64,000 nucleotides of DNA from NCBI GenBank assembly GCA_963827275.1, contig CAWHAA010000005.1, positions 416,001 through 480,000 on the forward strand, written 5' to 3'. The notes beneath the pieces are model-generated. The model made no database searches, was not told the origin of the DNA, and worked only from the letters and a program-made list of their open reading frames with translations. Every line of letters starts with the position of its first letter. Positions within the stretch are counted from its first letter, which is position 1. This DNA is from an uncultured Spirochaetota bacterium (GTDB lineage: Bacteria > Spirochaetota > UBA4802 > UBA5550). Both the position numbers and the translations under genes were made by a program. Below are positions 1-64,000 of the stretch, piece by piece.

Positions 1-745
1 ACGCCGGAAAGGACGCCCGGTATTCCCGCAGCGCCGCGCGGGAGAGTTCTACCGTGCGGACCCCCTCCTCCCCCCCCATGTCGATGACACCGTTCCCGGC
101 ACAATCGATGACGCAGGAATCGCCGGCGTAGGAGACGCCGTTGCCGTCGGTGCCGACACGGTTGACCCCCGCGACATAGCACTGGTTCTCCACCGCGCGC
201 GCGCGGAGGAGCGCCTTCCAGTGGGACGCCCGCTGCGCCGGCCAGCTGGCGACGAAGACCGCTGCATCATACGCGCACCCGGGGTTCCTGGTCCAGACCG
301 GGAAGCGGAGGTCGTAGCAGATGAAGGGCCGCACCTTCCACCCGCCGAGGTCCACGGTGACCACGGCATCGCCGGCCGAGTAGACGCCGTCCTCGCCCGC
401 CATGCGGAAGAGATGGCGCTTGTCGTAGGTGACGATGTCGCCGCCGGGCCGCGCCCAGACCAGCCTGTTGTAGAAGCGGGCCCCCTCCCTGATGACGAGG
501 CTGCCCGCGACGTCCGCGCCGCGCAGGTCGGCCCAGCGGCGCATCCGCTCGACAGAGGGCCCGCTCATCTCCTCGGCTATCTCGGCCGGCCGCATGGTGA
601 AACCGGTGGTGAACATCTCGGGCAGGATGATGCAGTCCGTGGGCCCGTCGATGCCCCTGATGACCGCATCGAAGCGCTCAAGGTTTTTCCCGGCGTCATG
701 CCAGGCGATGCCCGCCTGCACCAGTGTTATTCTCAGATTGCGCAT
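1..745 (-). CDS. yafV: Carbon-nitrogen hydrolase (nitrilase family, omega-amidase YafV-like); 3' end runs off the window
   Basis: Absent from the ORF track because it has no stop in the window. Hand translation from ATG at 745 gives MRNLRITLVQAGIAWHDAGKNLERF...IILPEMFTTGF...YDKRHLF...ICYDLRFPVW, with the Glu/Lys/Cys triad motifs. Overlaps the ybdL stop, as in the usual ybdL-yafV pair. Confidence 0.88.
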   Translation of the reverse strand, partial: MRNLRITLVQAGIAWHDAGKNLERFDAVIRGIDGPTDCIILPEMFTTGFTMRPAEIAEEMSGPSVERMRRWADLRGADVAGSLVIREGARFYNRLVWARPGGDIVTYDKRHLFRMAGEDGVYSAGDAVVTVDLGGWKVRPFICYDLRFPVWTRNPGCAYDAAVFVASWPAQRASHWKALLRARAVENQCYVAGVNRVGTDGNGVSYAGDSCVIDCAGNGVIDMGGEEGVRTVELSRAALREYRASFPA

Positions 746-1899
746 AACCGCTCCGCCGCCGCTTCAAGGGTCTTCTCTTTTTTCGCAAAGCAGAACCGCA
801 GCACCCTGTTATCGACCGCCCCGTGGTAGAACACGGAGGGCGGTATCGCCGCCACGCCGTGCTCCACGGTCATCCGCCGCGCGAACGCCGTGTCAGGCTC
901 GTCCGTTATGGCGGAATAGTCGAGCATCTGGAAATAGGTCCCCCTGCTCGGGGCGCACCTGAAGCGCGACCCCCGTATGAGCGATATGAAATAATCGCGC
1001 TTCGCCTGGTAGAACGCGGGGAGCCCGAGGTATTTCTCCCTGCGCTCCATGTACTCGGCGAGGGCGCACTGCACCGGGGTGTTGCTGGTAAAGGTCAGGT
1101 ACTGGTGGATCTTGCGGAACTCGGCCGTGAGCGGCGCGGGCGCGCAGCAGTAGCCGATCTTCCACCCCGTGGCGTGGTAGGTCTTGCCGAACGAGCCGAC
1201 CACGAAGCTCCGCGCCGCGAGCTCCGGGTCCCGCGACATGCTCTCGTGACGGGCGCCGTCGAAGATGATATGCTCGTACACCTCGTCGCTGACGATGAAG
1301 GACCCGGTCCCCGAGACGACCTCCTTCAGGGCGTCGAGGTCCGCCGCGGAGAGTATCGCGCCGGCGGGATTGTGCGGCGAATTCAGCATGATGAGCCGCG
1401 TCCTCGGCGTGACCGCGTCCTTTACCATGTCCCAGTCGATCGAGTAATCGGGATAGCGGAGCGGGCAGTAGACCGGGACGCCCCCGGCGAGGGCTATCGC
1501 CGGCACGTAGGAATCGTACGCCGGTTCGAACACGATCGCCTCGTCGCCCGGGCCGACCACCGCGGTGATGGCTGCGTACAGGGCCTCGGTCGCGCCCGAG
1601 GTGACGGTGATCTCCTCCGCCGGGTCGTAGGAGGCGCCGTACAATGCTCCCGTCTTTTCCGATATCCGCTCGCGGAGCGCCATGACCCCCTGCATGGGGG
1701 CGTACTGGTTGTTCCCCTCCCGCATGTACCTGGCGACCAGGTCCACGAGCCCGTCGTCGACGTCGAAATCGGGGAACCCCTGCGAGAGGTTGATGGCGCC
1801 ATGCTCATTGGCGAGCCGGGTCATCACCGTGAAAATCGTCGTGCCGATATCGGGCAACTTCGACCGTATGTGCGGCGATGCCGCCGGGTGCCTTTTCAT
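733..1899 (-). CDS. ybdL: PLP-dependent methionine aminotransferase (class I/II)
   Basis: SKLPDIGTTIFTVMT, AINLSQGFPDF, NSPHNP, SDEVYEHI and SFGKTYHATGWKIGY motifs. Confidence 0.9.
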   Translation of the reverse strand: MKRHPAASPHIRSKLPDIGTTIFTVMTRLANEHGAINLSQGFPDFDVDDGLVDLVARYMREGNNQYAPMQGVMALRERISEKTGALYGASYDPAEEITVTSGATEALYAAITAVVGPGDEAIVFEPAYDSYVPAIALAGGVPVYCPLRYPDYSIDWDMVKDAVTPRTRLIMLNSPHNPAGAILSAADLDALKEVVSGTGSFIVSDEVYEHIIFDGARHESMSRDPELAARSFVVGSFGKTYHATGWKIGYCCAPAPLTAEFRKIHQYLTFTSNTPVQCALAEYMERREKYLGLPAFYQAKRDYFISLIRGSRFRCAPSRGTYFQMLDYSAITDEPDTAFARRMTVEHGVAAIPPSVFYHGAVDNRVLRFCFAKKEKTLEAAAERLCAI

Positions 1900-3458
1900 T
1901 TCAGCCTGAACTCCCGTTTTACTTCCTCGTAGAGGTCCAGCTTCTTCACCTTTCCCACGGAATCAAGCGGCAGGTAATTCCTGACAATGATCTCCTCCGG
2001 GATCTTGTATTTTGCGAGCCTCCCCGAAAGGAACTCCTTTATCTCTTCTGTTATAAAAGCCGTCCCCGGCCGCGGCACGATATAGGCCCTGCCCGCCTCT
2101 CCCATGATCGCGTCCGGCCTGCCGACCACCGCGGCCAGGAGCACCGCCGGGTGGCCCGATAGCGCGGCCTCGACCTCGGGGGGATACACGCTCTCGCCGC
2201 CCCGGATGTACATCTCCGTTTTCCTGCCGCTCAGCACGAGGGACCCGTCATCCTCGAGCATGCCCATGTCGCCGGTATGAAAATATCCCGCGCCGTCAAA
2301 AGCGCTCTTGTTGTCCTCGGGCCGGTTCCAGTAGCCCTTCATCAACACCGGGCCGCGGACCGCAATCTCGCCGATCTGTCCCCGGGGGAGAACGGCGTTG
2401 TGCTCGTCCATGATCGCGATTTCGACCCCCGGCATCGGGAGCCCCGCCGTCTTCAGCAGCTTCACTTCCCCCTGTTCCTGACGGGTGAAGGTAATGGCGC
2501 CGCTCGTTTCCGTGAGGCTGTAGGCGTTCAGGGGCAGCACTCCCAGCCGGTCCTTTATCCGCCCGATCAGGTCGGGCGGGCACGATTGCCCCGAGACGAT
2601 CGCGATCTTCACGGAGGAGAGGTCGTACTTCGCCATGTTCGGGTTCAGAAGCTCGAGCACGTACTGCGCCGGCACCTGGCCGATGACTGCGATCTTTTCA
2701 CGCTCGATGATCTTCAGCGTCTCCTCCGGCACGAAGGAATCCATCAGCACGAGCCTGTTTCCCCTGTTGAGGCAGGACATCACCGCCATCACCGCGCCGC
2801 CGCTGTGATAGAGCGGCACGTTGAGGAGCAGGGAGTCGCCCGGCCCGATACCCGACGCGGCGATCATCCCCTCCGAGGAGGCCAGCAGGTTCCCGTGCGT
2901 GAGCATGGCCGCCTTCGGCGCGCCCGTGGTACCCGGCGTATAGAGCAACAGGACGGTGTCGCCGGGCGTGACGGCGCTCCCCGCCTTCGTGACCGGGCCG
3001 CCCGGCTCCCGGAGGAGATGCACGTAGGGGACCATGTCGTGCCCCGCGGCGTCCCCGCCGAGCAGCACGACGCGCCGGAGGCCGGGCGTTTCCGGCCGTA
3101 CCCGGTCAAGGTTGGCGATGAAATCGCCCCCTGAAAAGCCAGGCACCGTAAAGAGGACCGAGATCCCCGCATCATTGATGACGTACTGGATCTCGGGCGG
3201 CGTGAAGCGGCAGCTCACCGGCACCGCGATGGCCCCTATTTTCGCGGCCGCCATGTATATGAAGAGATATTCCGGCCTGCTGGGCATGTAAATTCCGACC
3301 CGGTCTCCCCGGGCAACGCCCATGTGAAGCAGCCCCGCAGCGATCCGGTCCGACTCCCGGTGGTAGGTGCCGTAATTCAAGCGCACCTCGCCGTACACGA
3401 TCGCCTCAGCGGACTGGTTCTCCGCCGCGTGCCGCTCCAGCAACTCACCGATGACCAT
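1896..3458 (-). CDS. AMP-binding acyl-CoA synthetase family protein with deviant core motifs
   Basis: YTPGTTGAPK, YSLTE, FHTGDMG, LAKYKIPE and GKVKK motifs; 520 aa. Confidence 0.85.
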   Translation of the reverse strand: MVIGELLERHAAENQSAEAIVYGEVRLNYGTYHRESDRIAAGLLHMGVARGDRVGIYMPSRPEYLFIYMAAAKIGAIAVPVSCRFTPPEIQYVINDAGISVLFTVPGFSGGDFIANLDRVRPETPGLRRVVLLGGDAAGHDMVPYVHLLREPGGPVTKAGSAVTPGDTVLLLYTPGTTGAPKAAMLTHGNLLASSEGMIAASGIGPGDSLLLNVPLYHSGGAVMAVMSCLNRGNRLVLMDSFVPEETLKIIEREKIAVIGQVPAQYVLELLNPNMAKYDLSSVKIAIVSGQSCPPDLIGRIKDRLGVLPLNAYSLTETSGAITFTRQEQGEVKLLKTAGLPMPGVEIAIMDEHNAVLPRGQIGEIAVRGPVLMKGYWNRPEDNKSAFDGAGYFHTGDMGMLEDDGSLVLSGRKTEMYIRGGESVYPPEVEAALSGHPAVLLAAVVGRPDAIMGEAGRAYIVPRPGTAFITEEIKEFLSGRLAKYKIPEEIIVRNYLPLDSVGKVKKLDLYEEVKREFRLK

Positions 3459-3485
3459 TGATCGTCCTCCCCATTCTGTCCCGCG

Positions 3486-6125
3486 CTACCCTTTCAGGTG
3501 CACCCGCACCTCGAACCCGCCGCCCTCGCGGTTGCCGGCGAAAAAGTCGGCGCCGATGATGCCGGCGCGGTACCTCATGATGCGCAGCCCGAGCCCGGTG
3601 TTCTTTTTCTCCTGCATACCCACGCCGTCGTCGAGGACCGACATCTTGATCCCCTCGCTGTTCGCGACCAGGTGGATATGGATGCTTGCGGCCTTCCCGT
3701 GCTTGATCGAATTCGTCACCGCCTCGCGCGCGATGTAGAACAGGTGGGTCGCCGCCTGGTTGTCGTCGACCAGGAACACCCCGTCCTGGTATATCCTGCA
3801 TGACACGTTGAATATCTTCTCGGTGGTTGCCGCCATCTCGTCGAGCGCCGAGCGGAGGCCGTTTTTCTCCATTTCAACGGGGCTCAGCATGCGCGAAAGG
3901 CTCCGCGTCTGCACGATCGCGTCGCGTATCAGGCTCTCGATATGCTCGATATCCGGGATGCCCGCATCGAACCGGTCCTGCGTCTTCTCCTTGAGCGCCT
4001 CGATCAGGAAGGTGACGGCGGTGAGGTTCTGGCCCAGGCCGTCGTGCAGGTCCTGCCCGATCCTCTGCCGCTCGATCTCGGCGATGCGCATGATCCCGTC
4101 CTGGAGGTTGCGCATCTCCGTGATGTTGGTGAAATTCTCGATTATGCCGATGACGCTTCCGTCCCTGGAAAAATAGGGTGACGCGTTCACGATAAAGATG
4201 ACGTCCTCGTCCCGGACCCGCGTCCGTATCTCGTATTCCACGTATTTCCTGCCCTTCAGGATGCGCCGCATCAGGATGCGGTCCGCCTTGACCAGCTCGC
4301 GGTCCCACTCGGCCTGCCCGGTCCGCGGAAAATGCCTGACGTCCAGGTCGAACATCTCCATGAACCGCCGGTTCATGTGGATGAGGGCGAAATTCCGGTC
4401 GATGACGCGCATCCCGACCGGCGTCGAGTTGAATATCTGCTCCAGCTCGATATAGGCCTTGACCTTCTCCTCCTCCGCCCTCTTCCGCTCGGTCATGTCC
4501 TGCAGCGTCTCAATGGCGCCGATGATCGTCCCGTCGACGTCGCGGAGGAGGGCCGCGGTGAAGAAGAGCCACCTCCCGCCGTCGCTGAGCAGCGGGAAAA
4601 AACGCTCGCTTTCGCCCGCTTCCCCGAGCACCGGCGACTGCCGGAACCCGCTATCATATTTTTCCGCCTGTCCCGGGTCGAGCACGCGGTTGATGATGAT
4701 ATCGGCCATGGTGGGCCGCTGCTCCTCGTTAAAGGGCTCCCAGTGCCTGCCCGTGCCGATCATCTCCTCGGAGAGGCGCCCGGTGAGGACCTCGCACGCG
4801 CGGTTCCAGTGGGTCACGACGTGGTTCTCGTCGATGACGAAGGTGGGGATGGGGCTCCCCTCGATGATCTGCGAGAGGAGCCGCCTGCTCCTCCGGAGGG
4901 CGATGTCGGCGTTCTTCTGCTCGGTGATGTCATTGAGGAACCCCTCCACCCCGACGATCTCGCCGTGGTGGTACAGGGGCTGGCTGTAAAAGGTCTGGTA
5001 GGCGATGCTGCCGTCCTTCCGCCGCGTGCTGAACTCTCCCCGCACCGTCTCGCCGGCGAGGACCCGCCCGGTCTGCGCCTCGATCTCCCGCTTTCCCTCC
5101 AGCGACTGGATGATCGCGATATGCTTTCCCACCACGTCCGCGCCGGAAAAGCCGAGCATACGCTCCAGCTCGGGGTTAACGTAGGCGATCAATCCCTCCC
5201 GGTCGATGCGGTAGTACCCGAAGGGGGCGTTCTCAATGATGGTGCGGAAGCGCTCCTCGCTCTCCTGCAGCTCCTCCAGGGTGGCCTCATGCTCTCCCCT
5301 GAGCCGTATGCCGCCCAGCGCGTACTCGATGTCGTCGGCGATGTCCTCGAACAGCACCTGCTCGTCGCGGTCAGCGATGAGCTCCTCGGCCATCGACACC
5401 GAGAGTATCCCCCTGAGGTTCCCTCCCGGGTTGATGCCGATGGTCATCCGTCCCTTGTCGTCATACTGGTCCGCCAGGGGGCACCCGGCGCAGTCGACCC
5501 CCGGGTCCCTGGTGATGATAAGGCCCGTGCGGTACACCGAGCGCTGGACGCACACCGGCAGCGTGCCGTTCGTGAGCATGTCCGTCATCGGGTGGAACTT
5601 CTCGCCGAGGCCCGACTCCGCCGCGTACAGGAGACGCGAATTATCATCCACTATCGCGATCCATGCGTAAAAATAGCTCCTGCTTTTCACCAGGTTGTCG
5701 CAGATGCCCTTCATGAGCCGGTACAGGTCTTTCTCTTTGGTGATGAGGTGGTTTATTTCGCGTATGGAACGCAGCACAAGGTTGAAGTGCCGCATCCGTT
5801 CCTGCGCCTTTTTGATCCGCTCGCTCAGGTAGGCGACGACGACGGAGATGACGATGAACATGAGGGCACGGATGTAGTCGTCCGCGGTGGGATAATACTG
5901 CTTCAGGATCAGGTGCGCGATCACCAGCGCCGCCGAGAGTATCACCGCCACCGGAACGCCCCGCCTGCCCCACCAGAGGGAGGCCAGTATTATCGGGATA
6001 TAGAAGAAATGCGTGAAAACGGATCCGACATGAAGCATGCCGTAAAAAATCACGATGAACGAGAGGGAGATCAGGACCAGGATCGTAATTACAACAGGCC
6101 TGCTCCGGGAAAAAATCCTATCCAT
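3486..6125 (-). CDS. Membrane-bound GAF/multi-PAS sensor histidine kinase (HisKA_3, NarX/NreB type)
   Basis: N-terminal TM helices, a GAF-like region, three PAS-like segments, H-box ERQRIGQDLHDGLGQ, then EAVTNSIKHG, DDGVG and GLGLRIM. No response regulator nearby. Confidence 0.9.
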   Translation of the reverse strand: MDRIFSRSRPVVITILVLISLSFIVIFYGMLHVGSVFTHFFYIPIILASLWWGRRGVPVAVILSAALVIAHLILKQYYPTADDYIRALMFIVISVVVAYLSERIKKAQERMRHFNLVLRSIREINHLITKEKDLYRLMKGICDNLVKSRSYFYAWIAIVDDNSRLLYAAESGLGEKFHPMTDMLTNGTLPVCVQRSVYRTGLIITRDPGVDCAGCPLADQYDDKGRMTIGINPGGNLRGILSVSMAEELIADRDEQVLFEDIADDIEYALGGIRLRGEHEATLEELQESEERFRTIIENAPFGYYRIDREGLIAYVNPELERMLGFSGADVVGKHIAIIQSLEGKREIEAQTGRVLAGETVRGEFSTRRKDGSIAYQTFYSQPLYHHGEIVGVEGFLNDITEQKNADIALRRSRRLLSQIIEGSPIPTFVIDENHVVTHWNRACEVLTGRLSEEMIGTGRHWEPFNEEQRPTMADIIINRVLDPGQAEKYDSGFRQSPVLGEAGESERFFPLLSDGGRWLFFTAALLRDVDGTIIGAIETLQDMTERKRAEEEKVKAYIELEQIFNSTPVGMRVIDRNFALIHMNRRFMEMFDLDVRHFPRTGQAEWDRELVKADRILMRRILKGRKYVEYEIRTRVRDEDVIFIVNASPYFSRDGSVIGIIENFTNITEMRNLQDGIMRIAEIERQRIGQDLHDGLGQNLTAVTFLIEALKEKTQDRFDAGIPDIEHIESLIRDAIVQTRSLSRMLSPVEMEKNGLRSALDEMAATTEKIFNVSCRIYQDGVFLVDDNQAATHLFYIAREAVTNSIKHGKAASIHIHLVANSEGIKMSVLDDGVGMQEKKNTGLGLRIMRYRAGIIGADFFAGNREGGGFEVRVHLKG

Positions 6126-6227
6126 CTGGCGGGGGCCCCTGAACTATACAAACATTTTGTAATGAACAATACGTATCAGGGAAAGGATAAGTCAAGAGAT
6201 ATTCGGCGTGCGGCCATGCATAAAAAA

Positions 6228-6409
6228 AGTCCGCTCCCTTGCCGACTGGAGGCGTGCGGCCAGGGGCGGACTGATCACACATGCAGAACCTATTAAGGAA
6301 GGATTTCGTTCAATCGGATCATGCCGCTTGTGGCGGCAGGGCCCAACTGCGTTATTAGTTCACCTCTCATCTATGATCGCGGCAAAAGACCACGCAGGGC
6401 TGGGAGACT
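6228..6409 (-). ncRNA. Candidate 6S (SsrS)-like RNA, or a structured leader ending in a terminator
   Basis: About 182 nt that folds by eye into a long rod on the minus strand: AGTCTCCC/GGGAG-GACT, GATCATA/TGTGATC, GAAC/GTTC, CAGTTGG/CCGATTG and apical TGCCGC/GCGGCA, followed by a T7 run. No covariance search done. Confidence 0.45.
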
Positions 6410-6797
6410 CCATTCACATAGGGGGGGGGGAAGAAGCGTCCGTCATCTCCCAGCCCGGGTCTTTCTATCTTAACTAATTCCATGCGGTTTCCCGCAGGGA
6501 ACGTGATATACCGAGCGATCTCATTCATGAAATCCCCCGCGCGGGCGATTTCACGGGCCAATTCCAGAAAAACCATCCTGATAACGAGTAGCATCAATCA
6601 TTTCTCCTGCTTATAATAAACAGCAAAGAGAAGCCCCGGTCAATCCCCGATACCGGGTAAAATATCATAGCGTATTACGGGGTGATCCGCTATCACGGTT
6701 TCAATGATGCGGGCCGCTGAAACCGTCCTTTTGGACGGAGTGATTATTTCTTGACAAGTTCCCCGCTGATGAGCTCTTATTTACAACAAATTTCAAC

Positions 6798-7652
6798 ATG
6801 GATTATCATACTATGAATAAAATAATCGAAAAAGAGTTCCTGTCTCCCCTGGTGTTCCGCATGAAGGTGGAAGCGCCGGAGATAGCCAGGAAGAGAAAGG
6901 CCGGGCAGTTCATCATACTTCGCGTCAGCGATGCGGGCGAGCGCATTCCCCTCACCATAGCGGACGCGGACCCCGAAAAAGGATGGATCGAGCTCGTGGT
7001 GCAGGCCGTCGGCAAAACCACGAAAGAGCTTTCAGCGCTCGGCCCCGGAGACGCGCTCCACGACCTGGCGGGCCCCCTGGGCCGCCCCACCCACATAGAA
7101 AAGCGCGGCACCGTGGTGATGGTGGGCGGCGGCATAGGGATCGCGCCGGCGCACCCGATCGCACAGGCGATGAAAGCGGCCGGGAACCATGTCATCTCCA
7201 TCCTGGGCGGCCGCACGAAGGAGCTCGTCATAATGGAAGACCGTATGCGGGCGGCGAGCGACGAGGTGATCATCATGACCGACGACGGCTCGTACGGCAC
7301 GAAGGGCCTCGTGACCGACGCCATCCAGAAGCTGATCGACGGCGGCACGAAAATAGACGAGGTGATCGCCATCGGCCCGCCGGTGATGATGAAATTCGTG
7401 AGCCTGCTCACGAAAAAATACAGCATACCCACCCTGGTGAGCCTGAACACGATAATGATCGACGGCACCGGCATGTGCGGCGGCTGCCGCGTGAGCGTCG
7501 GCGGCGAATCGAAGTTCGTCTGCGTCGACGGCCCCGAGTTCGACGGCCACCTGGTGAACTTCGACGAGATGATGCAGCGCCTGTCGATGTACGGCGACAT
7601 GGAGAAGGAATCGGCCGACCACGCCTGCAAGATCGGGCTGGATCGAAAATAA
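6798..7652 (+). CDS. nfnA: NfnA/SudB-type FAD/NAD-binding 2Fe-2S subunit of electron-bifurcating transhydrogenase (start may be 6813)
   Basis: GQFIILR..ERIPLTIAD, GGGIGIAP, MIDGTGMCGGCRV and CVDGPEFDGH motifs; lies directly upstream of an NfnB homologue. Confidence 0.88.
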   Translation: MDYHTMNKIIEKEFLSPLVFRMKVEAPEIARKRKAGQFIILRVSDAGERIPLTIADADPEKGWIELVVQAVGKTTKELSALGPGDALHDLAGPLGRPTHIEKRGTVVMVGGGIGIAPAHPIAQAMKAAGNHVISILGGRTKELVIMEDRMRAASDEVIIMTDDGSYGTKGLVTDAIQKLIDGGTKIDEVIAIGPPVMMKFVSLLTKKYSIPTLVSLNTIMIDGTGMCGGCRVSVGGESKFVCVDGPEFDGHLVNFDEMMQRLSMYGDMEKESADHACKIGLDRK

Positions 7653-7660
7653 TCCCCCGC

Positions 7661-7683
7661 CCCCCTCCCATCAAGGGAGGGGG
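7661..7683. repeat. REP-like GC hairpin between nfnA and nfnB
   Basis: CCCCCTCCC-ATCAA-GGGAGGGGG, a perfect 9-bp stem with no U-tract. Confidence 0.6.
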
Positions 7684-7707
7684 TGAGCTAATACAAGGAA
7701 TTAAATC

Positions 7708-9148
7708 ATGGAACGAAAAGAGCTCACCAACAAGGAACGCCTGGCGATACCGCCGCAGAAGATGCCGGAACAGGACCCGAAGGCGCGGATCCGCAACGTG
7801 AACGAGGTGCCCATCGGCTATACCGCCGAGCAGGCGATAGAGGAGGCGAACCGCTGCCTCCAGTGCAAGAACGCCCCCTGCGTCAAGGGGTGCCCGGTGG
7901 AGATCGACATCCCGGGCTTCATCAGGCAGATCACCGAGGGTGACTTCCGCGGCGCGATAAACACCATAAAGATAACCAGCGTCCTTCCCGCCGTGTGCGG
8001 GCGGGTGTGCCCGCAGGAGGAGCAGTGCCAGGCCCCCTGCACCGTGGGCAAGAGCCTGAAGTCGGTGGACAGGGCCGTGCAGATCGGCAAGCTCGAGCGC
8101 TTCGTCGCCGACCGTGAGATGGCCCAGGGCCAGTCGGAGACCCCGGAGATAAAGCCGGAGACCGGGAAAAAGATCGCCATCATCGGGTGCGGCCCGGCCG
8201 GCATCACCGTGGCGGCCGACTGCCGGCGCGAGGGGCACCGGGTGACCATCTTCGAGGCCCTGCACAAGCCGGGCGGGGTGCTGGCCTACGGCATCCCCGA
8301 GTTCCGCCTCCCCAAGAAAATCGTGGGGCGCGAGGTGGACAACCTGGTGCGGATGGGCGTCGAGGTGAAGACCAACATGGTGATCGGCAAGATCGCCACC
8401 ATCGACGAGCTCATGGAGGAGCAGGGATACGACGCGGTGTTCGTGGGCACCGGCGCCGGCCTGCCGATGTTCCTGAACATACCGGGCGAGAACCTGAACG
8501 GCGTCTATTCCGCCAACGAGTACCTGACCAGGGCGAACCTGATGCAGGCCTACTCCTTCCCGAACACGGACACGCCGATTGCGCGCTCGAAAAACGTGGC
8601 GGTGTTCGGCGGCGGCAACGTGGCCATGGACTCGGCCCGGACCGCGCTGCGCCTCGGCGCGGACAACGTGTACCTGATGTACCGCCGGTCGCGCGAGGAG
8701 ATGCCGGCCCGGAAGGAAGAGAGTACACCACGCCGAGGAGGAAGGCGTGCAGATGATGTACCTCCAGAACCCGACCCGCTTCATCGGCAACGAAAAGGGC
8801 TGGGTCACCGGCGTGGAATGCCTCCGCATGGAGCTTGGCGAGCCGGACGATTCGGGCCGCCGCCGGCCCGTCGCGGTCAAGGGGAGCGAATTCATGACCG
8901 AGGTCGACACCTGCATCGTGGCGATCGGGAACGCGTCGAACCCGTTGATCCCCCAGACCTCGCCGGACATCACAACCACGAAATGGGGCAACATCATCGT
9001 TGACGAAGGCTCCCTCAAGACCTCGAAGAAGGGCGTCTTCGCCGGCGGCGACATCGTCCTGGGCGCGGCCACGGTCATCCTGGCCATGGGCCAGGGCCGC
9101 AAGGCGGCGAAGGCGATCAACGAGTACCTGGCGACCGGGGCCTGGTAG
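7708..9148 (+). CDS. nfnB: NfnB/SudA (glutamate synthase small-chain-like) subunit, with one +1 frameshift near 8723
   Basis: RCLQCKNAPCVKGCPV, CGRVCPQEEQC, YGIPEFRLPK and GGGNVAMDSAR. After ..ARKEE the homology continues in the next frame (VHHAEEEGVQM...FAGGDIVLGAATVILAMGQG, ORF 8747-9148). Confidence 0.88.
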
Positions 9149-9154
9149 GAGGGA

Positions 9155-9370
9155 ATGATGAAATTTTTACTCTGGTTCATACTGCTGTTCCTGTGCTGGC
9201 CCCTCGCACTCCTCGCGCTCATCCTGTACCCGATCATATGGCTGGTCCTTCTTCCTTTCAGGATCATCGGCGTGGCGGTGGATGGCGTGCTCGGGCTCAT
9301 CAAATCGATACTGTTCCTGCCCGCCCGGATTTTGCGGGGGCCGGACAGGTTCCGGGAAACTAAGAGATAA
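9155..9370 (+). CDS. Small hydrophobic membrane protein
   Basis: 71 aa with two hydrophobic stretches; GGAGG RBS directly after the nfnB stop. Confidence 0.65.
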   Translation: MMKFLLWFILLFLCWPLALLALILYPIIWLVLLPFRIIGVAVDGVLGLIKSILFLPARILRGPDRFRETKR

Positions 9371-9394
9371 AATTCTTTTCTATATTTTTATCAG

Positions 9395-9523
9395 GAGCCG
9401 GGAGTCGTCCCGGCGAGCAGGCGACACGGAGGTCGACGTTTCCGCCGAGTCAATCCCGATTCATTAAAAAGATAAATGAAATCGGGATTATACGAGGCGG
9501 ACGAGCGGGATGGCTCCCGGCTC
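9395..9523 (+). repeat. 129-nt nested inverted repeat (long hairpin) in an intergenic region
   Basis: Outer arms GAGCCGGGAGTCGTCCC / GGGATGGCTCCCGGCTC, middle TCCGCC / GGCGGA, inner AATCCCGATTCATT / AATGAAATCGGGATT. Confidence 0.7.
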
Positions 9524-9661
9524 AAAACGAAATTACCGAAGAAGATTCTACTTGACTCGCCTTCCATTAATATAATAATCGAATACTATCCGATGCATCG
9601 GGTACCGGCCGCTCCGGAATAGTACCCGCCATCAAGGTTAACATTCAGCGAGGATAAACAT

Positions 9662-10822
9662 ATGGCAGAACCGACCCATACCGAACAAACCTACCGCAAG
9701 GCGGCGGAACTGATCGCGCGGGCGGGGATCGTCCCGTTCCAGGTCACGAACACGCTCGTCGAAATCGTGAAGTTCTACCTTGACGAGAGCGACGCGGACT
9801 TTATTATTAAAAACTTCAGCGGCAAGAAGACCCTGTCGGCGGCGGAGATCCGCGCGACATCCGGCATGACTGACGGCGAGATCGGGAACAAAACCGCGTC
9901 GCTGGCAAAAAAGGGTATCATCTTCAACCAGCCGAACACGAAGGGCGAGATGGTGTACCGGCTCCTGCCCCTCATCATCGTCGGGACCTTCGAGTACACC
10001 TTCATGAAGCAATTGCCGAGAGACGAAAAGATAAAGGACTACGAGAAAATCGCGAAGCTCTACCAGACCCTCCTGGGCGAGCTGCGGGACATGATACAGG
10101 GCAACTACGACAACCTCCTCCCGATCTTCAACATGCAGCCCCCGGTGGACCGCACCGTCCCGGTATTCACCACCGAGACCGGGAAGAGCATAAAGATCAT
10201 CGTCAACGAGCCGGTCAGCCGGGAAGAGCACATCGTGCCGTCACAGACTGTGGAGGAAATAATCGCCAAGTACGAGGACATCGCCGTGGGCCATTGCTTT
10301 TGTCGGAACTACACGAAAGTGCTCGGTCACACCTGCGCGACGGACGCTCCCTCGGAGGTCTGCTTCACCTTCGGCAAATCGGCCCGTCACACCGTCACAC
10401 AGGGCTTCGCGCGCAAGGTCACGAAGGAGGAGGCGCTGAAGATCATGCGCGAGACAGAAGAAGCGGGCCTGGTGCACAAGGCCTTCCACAATGGCTCCAA
10501 CATCGAGAAGGAGGAGAACAGCATCTGCAACTGCTGCAAGGATTGCTGCGACACCTTCACCCTGTGGCGGAGCGGCGCCACACCCATGGTGAACTCGACC
10601 ATGTACCTCTCGGTAATTGACCCGGTGTCGTGCACCGGCTGCGGGATCTGCGTGGAGCGCTGCCCCGTGGACGCGATCGCCATGAGCGACGACGGCATCG
10701 CGGTGCGCGAGGAGAAATACTGCATCGGCTGCGGCGTGTGCGCCCGCTTCTGCCCGGCAGACGCCATCTCGCTCCAGGAAGGCATGCGGCGCGTGTGCGT
10801 GCCGCCCCCGCGGCTGCGGTGA
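9662..10822 (+). CDS. 4Fe-4S binding protein (HCFCR / CNCC type with a C-terminal dicluster ferredoxin)
   Basis: HCFCR, ICNCCKDCC, CTGCGICVERCP and CIGCGVCARFCP motifs. Confidence 0.85.
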   Translation: MAEPTHTEQTYRKAAELIARAGIVPFQVTNTLVEIVKFYLDESDADFIIKNFSGKKTLSAAEIRATSGMTDGEIGNKTASLAKKGIIFNQPNTKGEMVYRLLPLIIVGTFEYTFMKQLPRDEKIKDYEKIAKLYQTLLGELRDMIQGNYDNLLPIFNMQPPVDRTVPVFTTETGKSIKIIVNEPVSREEHIVPSQTVEEIIAKYEDIAVGHCFCRNYTKVLGHTCATDAPSEVCFTFGKSARHTVTQGFARKVTKEEALKIMRETEEAGLVHKAFHNGSNIEKEENSICNCCKDCCDTFTLWRSGATPMVNSTMYLSVIDPVSCTGCGICVERCPVDAIAMSDDGIAVREEKYCIGCGVCARFCPADAISLQEGMRRVCVPPPRLR

Positions 10823-10837
10823 GGCGGGCCGGCCGCG

Positions 10838-12396
10838 TCAATTGCCGTAGTCTTCTATCTCCTTCTTGAGGCCAAACACCAGGTCCACCAGATTCTGCGC
10901 GTCATAGGATATCTTCACGGCATTGGCTGAATTGTTCTGCGAAACATCGTTCATCGAGGTCACGTTGCTCACGATCTCGCCGATAGCGGCCTTCTGCCGC
11001 TCCGCCGCGGCGGTGATCTCGTCCGCGCGTCTCTTCACCATCACCGCGTTGCGGTTCACGACCTCGTTGGTCTCGGCCTGCTTCTTCTGGAAGTCCGACA
11101 GGGCCTTGATCTTCTCATTCACCGCGTTCACTCCCTCGATGATGGTGCTGATCGACGACACGGTCATGGCGACGCCCGACAGGCCCTTGTCGATCTCATC
11201 CTCGTTCGTCTTGATGATGGTTTCGATCGACTTGATGCTCGACGCGGTCCGATCGGCGAGCTTCGATATCTCGTCCGCGACGACCGCGAAGCCCCGGCCC
11301 GATTCACCGGCGCGGGCCGCCTCGATGGCCGCGTTGAGGCTCAGGAGATTGATCTGGTCGGAGATGTCGTTGATGATCCCGATGATGTTGGCCATCTCGC
11401 CCGAGCTCCCCTTCACGCGGCCGATGCGCTCTTCCATGGCGCGGAGGTACTGCTCGCCGTCGCGGGCCTTCCCCACGATGTCGCCGGTCGCGTTCAGCGA
11501 ATCCGCGATCGCGGCGTCGATCTCCCGTATGATAATCGAGAGATCGTCAAGGATGGCGATCAGCGAATCGAGGTCCGGTTCTGCTCATTGGCATTCTTCG
11601 ACACGTCGTCGATGCCGTTCGAAATCGTTTCCACGGTCTTCGTGATCCGGCCGATGGAATCCGCCTGGTCATGGGCGGTTTCGGAAAAGGCGTCGCTCCG
11701 GCCGGACATCTCCTGCATGGCGGCGACGACACGCGCCGAGCTTTCCCTGAGGACGTTCTTTATGAAGGTGTTGGCGTCCTGGTTCTTCTTCGATTCGATG
11801 TTCGCCAGCTCCACGCTCCGCTGGAATATCTTCATGATGAAGAATGAGATGACAAACAGAAAGATGAGGCTGAAGAGCGTATTGTTGAACGCGATGACGA
11901 TCATCTTGCCGTCCGCCGGGGGCGACAGCCGCTTCAGGACCACGAACAGCGCGACGTTCGCCAGCATCATGATGCCGGTCACGATGGACAGAAAGCGGAT
12001 GTCGCTGAAAATGGCGCACATCACCACGCAGGGGAAGATGAAATAGATGTACGACGTCAGCGAGAGGTTGATCTCCTGGAACGGCTGGCGCAGGAGCCCC
12101 GCGACGACGGCGATGACCGCCGCCATGATGAAGATATTTGCGGACAGGAGATACCTGCCTTTGCGGAGCAGCACGAGGGCGGACACGAAGCCGATCAGGA
12201 GGAACGAGGTTATCGGGATGGTGACGAGGAAATCATACCACCCGGCGAAGAGCATGCTGAACTGGAGCATGAACGTGAAGAAGATGAATATCGTCTGGAA
12301 AAAAAGGAGCAGCCGTGCGCGCGCGCCGGTCAGGTAATCGGCCCCCCCGTAATGCGCCAGAAAATAATCCGTATATCCGGTTAATAATGTTGCCAT
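10838..12396 (-). CDS. Methyl-accepting chemotaxis protein (multi-TM sensor), with one frameshift near 11576
   Basis: ORF 11560-12396 holds the TM helices. ORF 10838-11476 holds QINLLSLNAAIEAARAGESGRGFAVVADEISKLA. The frames join via ...EQN/DLDSLIAIL... Confidence 0.88.
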
Positions 12397-12530
12397 GGTT
12401 GTAATCCTGCCGCTGTAGTGTCAGGCCCGTGGGCGAATGCGCCGCTTCACCGGTCTCATTTTAATCTCATCAAAGTACACGTGTCAAGACATTTCAGGCG
12501 ACCGTCACCGGCATGGGCCCGGCCCGTGCG

Positions 12531-14195
12531 TCAGCGCTTCTTCTGGAGCAGCATTTCGATCCGGCGCATCATCTCGTCAGGGATGACCACCCCGGAGGTC
12601 TTGAGCCGCGTCAGGTACTTTTCAAAGGACTTCCTGGTGTCGGATGAAGCCGCGAGGACGCGCAGGTATGACCGCATGTTCTCCTCGACCTGCCTCCGGA
12701 AGGACACGTTCCTGTTCAATAAATCCTCCACGGGCGCAAGGAGGCGGTAATTGACCGGCCTGCAGAAGGAGCGGTACACCGCGAACCGCTGGGTCTGGTC
12801 GCAATCGGCGTTCCCCGCGCCGATGCTCGCTTCGACGATGTCAAGGTTGATGAAGTCGATCGCCTGGAACCCGTGCCGGTCGGCCAGCAACTCCTTGATC
12901 CGCGCGGCCACGTCCTTCGCAAAGCCGCACGATTCGAAGTCCCCGCCGCATGACGCCTGGCCCTTCAGGTAGAGCACGGCATCGACGTCGGAAGAGTCCT
13001 GCGCCATCCCCATGTTGACCGAGCCGACCAGGTCCAGGGCTACGTGTCCGGACAGGGGGCCGAGCGACTGGAGGGCCCGCTCGAGGTTCTGGATGCGCTC
13101 CTCGGTCTGCTTCGTCTGGTGTATCCTGAAAAAATTCCGGATGTCCCTGAAGATCTTCAGCTCCGGCACCTGGTTGTACCGCTCCAGGTTGTCATCCATC
13201 ACCGATATGTCCGCAAGCGCCTGGAGTCGCTGCCGGTCGATCACGTTTTCATGGTACGAAGCCCCTTCTTTCCTGTATTCCGCTATGTCGAAGACCCGGT
13301 AATCGACGATCTTTTTGAGCTGCACTTCGGGGACCTGGCCGCCGTCCACCGTCATTTCAAAGAAAAAGCCCCCCTCGGATATCTCACCGCGCGAAGTCAT
13401 CACCTCGCCGAAATTCGACGGGTTCAGGTACAGGGTGTTATCCAGGTAGCGCACGCCCCAGTTCTCGTGTACGTGGCCGGTACAGCACGCCAGCACCCGG
13501 TTATTGTCGCAGTAGGTCCGGAGTGCCGTCGATCCCCATGACCCGAGGTGGCTGATGGTGTCCATGACGCCGTAGGCGGGATGATGGGCGGCGATGATAT
13601 CCGGCCGCGCCTGCTCCAGGAAGCGGTAGAGCTCGTTGTCGGTGTCGCTGGCGGACCGGCCGCCATAGCGGACCTGGTATGTCTCCGGGAACCCCGGGGT
13701 CCGCATGGCCGCGCCGCCGTAGCCGGCGATCGTGAGCCCGCCGGCCGTCACCGACTTCAGGTGAAGGCTCCGCGCCTCCAGCGCGGTGCCGGCAAGGTCC
13801 ATGTCGTAGTTACCCGGCAGGGTGACGATCACGCCCCCTTCCTTGGAGCTGAATATGTTTTCCAGTATCTGGTATTTTTTTGACATCACCTCTTTTGCCG
13901 TCTTCGAGGCGTCCAGGTAATACCGCGCTTTGACTTCGCGCTCGCCCGCGAGGCGGCCGCCGCGCAGGAGAGAATCGACGTACTCTTCCAGCACGACATC
14001 CTGTTCTCCGGCCTCCCGTCTCATCGAATGGAACAGGTTCTGCGCTTCAACATACTCAAGCGACTGGTCAAGGGAATAAAAGGGCAGGTCGATAAGGTCG
14101 CCGGATATCATATACAGGTCGGCAACAGTCTCTTTTAAGAGGTTGTATACGCGCGTAAATCCGCCATGAACATCGGTACAGTAAATTATTTTCAT
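12531..14195 (-). CDS. Calcineurin-like metallophosphoesterase fused to a C-terminal Pol-beta-like nucleotidyltransferase domain
   Basis: Start placed at MKIIYCTDVH (14195). Phosphoesterase motifs TDVH, GDLID, GNYD, HHP and GHVH. C-terminal LVGSVNMGMAQDSSDVDAVLY fits hGS-x-DhD. Confidence 0.75.
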   Translation of the reverse strand: MKIIYCTDVHGGFTRVYNLLKETVADLYMISGDLIDLPFYSLDQSLEYVEAQNLFHSMRREAGEQDVVLEEYVDSLLRGGRLAGEREVKARYYLDASKTAKEVMSKKYQILENIFSSKEGGVIVTLPGNYDMDLAGTALEARSLHLKSVTAGGLTIAGYGGAAMRTPGFPETYQVRYGGRSASDTDNELYRFLEQARPDIIAAHHPAYGVMDTISHLGSWGSTALRTYCDNNRVLACCTGHVHENWGVRYLDNTLYLNPSNFGEVMTSRGEISEGGFFFEMTVDGGQVPEVQLKKIVDYRVFDIAEYRKEGASYHENVIDRQRLQALADISVMDDNLERYNQVPELKIFRDIRNFFRIHQTKQTEERIQNLERALQSLGPLSGHVALDLVGSVNMGMAQDSSDVDAVLYLKGQASCGGDFESCGFAKDVAARIKELLADRHGFQAIDFINLDIVEASIGAGNADCDQTQRFAVYRSFCRPVNYRLLAPVEDLLNRNVSFRRQVEENMRSYLRVLAASSDTRKSFEKYLTRLKTSGVVIPDEMMRRIEMLLQKKR

Positions 14196-14313
14196 TTCCC
14201 GCTGCCAGGTATAGTTATCGGTCCTCAAGCGCCAGTATTGACGGTAAAGCCTGCCCGACTGGAAAATAACCGGCGATTTTGGTGTTTTTGTCAATACAAT
14301 AAATTAAACTTCC

Positions 14314-14458
14314 GGGGGTCAGAGTAATTTCCCAACTCCCAGAGGTCAGGCCAGACAGCATACCGATAACTATCGGTGCAAACAGGGGGTCAGAGTACGA
14401 AATCTACCGATAACTATCGCTGGCTACCGGGGGTCAGAGCAACACGCGGGGGTCAGAG
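14314..14458. repeat. Cluster of short repeats: 4x GGGGGTCAGAG and 2x TACCGATAACTATCG
   Basis: GGGGGTCAGAG at 14314, 14385, 14429 and 14448. TACCGATAACTATCG (palindromic core) at 14361 and 14405. Confidence 0.85.
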
Positions 14459-14565
14459 CAGATGCGCCCAGGCATGAAAAAACCGCCGCCTGTGAATAAA
14501 AAACTTGTCAACGCACAGAGCCGGGAATTTTACTACCAGAGACATTATTTTTAAAGGAAGAACCA

Positions 14566-14835
14566 ATGAAAGCGATCATCACCGTCGTCGGGAAGGACAG
14601 GGTCGGCATCATCGCTGCCGTGAGCACGCGGCTCGCCGACTGCGGCGTCAACATACTCGACATCAGCCAGACCATCATGCAGGACAATTTCACCATGATG
14701 ATGTCCGTCGATACAGAAAAAAGCAGCATCTCCCTCAAGGAGCTGAAAGCGCAGCTCGCCGAAATCGGGAACCGCATGTCCCTGGTTATCAACATCTACA
14801 ACGAAGAGCTCTTCAATTCCATGCACCGGGTATAG
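14566..14835 (+). CDS. ACT domain protein (UPF0237 type)
   Basis: MKAIITVVGKDRVGIIA...NILDISQTI...LFNSMHRV; typical partner of the downstream UPF0210 gene. Confidence 0.9.
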   Translation: MKAIITVVGKDRVGIIAAVSTRLADCGVNILDISQTIMQDNFTMMMSVDTEKSSISLKELKAQLAEIGNRMSLVINIYNEELFNSMHRV

Positions 14836-14838
14836 GCC

Positions 14839-16194
14839 ATGAACGAGCGCGAAGTCATCGAAACACTGAAGATGATCCAGGAGGAGAAGCTGGACATCCG
14901 CACCATCACCATGGGGATATCGCTGCGCGACTGCGCGGATGAAAGCCCGGAGCGGTCGTGCGCCAGGATACGCGACAAGATCGGGCGGCTCGCCGGCCGG
15001 CTCGCCGCGGTCGGCGACGAGATCGAGGAGACCTACGGCGTGCCCATCATCAACAAGCGGATCGCAGTCACCCCGATCTCTCTCGTGGCGGAGAGCTCGC
15101 GCACCGACGACTACCTCCCCTTCGCCCGGGCCCTCGAGGAAGCGGCCCGCGACGCGGACGTCAACTTTATCGGCGGGTTCTCCGCGCTGGTGCACAAGGG
15201 GGCCACGCCGGGCGACCGGAAGCTCATGGACGCCCTCCCCCGCGCCCTCTCGGAAACCGAACGGGTGTGCGCCTCCGTGAACGTCGCGACGACCAGGGCC
15301 GGCATAAACATGGACAGCATACGCATGATGGGAAAAATCATCAGGGGGATCGCCGTCGCCACGAAGGACCGGGGAAGCATCGGGTGCGCAAAGCTCGTGG
15401 TCTTCGCCAATGCGCCCGAGGACAATCCCTTCATGGCGGGCGCCTTCCACGGCGTTGGAGAGGCGGAGGCGGTCATCAATGTCGGCATCAGCGGGCCGGG
15501 CGTCATAAAGAGCGCGCTGGAAAAGATACGGGGCAGCGACCTGGAGACCGTGGCGGAAACCATCAAGCGGACCTCCTTCAAGATCACGCGGGTGGGCCAG
15601 CTTGTTGCGCGCGAGGCCGCGCGGCGGCTGAATGTCCCCTTCGGCATCGTGGACGTGTCGCTCGCGCCCACCCCCTCGGTCGGCGACAGCGTCGCGCACA
15701 TCCTCGAGGAGATGGGCCTGGAGCGCTGCGGCGCGCCGGGATCGACGGCGGCGCTCATGCTCCTGAACGACGCCGTCAAGAAGGGCGGTCTCATGGCCTC
15801 CTCCTTCGTCGGCGGGCTCTCCGGCGCGTTCATACCGGTGAGCGAGGACCTGGGCATGATCCAGGCGGCGCAGGAGGGCGCGCTCACCATCGAAAAGCTC
15901 GAGGCCATGACCGCGGTCTGCTCGGTCGGGCTCGATATGATCGCCGTGCCGGGCGACACGTCCGAGGACACGATCGCGGCGATCATCGCGGACGAGGCGG
16001 CCATCGGGGTGGCGAACAACAAGACGACCGCGGTGCGGATCATCCCGGTGATCGGGAAAAAGGCGGGCGACTTCGTGGAATTCGGCGGACTGCTCGGCAG
16101 GGCGCCGGTCATGCCGGTGAGCAGGTTCAGCCCGTCCGGCTTTATCGCCCGCGGCGGCAGGGTCCCGGCGCCGCTCCACAGCTACCGGAACTGA
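14839..16194 (+). CDS. PFL-like / DUF711 (UPF0210) family protein
   Basis: [48 protein letters not shown] and [11 protein letters not shown] motifs. Confidence 0.9.
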
Positions 16195-16290
16195 GGCGGG
16201 ACCGCCAGGCCCCCCGAAAAATGTAATTGACGTCATGTACACCTTTACATTTCATCTGTAATGTAATTCAGATAACCACGGGAATATTTC

Positions 16291-17130
16291 ATGTCCAATT
16301 ATCATGCAGCAACAGGATTCCGTATTTTCTTCACGGTGATTCTCCTCGCTGCAGCCGGCTGTTCGGCCACACAGAGGCCGCCGGTTGACAGCGTCTCCTT
16401 CGCCGTTATGGGGAACACCAGCCCCGCGTCACCCTTCACCGGCTACCCGGAAAAGCTCGAACAGGTCTTTCAAAGCATCAACCGGGACAACCCGATGTTC
16501 GTCATCCACACCGGCAACATCATACAGGGGGGGGCGGGAAACGTGGGCATCCGGCCCGGCGATATCACCCGCCAGCACCTGAAATTCATCGAGCAGAAAA
16601 AGGCGCTCCGCCCCATCCTCCATATCCTTGCCGGCGAGCGGGACCTCTTCGACGGTTCCCTCGACCTGTTCAGGCAATACACGGGCGGCAGGCTCTGGTA
16701 CTCCTTCAACTACGGCACCGTGCATTTTATCATGCTCCACGTCCTGAACGGCGCCCACGGCATGGCAGCCGACCAGCTGAAATGGCTGAAGCGGGACCTG
16801 GCGGCGCACCGTTACGACTCGGCGGTATTCGTCTTCACCCACTATCCCGTGCTCTCGTCGCCCTACGGCGGGGCGCGGTACCGGGACGGCGCCCTCCTCC
16901 ATGAGCTCTTCGTCAAATACCCGGTGAAGGCCGTTTTCTCAGGGAGCCTGAAGGGCCTGTATGAATTCGAAAAAGACGGCATCCGCTACATCACGGCCGG
17001 GTGCTCCGGCTATAATGCCGAGGACCGCGGCTGGAGCTTCAACCAGTATTACATCGTCCAGTGCAAAGGGGAGAAGTTCACGCTCAGGGCGGCACGCGTC
17101 AATGCGCCCTCCGGCGCCTACCGCCCGTAA
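16291..17130 (+). CDS. Metallophosphoesterase-fold lipoprotein with degenerate metal ligands
   Basis: Lipobox AAGC; FAVMGNT, IHTGNI, AGERD, FTHYP and FSGSLK align to the phosphoesterase motifs. Confidence 0.7.
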   Translation: MSNYHAATGFRIFFTVILLAAAGCSATQRPPVDSVSFAVMGNTSPASPFTGYPEKLEQVFQSINRDNPMFVIHTGNIIQGGAGNVGIRPGDITRQHLKFIEQKKALRPILHILAGERDLFDGSLDLFRQYTGGRLWYSFNYGTVHFIMLHVLNGAHGMAADQLKWLKRDLAAHRYDSAVFVFTHYPVLSSPYGGARYRDGALLHELFVKYPVKAVFSGSLKGLYEFEKDGIRYITAGCSGYNAEDRGWSFNQYYIVQCKGEKFTLRAARVNAPSGAYRP

Positions 17131-17230
17131 TTAATCGGGGAAGCGCCGGAGAAAAAAAATTGACACGGCGGAAAAATTATCCGACGCTGATATGCGGCGC
17201 GATTAATCAACATCTTCACGGGAGTATGCC

Positions 17231-19027
17231 ATGGCTTCCAAACCGGGTCTCATCGAAATCCACGACACCATCCGGGAACTCACCGAGATAGAATCAGAGC
17301 TCGAGCGCAGCATCAACACGACCATGTGGATCAGCGACACGCACGGGGCCGGCGAGCGCTTCACCACGATCCTGAAGGGACGGTTCGGCCTTATCTGGCG
17401 GACCGCCCAGGAGGCCCTCACCAAACACGTCCCCACCGAAAAGCTCGACTACCTTGACCGCGTCATCCAGATCGAACGCTACCTTCCCTCCACCGACGGG
17501 GTCTCCATGGAGCGGCAGGACGTTATCTCGGCCCTGGTGAGGATCATCCGGTACAAGGTCGAAGACGTCGTTGACTTCGATGCGATCAGGTCCGCCATCA
17601 ACAACGACCTGAAGACCGTCATCGAGAACCTGATACTCAACTTCCATGTCCCCGACATCGTGTACGAGAACGAGCTGATCGCCGACAAGGTGATCACCGC
17701 CCTGGCGAAGATCGTGAAGCAGGTGATCCTCGGGCAGCTCGTGGTACTGGGCGACGTGTTCGACCGGGGCGACGAGCCGGACAAGATCCTCCGCATACTC
17801 ATGAGCCCGGCGATACGCCCCTACGTGCAGTTCGTATGGGGGAACCACGACATCCTCTGGATGGGCGCTGCCGCGGGGAACAAGTCGCTCATCGCCGAGG
17901 CGCTGCGCATCAGCGTGCGCTACGACAACCTGGCGTTCCTTGAGCGGCTCGGCATCAACCTCGACAAGCTGAAGGCCTTCGCGGAAACCCTCTACCCCGG
18001 CCCGATCACCGGCCAGTTCAAGGCGAAGCTCGATATATCGAGAAAGATGGAAAAGACCCTGGCCATGATCCAGTTCAAGCTGGAGGAGACGACCATCAAG
18101 CGGTTCCCCGAGCTGCAGATGGAGCCGCGGCTCAACCTGGAAAAATTCGCCGCCATGCTGAAAAAGGGCGAGACCGAGGGGCTTACCGACACGCACTTCC
18201 CCACCCTTGCCATGGACGCGCCGCTCGAGCTCACCGCGGAGGAGTCGGAGGTGATCGACGACCTGGCCCGCCAGTTCACGACCAGCCCGAAGATCATGGA
18301 GCTGATGCGCTATCTCTTCGACGACGGCAAGCTCTATCACGTGAACAACTACATGCTGAACATCCACGCCCTCATCCCCAGCACCGAGGAGGGAAAATTC
18401 GACAAGCTCTTCGGCAAGAAGGGGAAGGAGCTCCTGGACCATATCGAGGCCATGGTGAAGAACGTCGGCCACTACTACCTGGAAGGCAAGGAGCAGGACC
18501 CCTTCGAGCTGGCGGTCATGTTCTACCTCTGGTGCGGTCCCAAGTCGCCGTTCTTCGGCAAGCACGCCATGAAGACCTTCGAGCGCTACTTCTTCAAGGA
18601 CAAGGCCACCCATAAAGAGAAGACCCTCCACTGGGGCGAAAACCTCAAGAAGAAGGAGTTCATGGATCTGATCATGCAGGAATTCGGCGCGGAGCGGATC
18701 GTGTACGGGCACACGCCGGTGGACGTCATGAAGGGCGAGAAGATCGCCTCCCCCGACGGCCGCGCCATCAACATCGACGGCGGGTTCTCCGAGGCGTACC
18801 TGGGGCGCGGCCACTCCCTTATCCACACGCCCTACTCCCTCTACGCCATCATCCTCCCCTCCCTCGACGAGATCAGGGAGGCAAAGTACGCGAGCCTCAA
18901 GTTCGAGGAGATCGCCAGGTTCGACAAGCCGATTAAGATCAAGGACGTATTCAAGGGGACGAAGCTGCAGGAGCGGCGCGAGGAACTGCTGAAAACCCTC
19001 AAGAATTACGAGAAGAAGGCGAAGTAA
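17231..19027 (+). CDS. fbp: Fructose-1,6-bisphosphatase class 3 (Firmicute-type)
   Basis: ISDTHG, GDVFDRG, WGNHDILWMGA, YLWCGPKSPFFGK..MKTFERYF, GHTPV and IDGGFSEAY motifs. Confidence 0.85.
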   Translation: MASKPGLIEIHDTIRELTEIESELERSINTTMWISDTHGAGERFTTILKGRFGLIWRTAQEALTKHVPTEKLDYLDRVIQIERYLPSTDGVSMERQDVISALVRIIRYKVEDVVDFDAIRSAINNDLKTVIENLILNFHVPDIVYENELIADKVITALAKIVKQVILGQLVVLGDVFDRGDEPDKILRILMSPAIRPYVQFVWGNHDILWMGAAAGNKSLIAEALRISVRYDNLAFLERLGINLDKLKAFAETLYPGPITGQFKAKLDISRKMEKTLAMIQFKLEETTIKRFPELQMEPRLNLEKFAAMLKKGETEGLTDTHFPTLAMDAPLELTAEESEVIDDLARQFTTSPKIMELMRYLFDDGKLYHVNNYMLNIHALIPSTEEGKFDKLFGKKGKELLDHIEAMVKNVGHYYLEGKEQDPFELAVMFYLWCGPKSPFFGKHAMKTFERYFFKDKATHKEKTLHWGENLKKKEFMDLIMQEFGAERIVYGHTPVDVMKGEKIASPDGRAINIDGGFSEAYLGRGHSLIHTPYSLYAIILPSLDEIREAKYASLKFEEIARFDKPIKIKDVFKGTKLQERREELLKTLKNYEKKAK

Positions 19028-19064
19028 AGCGGGGCTGCGCCGCTTATCAACAAGCGACAAAGCC

Positions 19065-19112
19065 CCGTCTGCTGTCAGGGCGGAGCTTGCGCCCCACCCT
19101 GACAGCAGACGG
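19065..19112. repeat. Perfect 16-bp inverted repeat between convergent genes (terminator- or REP-like)
   Basis: CCGTCTGCTGTCAGGG ... CCCTGACAGCAGACGG. Confidence 0.7.
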
Positions 19113-19121
19113 ATTACATTG

Positions 19122-19523
19122 CTATTTTTTTATCCATTCGACCGTATCAAGGCCTGACGATGTATCCACCGACACCTGCACCAGGTAGTGCCGAAAAAAA
19201 TGCCCCTGAGGTATTGACGTATTGAACCTGCCCACCGCGCAGCGAATGTCATCAAAAATCCCTATCTCAATATGCGCATTGTCTCCCAGGTATTTACTCC
19301 TCAGGAAGCTGCCCAGCTCCATTGCCTGCTCTTTCGATGTATCCGGGGCAACGACCACCTCCATGGAAATGCCCTCTTTCTGCCTGCCCCCCTTGGCTAT
19401 TTTGTATTTCACCGGGGGCTTTCTCACCTCCCCCTGCGTATCGGCCCTGTCGCCTTTACGCAACGACATCGCGACGACAAAACCGACGGCGATGAGGCCG
19501 ACAGTAATGATTTTTTCTTTCAT
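19122..19523 (-). CDS. Hypothetical protein with an N-terminal membrane anchor or signal
   Basis: MKEKIITVGLIAVGFVVAMSL...; no recognised domain. Confidence 0.55.
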   Translation of the reverse strand: MKEKIITVGLIAVGFVVAMSLRKGDRADTQGEVRKPPVKYKIAKGGRQKEGISMEVVVAPDTSKEQAMELGSFLRSKYLGDNAHIEIGIFDDIRCAVGRFNTSIPQGHFFRHYLVQVSVDTSSGLDTVEWIKK

Positions 19524-19823
19524 TGATGGATGGTAACGGACGGGCATGGTCGGGCTCCCATGAGTAAATCGTGAATAACTCATAGCTCATAAGAGGCTGA
19601 TGTCAATTGAAAAAGCTCCGAACCTGATACGAGGGGCATTGCGATTCGTGTCTCCGCCAGAATTCGTATAATTGGCATGATACCCCCTCTTTTTCCTGTA
19701 ATCAAACAAAACCAACCGTCTTTTACACTTGTAAAAATTTTTTCAAAACCGGCCGGATAGACTGAATTTTTAGTTGTAATTAATCGTTCAAATTGTTAGT
19801 TAGGAACGAGGGTTCGGTTATTT

Positions 19824-20081
19824 ATGGAAAAAAAGATATCCATCCGCATGAAATTCTTCTCTGGAATAGACAAAGAACTGAAACTCCAGGACTATAATCC
19901 CGGCGAAGGAGTTATTATGACATTTTCTCCGGGAAAGCGACTCAAATACGCCCTTAAAACAGCGGGAATCAAAAAAGCCTCGCCCTATTTTTATTTCCGG
20001 GACGGGCAGCGGATATCCACCTGGGCAAAGCTCAGGGACGGGGACGAAATAACCTGCCTCAAGCCTTCGGGCGGCGGATAG
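19824..20081 (+). CDS. MoaD/ThiS-family ubiquitin-like sulfur carrier
   Basis: 85 aa ending LRDGDEITCLKPSGGG; directly upstream of the AOR gene. Confidence 0.8.
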   Translation: MEKKISIRMKFFSGIDKELKLQDYNPGEGVIMTFSPGKRLKYALKTAGIKKASPYFYFRDGQRISTWAKLRDGDEITCLKPSGGG

Positions 20082-20154
20082 GTCGCATCACCAACACATT
20101 CAACATATAAATAGAACTCATTTTATTTTTATAAATTATCCCAGGAGACGTTTT

Positions 20155-22030
20155 ATGCAGGAACTAATCGGCACCAGTAACCGCGTTCTCGAAATCGATC
20201 TCACCGCGAAAAAATTCGAAGTAACGGAAATAAGCAAGAAGGACCTGGAGATGTATCTGGGCGGCAAGGGGATCGGCCTCAAGCTCCTTTACGACCGGAT
20301 GCAGCCGGGCGTGGACCCGCTCGGCCCCGACAACATGATCGCCATCACCATGGGGGTCATCCTCGGCAGCGGCGCACCCTGCTCGGGACGCTTCGAGGCG
20401 GTGACGAAGTCGCCCGCTCACCGGCATCATGAACTGCTCCTCGTGCGGCGGGGCGTTCGGCATGGCGGCGAAGACCTCGGGATGGGACGCGATCATCATC
20501 AAGGGCAGGTCTGGCGCGCCCGTGTACCTGGTGATCGACTCGAAAGGCGTCCAGTTCAAACCGGCCAAGGGCCTCTGGGGAAAAGACACTGATGCGGCGG
20601 AGGCCGCCCTCCTCAAGGAAGGCTCCGGGTCCCTGGTCATCGGACAGGCGGGCGAAAACCAGGTGCTGTACGCCAACATCCGCTCGGGCCACCGCTTCAT
20701 CGGCAGGGGCGGCATGGGAGCGGTCATGGGATCGAAGAACCTCAAGGGGATCGTGGCGAAGGGCGGCGAATTCAAGATCGTCCCGGCCGACAAGAAAAAG
20801 TTCGCCAGGCTCAACAAGAAATTTTTTTCCTACATAAACGAGAACCCGGTCACCTCCGGATCGTTCCGGAGCTTCGGCACCAACTCGAACACGAATCTGT
20901 GCAACATCACCGGGACGCTCCCGGTCCGCAACTTCTCGGGCGGCTCCCATGGCGAGGCGCACAAGATCTCCGGCGAGGCCATGGCGGACCGCTTCAAGAC
21001 GAAATGGGACACCTGCAAACCGTGCCCCATCATGTGCGGACACAAGGGGATGGTGAACGGAAAGGAAACGCACATCCCCGAATACGAAACCATCCACCTG
21101 CTCGGCAGCAACCTCGAGATCTTCGATCCCGTGGTGATCACCGAATGGGACGAGCTCTGCTCGAAATACGGCATTGACACCATCTCGCTCGGCGGCACGC
21201 TCTCGTGGGCGATGGAAGCCACGGAGAAGGGCCTCATCAAAACAAACCTGAAGTTCGGGTCCCCTGACGGGATAGTGGACATGATCAGGGACATCGCCCT
21301 GTGCCGCGGGATCGGCAAGGACCTCGCGAAGGGCTCGCGCGCCGCGTCGAAGAAATACGGCGGGGAAGACTTCGCCATGCACGTCAAGGGGATGGAGCTT
21401 CCCGGCTACGAGCCGCGCGGCTCCGTGGGGCACGCCCTCGGGTACGCAACGGCCAACAGGGGCGGCTGCCACCTCTCCTCATACGTGGTCGCGATAGAGG
21501 TGCTCTTCAACATGGCCAACCCCTTTGTCCCGCGCTGGAAGCACTACATGGTGAAATACATGGAGAACCTGTTCGCGGGGATAAACTCGCTGCACATCTG
21601 CCTCTTCACCTCCTTCGCGGTCATGTTCCAGCCGCTGCTGGTCAGGGTGAGCCCCTTCCCGCTGCTGAAAGTGCTGGTGGGGTGGATCGCGCCGGTCGCG
21701 CTGAACCTGATGGACGTGAGCCTTTATCCCGAGACCTGGAGCGCCATACTCGGAAAGACCTACATCCCGTACCTCGGCATGCTCAAGTTCCAGAAAACGG
21801 GAGAGCGCGTCCACGTGCTCGAGCGCTGGATGAACATCAGGGAGGGGATATCGAAAAAGGACGACACCCTGCCCCTCAGGTTCCTCACCGAGGGGAGGAA
21901 ATGCGACGCGAAAGAGCATACCGTGCCCCTCGAAGTGATGCTGAAAAAGTATTACAAAAGCCGCGGCTTCGACGAGAACGGCATCCCGAAAAAGCGGACG
22001 CTGAAGCGTCTCGGTATTGAAATAAAATGA
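20155..22030 (+). CDS. aor: Tungsten/molybdopterin aldehyde:ferredoxin oxidoreductase family protein, with one +1 frameshift near 20414
   Basis: YLGGKGIG, VTKSP/LTG (frameshift point), GRGGMGAVMGSKNLK, CKPCPIMC, PEYET, GIDTISLG, VKGMELPGYEPRG and NRGGCH. Confidence 0.9.
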
Positions 22031-22073
22031 GCTGTAGTCATAACGGCGACATCATACTAATTACGAGTGAGGA

Positions 22074-23228
22074 TTGATCATGCATATACAAACAAATTTT
22101 GAATTTTTAAATCAATCGAAAATCATATCGGGCAACTGCGCGCTCCAGAACATCCCGTTCGAGCTTGCCGGTTACGACGCGCGCAAGCCGCTGGTGATCG
22201 CGTCGAAGAAAGTGACCGAACTCGGCCTGAAAAAAACGTTCATAAAGGCGTTTTACGATTCGGTGACGGTGCTGGGCGCGGTGTTCGACGAAGTCGGCGA
22301 CTACGCGGGAATATCACTCGCGCAGAAAGCGGCGACGCTCTACCGGGAGCGGGGCTGCGATTCGATCATCGCCCTGGGCAACGGCGCCACGGTGGACGTG
22401 GCCAAGGCGGTGAACCTGATGGTCACCCTGAAGATCGACACGCTCCAGCAGTTCCTCGACGGCGCGCCGGTCCCGGGGCACCTGAAGCCGCTGATGATCG
22501 TCCCCGTCGGCGTCTTCAACGGCATGGAAGCGACCAACACCATGACCATCGACAACCGCCGGGTCACGTCGGACTTCCTCTACCCGGAGGTCATCATCAT
22601 AGACCCCCGCATGGTGCGGGGCCGCTGCGCCGAGTGCGCCGCCAAATCAGCCGCGGTCGCGATCGAACAGGCGGTGATGGCCATATCCGGCGAAGACCAC
22701 AGCCCCATGGTTGACGCGTACGCCTATTCAGCCCTCCAGTACATCGCGGAATACATGAAGAAAAGGATCAAGCAGCCGCGGAACAAGGACGCGGGCCTGG
22801 CCATGGCAAACGCCTCCGTCATGGCTTCCGTCGCCTACGCGAACACGAAGCCGGGCATGGCGCGCCTCCTGGCGGAAGAGCTGGAACTATCGACGGGCAT
22901 CCCCGCCGCCACCTTCATCGCCATCCTCCTGCCGCGGGCCATGGCATACCTGTCCCGCAAGCCAGGCATATTCAGGGACGAGCTGCTGCTCGCGGCCGCC
23001 GGTATGGATGCCTATTCGGCGACGCCGAAGAACGAGCGCCAGCGCAAGGGCGTGGAGACGGTGCTGGGGATCCTGAATAATTTCAAGGGGGTCCTTCCGG
23101 TACTGCTCACGCCGCTCAATGTCCAGAAGCACCTGCTTGCCAAGGCCGCCGCCGCGGCCGCCGCGAAGAGCGGGAAACGCTACAGCGACGCCGACTGTCT
23201 CGCCGTCCTGGAACTGGCGTGGGAATAA
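22074..23228 (+). CDS. Iron-containing alcohol dehydrogenase-fold protein lacking catalytic motifs
   Basis: Aligns by eye along its length to the Fe-ADH at 23932 (CDSIIALG, DVAKAVN, IIDPRM), but the NAD and metal motifs are substituted. Confidence 0.75.
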   Translation: MIMHIQTNFEFLNQSKIISGNCALQNIPFELAGYDARKPLVIASKKVTELGLKKTFIKAFYDSVTVLGAVFDEVGDYAGISLAQKAATLYRERGCDSIIALGNGATVDVAKAVNLMVTLKIDTLQQFLDGAPVPGHLKPLMIVPVGVFNGMEATNTMTIDNRRVTSDFLYPEVIIIDPRMVRGRCAECAAKSAAVAIEQAVMAISGEDHSPMVDAYAYSALQYIAEYMKKRIKQPRNKDAGLAMANASVMASVAYANTKPGMARLLAEELELSTGIPAATFIAILLPRAMAYLSRKPGIFRDELLLAAAGMDAYSATPKNERQRKGVETVLGILNNFKGVLPVLLTPLNVQKHLLAKAAAAAAAKSGKRYSDADCLAVLELAWE

Positions 23229-23265
23229 CGCGCGGGACGATACCATTTACAGAAAGGAGCCAACC

Positions 23266-23883
23266 ATGAACATAAACAAATATCCGGAGATAGTACCGGG
23301 CCACAAGTTCTTAATACAATTCTACATCGGCATCATGACATGGACGATCGGCAAGGCCTTCCAGGTCATGTACAAGCTCGATAAAAACGTGAGGGCGGAA
23401 TTCGACCGGCTGCCGAAAAATTTCATAATGATCCTCAGCGTCATCCCCGAGGCGGCGTTCAAGCCGTTCTTTTACGCCAAGCTGATGCCCAACTTCGTCG
23501 TTGACCGCGGCCTCCTGCCGATGGGCGTTCCGATGATCCTCGGGAAAGACAAGGAGGGGAAACTCAAGTACATGGGGTCCGACACCCGCGGGAGGAAAAT
23601 CACCCTGCGGCTCGGCATGAAGAGCATCGACGAGGCGTTCCGCGTCTTCAGCTTCCGCGAGCCGCTGGCGGTCGCCTTCAATCACGGCATATACATCGTG
23701 GACGGGGACCTTCCACAGTCACTCGCCTTCGTTCGCGCGATGGAGATAGTGCTGGTCACCCTCCTGCCGAAGTTCCTGGCAAAGCTTTTCGTCAAGCGCT
23801 ACCCGAGCTGGAAGGAGCTGCCCCCGGTCAAGAAATGGGTCAACAGGGTCCTCCTGTGGCTGCGCGTGTATACCATAGGATAG
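23266..23883 (+). CDS. Hypothetical protein, possibly with an SCP2-like lipid-binding fold
   Basis: AAGGAG RBS before ATG 23266. The segment EPLAVAFNHGIYIVDGDL resembles the SCP2 C-terminal pattern (weak). Confidence 0.6.
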   Translation: MNINKYPEIVPGHKFLIQFYIGIMTWTIGKAFQVMYKLDKNVRAEFDRLPKNFIMILSVIPEAAFKPFFYAKLMPNFVVDRGLLPMGVPMILGKDKEGKLKYMGSDTRGRKITLRLGMKSIDEAFRVFSFREPLAVAFNHGIYIVDGDLPQSLAFVRAMEIVLVTLLPKFLAKLFVKRYPSWKELPPVKKWVNRVLLWLRVYTIG

Positions 23884-23931
23884 GTCACGGGACGTTTCAT
23901 ATAAAAAATAATTCAGGAAAGGTGAACCACA

Positions 23932-25197
23932 ATGTTACTGCCAAGTTATTATGATTTTTGCTGCCGTGTAAAGACCGTTTCCGGAAACAACGCCCTGGAG
24001 CAGATACCGGCCCTGCTGGCGGGCATGAACGCGAGCCGGCCCATGATCATCACCGACAAGGGGGTCATGGCCGTGGGCCTCGTGGACGTCGCGAGAAAGG
24101 CCATGGGGAAGAAGCTTAAAATCGCCCACATATACGACAACGTGCCGGTCGATTCGAACTACAAGGTCGTCGATGACGCCGCCCGCGTGTACCGCCAGAA
24201 AAAATGCGATTCGCTGATCGCCATCGGCGGCGGCTCCGCGATCGACACCGCCAAGGGCGTGAACATCGTCGCGTCCCTGGGCGGCTCGTCGCTCCTTGAA
24301 TACGAGGGCTTCGGCGCGGTGAAGAAAAAGCTCAACCCGATGGTCGTCATCCCCACCACCGCCGGCACCGGCTCGGAGATGACGCTCGTCGCGGTCATCG
24401 CGGACCCGGACCGCCACATAAAGATGCTGTTCGTGTCGTACTTCATGCTGCCGGACATCGGGGTCATCGACCCGCGCATGACGAAGACCCTGCCGGACTT
24501 CCTCACCGCCTCCACCGCGATGGACGCCATGACGCACTCGTGCGAAGCGTACTTCAGCATGGAAAAGAACCCGCTGAGCGACTCCTTCGCCATCAAGGCG
24601 ATCCAGCTGATCAGTGAAAATTTATTGAACGTGGTAAAGAACCCGAAAGACCTCAAAGGGCGGAGCGCCCTGGCCATCGCCTCGACCATGGCCGGCGTCT
24701 CTTTTTCAAACTCGATGGTCGGCCTCGTCCACAACCTGGGCCACACGGTCGGCGCCATCTGCCACGTCCCCCACGGGACCGCGATGAGCATACTGCTCCC
24801 CTACGGCATGGAGTACAGCCTGCACCGGGCGCCCGACGTCATCGGCGAGCTGCTCTTCCCGATCGGCGGACCGGAGGTATACGCCGCCACGCCTAAGAAA
24901 GAGCGCGGCGAAAAGGCGATCGAGCTGATCCGCAAGATGAACCAGGACCTGCACGACGCCACCGGCGGGAAGCACCCGCGCTTCCTGAAAGAGATCCGCG
25001 ACCGCAGCGGCGCGCAGGTGGTGCCCGAGTCGGTGCTCGAGACCCTGGCGCAGGCGATTATGCTCGACGGCGCCCGCATGAGCAACGCCGAGGAGATATA
25101 CCCCCCCGACGCGCTCATGGTGTACCGCCACGCGTGGGAGGGCACGCCGCTCGATAGAAAGAAGATCGATAAGGGCGGAAAGAAGGTCAAGTGGTAA
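23932..25197 (+). CDS. Iron-containing alcohol dehydrogenase
   Basis: GGGSAID, PTTAGTGSE, DAMTH, GLVHNLGH and HVPHG motifs all intact. Confidence 0.92.
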   Translation: MLLPSYYDFCCRVKTVSGNNALEQIPALLAGMNASRPMIITDKGVMAVGLVDVARKAMGKKLKIAHIYDNVPVDSNYKVVDDAARVYRQKKCDSLIAIGGGSAIDTAKGVNIVASLGGSSLLEYEGFGAVKKKLNPMVVIPTTAGTGSEMTLVAVIADPDRHIKMLFVSYFMLPDIGVIDPRMTKTLPDFLTASTAMDAMTHSCEAYFSMEKNPLSDSFAIKAIQLISENLLNVVKNPKDLKGRSALAIASTMAGVSFSNSMVGLVHNLGHTVGAICHVPHGTAMSILLPYGMEYSLHRAPDVIGELLFPIGGPEVYAATPKKERGEKAIELIRKMNQDLHDATGGKHPRFLKEIRDRSGAQVVPESVLETLAQAIMLDGARMSNAEEIYPPDALMVYRHAWEGTPLDRKKIDKGGKKVKW

Positions 25198-25203
25198 GAT
25201 TAC

Positions 25204-25238
25204 AAAGGCGGGGCCAAACGGCCCCGCCTTTTTGTTTT
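25204..25238 (+). terminator. Intrinsic terminator of the AOR/ADH operon
   Basis: AAAGGCGGGGCC-AAAC-GGCCCCGCCTTTTTGTTTT. Confidence 0.85.
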
Positions 25239-25257
25239 AATTTCTACAGCAGCCCCC

Positions 25258-25413
25258 GTCCCGCTTCGACAAGCTCAGCACGGCGCCCAAAGGGAGGCGC
25301 GTAATCTCCCCCCTGTCCCGCTTCGACAAGCTCAGCACGGCGCCCAAAGGGGAGGCGCGGAAGATAAAGCCAATCTCCCCCCTGTCCCCCGAGGGGGGCA
25401 CGTAAGATAAAGC
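25258..25413. repeat. Tandem REP-like repeats
   Basis: 37-mer GTCCCGCTTCGACAAGCTCAGCACGGCGCCCAAAGGG at 25258 and 25315; AATCTCCCCCCTGTCCC at 25303 and 25372; AAGATAAAGC at 25361 and 25404. Confidence 0.85.
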
Positions 25414-25519
25414 GGGAAGTATCAATAATATGCTTGTATCCGAGAGAAGAAGCGCCGCAGGCTTGCGAATTGGGCGATGAGTGGAGCGGTTATGAAAAAG
25501 TTATATGAACTAATAGTAA

Positions 25520-25987
25520 CTATAAACTAATTTTCAATGGAATAAATCGTATTCCATTTTTTAATTGTTCAGGTGCAATTTGTTTAAACCCAAATTTTTC
25601 ATAGATTGGAACTGCATAAAATGATGAATTAACATCAAGTTCCCTTATTCCCTTATTATTGCATATATATAAGGATTCATGGAATAATTTTTTACCAATT
25701 CCAATTTTATGATATTTTGCATCAACGAAGAATAAACAAATGTGATTATAATCTCTAATTTCAATAATTCCAACTAATTTTGCCTCAATTTTTGCTGTTA
25801 TGAGAAAATGATTATTGCTCTGATGTCTCTTAATAATATTCTTATAATTAATATAATCTAAAAAAGTATTTATTCCTTCTGCACTATAATCTGGTGCAAC
25901 AAATTCATTAAATACATGCATTATTAAATTTGATATTTCCTGTTCTTCTCCAGTTTTCATGTTATCAATGATTACTTGATTCAACAT
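25520..25987 (-). CDS. GNAT family N-acetyltransferase (very AT-rich, cassette-like)
   Basis: FFVDAKYHKIGIGKKL and VNSSFYAVPIYEKFGF motifs. Start moved to MLNQV because the longer ORF runs into the attC-like hairpin. Confidence 0.85.
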   Translation of the reverse strand: MLNQVIIDNMKTGEEQEISNLIMHVFNEFVAPDYSAEGINTFLDYINYKNIIKRHQSNNHFLITAKIEAKLVGIIEIRDYNHICLFFVDAKYHKIGIGKKLFHESLYICNNKGIRELDVNSSFYAVPIYEKFGFKQIAPEQLKNGIRFIPLKISL

Positions 25988-26051
25988 ATGAATTCCATTA
26001 AATTTGCGCCGCCAAGGATGGCGGCGTCCCAAATAAGTTAAGCGAGCCAAT

Positions 26052-26165
26052 GGCGTATAACGTCCAGCCATGGCCGACGCCGCGCCGCGCTTCATATTTT
26101 GCGGCGCGGTGTGGCGCAGCCCGAGCGACCGTAGGGAGCGAAGCGGCCATGGCTTGTTGTGCGCC
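26052..26165 (-). mobile_element. attC-like (integron-cassette type) recombination site
   Basis: Minus strand GGCGCACAAC...GTTATACGCC (R-double-prime/R-prime-like ends); inner perfect arms AGCCATGGCCG/CGGCCATGGCT and CCGCGCCGC/GCGGCGCGG; 114 nt, GC-rich inside AT-rich DNA. Confidence 0.65.
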
Positions 26166-26529
26166 GTACTATATACATTATGGTTTTCTGATAATATTAA
26201 TTCTTTATAAATAATATTTTAATAAATATTTTTTAAACTAAAATCATACGACATTTTTTCAACTCATATATTATAACATCAAGCGAACCTCCCTGTCAAA
26301 CACAAAAGACCATTGTTTAAAGCGGGACTCATTGCGAGGTCGGCCCTGCGTCAGCGACACCGAAGCGAAAGGTATAAGCAAACTGATTACGATTTCAGAG
26401 GATAATTTCCAGCACAACCAAGCCATTAAAACGTCAAACGCAGCGAGGTCACGGACCTCGCCGTGACAAACCAATCGGGCGTCTGTGCGAGGCGAGTCCC
26501 GCGAAGCGGGTGAGCCGAGTTACGCCCGG

Positions 26530-26627
26530 AGCCCCTCCGGCGATTGAGGAGCACGCGGGGGGTCCATAGGGGGGCCACCGTGCGGTGGTCCCCCTATGCC
26601 CAGTCCCGGACTGCCCCGGGAGGGGCT
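26530..26627. repeat. Nested GC-rich inverted repeat at the 3' end of plsB
   Basis: Inner CATAGGGGGGCCACCG / CGGTGGTCCCCCTATG (26565-26598); outer AGCCCCTCC / GGAGGGGCT. Confidence 0.6.
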
Positions 26628-29220
26628 ACAATTTCTGCAGCGGCCGCAGGTACCGCTCAATCCTGTTCTTCAGCTCAATGACGCGCTGCTCGTCGCGCAC
26701 CTGGTACTCCGCCTGCTTTTTGCCCGACTGGACGCTTTCAAGGGCGGCCACCCGCTCGAGCTTCGCGACCGCGTTTTCATAATAGGGCACCGAAAGCGAC
26801 TCCGGGAACTTGATCTCCCCGAGATGAAAGAGCTTGATCCCGTTCTTGCGCACTTCGTACACCATCTCCTTGCGGCCCAGGCGCTTTTTGACCTGGAGGG
26901 CGCAGTCGGCCGCGGCCAGGTACGCCTCGAGCAGGTCCTGCACCCCTTTCGCGAAGAGGAGGAGCTCGTCGCGGCCGTCCTGCGCCACCCGGTACCTGCC
27001 GTCGGAGGCCGAGATGACCGAGCGGCCGGCGAAATATTCGAGGACTTTCGCGATCATGACGGGGGCGTCCAGCATGGCCTCGGAATAGACGAACTCCTCG
27101 GACAGGAGGTCCATGAGGTCGGCGAACGTGTCCGCGATGGCGTGGCCCTCGATCCCGTCGCTGCCGTCGCGGGAGATGAATGCCAGGGAGATGAACACGG
27201 CGGGGAGAAATATGTGTATGATGCTGTTCTTGTAGAAATTGATCCGCGAGCGCTCGTTCTCGTTCAGGATATACACGCCCTCCAGCACCTCGTGCACGCC
27301 GTCCTTTCCCACGCCCGCCACCGGCTCGCCCACTATGCCGTCCTGAAGATACGAGTCAAGCACGTAGTCGAGGATCTCGTCGGTGCCGGACGCCTGCGTG
27401 AGGGTGTCGCTCATGCGCGCGCCCGCGAACTTCAGGTAGTCGGCCAGGATGCCGATGCGCTTCTTTAATATTTCGCGCGTGAACCCCTTCGCCGATGACA
27501 GGAGCATCGCGGCCGACGCGACCGAAAACGGCGTCGCGGTAACGATCTCCCCGATCTTCCGCATGATATGGCTGCCGAGAGACAGGACGACGTCCTCCCC
27601 CTCCTTCAGGCCGTCCCGGTACTGGACGTAGGAGATCGGCTCGTTGAACGAGAGATAGACCCTGCCGTACTTGCGCTTCAGGAACTTCCTGCTCTTCATG
27701 AAGTTCGATGTGGACTCCGTCTCCTTCTCCTTCCCCTTCAGCTCCATGTGGTAGGTCGATTCTTCCAGGATGCGGTCGTAGCTGATCGTGATCGGGACGA
27801 AGATCATGTCCCGGTTGTACCCCTCCTCGATGGTCTCGGCCATGTAGCGGATGATCCCCAGCTTGGGAGGAATGAGCTTCCCGGTCCTGGTCCTGGTCCC
27901 CTCGATGAAGACCTCAATGGAATAGCCCTCGCCGATGAGCGTCTTGATATACTGCCTGAAGATCGTGGGGTAGAGCTTCAGCCCCCTGAACGACCGGCGC
28001 ATGAAGAACGCGCCCGACCTCCTGAACACCTGGCCCATGGGAAAAAACGTAAGGTTCGCGCCCGCGACGATGTGCGGCGGTATTATCTTGTTTTCATAAA
28101 ACAGGCTCGATATGATCAGGTAATCCATGTGGCTCTTGTGGCTGGGCACGAAGATGAGCGGCGCGCGCTGCGCCGCCTCCCTGACCATCTTTAAATCCTC
28201 GATATTGTAGTTTATGCCGTCGAAAATCTTCGTGAACATGTACTGGACGGCCTTGTTGAACCACTTGATGACGATGATCGAAAAGTCCGCGGCGATCTCC
28301 CGGTAATACCTGTAGGCTTTTTTCCTCAGCTTTTTTTCCGACACGTGCTCGCTCTCCACCAGGGAGGCGATCTCGTCCAGGACGTTTTTATGATAGAGGA
28401 CCTTCTCCATCATCTCACTCTGTGACTTGATTGCCGGTCCCAGCACGCCCCATTTCTCGTTGTTGTATATTTCCAGCAGCTTGCTCCGGAGCGTCCGCGC
28501 GATCTGCCGGGGGTCGTCAGAGGGGGAGTTCTCGATCTCTTCCTTTAAATTTATCGGATGCGCGATGCGCATGAACGCCGGGGTGCCGCTCTTTGAAACG
28601 GTGAACAGCCCGGAGAAGAAACCCCGGTTGCCGGTCGCGCGCGACGTCATGAAGGCCCGTGTCCGCTCCGGGTTCTGGTTCCAGAACAGCACCTGCGGGA
28701 ACACGAATATCGGCGTATCGATCTCCTTCTGGGCCTCCACCAGGTACTGGAGGGTGTCCGATTTTATATCGATGTACCGGCGGATAAAAAGCTTCCGTGA
28801 CAGGAGCGAGAGCACCATGGCCCGGCCGTTTCTCAGGAGGTCCAGGATGTAGTCGCGGTCGGACATCAGCACGGTTTTTTTCCGGCCGGACAGCTTATCA
28901 AGCAGCGCGGCGGCGCTTTCAAAAAAATTGACCGCCGACTGGAAGAAGTTGGGGGTGAAATCAAGGGCGAGCTCCGGGCCTTTGAACCCGTGCTTCTTCA
29001 GCAAATTGACCAGTATCAGGAGCGGCGCGTTCGAGCTCTGGTACGAAACGTACACCGCGTGGCCGCGCGGCTGGTATTCCTTCAGCGTCATAAGGCTCTC
29101 ACTGTCGAACTCGATGCCCCTGAACAGGAGGCCCGTGATCCTGCCCATGAACGCGTTTACGTCCGTCCGGACCAGGGAATTCCTGATATATGAAGAATGA
29201 CGGATATGGATCTCATTCAT
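26626..29220 (-). CDS. plsB: Glycerol-3-phosphate O-acyltransferase (PlsB family)
   Basis: PSHKSHMDY (HxxxxD), GAFFMRRSF, FIEGTRTRTGK and FVPITISYD motifs; start chosen after an AGGTGG RBS. Confidence 0.88.
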   Translation of the reverse strand: MNEIHIRHSSYIRNSLVRTDVNAFMGRITGLLFRGIEFDSESLMTLKEYQPRGHAVYVSYQSSNAPLLILVNLLKKHGFKGPELALDFTPNFFQSAVNFFESAAALLDKLSGRKKTVLMSDRDYILDLLRNGRAMVLSLLSRKLFIRRYIDIKSDTLQYLVEAQKEIDTPIFVFPQVLFWNQNPERTRAFMTSRATGNRGFFSGLFTVSKSGTPAFMRIAHPINLKEEIENSPSDDPRQIARTLRSKLLEIYNNEKWGVLGPAIKSQSEMMEKVLYHKNVLDEIASLVESEHVSEKKLRKKAYRYYREIAADFSIIVIKWFNKAVQYMFTKIFDGINYNIEDLKMVREAAQRAPLIFVPSHKSHMDYLIISSLFYENKIIPPHIVAGANLTFFPMGQVFRRSGAFFMRRSFRGLKLYPTIFRQYIKTLIGEGYSIEVFIEGTRTRTGKLIPPKLGIIRYMAETIEEGYNRDMIFVPITISYDRILEESTYHMELKGKEKETESTSNFMKSRKFLKRKYGRVYLSFNEPISYVQYRDGLKEGEDVVLSLGSHIMRKIGEIVTATPFSVASAAMLLSSAKGFTREILKKRIGILADYLKFAGARMSDTLTQASGTDEILDYVLDSYLQDGIVGEPVAGVGKDGVHEVLEGVYILNENERSRINFYKNSIIHIFLPAVFISLAFISRDGSDGIEGHAIADTFADLMDLLSEEFVYSEAMLDAPVMIAKVLEYFAGRSVISASDGRYRVAQDGRDELLLFAKGVQDLLEAYLAAADCALQVKKRLGRKEMVYEVRKNGIKLFHLGEIKFPESLSVPYYENAVAKLERVAALESVQSGKKQAEYQVRDEQRVIELKNRIERYLRPLQKL

Positions 29221-29573
29221 GCCCAACCACCTATTCGATTTCATCTCCACTGTCGCCTGCCGGCCCGCGCCTGATGACACAGGCAGCCATGTGCCATGGG
29301 AAGATACGCCGTACATCATTGTCCAACCATCACCAGTTAGACCGTTAGCCCGTTCCGATTGTTACACATCCATCCCGGAATCCGGGATCACCCCGGAATT
29401 TATGTCCAAAATTTAGACATAAATTGGATAATATAAAACGTTCCGATTACCGGCAAGTATTTTTTACTTCCATCAGTCCCGGCAGACGGCCGTTCATTTT
29501 CAAAATTTAAAAATTTGTATTGCAAATAAAATAATACTATTGATACATTGACCCAAAGTAAATTTTTTAATAA

Positions 29574-29648
29574 CGGGATGTAGCGCAGCCCGGTTAGCGC
29601 GCTTCGTTCGGGACGAAGAAGTCGGGAGTTCAAATCTCCCCATCCCGA
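29574..29648 (+). tRNA. tRNA-Pro(CGG)
   Basis: Acceptor CGGGATG/CATCCCG, anticodon arm CTTCG-TTCGGGA-CGAAG, T-arm GGGAG-TTCAAAT-CTCCC; CCA not encoded. Confidence 0.95.
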
Positions 29649-29751
29649 ATTAAAATTTTAACAATAATGGAGTAACGAATAGGCACCTCCTTTTTTTTTG
29701 CATTGCAGCTGATGATGTTCCATAGCCGGCGTTCATATCGCGATATACTAT

Positions 29752-30175
29752 ATGGTACAGCAGGAAACAACCCACATACTCAACGAAGTCGTACCCATCT
29801 GACCAGAGCAAGCGGAAGGACATCATCGAAACTCTCTGCCGCGCAATCATCGGGTGCGGTATTGCAATATCGATAACGCCGGAAGAACTCTATCTCTCGC
29901 TGGATGAAGCAATCACCAACGCGATGGAGCATGGCAACAGGTGGGACCCTCATAAGACAATCGACGTATCGGTGACCGCGGGCCCGAAAGACCTGTTCAT
30001 ATCGATTACTGACCAGGGAAAAGGGTTTAACACGAAAGAGATTGAAGCCAGCATAAAGAACCGGGACATTCTGAGCAACCGGGGCCGGGGGATATACATC
30101 ATCAACCAGTTCTGCGATATATCCTGGAACAAGAAAGGGAACCAGATCAACCTCCAGATCAAGCGCAAGGCATAA
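29752..30175 (+). CDS. RsbW-like anti-sigma factor / Ser kinase (HATPase), with an apparent +1 frameshift shortly after the start
   Basis: The frame of ORF 29924 extends upstream through YPSD...LSLDEAITNAMEHGN, then ITDQGKGF and NRGRGIYII. The only nearby ATG (29752) is one base out of frame. Confidence 0.75.
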
Positions 30176-30331
30176 ACTGGGACACGGTCGCGCCGCACCG
30201 CATAAAAATCCGCCGGCCGGGGCGCCGCTGATCACTATTGTATTGACATCTGCGGCCCGGGAAAGACAATTAGTCAAATGACCGGGACAGCGGTTCCGCC
30301 GCCGAGGTCGCCCGACACACACGCACGGACT

Positions 30332-30631
30332 ATGAACATAGAAAGAAAAGACACCGAAGGGGAAGTAACCTTCATAGTAATGGACGAGCTTATTTCCCGG
30401 AACATACCGTTCCTCACGGACGAGCTCAACCACTTCATACGGACCGAGGACAAGGACGCCATCATCGACCTGTCCTACGTGCGCAAGATCGATTCCGTAT
30501 CCATCGCCTCCCTGATACGCATCAAGAACGCCCTCAACGAAAAGGGCAGGAACATGCACCTCACCAATCCCAATGAAACGGTACTCAGGGTCCTGGAGCT
30601 GGCCGGCCTCGAAAAATTCCTGATGGAATAA
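30332..30631 (+). CDS. STAS domain anti-anti-sigma factor (RsbV-like)
   Basis: IIDLSYVRKIDSVSIASL...VLRVLELAGL. Confidence 0.85.
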   Translation: MNIERKDTEGEVTFIVMDELISRNIPFLTDELNHFIRTEDKDAIIDLSYVRKIDSVSIASLIRIKNALNEKGRNMHLTNPNETVLRVLELAGLEKFLME

Positions 30632-30644
30632 CAGGGACAACGCC

Positions 30645-32300
<1,656 letters not shown>

Positions 32301-32400
32301 TAGTGCCGCTGACAGCAGCGGGATTATGACCCGGGGCTGGACAGGCGGATTGAAATTTACTATTCCATGGACAGGCAGTACGTCAATCAGGTCCCGAAAC

Positions 32401-33177
32401 ATGTATAAATATAAACTCATCATAGAATATGACGGCTCCGGCTTACACGGGTGGCAGGCGCAGAAGAACGCGAAAACCGTCCAGGGGACGCTCGCTGCCG
32501 CGGCGGAACGGCTCCTGGGCGCGCCCGCGGACATACAGGGAGCGGGCAGGACCGACGCCGGCGTGCACGCGCTGGGACAGGCGGCCCATCTGGAAACCTC
32601 GCAACAGATCGATCCCGGGGCCCTGCGCAACGGGCTCAATGACATCCTGCCGGAGAGCATAAACATTCTCTCGATAGAGAACGCGGCCCCGCGCTTCCAC
32701 GCCCGCCACCACGCGCTGGCCAGAAGCTATCTGTATCTTATTTCAAGAAGGCGCACCGCCTTCGGCAGGAAATACGCCTGGCGGGTACAAGACGCGCTCG
32801 ACTGCGACAGGATGCGGGAAACACTCGCCATTTTCAGAGGGTTTCACGATTTCGCTTCCTTCGCCGACAAGCGAATGGAAAAAGGAAATTCAACAACGGT
32901 CAGTGTCGAGGAAGTGTTGCTCGGGGAATTTGGCGACATCATCGCCATACGGGTCGTCGGCTCCCATTTTCTCTGGAAAATGGTGCGGCGCATAACGGGA
33001 GTGACCGTGGAGGCCGGCCGGGGCGCCATCTCATCACGCGATGTCGGGCAGATGCTTCTTTCTTTTTCCGAAGAGCCGAAAAAATACACCGCCCCTCCCC
33101 ACGGTCTTTATCTCGAGAAGGTATTGTACGAAGGCGACACGCTGCCGGAAATCAAGCCGCCGATTTCCCTCTCGTAG
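32401..33177 (+). CDS. truA: tRNA pseudouridine(38-40) synthase
   Basis: IEYDGS..GWQ, GAGRTDAGVHA, FHAR, GFHDFASF, FLWKMVRRI and TAPPHGLYL motifs. Confidence 0.93.
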   Translation: MYKYKLIIEYDGSGLHGWQAQKNAKTVQGTLAAAAERLLGAPADIQGAGRTDAGVHALGQAAHLETSQQIDPGALRNGLNDILPESINILSIENAAPRFHARHHALARSYLYLISRRRTAFGRKYAWRVQDALDCDRMRETLAIFRGFHDFASFADKRMEKGNSTTVSVEEVLLGEFGDIIAIRVVGSHFLWKMVRRITGVTVEAGRGAISSRDVGQMLLSFSEEPKKYTAPPHGLYLEKVLYEGDTLPEIKPPISLS

Positions 33178-33207
33178 CGGATACAGTTCACTCCAGGGGA
33201 CAGGCCC

Positions 33208-34287
33208 ATGTACAAACAGCTGGTAATCTATTATCTTACCGGGACGGGGAACGCGCTCAAAGCCGCGCGATGGCTCGAAGAGCTGGCCAGGGCGCGCGGG
33301 ATGGCGGCCGAGCTGGTCCCGATAGACCGCTTCAGGCGCCCCATCGCCCCGCCGCCGCCCGGGAACATTCTGGTCGGCTTCCTGTATCCCACCCACGGGT
33401 TCTGCCTCCCCTGGTATATGCTGAAATTCATGCTGGCCTTCCCGCGCGGGCGCGCCCGCCTGTTCTGCCTGAACACGTTCGCCGGCACCACGCTCGGCAG
33501 GGTCCCCCTCCCCGGCCTCTCCGGGATCGCGCTCATCCTCCCGGCGATCGTGCTCGCGCTGAAGGGATACCGGGTCCGCGGCCTCGTATCGCTCAACCTC
33601 CCGTCCAACTGGATATCCCTCCACCCGGGATTGACGGAACACGCGGTCTCGGTCCTCGTGGAGCACTGCAGGAAAAAAACGGAACGGTACGCGGCGGCGC
33701 TCTTCTCAGGCAGGAGGGCATACCACGGGCTCATTGCCCTTCCCTTCGACCTCGCGGTGTCACCCATAGCGATCGGCTATCTTTTCATAGGGCATTTCTG
33801 GCTGGCGAAAATGTACATGGCGAACTCGGACTGCGACGGCTGCGCGATCTGCTCGAACAACTGTCCCATGAACGCCCTCCTCATGAAAAACGGGCGTCCC
33901 TACTGGACGTTCCATTGCGAGAGCTGCATGCGCTGCATGAACATCTGTCCCAAAAGGGCGATCCAGGTCTCGTATGTATTCGCCGCGGTGAGCGCGTATC
34001 TATTGTACGGGCTCCTGCTCCCCGGCATTGTCATGCTGGCGCTCCGCTACAATGAAACCGCCGCATCCATTATCTCGTCGGAATCAACGGTAATCGGTGT
34101 TATCAGGGCATGGGTCATCCTGGGCATCATGTTCCTCTGCTACCGGCTTGTCGTGCGTCTCACGCGCTTCAGGCCTGTCGATCTTATTTTTGCCAGGGTC
34201 ACCCCCACGAGCCTCCGTTTCTGGCGCAGGTACCTGGCGCCGGGGATCGGGGTGAAGGACTTCAGGCAGTTGAATAAGCAAAAGTGA
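33208..34287 (+). CDS. EFR1-family flavodoxin-fold / 4Fe-4S ferredoxin protein with hydrophobic segments
   Basis: YYLTGTGNA, FLYPTHGF, CDGCAICSNNCP and CESCMRCMNICP motifs. Confidence 0.8.
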   Translation: MYKQLVIYYLTGTGNALKAARWLEELARARGMAAELVPIDRFRRPIAPPPPGNILVGFLYPTHGFCLPWYMLKFMLAFPRGRARLFCLNTFAGTTLGRVPLPGLSGIALILPAIVLALKGYRVRGLVSLNLPSNWISLHPGLTEHAVSVLVEHCRKKTERYAAALFSGRRAYHGLIALPFDLAVSPIAIGYLFIGHFWLAKMYMANSDCDGCAICSNNCPMNALLMKNGRPYWTFHCESCMRCMNICPKRAIQVSYVFAAVSAYLLYGLLLPGIVMLALRYNETAASIISSESTVIGVIRAWVILGIMFLCYRLVVRLTRFRPVDLIFARVTPTSLRFWRRYLAPGIGVKDFRQLNKQK

Positions 34288-34447
34288 AATGATATACGGC
34301 AATACCGCGTCCGAAAGGTGAAAAAACGCACAATGCGCAGAAGTTTACATGTTGGTAACAATTGAACAGCGTATCTTTTCTTAAAATACTTTACATATAT
34401 ATTGGGAGGACCAATCACTATTCGCAAATATTTGATATATTGACTGT

Positions 34448-35902
34448 ATGAAACATATATACATCCCCGCCGGCGGCAACGGCAAACCAAAAGACGAATG
34501 CGGAATATTCGGCATCTACGGCACCCCGAAGGCGGCGAACCTCGCCTACCTGGGCCTGTACGCGCTCCAGCACCGCGGGCCAGGAATCAGCCGGCATCGC
34601 CTCGTCCGACGGCCACCACATCTACCGCTACGCCGGCATGGGCAAGGTCGTGGACATCTTCAAGGAAGAGCACATCGACAACCTGCAGGGCCACATGGCA
34701 ATCGGCCACAACCGGTACTCCACCACCGGGTCGTCGTTCCTCAGGAACGCCCAGCCGTTCCGCTCCGAATCGATCCTGGGGCCCATCGTGCTGGCGCACA
34801 ACGGCAACCTGACCAACGCCGGCTCGCCCTCCGCTACGAACTCGAGAAAAAGGGACACATCTTCCAGACCACCATCGATTCCGAGGTGATCGTCCACCTG
34901 ATGGCCAAATCGGGGATCGAGGACTTCCTGGACGCGCTGGTATTCGCGCTCAAGCAGGTGAAGGGGCGCCTACTCGCTTCTGGTCATGAACCGGGAAAAG
35001 ATCTACGCGGTGCGCGATCCCTACGGCTTCCGGCCGCTGGTGATCGGGAAGGTCGGCGACACGCACCGTCGTCGCCTCGGAGACCTGCGCCTTCGACATC
35101 ATCGACGCGAAGTACGTCCGCGAGGTCGAGGCCGGCGAGCTGGTGGAGATTTCCGCGGCGGGCATCAAGTCATACCGCCCGTTCGAGAAGAAGGAGCAGT
35201 CGCTCTGCGTGTTCGAGTACATCTACTTTTCCCGGCCGGACAGCATCATCTTCAACAGGTCGGTGTACGACATGCGGATCAGGCTGGGCCGGCATGCTCG
35301 CGCGGCAGGCGCCGGTCGAGGCCGACATCGTGGTCCCCATACCGGACTCGTCGGTGTGCGCCGCCATCGGCTATTCCCGGGAGTCCGGCATCCCCTACGA
35401 GCTCGGGCTCATCCGCAGCCACTACATCGGCCGCACCTTCATCGAGCCGTCGCAGAAGATACGCGACTTCGGGGCAAAGATCAAGTACAACGTGGTGCGC
35501 GCCTCGGTGGCGGGAAAGCGGATCGTCGTGGTGGACGACTCCATCATGCGCGGCACCACCATGCGCAAGATCATCAAGATGTTCCGCACCGCCGGCGCCA
35601 CGGAGATCCACGTGCGCATATCGGCGCCCCCCACGAAATTCCCCTGCTTCTACGGCATCGACATCCCCACCCGCAAGGAGCTCATCGCCTCAACGCACTC
35701 GATCGAGGAGATACGCAAATACCTCCGCGTGGATTCGATCGAGTACATGAGCGTGGAAACAATGCTCCAGGCCCTGGACGAGCCGGACATGCATTTCTGC
35801 ACCGCCTGCTTCGACGGCACGTACCCCTGCGAGCTTGACGAGACGTGCGAGGACAACCAGAAATACCTGTTCGAAGATTCAGGAAATAATGAATATTATT
35901 AA
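34448..35902 (+). CDS. purF: Amidophosphoribosyltransferase, with five apparent indels (near 34570, 34822, 34965, 35067, 35293)
   Basis: ECGIFG, LQHRG/QESAGI, IGHNRYSTTG, LAHNGNLTN, VRDPYGFRPL, CVFEYIYFSRPDS, VVVDDSIMRGTT and CFYGIDIP, spread over three frames. Confidence 0.9.
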   Translation: MKHIYIPAGGNGKPKDECGIFGIYGTPKAANLAYLGLYALQHRGPGISRHRLVRRPPHLPLRRHGQGRGHLQGRAHRQPAGPHGNRPQPVLHHRVVVPQERPAVPLRIDPGAHRAGAQRQPDQRRLALRYELEKKGHIFQTTIDSEVIVHLMAKSGIEDFLDALVFALKQVKGRLLASGHEPGKDLRGARSLRLPAAGDREGRRHAPSSPRRPAPSTSSTRSTSARSRPASWWRFPRRASSHTARSRRRSSRSACSSTSTFPGRTASSSTGRCTTCGSGWAGMLARQAPVEADIVVPIPDSSVCAAIGYSRESGIPYELGLIRSHYIGRTFIEPSQKIRDFGAKIKYNVVRASVAGKRIVVVDDSIMRGTTMRKIIKMFRTAGATEIHVRISAPPTKFPCFYGIDIPTRKELIASTHSIEEIRKYLRVDSIEYMSVETMLQALDEPDMHFCTACFDGTYPCELDETCEDNQKYLFEDSGNNEYY

Positions 35903-35956
35903 GCCGGACCGATCTCCGGCAGGCTGAAAAATAACAGAGCAAAAAACGATTTTTTC

Positions 35957-35985
35957 TTGATAATAGATATAACTTCTGTTATATT
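35957..35985 (+). promoter_or_regulatory. Sigma70-type promoter overlapped by a palindrome
   Basis: TTGATA-N17-TATATT with a TG extension; ATATAAC-TTCT-GTTATAT overlaps the -10. Confidence 0.55.
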
Positions 35986-36121
35986 ATACAGAGGCCCGCT
36001 CCTGCATGCGGTCATCGCATGAAAGAGCGGGCCATTTCGGACAACAGGTCTTCCATCCCGTGTGCGTATGCCGTCCATGAAGCTCTTTGCCGGACGGCAA
36101 AATAAAAATCTGGAGGTTTGT

Positions 36122-36292
36122 ATGCAAACAAACGCGCCGAAATTCGTTACGTGGGTCGTGGGGGTAGTTATCGGTTGTCTGGGCATCCTGGGAACGCTGG
36201 TTGTGATACCCTTCATATCAACGTATCCATTCTGGATCCTGGCAGTCGGGTTCGCGATTCTCGCCCTTGGAAGCGTGATCAAGGGCATGTAA
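36122..36292 (+). CDS. Small two-TM membrane protein (56 aa)
   Basis: GGAGG RBS; MQTNAPKFVTWVVGVVIGCLGILG...; followed by a terminator. Confidence 0.7.
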   Translation: MQTNAPKFVTWVVGVVIGCLGILGTLVVIPFISTYPFWILAVGFAILALGSVIKGM

Positions 36293-36300
36293 GGCCGCAT

Positions 36301-36341
36301 AAAAAAAGCGGTCTGGCCTCTCCGGGCCAGATCGCTTTTTT
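36301..36341. terminator. Bidirectional intrinsic terminator
   Basis: A7-GCGGTCTGGCC...GGCCAGATCGC-T6 between convergent genes. Confidence 0.8.
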
Positions 36342-36370
36342 ATTCTCTGCTATAAAATTTTCCGCCTCTT

Positions 36371-38827
36371 TCAATTGCCCCCGCGCACCGGCCAGACATA
36401 CCGCTCTGAACCTGTTGTGCCGGTTTTTTCCCATGTTCCTGTCTCGGTGCCATACGGGACGTTCATTAAATACGCTCTTGAAGCACTGGTCATGGCAGTG
36501 GTTGATGACCAGTGACACTGTGTCACATAATTTGCAAATCCCGTGCTGAACTGCTGCCCGAATGTCTTTTCGTACTGCTGAAGGCTCGACAATTCAAGGA
36601 TATTGGGCAGACGCCAGTCGTTATATCCCGCATAGTTATCCGTATTGAGCTGGTCAACAAAAGCAAGGGCATTCTCCCAGTATACCCCGCCGTTTCCGGC
36701 CGTTTGATCCGCATCAAAAGTGGGATAACTGGTCAGCATCAGGTTCAGGTCGGTCGTCCACATGAGTCCGGTAAGGTTATCGGTCGTGGTGCCGTCGCCG
36801 TTAATGGTGAACCTCGGGTCAGGTCTGGCGATCCCCGCCTGGTATTCTCCATCCTGTCCCGTACCCGGGCAGGCGACCACGGCGCCGGCGGTATCATAAC
36901 ACGTTGCCTGGCCTGTCTTCGGGAGTATCGTCGTGGTGCCTGCGACTGCCCACACATTGAATATAGTAGACTTGGGCGTAGCGTACTTTTCCCCTGAGGA
37001 AAAATCGACAGGCCATGCCTGTGCATGATTGGAGGCATTATCGTATGCCGTGTATGTGGTGGATGACCAGTAATACGTGCCGACATTGGCGAACCCGTTA
37101 GAGGTGAGCCATGCAGCCGTACTCGTGGCCCCGTAATTCATCAGGCTCTTCAGCTCAATAATGTTCGGGATCCGCCAGTCCGTCTGTCCGGCGTAGGTTT
37201 CAGCCCTGAGCTGGGCCGCAAAATCAAGGGCGGATTGCCAGTCTGTCCGTCCATCAACCGTGCCGTCGGTATCAAGATATGAATAGGTTGGGCTGTTCAT
37301 TAATTTCGCGTCAGTGGTCCAGATGAGGCCGGTAAGGTTGTCCGTGATAGTGCCGTTGAAATTATCGGTGAACCTCATGGTCGGCCATGTGGCTCCGTAC
37401 TGGTATTCGCCGTCCTGGCCGGTGCCCGAGCAGGCAACGGCGGCGCCGGCCGCGTCGTAGCAGTTGGTCTGCCCGGTCCGGGGCACCTGCACCGGATACG
37501 CGGGCAGCTGGTAATTGATTGTCAGGGTCGATGCGGGGCTGACCACGCTTATGTTTCCGGCGGCGTCCTTGAGCCACAGGTAGAGAACATGCGCGCCCGG
37601 GATCGCCTTCAGAAGGCAGGTTGCCGGCGCGGCAGCGAGCCATCCGGGATCCGCCGCGGCAGGCGAAGTCGGCGATTCGGTTATCATGTAGCCGGTGACC
37701 GCCGTGTTGTCCCAGACGGTCATGGTTACCGGGATCTGCTGGCTGGTGGTCGGGTCCACAGAGCTGGTGGAAAACGACACGACCGTCGGCGCCACAGTGT
37801 CGAGGTAAACGACCGAAAAATGCGTGCCGGTGGCCGCCGCGCTCACGTTGCCGGCGGCGTCTTTCACCCAGAGGTACACCTCGTAGGTGCCGCAGCCGCC
37901 CGACAGGCTGTATGCTGTCGGCTCTGAAGCCAGCCATCCCGCGTCTCCCGCTCCGGGCTGCACGCCCGTCTCGTTGATCATCCAGCCCGTGATACCCACA
38001 TCGTCGGACGCGCTGATGCTCACGCTTATGCCGTCCGTACCCGTTGCCGTCGGTCCGGTGAAGGAAGCGACCACCGGCGCCGTCATGTCATTGTACACGA
38101 TCTGGAAATGCGAGGGCGTCATCATAGCGCTCACGTTGCCGGCGGCGTCCATCGCCCAGGCGTAGAGTTCATACGTGCCGTATCCCCCCGTCAGCGTGTA
38201 GGCCGACGGCTGGGCAGTCTGCCACCCGAGGTCGGTCGGCAGGGGGGACGTTGCCGTCTCGGTGATCATCCACCCCGTGACCCCGATATTGTCCGATGTC
38301 GTCATGTCAACCGATATCACCGGATCGACCGTCGGGTTCGTGGTCGGCGACATGTATGAAAAATATGATACCACGGGCGGCTCGCCGTCGCCCGGGCCGG
38401 AGTAATCGACCGTGAAATGCGAATCCGCGCTCAGGGCGCTGACGTTGCCGGCGGCGTCCCTCGCCCAGACATAGAGCTCATGCGTGCCGAATCCGGAAGT
38501 GATGGTATAGGTTGCCGGCTGGGTCGCCAGCCATCCCGAATCGGTAGGCAGCGGCGCCGCGGCGATTTCGTTGATCATCCACCCGGTGATCCCGACATCA
38601 TCGGTTGCCGTCAGGTCTATATTTATTAATGCATCCGTTGTCGGATTAATGGGTGTCGAAAAAAGCGTGATGACCGGCGCCTGGGTATCAGCCGGGGCAG
38701 CCGGACCGCTGTCGATGCCAAAAAATGACATCATGGATTCATTGGAAGAATTATCCTCGAGGTCGTTTCGTTCGCAGGACAGCAGAAAAAATGCTGCAAA
38801 AAAAACCACAAAAAAATATCTCTTCAT
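36371..38827 (-). CDS. Surface lipoprotein with four ~100-aa beta-rich repeats and two DUF1566 (Lcl C-terminal-like) domains
   Basis: Lipobox LLSC; 4x (TG[WY]MI.E...GW...LY.W..DAAGN[VI]S); 2x (P[RK]TGQ..CYD..G...GTGQDGEYQ...TDNLTGL.W...DWR.PNI.EL...WSSTT). Confidence 0.8.
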   Translation of the reverse strand: MKRYFFVVFFAAFFLLSCERNDLEDNSSNESMMSFFGIDSGPAAPADTQAPVITLFSTPINPTTDALINIDLTATDDVGITGWMINEIAAAPLPTDSGWLATQPATYTITSGFGTHELYVWARDAAGNVSALSADSHFTVDYSGPGDGEPPVVSYFSYMSPTTNPTVDPVISVDMTTSDNIGVTGWMITETATSPLPTDLGWQTAQPSAYTLTGGYGTYELYAWAMDAAGNVSAMMTPSHFQIVYNDMTAPVVASFTGPTATGTDGISVSISASDDVGITGWMINETGVQPGAGDAGWLASEPTAYSLSGGCGTYEVYLWVKDAAGNVSAAATGTHFSVVYLDTVAPTVVSFSTSSVDPTTSQQIPVTMTVWDNTAVTGYMITESPTSPAAADPGWLAAAPATCLLKAIPGAHVLYLWLKDAAGNISVVSPASTLTINYQLPAYPVQVPRTGQTNCYDAAGAAVACSGTGQDGEYQYGATWPTMRFTDNFNGTITDNLTGLIWTTDAKLMNSPTYSYLDTDGTVDGRTDWQSALDFAAQLRAETYAGQTDWRIPNIIELKSLMNYGATSTAAWLTSNGFANVGTYYWSSTTYTAYDNASNHAQAWPVDFSSGEKYATPKSTIFNVWAVAGTTTILPKTGQATCYDTAGAVVACPGTGQDGEYQAGIARPDPRFTINGDGTTTDNLTGLMWTTDLNLMLTSYPTFDADQTAGNGGVYWENALAFVDQLNTDNYAGYNDWRLPNILELSSLQQYEKTFGQQFSTGFANYVTQCHWSSTTAMTSASRAYLMNVPYGTETGTWEKTGTTGSERYVWPVRGGN

Positions 38828-39134
38828 TTTTATTACTCCATGCCCATAACTGTATACAATATACGATAGATGAGTCATAACGTCAAATTCAATATAATAA
38901 TTTAATTTAAGATATTAATTAAAATATAAGTTTTATATTTATTTGATTACTTTTTAAATCGAAAACAACGACATATTGTGATTAAAATTTGATCCTTATA
39001 TGAATTAGTCGGAACAACGACCAACCACAATAAGCAAAATGAGAGAATTCACAAAAACAGTTCCAACGGACCATAGTATGCCGTATCCCGTAAATTCCGG
39101 TAAACAAGAATTCCTCATTGACACACGCCGCCAG

Positions 39135-39162
39135 ATTAGTTAATGATCGTTCATTAACTAAT
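39135..39162. promoter_or_regulatory. Perfect palindromic operator-like site just downstream of a TTGACA -35
   Basis: ATTAGTTAATGA-TCGT-TCATTAACTAAT with 12-bp arms; TTGACA at 39118-39123. Confidence 0.6.
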
Positions 39163-39169
39163 ATCATCC

Positions 39170-39436
39170 CGCCCACTGGTGAAGCTTGCCGACTGGTTCT
39201 GTACCGAGATCGGCAACACCTTCATCATCAAAAAATACCAGCTCGATTTTCTTTTAGCGAACTACCGGGACACGACCCCGGTGCTGTTCAACATGTACGA
39301 CGGCCTGCTGTACAAGAACGGCAGGGGCGCTCTGTTCATCTGCAATTACGCCCTCTTCTCCCCTGCCCGTCCCGCCGGTCACATGCCGTCCGCGTTCCGG
39401 ACAAGCTGTATATTGAAGCGTATGATGTCAGCGTAG
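39170..39436 (+). pseudogene. Short coding-like gene fragment
   Basis: Host-like GC3-rich codons (LVKLADWFCTEIGNTFIIKKYQLDF...), no RBS, begins abruptly after the palindrome and runs into the end of the M20 gene. Confidence 0.35.
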
Positions 39437-40847
39437 TTTTCGACCGCGATGCGCTCGTTGGTGCCGTGCACGCGGTCAAGGTCTTCCTGCGCGTAGCGCA
39501 GCGGGCAGAACCTGAATATGCTGTCGCTGATCGGTATGTAGAAGCGCGAATCCGTGGCCGCCACAAACAGGAACGGGCGTGACGATGACGCCGGGGAACA
39601 CCTCCCTGATCGTTTTGCTGCAGCATGCCGTACGCCGGCAGCCCCGTGTCGGTCACCGGGGACGGGTCCCGCCCGTCGGGCAGGGGGGCAATCGTCACCC
39701 GCGCATCATCCACCGTCACCCGCGCCCGGTCTGCCACGCCGCGCATGGTATCGCCCGGAAAGATGCGGAAGTTCACCACCGCGGTCGCCCGCTGCGGGAG
39801 CACGTTGTCCCGCGTGCTCCCCCGGAGCATGGTCGGGGCGATGGTAGTGCGGAGCGCGGCGGACATCGACGGGGACGCGCCCAGCTGCGTGCTGACAACG
39901 GCCCCCAGCAGCCAGAGGTTCGAGAGGGCCAGCCGGTTCCCGAGCCCCATGTGCGGGCCGACCGTCTCGAGCATCTGGCGGGTCACGCCCCGGACCCGCA
40001 GCGGGTACTGGCGATTCTCAAGACGGCTCACCGCGGCGCAGAGTATGCCGACAGCGGTCTCCTCGGGCGGCATGGACGAATGGCCCCCGGCGCCCGCGAC
40101 AGAAAGCTCCAGGGAGAGGTAGCCCTTCTCGGCCGTGCCCACCAGCGCGACCGGCTCCTTCACGCCGGCGACCATGCCGCTGGAGATGAAGCCGCCCTCG
40201 TCCACGACCATCCCGAACCGGACGCCGCGCGATGCGAGCATTGCCGCGATTTTCCCGTTCCCATCGACACCGCGGACCTCCTCCGTGTGCCCCACCGCGA
40301 GGCAGACAGTGCGCCGCGGCCGGAAGCCCCGGGCGAGCAGGTACTCAAACGCCTCGAGCGTGCCCATCAGGCTTGACTTGATGTCCTGCGTGCCCCTGCC
40401 CCAGACATACCCGCCCGCGAGGGCGCCGGAAAAGGGCGGATGCGTCCAGTCCCTGACCGTGCCGGGCTCAACAGGCACCACGTCGCTGTGCGCCATCAAT
40501 AAAACGGGCTTCAACGTCGGGTCGCTCCCCTTCCAGGTGTAGAGGAGGCTGTAGCCGTTAACGGTCTCGCGTTTCAGGCGGGCCCGCACCAGGGGAAAGG
40601 CGCGGTCGAGGTAGGCGTTGAACTCCGCAAACGGCCTCCTGTCGAAGCGCCCCGGGTCCATGCTCGATACTGTCTGATAGCGGACCGCTTCCGCCAGCCG
40701 CTCCAGCGCCCCGCGCATGTTGATGTCCGCTTTCGCAGCGGGAGTTACCGCAAGCTGTTTCGAGGTGAAACGCGCCGTTCGGACGAGCACGATCCCCGCG
40801 AGCAAAATAACGATGGCGGCAATACCGATACTGATTTTTTTCATCAT
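39379..40847 (-). CDS. M20 family peptidase / N-acyl amino acid hydrolase (PM20D1-like), with two indels near 39618 and 39575
   Basis: LMAHSDVVP, WGRGTQDIK, TEEVRG, VDEGG and GGHSSMPP motifs; the true C-terminus ATDSRFY...VHGTNERI lies in ORF 39379-39564. Confidence 0.88.
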
Positions 40848-41097
40848 GGCTCCCCCCTGTCAATGAAGGCTACGTGTGGCATCTGCCATGAATGTATACA
40901 GGGTCCCGGGGCATGTCAATTGTATTAATTCCATGCTCCACACGCATGACCATCACGCCTGCTGCGATCGACCGTTGCTTGTTTTCCTGTCTGGAAACCA
41001 TCAGGAAGGGGGCTTTCCCGGCAAAAAGAGTTTTTATATGCTGAAATAAAAATACTTGACGAATATCCCGCATGCATCTTTCATACAAATACCTTAT

Positions 41098-41170
41098 AGG
41101 TGACTAGCTCAATTGGTAGAGCAGCGGTCTCCAAAACCGCAGGTTGGGGGTTCGATTCCCTCGTCACCTG
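41098..41170 (+). tRNA. tRNA-Trp(CCA)
   Basis: Acceptor AGGTGAC/GTCACCT, anticodon arm GCGGT-CTCCAAA-ACCGC, T-loop TTCGATT; CCA not encoded. Confidence 0.95.
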
Positions 41171-41183
41171 CATGCTAGTACGC

Positions 41184-41216
41184 AAAAAGGCGGGGTTGAA
41201 CGACCCCGCCTTTTTT
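41184..41216. terminator. Bidirectional terminator after tRNA-Trp
   Basis: AAAAAGGCGGGGT-TGAACG-ACCCCGCCTTTTTT. Confidence 0.85.
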
Positions 41217-41249
41217 ATTTGTATACTGAAGCATTAAAATATGGCATAT

Positions 41250-41666
41250 TTATTTTTTCTTGAATGGATTAACAACTCTCAGTTTCTTGTCAATAACCTG
41301 TCCGTCACTCATATCCTCTGAATAGAGAAGTGTGCATTTGTTTTCCAATGCACTGCTGATAATCATGCTGTCATAATATGAAAATCCATATTGATCGACG
41401 ATATTCAATGCTGATTGTATTGTCTTAGGAGTAATATTCTTTACAACGCAAATCCTGGAAAGGAATTCTACGGCAATCTTTATATCACTGACCTTAAGAT
41501 TCAGTTTTCTATATAAGACATTCGATATCTCATTGAGGACCTGAGTGGAAATAACGGGATTCTTCTTCAGCAATTCATTTGCGATTACTTTCTTATAATC
41601 CTCAGCACCAAAGGAATAAATAATCACATTGGAATCGAGAAATATCTTATCTCTGGTTGGCTTCAT
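41250..41666 (-). CDS. PIN domain (VapC-like) toxin
   Basis: IFLDSNVIIY, ISTQVLNE, SYYDSMII and LYSEDM acidic motifs. Confidence 0.9.
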   Translation of the reverse strand: MKPTRDKIFLDSNVIIYSFGAEDYKKVIANELLKKNPVISTQVLNEISNVLYRKLNLKVSDIKIAVEFLSRICVVKNITPKTIQSALNIVDQYGFSYYDSMIISSALENKCTLLYSEDMSDGQVIDKKLRVVNPFKKK

Positions 41667-41880
41667 CTCTGTTGAATGTGAATCCGCTTAAATCAAACCG
41701 AAAATTATTGAAAAAGGCGTCGATTTCATTTTCTCTAATATTCTTCCTTGCTTTGGCTTTTGCCGCTATTTCTTTATAATGCAAGGTTACTTCAACAGGA
41801 TTGGTTATCTTCTGCTGATATTTCTTAGGAATGACTATAATGCCATTCCTTGTTTTTGTTGAAAATTTTATTGATTTCAT
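41647..41880 (-). CDS. Putative antitoxin of the PIN toxin
   Basis: 77 aa, overlaps the toxin start; NGIIVIP N-terminus and FTFNRDEANQR C-terminus. Confidence 0.7.
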   Translation of the reverse strand: MKSIKFSTKTRNGIIVIPKKYQQKITNPVEVTLHYKEIAAKAKARKNIRENEIDAFFNNFRFDLSGFTFNRDEANQR

Positions 41881-42008
41881 ATTCCCGAATAATTCAAAGT
41901 TCAATTCAATTTATATGTCTATATTTACATTTTTATTGAAAATTGTACAACAAATTTTTCCAATATATTGATATATTATTATGATTTTATCAGCCTTATG
42001 ATTGGTTT

Positions 42009-42266
42009 ATGAATGAAAAATCAATTATTCCTGCCCTTTTCCACCTCCCAGATCATGAAATCGAGTATAATCTCATCAATAACCGGGTTCGAAAATCGTC
42101 CCTGATTGCCTGCAGAACGGGACTTACACTTTTCAGGCAGATGGTTGACCTGGGCCATGACTTTTGGATCGAGCAGGAAGGAAAAGGGCTTGATCCAGTC
42201 GATTCTTACACCGAATATACCATCACAATAAATATCCGAAGTTATTATTTTAAGCCTTACAATTAG
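42009..42266 (+). CDS. Hypothetical protein or gene remnant
   Basis: 85-aa ORF filling the gap between convergent units; no motif and no clear RBS. Confidence 0.25.
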   Translation: MNEKSIIPALFHLPDHEIEYNLINNRVRKSSLIACRTGLTLFRQMVDLGHDFWIEQEGKGLDPVDSYTEYTITINIRSYYFKPYN

Positions 42267-42271
42267 GGAAA

Positions 42272-43171
42272 TCAAGAAAGCATTGCGCCGATATTGGAAA
42301 TCCTGAACCCGGAATTTACCTTTCCCCTCGGTATCATGTATCTATAATGATATTTTGGATAACCCACCATGATTCCACCGTAAACGCGCCTGGTTTTATC
42401 GATGCCCAATAAAGTGTTGATAGTTTTCGGTTTCTTTAAAGCCGCCGTAATCATATAGCCTGTCCAACAAGTGCCAAGACCCATTGCGGGCGCTAATAAT
42501 TCCATCCCACGTAAAGCAACTGCGCAGTTGATAGCGCCCAAAGGATTGTGCGCCAGATCATGCGCCAGAATCACAGACGGAGCATTCCGAAAGACCGCGC
42601 CTGGTATTTCATTATTTTCACGCCGATGCCGGAAGATATCATGGTAAGACGTGAGCCAGGAAGTAATTTCCGGACCGAATTTCCCAGCAAGGAGGTCGAA
42701 GATAAGGCCTTTTCCCGTGAAAAATTTCAAACCGGCATTCCAGCATATTTCATAAACTGTTTTTTCAATACTTCTGAGTTGTTCAATATCAGTGATGAGC
42801 ATAAATCGGACAGACTGAGTATTGGCCCCTGTTCCTCCGTAAGCGCCGACTTCAATCAGGTTATTCAAAGATTGTTCATCAACGGCCTTATCCTTGTATG
42901 ACCGAATCGACCGCCGCTGAACAATGTATTCCTTGAGTTTATCAGGCGGGATCTCGATCTTGTTTGATTCAATAAAATCCTTACGCGGCAGTTCCCTATG
43001 ATCAATTGCCGCTGCCGGACAAACAGCAACACAATGCCCACAGGACCTGCATTGATCCGGGTAGCGGACAAAGACCCTGGCACTCATTTTCTCCTTCCCA
43101 ATAACGTAATAGGGGCATACATCATAGCAGGCCAGGCAGTTGGTGCATAGATTTTCATTAATCGTTAACAT
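42272..43171 (-). CDS. Nitroreductase family protein with an N-terminal 4Fe-4S dicluster
   Basis: CTNCLACYDVCP, CRSCGHCVAVCP, QRRSIRSY, GLGTCWTG and VGYP motifs; GGAGG RBS. Confidence 0.9.
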   Translation of the reverse strand: MLTINENLCTNCLACYDVCPYYVIGKEKMSARVFVRYPDQCRSCGHCVAVCPAAAIDHRELPRKDFIESNKIEIPPDKLKEYIVQRRSIRSYKDKAVDEQSLNNLIEVGAYGGTGANTQSVRFMLITDIEQLRSIEKTVYEICWNAGLKFFTGKGLIFDLLAGKFGPEITSWLTSYHDIFRHRRENNEIPGAVFRNAPSVILAHDLAHNPLGAINCAVALRGMELLAPAMGLGTCWTGYMITAALKKPKTINTLLGIDKTRRVYGGIMVGYPKYHYRYMIPRGKVNSGFRISNIGAMLS

Positions 43172-43230
43172 GGTTTTTCCTCCTGCGATCGAATTACGTT
43201 CCCAATGGAGCATGCGTCCCTATTCTGACC

Positions 43231-43620
43231 TCAACTTTTCTTTCTGCCCGGCGAGGCCTTGACGATATCAGGTCGTGAGGCTTCGCCAACATTCATGCGT
43301 CCGGCCCATCGCTCGGCCCAGGCGTTGAGCATCAGAATGATTTTACCCAGTGCGATTCCTTCCTCCGTGATGACGTACCCTTCCTTATCACGCTGAGCAA
43401 TGATCCCGGTCTCGCGTAATTCCGACAAACGCGTATTGAGAACCGTAGGGGAGATGTCCCCACAAAGCTTTTGCAGATCCCGGAAGCTGCTGGCTCCGTT
43501 TTGATTGAGTTCCCAGAGGATCCTCAGCGCCCATCGTCTTCCCAGAAGATCGAGCGCCGCCATGATCGGGCGTCCGGTGTTTGAGCTTCCGAGCTTTGCT
43601 CCCGGTTTTGGCGCAGCCAT
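43231..43620 (-). CDS. HxlR-family winged-helix transcriptional regulator
   Basis: PIMAALDLLGRRWALRILWEL...ISPTVLNTRLSEL; GGAGG RBS before MAAPK. Confidence 0.9.
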   Translation of the reverse strand: MAAPKPGAKLGSSNTGRPIMAALDLLGRRWALRILWELNQNGASSFRDLQKLCGDISPTVLNTRLSELRETGIIAQRDKEGYVITEEGIALGKIILMLNAWAERWAGRMNVGEASRPDIVKASPGRKKS

Positions 43621-43653
43621 AGCACCTCCATGAATTGATACTATTTGTGTAGC

Positions 43654-43691
43654 GCTACTATAATAGTAGCATACTGTCATCAATAAGTCAA
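43654..43691 (-). promoter_or_regulatory. Sigma70 promoter of the hxlR-nitroreductase unit with an overlapping palindromic operator
   Basis: Minus strand TTGACT-N17-TACTAT; palindrome GCTACTAT-A-ATAGTAGC (43654-43670) covers the -10. Confidence 0.7.
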
Positions 43692-43809
43692 GCGCGGGAT
43701 ACTATTTTTTAAAATTTCATGCAGGTGCAGAGCAAAAGGTGTGATTGCGGGACAACTGCCGGTGTGGTGTAAATGTTAAAAGCTCTCTGTCCAGTACTCT
43801 TTGTTATGT

Positions 43810-43914
43810 CGCTTTTCTGTACCAAATCATTACATTAAGCAGACAAGTGTCCAATAGTTTAAGTCCCATCTCACCTGCATGCACAGAAAAGGCGGGGTTG
43901 CACGACCCCCGCCT
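43810..43914 (+). repeat. att-like junction 1: 70-nt conserved end including the tRNA-3' core, then a copy of the post-tRNA hairpin
   Basis: 43810-43879 matches 49164-49233 at 60/70 without gaps (last 29 nt identical). 43887-43914 AAAAGGCGGGGTTGCACGACCCCCGCCT matches 41185-41211. Confidence 0.9.
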
Positions 43915-43991
43915 GTATATTTGACCTTACCAACATGTATTCGCACAACTTATTGAACCTTCGCATATCCTGCATTTAGAAAAAATGAAAT

Positions 43992-44009
43992 TTTTAACAA
44001 AATTTTAAC
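43992..44009 (+). promoter_or_regulatory. Putative KdpE/OmpR-family binding site
   Basis: Direct repeat TTTTAAC-AAAA-TTTTAAC with an 11-bp period, upstream of the K+ operon. Confidence 0.45.
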
Positions 44010-44069
44010 GCATAACCGACCCATTCTTACATCACCAAAATAGTCAAATGCTGAAAATAATATTAGTAT

Positions 44070-44441
44070 TTGCATATGGCTATTAGTGAGCACTACTCTG
44101 ATAATAAATTTAGACTATCACATTTTGTGATAACAATTACCATAAGCGGGATAACCGCCAGCGAATATATCTATTATGAAAAAGAAAACATTATACGAGA
44201 GACCACACATCCGACAACAATTGATAAAAATGAGCGATCACTAATAATACAAATGAATTATATGCAAGGTAAAAACATTAGTCTTACATTGGATGATTTT
44301 ATAAACTTTTTCGAAAACCTGCCGGAATGGATCATGACCAGATATTATCAATTATATGATCACCACGATAATAGTAAATATATCAGTAAAATCAATTTAT
44401 TGAGTAAATATTCAACAATGAACATAGAGATGCGTAAATAA
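44070..44441 (+). CDS. Hypothetical protein; 5' end uncertain (possible indels, alternative ATG at 44048)
   Basis: 123-aa ORF in AT-rich DNA ending 1 nt before the ktrB start. Confidence 0.4.
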   Translation: MHMAISEHYSDNKFRLSHFVITITISGITASEYIYYEKENIIRETTHPTTIDKNERSLIIQMNYMQGKNISLTLDDFINFFENLPEWIMTRYYQLYDHHDNSKYISKINLLSKYSTMNIEMRK

Positions 44442-44442
44442 C

Positions 44443-45789
44443 ATGAAGAAAAAGCATGTTACCCATAAAACATCTCCAATAACACTACTATCATCAGGAT
44501 ATGCAATTCTCATAGTGATAAGCGCCGGCATTCTCTCACTACCGTTTTCTTCGACAAAATCTGTTTTTACACCCTATCTTGATTCACTTTTTACCGCGAC
44601 ATCGGCGATTACAACAACCGGATTGATAGTATTTGATACGGGAACATATTATAATATGTTCGGGCAGATTATTATTCTATTATTATTTCAGATTGGTGGT
44701 CTGGGATATATGCTCTTTGTAATTCTGATATTTATTGTCTTTCAACAAAGAATATCCATACAAAGCAATCTCATGCTTCAGGAATCGATTAAAAAACCCC
44801 TCAAGGTAGATATTCTATACTTTTTAAAAATGATTATCCTGTTTACGATATTTATTGAAATTATTGGGGCAATAATTTTATCGCTTCTATTGTATCAATA
44901 TTTTCCCTTAAGCCATTCAATATATTCAGGAATATTTCATTCCATATCCGCTTTTAATACCGCTGGTTTTTCGATTTATCAGGATAGTTTCTGCAAATTC
45001 AGCGATAATATTTCCCTGAATATAGCCATAATTTGCATCAGCACTCTCGGCTCTCTTGGATTTTTTGTACTCTTTGATATTTATAAATATTACATGGAAA
45101 GATCAAAAGGAATAAAGAATATAAAATTATCAGTCCATTCACGGATAATACTTATTTGTACTATAACAATCCTGATAGCGGGGTCATTTCTTGTATTCAT
45201 TATTGAATATTACAGCAACAGTGCTCCGCTCAAATTCAAACTGTTATCCTCATTATTCCAGGTTTCCTCCGCGTCAACAACAACGGGTTTCAATTCAATT
45301 GATATAGGAAAGATGAATGAAAGCACACTGTTTTTAATTGTAATAATGATGTTCATCGGTGCCGGTTCAGGAGGAACAGGCGGAGGAATAAAAATGACCA
45401 CCCTGGTTGTCACGCTATTATCGGTTTATGCCATAATACGGAATAAGAATACCGTGAATATTTTTAAAAGAAGGTTGCCTTTTGAAATCATCAGAAACTC
45501 ATTCGCCATTTTCATATTATCAATATCATGGGTAACACTCATAACATATATTCTATCAATTACGGAAAACAAGGGATTTGTCAGTTTATTATTCGAGACA
45601 GGATCTGCGTTGGGGACTGTAGGATTATCTACCGGTATAACAGCCGATTTAAGCAGCATTGGTAAAGTATTGATTACTCTATCCATGTTTATCGGACGTA
45701 TAGGTCCCCTGGGTATTGGAATATCATTGCTTACAAGCGCCGAAGAACCCGGTTACAAATATTCCACTACTGACGTCTTTATTGGGTGA
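44443..45789 (+). CDS. ktrB: TrkH/KtrB-type K+ transporter membrane subunit
   Basis: Four pore motifs (TSAITTTGL, SAFNTAGFS, STTTGFNSI, SALGTVGLSTG); GGTGGGIK; MFIGRIGP. Confidence 0.9.
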   Translation: MKKKHVTHKTSPITLLSSGYAILIVISAGILSLPFSSTKSVFTPYLDSLFTATSAITTTGLIVFDTGTYYNMFGQIIILLLFQIGGLGYMLFVILIFIVFQQRISIQSNLMLQESIKKPLKVDILYFLKMIILFTIFIEIIGAIILSLLLYQYFPLSHSIYSGIFHSISAFNTAGFSIYQDSFCKFSDNISLNIAIICISTLGSLGFFVLFDIYKYYMERSKGIKNIKLSVHSRIILICTITILIAGSFLVFIIEYYSNSAPLKFKLLSSLFQVSSASTTTGFNSIDIGKMNESTLFLIVIMMFIGAGSGGTGGGIKMTTLVVTLLSVYAIIRNKNTVNIFKRRLPFEIIRNSFAIFILSISWVTLITYILSITENKGFVSLLFETGSALGTVGLSTGITADLSSIGKVLITLSMFIGRIGPLGIGISLLTSAEEPGYKYSTTDVFIG

Positions 45790-45798
45790 GGATTATTC

Positions 45799-46452
45799 AT
45801 GAAACAGTTTTTAATTATTGGACTCGGGAATTTTGGGTATAATCTTGCCTGTGAACTATTTAAAATAGGCAATGAAGTAATCGTCGTTGACAGCAATGAA
45901 ACGCTGATCAATAAGATAAAGGAAAATGTTTCACACGCGATAATCGCAGACGCAAAGCAGGTTGATAATATCAAGGATTTCATCGGCAAAAAAACCGATG
46001 CCGTTATTTTAAACCTGGGCGAATCACTCGAAGAGACCGTTTTGGTAACACTTGCGGTGAAAAACCTTGGGGCAAAAAACATAATCGTGAAAGTGACAAA
46101 CGAGGAACACGGTATGATCGCAAAGAAACTCGGCGCAACGGAAATAATTATCCCGGAAAGGGATTATGCCAAACAAATGTCAAAAAAATTGACAAGCGAG
46201 AATTTACTTGATTATCTTCCTCTGTCGCCTGAATATGGGATCTATGAGATAGCCGTGCCGGATCATTTTACCGGTAAAAGGTTAAATGAATTGAATATTC
46301 GGAAAAAATATAATGTAAATGTAGTCGCGATAAAGGACATATTAAAAGACATTACTATTATCAATCCGGAACCTGATTTTAAATTTATACCGGATATGGT
46401 ACTATATTTATTAGGTAAAAGTGATGATATCATCAATTTGAAAAAAATGTAG
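45799..46452 (+). CDS. ktrA: TrkA/KtrA-type RCK regulatory subunit
   Basis: IIGLGNFG, IIPERD and the RCK_C segment LNELNIRKKYNVNVVAIK. Confidence 0.9.
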   Translation: MKQFLIIGLGNFGYNLACELFKIGNEVIVVDSNETLINKIKENVSHAIIADAKQVDNIKDFIGKKTDAVILNLGESLEETVLVTLAVKNLGAKNIIVKVTNEEHGMIAKKLGATEIIIPERDYAKQMSKKLTSENLLDYLPLSPEYGIYEIAVPDHFTGKRLNELNIRKKYNVNVVAIKDILKDITIINPEPDFKFIPDMVLYLLGKSDDIINLKKM

Positions 46453-46492
46453 CTCCATAGAAAAAAATAATAACATTAAATGGAGTAAATCA

Positions 46493-48436
46493 TTGAAGGC
46501 TTCACCAGGTTTTATAGTTGCCATAAGCCCAAGCCCCTATTCCCAGCATCTGATCAAATGGACGCAGAAAACCGCCGTTGAGCAAAATCTCCCCTGGGTG
46601 GCGGTATATATTCAAACCAGCAAAGAACTTACGAATGAAGAGAATACCCTGCTTAAAAAAAACATACAGCTGGTCAAAGACCTTGGAGGGGAATTATTAT
46701 CGTCAATGGATGACAATGTCCCGCTGGCAATCATGCGCATAGCAAGGCAGCGTACTATTTCACACATAGTAGTAGGTAAACCGCTTGGTTATAAATCTTC
46801 TGGAATAATGAACAAAACGAATATTATTGACACACTAATAAGTATTAGCGGCGAAATTGATATATTTGTCATTTCCGAACAGAGTGTCAGACCGGAAAAG
46901 AGAAAAAGTGTATCTGTTTTTATTCGTAATTTATTATCAGGAAACAAGATTGAATATTTCCATGTTATTTTATGGCTGCTCATCATCATTATAATCAATC
47001 TGTATTTAATCAGATATATAAGCTATCTGTCGGTTGGTTTTATCTTTCTGGCCGCCGTTGCCGTTGTCTCCTCATATTACAAAAAAGGCCCTGTATTATT
47101 ATTCGCCAGTATCAGTGCAGTATTATGGAATTTTTTATTTATCAAACCACGATTTACCATTTATATAGACCATCTCGAAGATCTCTTTATGTTTCTTATG
47201 TATTTTATTACAGCATTTATTATTGGCAATCTTACAACAAAGCTACGCCTCAAAGAAATATTCCTGAGAAAGAGGGAAAAGAATCTTGAAGAACTGTACA
47301 TGATGGGTAAAATTCTCAATGAGTCCAACAATCTGGATGAGATTTTAGATAAATCAACAGCTTTGCTCAGAAATATTTTTAATGCTAAAATTTCGGTATT
47401 TCTAATACCTGATAACGATACTCTTTCATTACTGCCGCGCAGGGGAAACGACTTTACCTTTCCGGAGAATGAACGAGAAGCAATTCTCTATTGTTTTGAA
47501 AACAAAAAACCTTCAGGTAAAAACACCAGTATCATGAGTGGATCGAAATACCATTATATCCCCCTGCACAATCACAGCATTCAGGCGGGCGTTTTGGCCA
47601 TTGATTATAATGACAAAAGCGGATTATCAATTGAACAGGAAAACCTGTTGTTTGCCCTTGTGTCTCAAATAACATCTGCCCTGGAGAGAGACGAGTTTAT
47701 TAAAACACAGCAAAAAATAAAATTAGCGGAAGAATCAGAACGATTATACCAGATATTGCTCAATTCAGTATCGCATGAACTTCGGACGCCCATCACAACA
47801 ATATCAACATCGGCCAATGGCCTGGTAGATGAAAAACTTGCTCAAAATGAGGAGGTACGAAAAATTTTCGCGACCGATATTATTGAATCATCGGACCGTT
47901 TAAATCGAATAGTCGACAATCTTCTTGGTTCATTGCGGATTAAAAGTGAAAAGATTATACTCAATCTTGAATGGTATGATATATCCGAACTGGCGAGTCA
48001 TGTTCAGGGGAAACTTCACAATCTACTTAAGAATCATAATTTTATCGTAAAAATAGACAATTCAATACCCACGTTAAAATTTGATTTCACGCTTATGGAG
48101 CAACTATTGACAAACCTGATTTACAATGCCATACTATATACGCCGCAGGGCAGCGAGATACAATTGAATATTGAGGCGGATCAAAATATGATATACATAT
48201 CAGTTATTGATAATGGACCTGGAATACCCGACGATGAAAAAGATAAAGTATTTCAGAAGTTCTATCGGGTAAAATCAATTAAAAAAGGCGGCCTTGGGCT
48301 TGGACTATCTATTTGCAAAGAAATCGCCGAAATCCACAAGGGCTCAATTAACGTTACGACAGGTTCAGCCGGAGGAGCGCATTTTACTGTCACATTGCCC
48401 CTGCAACAAAGCACTGTACATGGTGAATTACAATGA
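46493..48436 (+). CDS. kdpD: KdpD-like sensor kinase (Usp, 4 TM, GAF, HisKA, HATPase) lacking the N-terminal KdpD domain
   Basis: Begins at the Usp-like IVAISPSPYS; WNFLFIKPRFT, SVSHELRTPIT, DNGPGIP and GLGLGLSIC; TTG start after GGAG. Confidence 0.85.
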   Translation: MKASPGFIVAISPSPYSQHLIKWTQKTAVEQNLPWVAVYIQTSKELTNEENTLLKKNIQLVKDLGGELLSSMDDNVPLAIMRIARQRTISHIVVGKPLGYKSSGIMNKTNIIDTLISISGEIDIFVISEQSVRPEKRKSVSVFIRNLLSGNKIEYFHVILWLLIIIIINLYLIRYISYLSVGFIFLAAVAVVSSYYKKGPVLLFASISAVLWNFLFIKPRFTIYIDHLEDLFMFLMYFITAFIIGNLTTKLRLKEIFLRKREKNLEELYMMGKILNESNNLDEILDKSTALLRNIFNAKISVFLIPDNDTLSLLPRRGNDFTFPENEREAILYCFENKKPSGKNTSIMSGSKYHYIPLHNHSIQAGVLAIDYNDKSGLSIEQENLLFALVSQITSALERDEFIKTQQKIKLAEESERLYQILLNSVSHELRTPITTISTSANGLVDEKLAQNEEVRKIFATDIIESSDRLNRIVDNLLGSLRIKSEKIILNLEWYDISELASHVQGKLHNLLKNHNFIVKIDNSIPTLKFDFTLMEQLLTNLIYNAILYTPQGSEIQLNIEADQNMIYISVIDNGPGIPDDEKDKVFQKFYRVKSIKKGGLGLGLSICKEIAEIHKGSINVTTGSAGGAHFTVTLPLQQSTVHGELQ

Positions 48437-49125
48437 AAGAAGGCGGTCTCATTCTTGTTGTTGACGACGAAACTCAAATCCGGAGATTTTTAAAAATCAG
48501 CCTGGAATCAAATGGTTATAAAGTTATTGAAGCTGACACCGGTGAAGAAGGAATAACCCAAACCGCCACAATTACTCCTGATATAATAATACTCGATCTC
48601 GGCCTGCCTGACATGGATGGACTTGATTTTGTAAAAAGAGTCCGGGAGTGGAGCACCATTCCAATTATAATATTAACGGTGAAGGATTCAGAAAAAGACA
48701 AAGTGATTCTTCTTGATAACGGCGCTGACGATTATCTGACCAAACCATTCAGCCTGAATGAACTTATGGCAAGAATACGGGTCGCATTCAGGCACAAACA
48801 CTCTGACAAGGGCACTCAGGTTTTCAAATCGGGAAAAATATCTATCGATTTTGATAAACGCATCGTAAAGGTAAATGATGAAAAGATAAAACTTACCCCG
48901 AAGGAATATGCTGTTTTAACCCTGCTTGCGAGAAACGCCGGTAAAGTTCTGACCCAGAATTATATACTTAAAGAATTATGGGGACCGTATTATCAAGAAG
49001 AATCACAATATTTAAGAATCTATATAATGCAAATCAGAAAGAAAATTGAAGATAATCCAAGTAATCCGACAATTATCATAACTGAACCGGGGATTGGTTA
49101 TAGATTTGTTGCTGACTATGATTGA
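48433..49125 (+). CDS. kdpE: KdpE-like OmpR-family response regulator
   Basis: VVDDETQIRRFL, LDLGLPDMDG, GADDYLTKPF, YLRIYIMQIRKKIE and TEPGIGYRF motifs. Confidence 0.9.
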   Translation: MKEGGLILVVDDETQIRRFLKISLESNGYKVIEADTGEEGITQTATITPDIIILDLGLPDMDGLDFVKRVREWSTIPIIILTVKDSEKDKVILLDNGADDYLTKPFSLNELMARIRVAFRHKHSDKGTQVFKSGKISIDFDKRIVKVNDEKIKLTPKEYAVLTLLARNAGKVLTQNYILKELWGPYYQEESQYLRIYIMQIRKKIEDNPSNPTIIITEPGIGYRFVADYD

Positions 49126-49163
49126 TTTCATCATTTGGATAATCAGCAAACTCAATATCAAGC

Positions 49164-49233
49164 CGCTTTCCTGTACCAGATAATGACATTCAGCAACGAA
49201 ATGCCCAATAGTTTAAGTCCCATCTCACCTGCA
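49164..49233 (+). repeat. att-like junction 2
   Basis: Second copy of the 70-nt end, finishing with CCAATAGTTTAAGTCCCATCTCACCTGCA. Confidence 0.9.
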
Positions 49234-49241
49234 GACGAAAC

Positions 49242-49267
49242 CAGGAGGCGGGAGTTCCCGCCTCCTG
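49242..49267. terminator. Hairpin after junction 2, also downstream of katG
   Basis: CAGGAGGCGGGA-GT-TCCCGCCTCCTG. Confidence 0.7.
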
Positions 49268-49299
49268 TCATTTTCAGAAAGATTGTCGACCCGCGCATG

Positions 49300-51489
<2,190 letters not shown>

Positions 51490-51960
51490 TTATTCCTTTA
51501 CCTGCGTTGTCAAAAAAACCTGGATCGACATCTGTTCTATCTGGCTCTGCAGCTCCTCGATGCCGTCCATGTGCGCGTCTTCGTCATTCAGTATCTGCTG
51601 GAGAAAATCGCGGGTCGCGAAATCCTTTACCTCGCCGGCAAGAATGATGGCCTCATTATATGCTTTTATGGCCCCCTCCTCAGCGGCGTGGTCGTTGGCC
51701 AGCTGCTTGTCCACCTTGTCCCCGATCATGATCTTGTTCAGCAGGCTGACCGTCGGCGTGCCTTCAAGGAACAGGATGCGGCCGATGAGCTTCTCCGCGT
51801 GCTTCATCTCGTCGATGGCGCGCTTCTCGAAATGCTTGTGGAGCTTTTCGTACCCCCAGTCGTCGCACATCTCCGAATGGACCATGTACTGGTTGATCGC
51901 CGTCAGCTCGTCAGCCAGCAGCGTATTGAGAGTAGTTAATAATTTTTCGTTGCCTTTCAT
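51490..51960 (-). CDS. bfr: Bacterioferritin
   Basis: MKG...ELTAINQY, IDEMKHA, RILFLEG and DEDAHMD; GGGAGGGAG RBS. Confidence 0.92.
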   Translation of the reverse strand: MKGNEKLLTTLNTLLADELTAINQYMVHSEMCDDWGYEKLHKHFEKRAIDEMKHAEKLIGRILFLEGTPTVSLLNKIMIGDKVDKQLANDHAAEEGAIKAYNEAIILAGEVKDFATRDFLQQILNDEDAHMDGIEELQSQIEQMSIQVFLTTQVKE

Positions 51961-52019
51961 CACTCCCTCCCATTGATTGGTTTTAATTATAATAAGTCCG
52001 GATGGCCGTCGCCGAATGG

Positions 52020-52418
52020 TCAGCCTTTTTTTCTCTTCATGCATTTATCGCACGTGCCGTGAAATTGGATCGTATGGCCCGAAATGCTGTGCCGCGACAT
52101 TCCACGGGCCTTTTTCATTATGATATCCAGGGGCTGCATGGGAAAATCGGTCACGGTTTTACAGGTGTCACATATAAAGTGATAATGCAATCCCGGGATG
52201 GCATCGTAATGCTCAATACCGTCGTTGAACTCCCTGCGGGTTACGCGCCCCTCCTCAACCAGAATGTTGATATTGCGATACACGTTGCCGAGGCTGATGG
52301 ACGGCATCTCCTTTTTCAGGGCCTCGTATACGCTGCGCGCGGTCGGATGGTCCATCCGGGACCGTATGAACTCATAGATCCTTTCGCGCTGTATGCTTTT
52401 GCGACGGACGGATTTCAT
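52020..52418 (-). CDS. Fur/PerR-family transcriptional repressor
   Basis: DHPTA, SISLGNVYRN, HYHFICDTC and FHGTCDKC motifs. Confidence 0.9.
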   Translation of the reverse strand: MKSVRRKSIQRERIYEFIRSRMDHPTARSVYEALKKEMPSISLGNVYRNINILVEEGRVTRREFNDGIEHYDAIPGLHYHFICDTCKTVTDFPMQPLDIIMKKARGMSRHSISGHTIQFHGTCDKCMKRKKG

Positions 52419-52420
52419 AT

Positions 52421-52464
52421 TAATAATGATTCTTAATATTAAGAAATTTAATATTAAATGTCAA
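52421..52464 (-). promoter_or_regulatory. Sigma70 promoter with a Per/Fur-box-like site
   Basis: Minus strand TTGACA-N17-TAATAT; 7-1-7 repeat TAAGAAT-C-ATTATTA (52421-52435); palindrome TTCTTAATATTAAGAA (52430-52445). Confidence 0.7.
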
Positions 52465-52852
52465 TTGAATCAGGAAAAAAAATACCCGGCGTCTGTTTTT
52501 TTATTTGAAATTATGACCTGCATTAAAATCTTATCAATTGATATTGTGGTGCCTATAAAAATAGATATTATTTAATCATGTAACAATTGTTTTTGATTTT
52601 TCAGCTGTTAATCTTTGATTATAGTAGCACCTGATAAATGCGCAGTTTTCAATATTGGCCAATGAAATTTAAGGCCTCCGCCCGGTGCCGGCAAAGATGC
52701 GGTATTTTCCTCAAATTCTTCATCAAACGTGTCCCGAGATAATGAAATCACACATTGCCATTTCCCAGATATAAAAAATAATCAGATGAACAACTATGAT
52801 CTTCGGGTGCATTTACAAATTTATCAGAGTCTATTTTAATTCTTATTTCATA

Positions 52853-55800
52853 CTATGCGGTTACGCGTCCAGATGCAGCGCCTATTCTCACTTCCGCAGA
52901 GTGTTCCCGGCGATCGTCAACAAGGGGGATGGCGGTGCTCGCTTATTGGAACGCCGTCGAGGGTTATGCCTGCAACGCCGCCGGCCGTCGTACGCACTAT
53001 GGTGATATGGTAGATCGTTTCCCGGTACCGGTAGTGGATCGTGAACGAGTCCCAATCATCGGGAAGGCACGGTTCAAAACGCAGCTTGTCCGTTTCAAGC
53101 CGGAGTCCCAGCAGTGATTCCAGAACAAGCCGGTACATCCATCCGGCCGATCCCGTGTACCATGTCCATCCGCCGCGACCGATATGGGGTGAAAGCGCGT
53201 ATACGTCGGCTGCGACAACATACGGTTCCACCTTGTAGGTCGCGACCCCCTGCGGGGTCGTGGCATGGTTCACCGGATTGATCATGGCCGTCAGTTCCCA
53301 TGCGCGCTGGCTGTCGCCTGATTTGGCGAAGGCCATTGCGGCCCATATCGCGGCATGAGTGTACTGGCCGCCGTTCTCCCTCACGCCGGGGACGTACCCC
53401 TTTATGTAGCCGGGGTTCAAATCCGATGCGTCGAGCGGCGGGTCCAGGAGCTGTATCAGCGCGTGGTCCCTGCGGACAAGGCGTTCATCCACCGCTTCCA
53501 TCGCCATGTGCGAGCGGCCGGCGTCCCCGGCCCCGGACAAAACCGACCAGCTTTGCGCGACCGAATCAATCTGGCATTCAGGATTGGCCGCCGAGCCGAG
53601 AGGCGACCCGTCGTCGAAATATGCGCGGCAATACCATCCGCCGTCCCAGGCGTTCTGCTCGATTTTTTGACGCAGCATGGACGCTTCGTTCCGGCAATGT
53701 TCGACGAAGGCCGTGTCGCCCTTCACGTTCGCGATTGCCGTGAACCCCATGAGCACCTCGTAAAAAAAGAATCCCAGCCATACGCTTTCGCCTTTTCCCT
53801 GTTCGCCGACGGTATTCATGCCGTCGTTCCAGTCACCCGAACCGATGAGCGGCAGGCCATGCGCGCCGTAGCGTTCGCCTCTTAAAATGGCGCGCACGCA
53901 GTGCTCGTAGAGGCTGGCCTCCTGCCGTGAGCGGTTCGGAAGATCGTAATAGGAGTCTTCGTCCGCATTTACCTGGCGGCCCTCGAGAAAGGCGACCGTT
54001 TCATCCAGCACGCCGGTGTCCCCGGTGGAGAGGACGTACCGGGCAGTCGCCATCGGCAGCCAGAGAAAGTCGTCCGAACAATGCGTGCGCACGCCCCGGC
54101 CCGTGGGAGGATGCCACCAGTGCTGGACATCGCCCTCCGTGAACTGGCGGGACGCGCACAACAGGATGTGTTCGCGGACAAGGCGCGGTTCCGCATGAAT
54201 GAGCGCCATGACGTCCTGCAGCTGGTCACGGAAACCGAAGGCCCCGCCGGACTGGTAATATCCGCTCCGGGCCCACATGCGGCACGCGAGGGTCTGGTAC
54301 AGGAGCCATCCGTTCGTCAGTACATCCAGGGAATGATCGGGCGTTTCCACGTGCACCGCGCCAAGGGTGCGGTTCCAGTATTGCCACACCCCTTCAAGGG
54401 CGCCCCGCGCCGCATACGCTCCCCGGAAGCGTCGCACCAGGCTGCCGGCATCATTGGCATCACGGCCGGCGCCGAGCCTGAAGATGATCTCGCGCTCCTG
54501 CCCGTCAGCCAGATCGAAAGGGACCTGTATGGCGGCGCAGGGATCCAGGGCGGCGCCTACCCTGCCGGACAGGCCCGACTCTGGTCATGGCGGCAGGGTT
54601 CCGGAGCGTGCCGTTGCGGCCGATGAACTCGGTGCGGTCGCCGCACAGGGACCGGGTCGTATCGTCCGTATCAAAGAAAGCGACCCGCCCGGCAAAATCC
54701 ATGCTGTAGCCGTTACGCGCCAGGAGAGCGCCGCTCGCCGGGTCCAGTTCCGTTACCACGTGCATCGCCGATTTGGAACGCAGGTCTCCCAGCACCCATT
54801 CCGCGTACCCCGTGGCCGACAGCCGCCGCGGACGGCCGGAAATGTTTTTTATTTTTAACACCGTAAACTTGACGCTTGCGTCCGGGGCCACGTACACCCA
54901 TGCCTCCGAGCTGATGCCGCGCTCGGTATGTTCGAATACGCTGTATCCGAATCCGTGCCGGGTCACATAGGGCGTCGCTCCGCGGCTCGGAAGCGGCATG
55001 GGAGACCAGTAGTGGCCGCGCTCTTCATCGCGGATGTAAAAGGCTTCCCCGCCTGAATCGCTTACCGGGTCGTTATGCCAGGGCGTGAGGCGGAATTCAT
55101 GGGCGTTCTCCGCCCAGGTATAGGCAAGGCCGCTCTCCGATACGACCGTTCCGAAATGCGGATTCGCCAGCACGTTCACCCAGGGCGCGGGGGTCACCTG
55201 CCCGTGCGCGGTCGTTATGATATACTCCCGTCCGTCGGGGGTGAATCCGCCGTAGCCGTTGAAGAACATGAGATCGGGACGGGGCTGCGCGGCCACTGCC
55301 GGGGGTTCGGGGCGGATGCTCCTGGCCGGCATGAGCTGCGGAACGGGTTTTCTCGCGCCGCCGCGGCGGCTGATCTGGTCCGCCAGCGTCCCCCGCCTGT
55401 CGGTTATTATGACGCGGGCGGCGGTCTGGATCAGTATGCGGTCCTCGTCGGATATCTGGTCGGAAGACCGCACGAAAATGCCCCCGGGCCGATCGATCAC
55501 ATTGGTTTCCGCCCCGGTGGCGAGGAGACCCATGATCTGGTCGTGCAGAAGCTGCCGGTACCCGGCATGGTCCTCGTTCCAGATCACCAGGTCGACCGCG
55601 AGCCCTTTCAGGTGCCAGTAATTGTGGGCCTGTATGAGCTGCCGCGCCAGGTTGATATTGGCCGGATCTTCAATCTGCAGCAGAACGATGGGCATATCGC
55701 CGGATATCGAGTAGCCCCACAGACCGGACTGACCGCGGCGGTTCCGCGCGATGATGCCGGGATCGGCGCGCAGGGAAGAGTGCGCGTAGATGATGGAGCC

Positions 55801-58800
55801 TGCGAGGCGCCCGTACAGCTGCGCGTCGGCCTCGGTCGCGTTGAGCTGCCGGAGCACCACCTGGCTGTGGGTCCATGCCAGATCGAAGACGCGGTCCGCG
55901 AGGCGCCGGTCCTGGTATTTCCCGATGAGGCTTCGGCCGCGGAGCGGTCCTCGCCGATGCCGGAAACGATATCGATCGTCGCCGACTCCTCCGGAGCGAG
56001 CGTTATCCGGTACCGGATCGCGACAACAGGGTCCAGCACCGAGCCCTCGCTTCCCGAAAGCGCCCCGGGTTCGTTCATGGCGCGGGGAGCGGCCGCGGTG
56101 TTCCAGCGTCCGATGAACCGCGCCCGGTCCGTCTCATAGGATATTCCTCCGGGATCCGCCCCGTACGCGGTCATCAGGTGAAAAAAACATGGCGTTTTTT
56201 CGGTGAGGGAGCGCGGACGGCGATGGCAGAGTATCGCATGCCGCTCCCGGTCGATTTCGGTCTGGACAAAAAGATTGCTGAAAGCCGGATGCAGGGCGTC
56301 CGCGGCAGCCGGCGCGATGACCACTTCCGCGTAGCTGGTTACATCGATCTCCCTGCGGGTCCGGGTCCGGTTGGTGATGCGGGTACGCCGCAGTTCGATG
56401 TCATCCTCGGGGGAAACGACGATCGTCGTATGCGCATCGATGCCGTGGTCCCGCCGGCGGAATTCGGCGCGCCCCTCGGAGAAAATCACTTCGTAATATT
56501 TCGGCTGCGCGAGCGTCGGTTGATACGCGGTCGACCAGAATTCGCCGCTTGATACGTCCCTGATGTAGCAGAACGAGCCCCAGTTGTCGCAGGTCCCGTC
56601 TTCGCGCCAGCGCGTGAGTGCGATGTCGTTCCAGCGGCTGTAACCCCCTCCCGCGTTCGTGACCATCACGTTGTATCTGCCGTTCGACAGCAGCTGCACC
56701 TCCGGCATCGGGGTGTCGGGGCCGTTGAATACGCGCACCGGCATGTCCGGGCCGGTGAAATTAGCGTGAATTTCGGGAAGCTCGGTGGTATGCGAATAAA
56801 ATGCCGTGGCCTTCGGGATCCGCTCTTGAAGAAGCAATGCCGTCGCCTGGAAGATCGGTTCCGCGTTGAATCGCTTCTGCATCGGACGGTCAAGGATCAC
56901 ATAGGCCAGCGCGAGAAAGCTCATGCCCTCATGGTGCGCCATGAAGGACCGGACAACGGCGTTCGATTCACCGTGCGGAAGCCTGGACGCGGTGTAGTCG
57001 ATCGCCTCATATAAGCCATACCTCCCCGCAAATCCCTCGGCCGCAAGCCGCTGAAGATTCACGCACGCCTCCTCGGGCGCCACCATGAGCGCCAGCACCG
57101 AGGCATAGGGCGCGATGACACAATCGTCGGCGAGTCCGCGCTTGAGCCCCAGGCCGGGCACGCCAAATGCCCGGTACTGGTAGTTGAGACTGGCATCGAT
57201 AAGGAAGTAGCCGGATTCCGACATGCCCCACGGTACGCCGCGCTGCCTCCCGTATTCGATCTGCCTGGCCACGGCCGCCTTATAGGTCTGGTCGAGCAGC
57301 GAGTATTCGTACGTCGGCATCACGAGAAGCGGCATCAGGTACTCGAACATCGATCCGCTCCATGACAGGAGCACCGGCCTACCGCCGGCCGTGGTGAGCT
57401 GCCGCCCGAGGGCGAACCAGTTTTCCTGTGGCAGCTGTCCCTGCGCTATCGCCACAAAACTGCACAGCCGCGCTTCCGACGCCAGCAGATCGTAGTAGCT
57501 CGCGTCCCTGCGGCGATCATTGACATTGTAGCCGATGGCCAGGAGGTGACGTTCCCTGTCGTAAAGGAAATCATATTCCATTCGGGCGAGCTCGCCCGCG
57601 TGCATGCGCCAGGCGTTCAATAATCGCAATCCTCTCGGCGGCGCGGTTGCCCGCCTCCCTGATGAGCCGCCGCATCTCATCATGCCCCTCGTTCTCAACG
57701 GGCGTCGCATCGGCGCCCGGCCTTTGATCGGATGCCGGCATGAGTTTCTCCATGCGGGAAAGCCAGTTGTCGCAGCGTCGGGATTTCGTCGATATCCGGA
57801 AACTCGCGGAGCAATTCGGATAAAACCGGCGATCCCGCCCACGGGGCGAGAAGGTCCAACTCGTCACGAGGCGGCCTTGCATTGCCGGGCCAGCGCCTGC
57901 GCCCACCACGATACCTGGTTATCGGGTCCGGAAAGTACGGCATCGGCCATGGCGGCGGCGGAGGCCGCAAGGCGATCAAGGCACAGCCGCGCGGACACGA
58001 GCGTTGCCGGCTTGTCACGGCAGGCGGCATCTATCTCCAGCTGGATATCCGCGAGCCGGGCCGGCGGCGCTCCCCCGGCCGTTGTTTCCACGAGGACACG
58101 GAGCGTGTCCCGGAGACCGTCAAATAACCGCGGTCCTACTATCTTTTTATCGGGAATTTCAAGCAGGCCCGACCGCAGTGTCAGCAGATAGGCCGCGAGG
58201 TTACCGCTGTCAACCGTTGAAATGTAGTTGGGCGGCAGCGGCTCCAGGGATTGTGTATCGTACCAGTTATAGAAATGTCCCCGGTACCGCTCCAGACTGT
58301 CCAGCGTGTCAAGCGTACGCGCCGTGCGATCGATACATTCACCCGCCGTCACGTAGCCGAAATCATAGGCGGTCAAATTCGCGAGGAGGGCAAGACCAAT
58401 GTTGGTCGGCGATGTCCGATGGGCGACAGCGGCGACCGGATGCTCCTGATAGTTATCGGGCGGCAGCCAGTTATCTTCCGGGCCGACAAATGTCTCGAAG
58501 AACGCCCAGATTTTACGGGAACAATTAAGGAGGAAGTCGGTCTGCCCGGCTGAAAGGCGCTTTTCCCTGCGGTCGAACGGCAGGCTGAGCCACCAGGCGA
58601 CAGCCGGTGAGGCAAACCAGAGTCCCAGTACCGGCAAGGCAATCAAAACAGAGGCCGGCGCGTACAGCGCGAGAACTACCGCCGCGGCTGCCGCTGAGAC
58701 CGGGGCGATCCACATGGTCAGATAGGAACCGGCGAGGCTTGTGCGGCTGTTGCGCTTCGAGTCGGCGGCCGTATTCCACTCGAGCAGACGTTTATGAGTG

Positions 58801-61586
58801 ATCAGCATCCGCCAGAAGGAGCGTAGAATCGCGCCCAGGCTGTAAAACGCCTCATAGGGCATGCACGCGATTGAAAATGCCAATTCCGCCAATCTTCTTC
58901 CGGCTGAATTCGTTGCCGCCGAAAGGTGCTGGCCCCAATGCACATCGTCCGGTTTCCTAAACACATCAACAAAGGAAATGATTACCGATGACAAAACGAT
59001 GATTCCGATCGTCACCGCGGTCCAGAGCCATGCCGGCGACAGGATCGTCCATCCCAGGAGAAGCATGAGTGATAGTGCGGGCGGGACGAGACTCCGCCTG
59101 AGGTTGTCGAATATCTTCCAGCGGGACAATCCCGAAAGCGGGTTCCTGCGCAGTCGGCCGCCAGGTCCGGGAACGACCGGGAGCAGCCACCGGACCAGCT
59201 GCCAGTCGCCGCGGATCCATCGGCGCCGGCGGTTGACGTCGGCGCTGTAGCGGGTCGGATATTCCTCGAGGAGCTGCACATCGCTCAAAAGCCCGGACCG
59301 CGCATGGCACCCTTCCAGAAGATCGTGGCTGAGGACCAGGTTTTCCGGCAGGCGTCCCTTGAGCGCCCGCTCGAATGCGTCAACGTCGTAGATCCCCTTG
59401 CCGATGAAGGAGCCTTCACGGAACAGGTCCTGGTAGACGTCGGAGACGGTGCGCGTATACGGGTCGATGCCCGGCTCGCTCCCGCACAACTGCGCGTACC
59501 GTGAACGGTTTGTGCCCTGAAGAATAACGGCCACGCGCGGCTGAATGATGCCGTATCCTTCGGTGACGCGATGCCTGGCGTCATCGTACTGCGCGCGGTT
59601 CAGCGGGTGCGCCATGGCGCCCGCGAACTGCCGGGCGGAGTCGCGCGGCAGGCGCGTATCCGTGTCGAGGGTGATAACATACTTGACGTTCAACAGCCGG
59701 TCCGTGTCCCCGACGACAAGAGAGAAGCTCTCCCGTGCCCCGCCCCGAAGATAGGAATTCAAATCAGCGAGCTTCCCCCGCTTGCGCTCATAGCCCATCC
59801 AGAGCTTTTCACGGGGATTCCAGCGGCGCGGGCGATGGAAAAGAAAAAACCTGCCGCCATCCGGATCGCGATACTTGTCATTCAACTCTTCAATTTTTCG
59901 CCGTGCCAGCCCCACGAACTGATCGTCTTCAGGCATGACTTCTTTGCCGGCGTCCTGGAAATCGGTCAGCAGGGCGAAGAACAGGTTTTGGTCCTGGTTC
60001 GCCAGAAATCTCACTTCCAGCGCCTCGGCCAGGTCCTCGATATTTTTATCGCTCGTGAGCATGGCGGGGACCACACCCAGGGTCTTCGCTTCCGGTGGAA
60101 TCCCTTCGGAGAAATCAAGACGCGGAAGGGGATGCGGCGTCACAAGCAGTGTCACCGTCCAGTTCACAAGCGCGACCGACAGGTGCGATGCGCATAGCAA
60201 TGCGATGACAATGAACAGTCCGAATGGCCATCCCTGCAGCCCGCTTTCACGGGCCATCAACAGAAGTCCGCAGGTGAACATCGCCAAGAGCAGCATGATT
60301 GAGCCGGCGTACATGAGCAGAGGAAACCGGCGGATTGCTTTTTGCAGAGCTTTTGAAGCGGTCAGGCGCACCCCGGCCGATCGTTCGAGCCGTGCCAATC
60401 CATTATCGACCAGGTAATAACCGACATGTGCCGTCCGATCGCCGCTTCCCCTTTCCGCCCCGCTTTCCTGCGATAAAAGGATCGTTTTACGCGCCACTTC
60501 GGCTTCGGACAGCCCGCTGCCCTTTGCGATCTCTTCTATTACGTGCCTATAGCGGTCACGGGTTGTAAAATCCATTCTGCGGTAAAACCCGCCGGTGTCC
60601 TCACCAAGGGTCTGATCGACAACGCTCATCGTTTCGACGAACTCATGCCAATCCATCGCGCCCAGGAACCGTAGACTGCCGAAGCTGTTGCTCATCGACA
60701 CCTGGTCGGCGGCCTGCTGCTGGACCTCCGAATGCACCAGCTGCTGGATTGTCGAACCTGATTCAGAGAGGTGCTGCTCGATCCAGGTCAGCGGCATCGC
60801 CAGGTTGGAGCTCTGTCCCTGCAGCCGGCGCGTAAGTTCGGCGACAAAAGCGCTGACCATGGGAGGGTCCGAACGCACCATCTCCGCGATCACCAGAATA
60901 AGGTTCTTCGGGTCCTTCTCCGAAGTCTCGATCATCCGGTCCGCCCAATGATCCGCGCGGATCTGTTCGGCCATGTCCGATGCGATCCGCGACGCGACGC
61001 GACGGAGATTTTCGATCAGCGCCAGGCGCAGCATGATCGGGATCGCCCACAATTCACCCAGCTTAAGGATGCTGACAGACTGGTAGGCCGCGACAAAACT
61101 GCTGAGATTCTCCGGGTCCACCCGCCCGTCACCGTGTGAAATCGTTTCCAGGGCGATATCATATACGCGCGGCAGGCCGGCCGACGGTCCGTTCCGGAGG
61201 CGGGGCAATTCCCGGCTGTAGCCCTTCGGCAAATGCCTCCGCGCCGTGCGAATCTGCTCTTCGATCAGATAAAAATTGTCAAGCAGCCATTCTCCGGCCG
61301 GGGTAATCCTTCGATTCACCTTGATCGCTTCTGCAAGCATGGTGCGGACTTTCAGCAGGACGACCTCATTCTCCGCCAGTCGCGTCATCAGGAGAATACG
61401 GCCTGAAACACGTTTCAGTCCCACCTCGTGGGATCCCGCAAGGATCCTGCCGTGCTCCCGCATCTGTTCGGCGCTGAATAACACCGACCGAAGCGGCTCC
61501 TCCACGCCATCATATTGCCGCATCCGTCCGCCGCGAAGGCGTGAAATTTTGCCGGTCAGGGACCAGCGATGTTTGGTACCGCTCAT
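52853..61586 (-). CDS. Cyclic beta-1,2-glucan synthase (Cgs/NdvB-like; GT84 plus GH94 phosphorylase), split by at least six indels
   Basis: [101 protein letters not shown] and RENGGQYTH. The fragments join near 57870, 57760, 57607, 55930, 54575 and 52945. Reconstructed end [17 protein letters not shown]...TA*. Confidence 0.88.
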
Positions 61587-61700
61587 TTTTTTAATGTGAG
61601 ATTTCCTTATTTAAAAAACTAATCAGCAAAGCATATGCACCCGGAATGGCATATGCGACAGTCATCAGACTTGTTGCATAATTCATTTATGTTATCGGGG

Positions 61701-61742
61701 TTAAGGAGCAGAGCCCCTTAAAAAGCCCCCCGCAGGGGCTTT
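61701..61742 (-). other. Two adjacent hairpins upstream of the glucan synthase gene; one is terminator-like on the minus strand
   Basis: Minus strand AAAGCCCC-TGCGG-GGGGCTTTTT, then TTAAGGGGC...GCTCCTTAA. Confidence 0.45.
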
Positions 61743-62204
61743 GTTATTGCCGTATTGCATGAGAATTTTTGATAGTTGTCTGAGAAAGAGAATTGAAGAA
61801 AGGATCGTTGTCTGAATCTAATTATACGGGATACGCATGATTTCACGAAGGTATGAAACATCCTCCCCGGCGGCATCCCGAACCTGTTGCAATCGCCGTG
61901 ATTCCATACAGTTAAATGCGATAGTGCCGGTTATGACCTGACATTCATGCGCCGATTGCTTGCTATAAAGTAAATCAAAAATATTAAGTATGTCAACAAA
62001 TTTATATGCCGGTGTATTTGCGCCCAACCCAGACCCTTGTATTGTTCGCGACACCGTTTCCGGGAAGATTTGTAGTTCTTTTTTTATACCAACCGGACGC
62101 TTGCATTTTTCATTCTCACTCTTTTGTCTGGACGTCAGGACGGATCTGTATATTTAAATTAAAGCGCTTCGCTCCGATTAATATCCCCGCGGATCAAAAA
62201 AAAC

Positions 62205-62243
62205 TTGAATATATCTGGATAGATATATATATTATTATATATC
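62205..62243 (+). promoter_or_regulatory. Sigma70 promoter with an AT-rich palindrome
   Basis: TTGAAT-N17-TATATT; GATATATA-N6-TATATATC (62222-62243); possibly bound by the downstream PadR protein. Confidence 0.5.
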
Positions 62244-62273
62244 ATATGTTTTATATTCACGGGAGGTAATCAT

Positions 62274-63617
62274 ATGAGTGGAAAAAAAGTAGTGGTTGTC
62301 GGCGCCGGATGCGCCGGTCTGTCCGCGACCTATACCCTTAAAAAACAGGGGATCAACGTAGTCGCCCTGGAAGCCGCCAGCGTGGCGGGCGGCAGGTGCC
62401 GGAACGTCAGGAAAGACGGGTTCAATCTTTCACTGGGAGCGGGATTTACCGAGCCGCAATGGGCCACGACATTCAGCTACCTGAAGGAATTAGGCATGCT
62501 TGACCAGGTAATCGACAACACGGTCCAGCGGTACGCGTTCTGGAGAAACGGGAAAAAGCACTACATTCTGACAGGCGGCGCCAAAGAGATGATCAAATCT
62601 CTCCCTGAAACGCTGGCCTTCCGCGGGCTTCCGCTGAAAGCATACCCGCAGCTTGTAAAGCTGGGGATGGCGATCAAGAAGTACCAGGGTAAAATGGACA
62701 ATGAGAGCCAGGACTTCGATTCCCTGCTTGAGCTCGGCAACACGAGCTCGGCTGAATTCACCCTGGAGCACGGCGGGCCCGAGGCGCTGGACCGGGTCAT
62801 CAGCCCGTTTCTCGGAACGATGGTGCTGGCGCGCCCCACGGACGTCACCATAGCCCACATCATCGCGCTGACCCACCTGATGAAAGGGATGTGCGTTATG
62901 AGAGACGGCATGGGATCAATCACCGCGGCACTGTACGAAAAGGTTAAGGATTCCGTCCGGCTTGCCACCCCGGTGAAAAAAATTGTTATCGAGAACAAGA
63001 AGGTTGTCGGGGTTGAAACCGGGAAAGGATTTATCGAAGCCGACCAGGTAATATGCGCGACGGACGCGGTCCTTGCGCGCACGCTGATGCCGGACCTGCC
63101 CGACACCATGAGAAAACCGCTTGAGACCTGTAAATACAGCTCAACCTATTCCTACATCTTCCCCATCGAAAAGAAAGTGACGCCGGAGCATTTCCTGTCA
63201 GTCATGATCCCCGGCAGTGAAAACTCGATACTCACGACAATTTTCGATGAGGCCGGTCTCATGAACGCCGCCCCTCCGGGAGCGGGGCTGATGCATTGTT
63301 TCACCGCCGGATGGCATGACGCGGAGCTGGCCAAGCTCTCCGAGAAAGAGCGCCGGCGTAGAGTGATACAGGAAACGCAAAAATTCTTCCCTGAGTTTCC
63401 GGACGAGCCGCTTATGACGGAAATGATACGCTATGACAGGGCGATAAACCTTGAGGCCCCGGGCCAGTTTCCCGCCATTCATGAGCTGTTGAAAAATCAT
63501 ATGCGCGATGTCAGGGGACTCTATCTTTCCGGCGAATACCTGTTTCTTATCGCCTGCACGGAAGGGGCCCTTGCTACCGGCAAAAAAGCGGCCGAGATGG
63601 CGATGGAAGACATGTAG
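62274..63617 (+). CDS. FAD-dependent oxidoreductase (amine oxidase / protoporphyrinogen oxidase superfamily)
   Basis: VVGAGCAGLSA, LEAASVAGGR and GLYLSGEY..CTEGALATG motifs; GGAGGT RBS. Confidence 0.85.
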   Translation: MSGKKVVVVGAGCAGLSATYTLKKQGINVVALEAASVAGGRCRNVRKDGFNLSLGAGFTEPQWATTFSYLKELGMLDQVIDNTVQRYAFWRNGKKHYILTGGAKEMIKSLPETLAFRGLPLKAYPQLVKLGMAIKKYQGKMDNESQDFDSLLELGNTSSAEFTLEHGGPEALDRVISPFLGTMVLARPTDVTIAHIIALTHLMKGMCVMRDGMGSITAALYEKVKDSVRLATPVKKIVIENKKVVGVETGKGFIEADQVICATDAVLARTLMPDLPDTMRKPLETCKYSSTYSYIFPIEKKVTPEHFLSVMIPGSENSILTTIFDEAGLMNAAPPGAGLMHCFTAGWHDAELAKLSEKERRRRVIQETQKFFPEFPDEPLMTEMIRYDRAINLEAPGQFPAIHELLKNHMRDVRGLYLSGEYLFLIACTEGALATGKKAAEMAMEDM

Positions 63618-63635
63618 CGGCATGCCGCTGCATGC

Positions 63636-63687
63636 CGGCCGCGCCATGGTTCCCTCAATATAATGACGGACATGGCGCGGCCGTTTT
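63636..63687 (+). terminator. 13-bp inverted repeat with a short T tail
   Basis: CGGCCGCGCCATG-N22-CATGGCGCGGCCG-TTTT. Confidence 0.45.
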
Positions 63688-63859
63688 ATCGCGGACGGAC
63701 AGCGTTATGCGGCATTGTCAACAATGGCGGACCGGCCGCGTTCCGCATGCCCGGAGCATTTTAAGGAAAAAGGGTTTGACCCCCATGGGCCATGTTGAAT
63801 AATTCATGAGATGCCGCCGGCGGAGACGGCTTCAGAAAATCCACTTCAAAGAGCGAGAC

Positions 63860-64000
63860 ATGCTGCTACAATATGTTCTTCTGGGATTGATCAGGCTCAG
63901 GCCTTCGGTATCAGGATACGAGCTTAAATCCATTATCGACAAATCGACGGGATATTTTTTTTCAGCGTCGTTGAGCCAGATTTATCCGGCCCTGAAATAC
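63860..64000 (+). CDS. PadR-family transcriptional regulator (runs off the window)
   Basis: Hand translation MLLQYVLLGLIRLRPSVSGYELKSIIDKSTGYFFSASLSQIYPALKY, with the SGYEL and SQIYPAL motifs. Confidence 0.8.
   Translation, partial: MLLQYVLLGLIRLRPSVSGYELKSIIDKSTGYFFSASLSQIYPALKY

Follow-up and report, generated by a model that had tools for sequence, protein, structure and literature searches.

Integrons and CALIN arrays hold units of one or two genes, with toxin-antitoxin pairs among the cargo, insertion next to a fixed site, and arrays that may lack the enzyme. In integrons the tyrosine recombinase IntI lies beside the array, and the attC sites are single-stranded fold-back hairpins with R and L boxes. 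The general layout considered here is already published for the ssrA islands of Dehalococcoides (McMurdie et al. 2011, PMC3146451), which in that account lie in tandem behind an RNA gene and carry at their left edge, on the reverse strand, the gene for DsiB, a large serine recombinase (LSR) of ~540 amino acids. In every case described there, the LSR gene overlaps attL and meets no stop codon within the element; 15 of 31 islands are without the integration module, and the authors suggest that a full-length enzyme may be encoded solely by the circular form or by an island placed behind a neighbour that donates a 3' fragment. In the report on integration-dependent immunity in mycobacteriophages (PMC3694055), attP lies inside the repressor gene, whose product loses a C-terminal degradation tag through the exchange at integration, and in that on the tycheposons of Prochlorococcus, 910 of 937 elements are given as tyrosine-recombinase types (bioRxiv 10.1101/2020.12.28.424599).

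The window analysed here is a stretch of 64,000 nucleotides from an uncultured Spirochaetota bacterium. We put at roughly two in three the probability that it holds, at copies of the 3' core of a tRNA-Trp gene, a tandem array of small units, each ending in a severed LSR coding tail and likely built by an LSR from passing autonomous elements. The LSR is the likely builder of the stack because every packet terminates in the truncated final codons of an LSR gene found in relatives, though not in this assembly. The features, in window coordinates, are these:

41098..41170, plus strand: tRNA-Trp(cca), the 3' end of which supplies the target site's left half (ARAGORN, Rfam RF00005)
41164..41172, plus strand: junction 0 core TCACCTGCA, with the inferred crossover CT at 41168-41169 (sequence)
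41173..41215, plus strand: type-A left end of unit 1a, a short half-site and a terminator-like hairpin (sequence)
41250..41666, minus strand: PIN-domain (VapC-like) toxin gene, unit 1a (PF01850, E 3e-12)
41647..41904, minus strand: small gene upstream of the toxin, likely antitoxin, unit 1a (ORF)
42021..42114, minus strand: family-2 right arm, the coding tail of a second LSR family (stop 42021-42023, core ending at 42114)
42115..42254, minus strand: family-1 LSR gene stub (~46 C-terminal codons) and left-end half-site, head of unit 1b (tblastn)
42272..43213, minus strand: 4Fe-4S / nitroreductase gene, unit 1b (PF00881, PF00037)
43231..43683, minus strand: HxlR-family regulator, unit 1b (PF01638)
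43804..43879, minus strand: family-1 right arm, the last 24 codons of the LSR gene and its stop (43804-43806)
43880..43914, plus strand: type-A left end and hairpin, unit 2
44443-45789, plus strand: KtrB/TrkH-type transporter, in the K+ genes of unit 2 (44443..46452; PF02386)
45799-46452, plus strand: TrkA-type subunit, unit 2 (PF02254)
46493-48436, plus strand: KdpD-like kinase without the N-terminal part, in the unit 2 gene pair 46493..49125 (best NCBIfam match, below cut-off)
48433-49125, plus strand: KdpE-like regulator, unit 2 (best NCBIfam match, below cut-off)
49158..49233, minus strand: family-1 right arm, an LSR tail ending ...WYRKAA (stop 49158-49160)
49234..49293, plus strand: decayed LSR-type left end with hairpin (49242-49267), heading the next unit (weak tblastn trace, E 0.33)
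49300..52418, minus strand: katG, bacterioferritin and PerR/Fur-like genes

The repeats on which an earlier note had based its account of this locus are real, and they delimit a variable array of cassettes that is genus-wide. The core TCACCTGCA stands at 41164, 43871 and 49225 (spacings of 2707 and 5354), and the blocks 43810-43879 and 49164-49233 share the same base at 60 of their 70 positions, including all of the last 29; in 10 of 10 shuffled-module controls the best ungapped 70-mer reached 37-42 matches. The tRNA at 41098-41170 and both hairpins are confirmed as well. The note had counted two modules, overlooking a third junction, which belongs to the second arm family (77.8 bits) and has a core, TTGCCTGCA, ending at 42114. 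Its first module is consequently two units of 942 and 1765 bp, and precise 942-bp joints are found in public contigs. The description of both modules as AT-rich holds for units 1a and 2 (GC 0.33 and 0.36, against 0.59 in the flanks), but unit 1b, at 0.47, is just moderately so; likewise, that neither encodes a recombinase is correct for intact genes, but unit 1b starts with an LSR remnant (42099-42254; in tblastn, 63 residues aligned with the LSR C-terminus at 60% identity, E 5e-15). The hairpins at the left ends of units 1a and 2 resemble a genome-wide family of 26 GGCGGG..CCCGCC hairpins, the TTG-loop form occurring at these two places only; the extra C of the second (43906) is absent from one public contig and may be an assembly error. 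In the toxin unit, a stand-alone 862-bp cassette in the relative G011, the antitoxin role of the small partner gene, which gave no match in Pfam, is suggested by its position and by co-occurrence in G011 and G008. At Rfam gathering level the tRNA is the sole match in 41000-53000, and no repeat of the tmRNA end was found within 40 kb.

The array extends beyond the point at which the note had proposed an empty site joining 41172 to 49234, for the flank at 49234 is the LSR-type left end that heads the katG unit. A near-identical left end with a clearer stub precedes katG in G015 and G016, and in G011 katG and perR are bounded by two sites. No right arm was detected in the katG region here, and 49300..52418 is probably an older unit with a right end that can no longer be recognised. 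That all this reflects chance repeats or misassembly has next to no probability: the assembly does seem to contain small indel errors near by, but public contigs cross the 42114 junction, the same arms occur in 10 other genomes of 122 and in 27 metagenome stretches (several redundant), and the reversed pattern has no match in 64 genomes. The 70-nt block has no further strong match elsewhere in the genome.

Relatives encode an LSR of 547 amino acids whose gene runs across the site, lying directly behind tRNA-Trp, intact in G007 and G012 and broken in G011. Autonomous elements carry this gene at their left end, facing the tRNA and with no stop codon within the element, such that beside the tRNA it ends in tRNA antisense (...GDRCSA) and behind another unit it ends in the right arm of that unit (...WYRKAA). 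Right arms joined to an intact or contig-cut LSR are present in L098, L093 and L077, and the element in L098 shares 94.5% identity with the tRNA-proximal G007 element across 5.3 kb. The G007 and G012 proteins match PF00239 and PF07508 above cut-off and PF13408 just below it; a protein with these resolvase, recombinase and zinc-ribbon domains adjoins the site in relatives, this genome having the stub only, and the best solved structural match is the A118 integrase. At least two LSR families, 36% identical, are common to the one site, with tails interchangeable between them: database proteins with such tails include P0001 (family 1) and P0017 (a family-2 body with a family-1 tail), while P0018 is a family 2 LSR at tRNA-Trp. 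Across the class, 25 of 27 LSR loci lie beside a tRNA, and sister enzymes target tRNA-Asn, His and Arg. No intact LSR was found in this genome (92% complete), which holds an orphan array. Among the genes scanned near the LSR in G011, G007 and G044 are AEP-TOTE helicase, AAA, HTH, CBASS-like and Prim-Pol families, with no second small serine recombinase, ParB or Mom gene.

The earlier note had instead supposed a tyrosine recombinase, located elsewhere in the genome and capturing cassettes at a mimic of the tRNA T-arm. Four PF00589 matches do exist in the genome, and the arms do mimic a T-arm; none of the four, however, is located at the array, the gene borne by the element ends is that of the LSR, and the arms form an inverted pair about 2 central bp, the arrangement of serine-recombinase sites, all of which makes this explanation very improbable and identifies the LSR as the cognate enzyme.

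Most of the 70-mer is not a mere T-arm mimic but recombinase coding sequence: read on the minus strand, the conserved right end is the last 24 codons of the LSR gene plus its stop. Of 30 distinct arms, 24 have their stop at codon 25 (13 TAA, 11 TGA), and conservation drops immediately after it. The ratio of nonsynonymous to synonymous change is 0.37 in family-1 arms, where shuffled columns give 0.85 and 1 shuffle in 2000 is as low, and 0.52 against 0.92 in family-2 arms (P 0.018), P values that overstate the case because related arms were compared and each sequence contributed its variants separately; the type-A1 class, moreover, is defined by the same motif that then appears conserved. Tails remain largely in frame in units without an LSR. 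An -AA ending is found in 10 of 29 non-tRNA tails but in 0 of 16 tRNA tails, against a background of 8 in 1378 long ORFs. Of 61 proteins, 16 were removed by length and motif before these tails were counted, and there is a tail subtype with KYT at its end instead. The -AA end of the free-form tail is like a degradation tag, albeit a predicted one, and in the predicted LSR fold the tail is of low confidence (pLDDT <50 for residues 512-552).

The arm might instead be conserved chiefly for its DNA, as a promoter facing inward or an extended binding site, with a codon pattern merely inherited from parent elements. It does contain a sigma-70-like pair (TGGACA, 16 nt, TG plus a CATAAT-like element; TG in 29 of 30 arms, TGGACA in 23 of 30), matched at 43853-43826 within the arm 43804..43879, and some synonymous positions there are nearly invariant. 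Nonetheless, promoter-like matches in the region are not enriched (38 against 30 +/- 6 in shuffles), the block stops at the stop codon, a D..LL..MIW-like peptide pattern recurs in family-2 and tRNA-Asn arms despite different DNA, and the cargo adjoining the arm occurs on either strand. A role mainly as DNA signal is therefore improbable.

The free site consists of imperfect inverted half-sites, 11-nt arms 16 nt apart, centred on a CT dinucleotide, and this symmetry suggests that crossover takes place at CT 41168-41169. The true free site joins a right arm to an LSR-type left end, as seen in L098, L093 and L077, and the attP reconstructed in the earlier note is attR-like. In family-2 arms a TCGAAC motif is shifted by +5 and +4 bp relative to the tRNA half-site, while in family-1 arms no shift is visible; a shift of about 5 bp likewise separates the half-sites of attP from those of attB (PMC3783163). 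Only 6-9 bp of the tRNA recur at the junctions.

As the earlier note had expected, cassettes vary in number and order between relatives, are site-bounded, are gained and lost precisely between near-identical strains, and mostly lack a recombinase. The 40 complete units in 10 genomes have a median of 2.2 kb, 15 being <1.3 kb; a long LSR frame is present in one, and 27 have type-A left ends, that is, a minimal half-site and terminator without an LSR stub (two apparent stubs in this count are artefacts of tRNA overlap). The same units occupy different ranks, with different neighbours, in different genomes. In the near-identical strains X2 and X3, module 2 is precisely absent, with a join that falls inside the 29-nt block, a loss that could have come about by RecA or slippage between the 70-nt repeats. 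X2 and X3, and with weaker support X7, have an extra family-2 unit located between unit 1a and the tRNA and joined at a 6-bp core; given a depth of 32.6 against 34-36 in X3, the joint from 42108 to 41167 more plausibly reflects a chromosomal neighbour than a free circle. A second array, rich in toxin-antitoxin genes, lies at tRNA-Asn, its toxin-antitoxin units (~0.8-1.2 kb) having near-identical ends and differing orders.

In the mechanism we propose, a new element would recombine at the CT core beside the tRNA and displace older units outward. Units would then delete the recombinase body, leaving an LSR stub or a minimal half-site and terminator as left end while the right arm is kept, and might subsequently be cut out and put back at the core by an LSR, whether one working in trans or one belonging to an adjacent element. 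Site pairing is probably relaxed, as for Ccr enzymes; consecutive type-A units are a poor fit to strict attP x attB / attL x attR rules. The exchange of tails likely alters enzyme stability, since the free-form tail ends like a protease tag.

A somewhat unlikely account accepts that an LSR built the stack and regards the recombinase-less units as passive, cis-mobilisable remains, which move only together with a neighbouring autonomous element or disappear when the repeated arms undergo homologous recombination, with no independent cassette pool. Several units, unit 1b among them, are headed by LSR stubs, and shared units have unlike ends, the toxin unit having an arm of family 1 in G011, one of family 2 here and none at that position in G008, and the katG unit different left ends between genomes, which points to remodelling by deletion and not to transfer of fixed units. 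The 8 units of G011 are the more GC-rich the farther they lie from the tRNA (rho 0.71, P 0.047), and comparable routes are on record, as a three-step accretion described in PMC5704250 and as the accretion proposed for 15 of the 31 ssrA islands in PMC3146451. Intact homologues with an internal recombinase, which the earlier note took as the mark of ordinary decayed islands, are in fact present at the site in two genomes, with a third broken, and some units are their decayed remains; most, however, are recombinase-free. Against purely passive remains are the stub-free type-A ends of 27 of 40 units, the small size of 15 of 40, the near-identical ends and varied orders at tRNA-Asn, and the in-frame tails of LSR-free units. 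Movement of recombinase-free units in trans is what we infer for the LSR-built array. Its fullest form would be a serine-recombinase counterpart of the integron, in which a mobile LSR, of several families at one tRNA site, shuffles minimal recombinase-free cassettes, and type-A units, being attR-like, restore an open attB and give a neighbouring LSR an AA-tag tail. This is a tentative possibility; if true, each insertion would reset the target site as well as the half-life of the enzyme working on that site.

The 2011 conjecture of a site-spanning LSR completed by a tail from the circle or a neighbour, as put forward in PMC3146451, becomes testable, with a tail that here has coding constraint, natural swapping between enzyme families and, often, a protease-tag-like end. 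The cargo comprises toxin-antitoxin pairs and oxidative-stress, potassium and redox genes in spirochaetes of anaerobic digesters and sediments, and since the arrays change between near-identical strains, they are an active channel through which genes are turned over. Having defined sites at four kinds of tRNA, the enzymes are also candidate tools for genome integration.

Compared with known systems, the arrays share with integrons and CALIN small units, toxin-antitoxin cargo, apparent insertion beside one fixed site and a missing enzyme. They differ in having cargo on either strand with its own upstream region, a recombinase that is mobile and not a fixed platform gene, and, we infer, double-stranded serine chemistry; with no PF00589 match at the array, there is no IntI there. 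As in the composite and ccr-less SCC elements described in PMC13739063, LSR-built tandem cassettes occupy one gene end, sites have a central dinucleotide and degenerate inverted half-sites, att-bearing units lack the recombinase, and several recombinase types meet at one locus, although the SCC target is rlmH and the target here a tRNA. Considered as CcrA, CcrB or CcrC, the LSR scores 53-77 bits against cut-offs of 700-900 (CcrB: 77 against 900) and was rejected as such. The ccr genes are not known to span their site. Serial insertion at one tRNA end, displacing older, decaying elements outward, is shared with CIME accretion (PMC5704250) and tycheposons (bioRxiv 10.1101/2020.12.28.424599) as reported, as are adaptive cargo and some elements with primase or helicase genes (here AEP-TOTE and Prim-Pol). 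Those systems, however, are described as mostly tyrosine-type and bounded by partial tRNA copies, whereas the boundary here is a recombinase tail with 6-9 bp of tRNA; neither a tyrosine recombinase at an element end nor a long partial-tRNA repeat was found at this site. The mycobacteriophage split gene is, in the report cited above, the repressor, while here it would be the recombinase, with a tag that is predicted. The Dehalococcoides six-gene module (DsiB, DsiA, RecF-like, ParB, Mom and a polymerase-domain protein, as listed in PMC3146451) is not among the genes scanned beside the LSR in G011, G007 and G044. Like the ssrA islands in that description, the arrays have an LSR gene that overlaps attL without a stop inside the element, but the target is tRNA-Trp with a 6-9 bp core in place of ssrA with a 20-bp direct repeat, units are smaller, 39 of 40 are without the enzyme, and two LSR families share one site. 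New relative to that account is a tail that is under coding constraint and often ends in AA.

That the array behind tRNA-Trp is a stack of cassettes built by a large serine recombinase (LSR) is well supported, and direct observation covers the identity of the recombinase, the overlap of its gene with the site, two alternative tails, stubs, the variety of units, and precise differences between strains. The repeats on which the earlier note built its array (three tRNA cores, a 70-nt block with 60 of 70 positions and the last 29 bases identical, and two hairpins) all lie where it placed them. For the block, shuffled modules agreed at no more than 42 of 70 positions (10 shuffles), and a check of the 70-mer against the 4.13-Mb genome gave no further strong match to the block outside the array. 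The tRNA, a tRNA-Trp, was the sole match of an Rfam scan of 41000-53000. What the note took for a single first module is two units, since a third junction is present at a family-2 arm ending at 42114 (77.8 bits under a scoring model that had included that arm), a type of arm also found in the relatives G001, G004, G006, G008, G010, G011, G016, and G023. In the resulting order, right arms are the conserved 70-mer-type ends of either LSR family, and left ends are either LSR-type or of a short type A (a half-site and a terminator-like hairpin).

Order of the array in the window
tRNA-Trp
Unit 1a, type-A left end: PIN toxin and partner gene
Family-2 arm ending at 42114, then unit 1b with an LSR stub (42115-42254): 4Fe-4S nitroreductase and HxlR regulator
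Family-1 arm, then unit 2, type-A left end: Ktr-type potassium transport and a KdpD/KdpE-like pair
Family-1 arm, then the katG unit with a decayed LSR-type left end

A right end of the katG unit was sought and none was found. Several features of the window deserve separate mention. The KdpD-like kinase (46493-48436) matches only positions 255-885 of an 895-position model and adjoins Ktr genes, not kdpFABC, and a 123-aa ORF at 44070-44441 is without a Pfam match. In most relatives purF lies upstream of the tRNA; the window carries an Lcl-domain surface protein and an M20 peptidase between the two (34578-41097), where relatives have other genes. Assembly errors may account for the apparent frameshifts of two genes, the M20 peptidase and a long gene at 52917-57842 whose product we take to resemble a glucan phosphorylase/NdvB-type protein, because the public contigs of at least two runs differ there from the window by single-base indels (39578, 39620, 51741, 52937, and 53307-53311).

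Capture by a tyrosine recombinase acting in trans, as the earlier note proposed, is rejected: four PF00589 loci were examined in the genome and none lies at the array, and the elements of relatives carry an LSR. The first element behind the tRNA in two relatives, G007 and G012, encodes on the minus strand an LSR of 547/548 amino acids; the copy is broken in G011 and a stub in G006. The LSR-type left end is an inverted repeat of the GTTTAAGTCCC segment picked out by the note, with inverted arms of 11 nt each, 16 nt apart, and CT at the centre. The LSR gene has no stop codon inside the element; where the tRNA adjoins, its last codons are tRNA antisense, and in three extracted stretches (L098, L093, and L077) it stands behind the right arm of another unit and continues into that arm, the L098 element being 94.5% identical to that of G007 over 5.3 kb. 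Of 122 genomes, 23 carry related LSRs, at 27 loci, 25 of which adjoin tRNA-Trp, -Asn, -His, or -Arg. In the present genome (92% complete) neither PF07508 nor PF00239 finds a match, and six LSRs used as tblastn queries recovered from it only the stub at 42115-42254 and tRNA overlaps. Further, a third LSR (database protein P0031) enters the family-1 arm in a different reading frame, and an additional left-end type with CCCCAAC (class D) occurs in contig C7 of G008 and in stretches L056 and L075; more than two LSR families may therefore use the tRNA-Trp site. An autonomous element behind tRNA-Trp in stretch L134 (G044) has a 57%-identical LSR and carries CBASS-like genes (SAVED-HNH, DncV-like) together with Prim-Pol.

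On the minus strand, the 70-mer reads as the final 24 codons of the LSR gene followed by its stop. The 36 distinct sites gave 30 distinct ungapped arms for analysis, 24 of which have TAA or TGA at codon 25, with conservation falling directly beyond. Because these family-1 arms are kin, their statistics are overstated: the nonsynonymous/synonymous ratio is 0.37 versus 0.85 in column shuffles (1 in 2000 as low); when distinct codons are counted it is a weaker 0.56, versus 0.88-1.13 for four of the other frames and 0.66 for the mirror frame. The ratio is 0.52 in family-2 arms and 0.53 in tRNA-Asn arms (P ~0.02; 17 and 22 arms, some damaged), and both sets have the peptide pattern of the family-1 arms. 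Three database proteins confirm that the arm is a coding tail: P0001 carries a family-1 tail at its end; P0018, an LSR of family 2 with 36% identity to family 1, ends in tRNA-Trp antisense; and P0017 combines a family-2 body with a family-1 tail. A sigma-70-like motif with an extended -10 lies at 43853-43826 on the minus strand, recurs at the same place in other family-1 arms, is kept in most of the 30, and is directed into the unit; it may add to the conservation of the arm.

By analogy with mycobacteriophage integration-dependent immunity, as described in PMC3694055, we infer that the tail of the free form is a degradation tag, since AA ends are in excess in non-tRNA tails (10 of 29, versus 0 of 16 tRNA tails; Fisher P 0.008; the 45 of 61 LSR homologues retained by a filter on length and motif) and the tmRNA tag of this genome ends LAA. 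The background of AA endings is 8 in 1378 long ORFs of this genome. The stability of the LSR would then be set by its tail. Against a tag stand one tail subtype that ends KYT, the lack of a fixed stop in family-2 and Asn tails, and an AlphaFold model of the 552-aa form in which the tail is not confident (pLDDT <50).

The array is a genus-wide feature: the right arm is present in 11 of the 122 genomes of the class, namely this one, 9 of the 16 further members of its genus, and 1 genome from a different genus. Its exact pattern matched 27 metagenome stretches, several overlapping or duplicated, and a reversed control pattern matched 0 of 64 genomes; viral contigs gave no exact match to either arm. 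The second arm family occurs in 16 of 122 genomes, a figure that takes in related arms at tRNA-Asn. With both arm models, 40 complete units were delimited in 12 array stretches from 10 genomes (stretch L092 being counted together with G010, which it overlaps). Unit size runs from 777 to 15,182 bp with a median of 2.2 kb (15 of 40 below 1.3 kb), and the longest probably hide undetected junctions. A long LSR frame is found in one of the 40, and their left ends comprise 27 of short type A, 6 of family-1 LSR type, 3 of family 2, and 4 others. Comparison of the tRNA-Trp locus across relatives bears out the expectation of variable order: the window's toxin pair holds rank 1 here and in G008 and rank 4 in G011, and an AraC gene holds rank 1 in G015 and rank 2 in G010. 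katG-perR is bounded by sites in G011. Among the cargo families, from a scan of 74 of the proteins, are toxin-antitoxin pairs, transporters, regulators, and genes for peroxide and redox functions. A strict alternation between LSR-headed and type-A units holds for the window and fails in G011, G010, and G016; G013 was a candidate for the empty ancestral site, but its left 134 bp are unlike those of G002. A VapBC-like unit of the genus arrays lies directly behind tRNA-Trp in another family (L057:2571-3235, from G037; 85% identity), with a type-A left end and no recognisable right arm, which suggests transfer across families. In G008, a 1.7-kb array piece including one junction (L140, contig C4) is duplicated, at 98% identity, on a second contig, with ends off the sites.

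Public sequencing runs reveal differences between near-identical strains. In X2 and X3, from one study, a contig joins unit 1b directly to the flank at 49234, with 14 differences in 1.8 kb; the join falls inside the 29-nt block and unit 2 is absent. Both runs also have a family-2 left end after the tRNA core and a near-identical family-2 arm that meets unit 1a at the 6-bp core; X7, from a different study, gives a weak instance of the same arrangement (short side 22 nt, depth 2.3). Unit 1a has no differences over 903 bp in X2 and X3. The simplest reading of these joins would be that X2, X3, and X7 have one additional unit, placed between unit 1a and the tRNA, amounting to attB plus attP versus attL plus attR, with the type-A end serving as the right half of attB. 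Pieces of unit 2 are present in X1, one of 396 bp without differences. Circle junctions were sought in public contigs, and no free circle of a unit was found. A 942-bp joint that goes back on itself was dropped as a circle, its depth in X3 equalling that of the chromosome and another unit following the tRNA there; a 22.8-kb G016 contig, examined as a candidate excised circle, is a 95%-identical linear copy without an end at a site. Two X5 joints (41166 to 42109, short side 29 nt; 43909 to 41227) possibly come from other strains and were excluded as support.

Growth of such a stack would occur mainly by insertion beside the tRNA, because GC climbs outward from it in G011 (rho 0.71, P 0.047, for 8 units delimited before the second arm family was known). 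Recombinase-free units would arise by deletion and be moved by an LSR in trans or in cis, with relaxed site pairing, which would be needed because type-A units often directly succeed one another. The type-A end may be the tRNA's own terminator, or it may be an LSR-type end that has shrunk. Shared units with differing ends point to remodelling by deletion, and they sustain the rival reading that the recombinase-free units are passive remains.

Arms related to these are also present behind tRNA-Asn in this genome, where a 366-bp unit that ends in a partial tRNA copy precedes the C6 sites.

The tRNA-Asn array, on two other contigs of this genome
C6, 307876-312243 (L163): three sites; units of 863, 1021, and 835 bp
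C10, 848-2590 (L164): three sites; units of 843 and 899 bp

This array consists almost wholly of toxin-antitoxin units with ends ~95% identical: MqsRA, PemK/MazF (twice), HigB, HepT with a nucleotidyltransferase, and GIY-YIG, 4 of the 13 cargo proteins being without a Pfam match. The two copies of the MazF unit are 91% identical, and no LSR was found at the tRNA-Asn array of this genome. Relatives combine such units differently; G015, for example, lacks MqsRA (matching by N-terminal sequence). A variant of the tRNA-Asn site keeps the arms and their 16-nt spacing and has CA in place of GA at its centre (L163:8140; also in G007, G009, G011, and G015); it often lies ~105 bp after a normal site and could be a separate recombination channel.

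Judged by titles and the openings of abstracts, the open-licence literature showed no paper on arrays of this kind in spirochaetes or on a serine recombinase that swaps tags (degrons), and it yielded none on integron-like serine-recombinase cassette arrays at a tRNA. PMC3146451 describes tandem ssrA islands with a serine recombinase that overlaps attL without a stop codon, and an integration module missing in 15 of 31 islands. Tested for membership, the array falls outside the ssrA islands, the SCC composite islands (PMC13739063), and the integrons, yet its working mode is like that of the first two. The rest of the layout is covered by SCC composite islands, by CIME accretion (PMC5704250), and by tycheposons (bioRxiv 2020.12.28.424599); the overall layout is already known, and the array described here is a variant of it.
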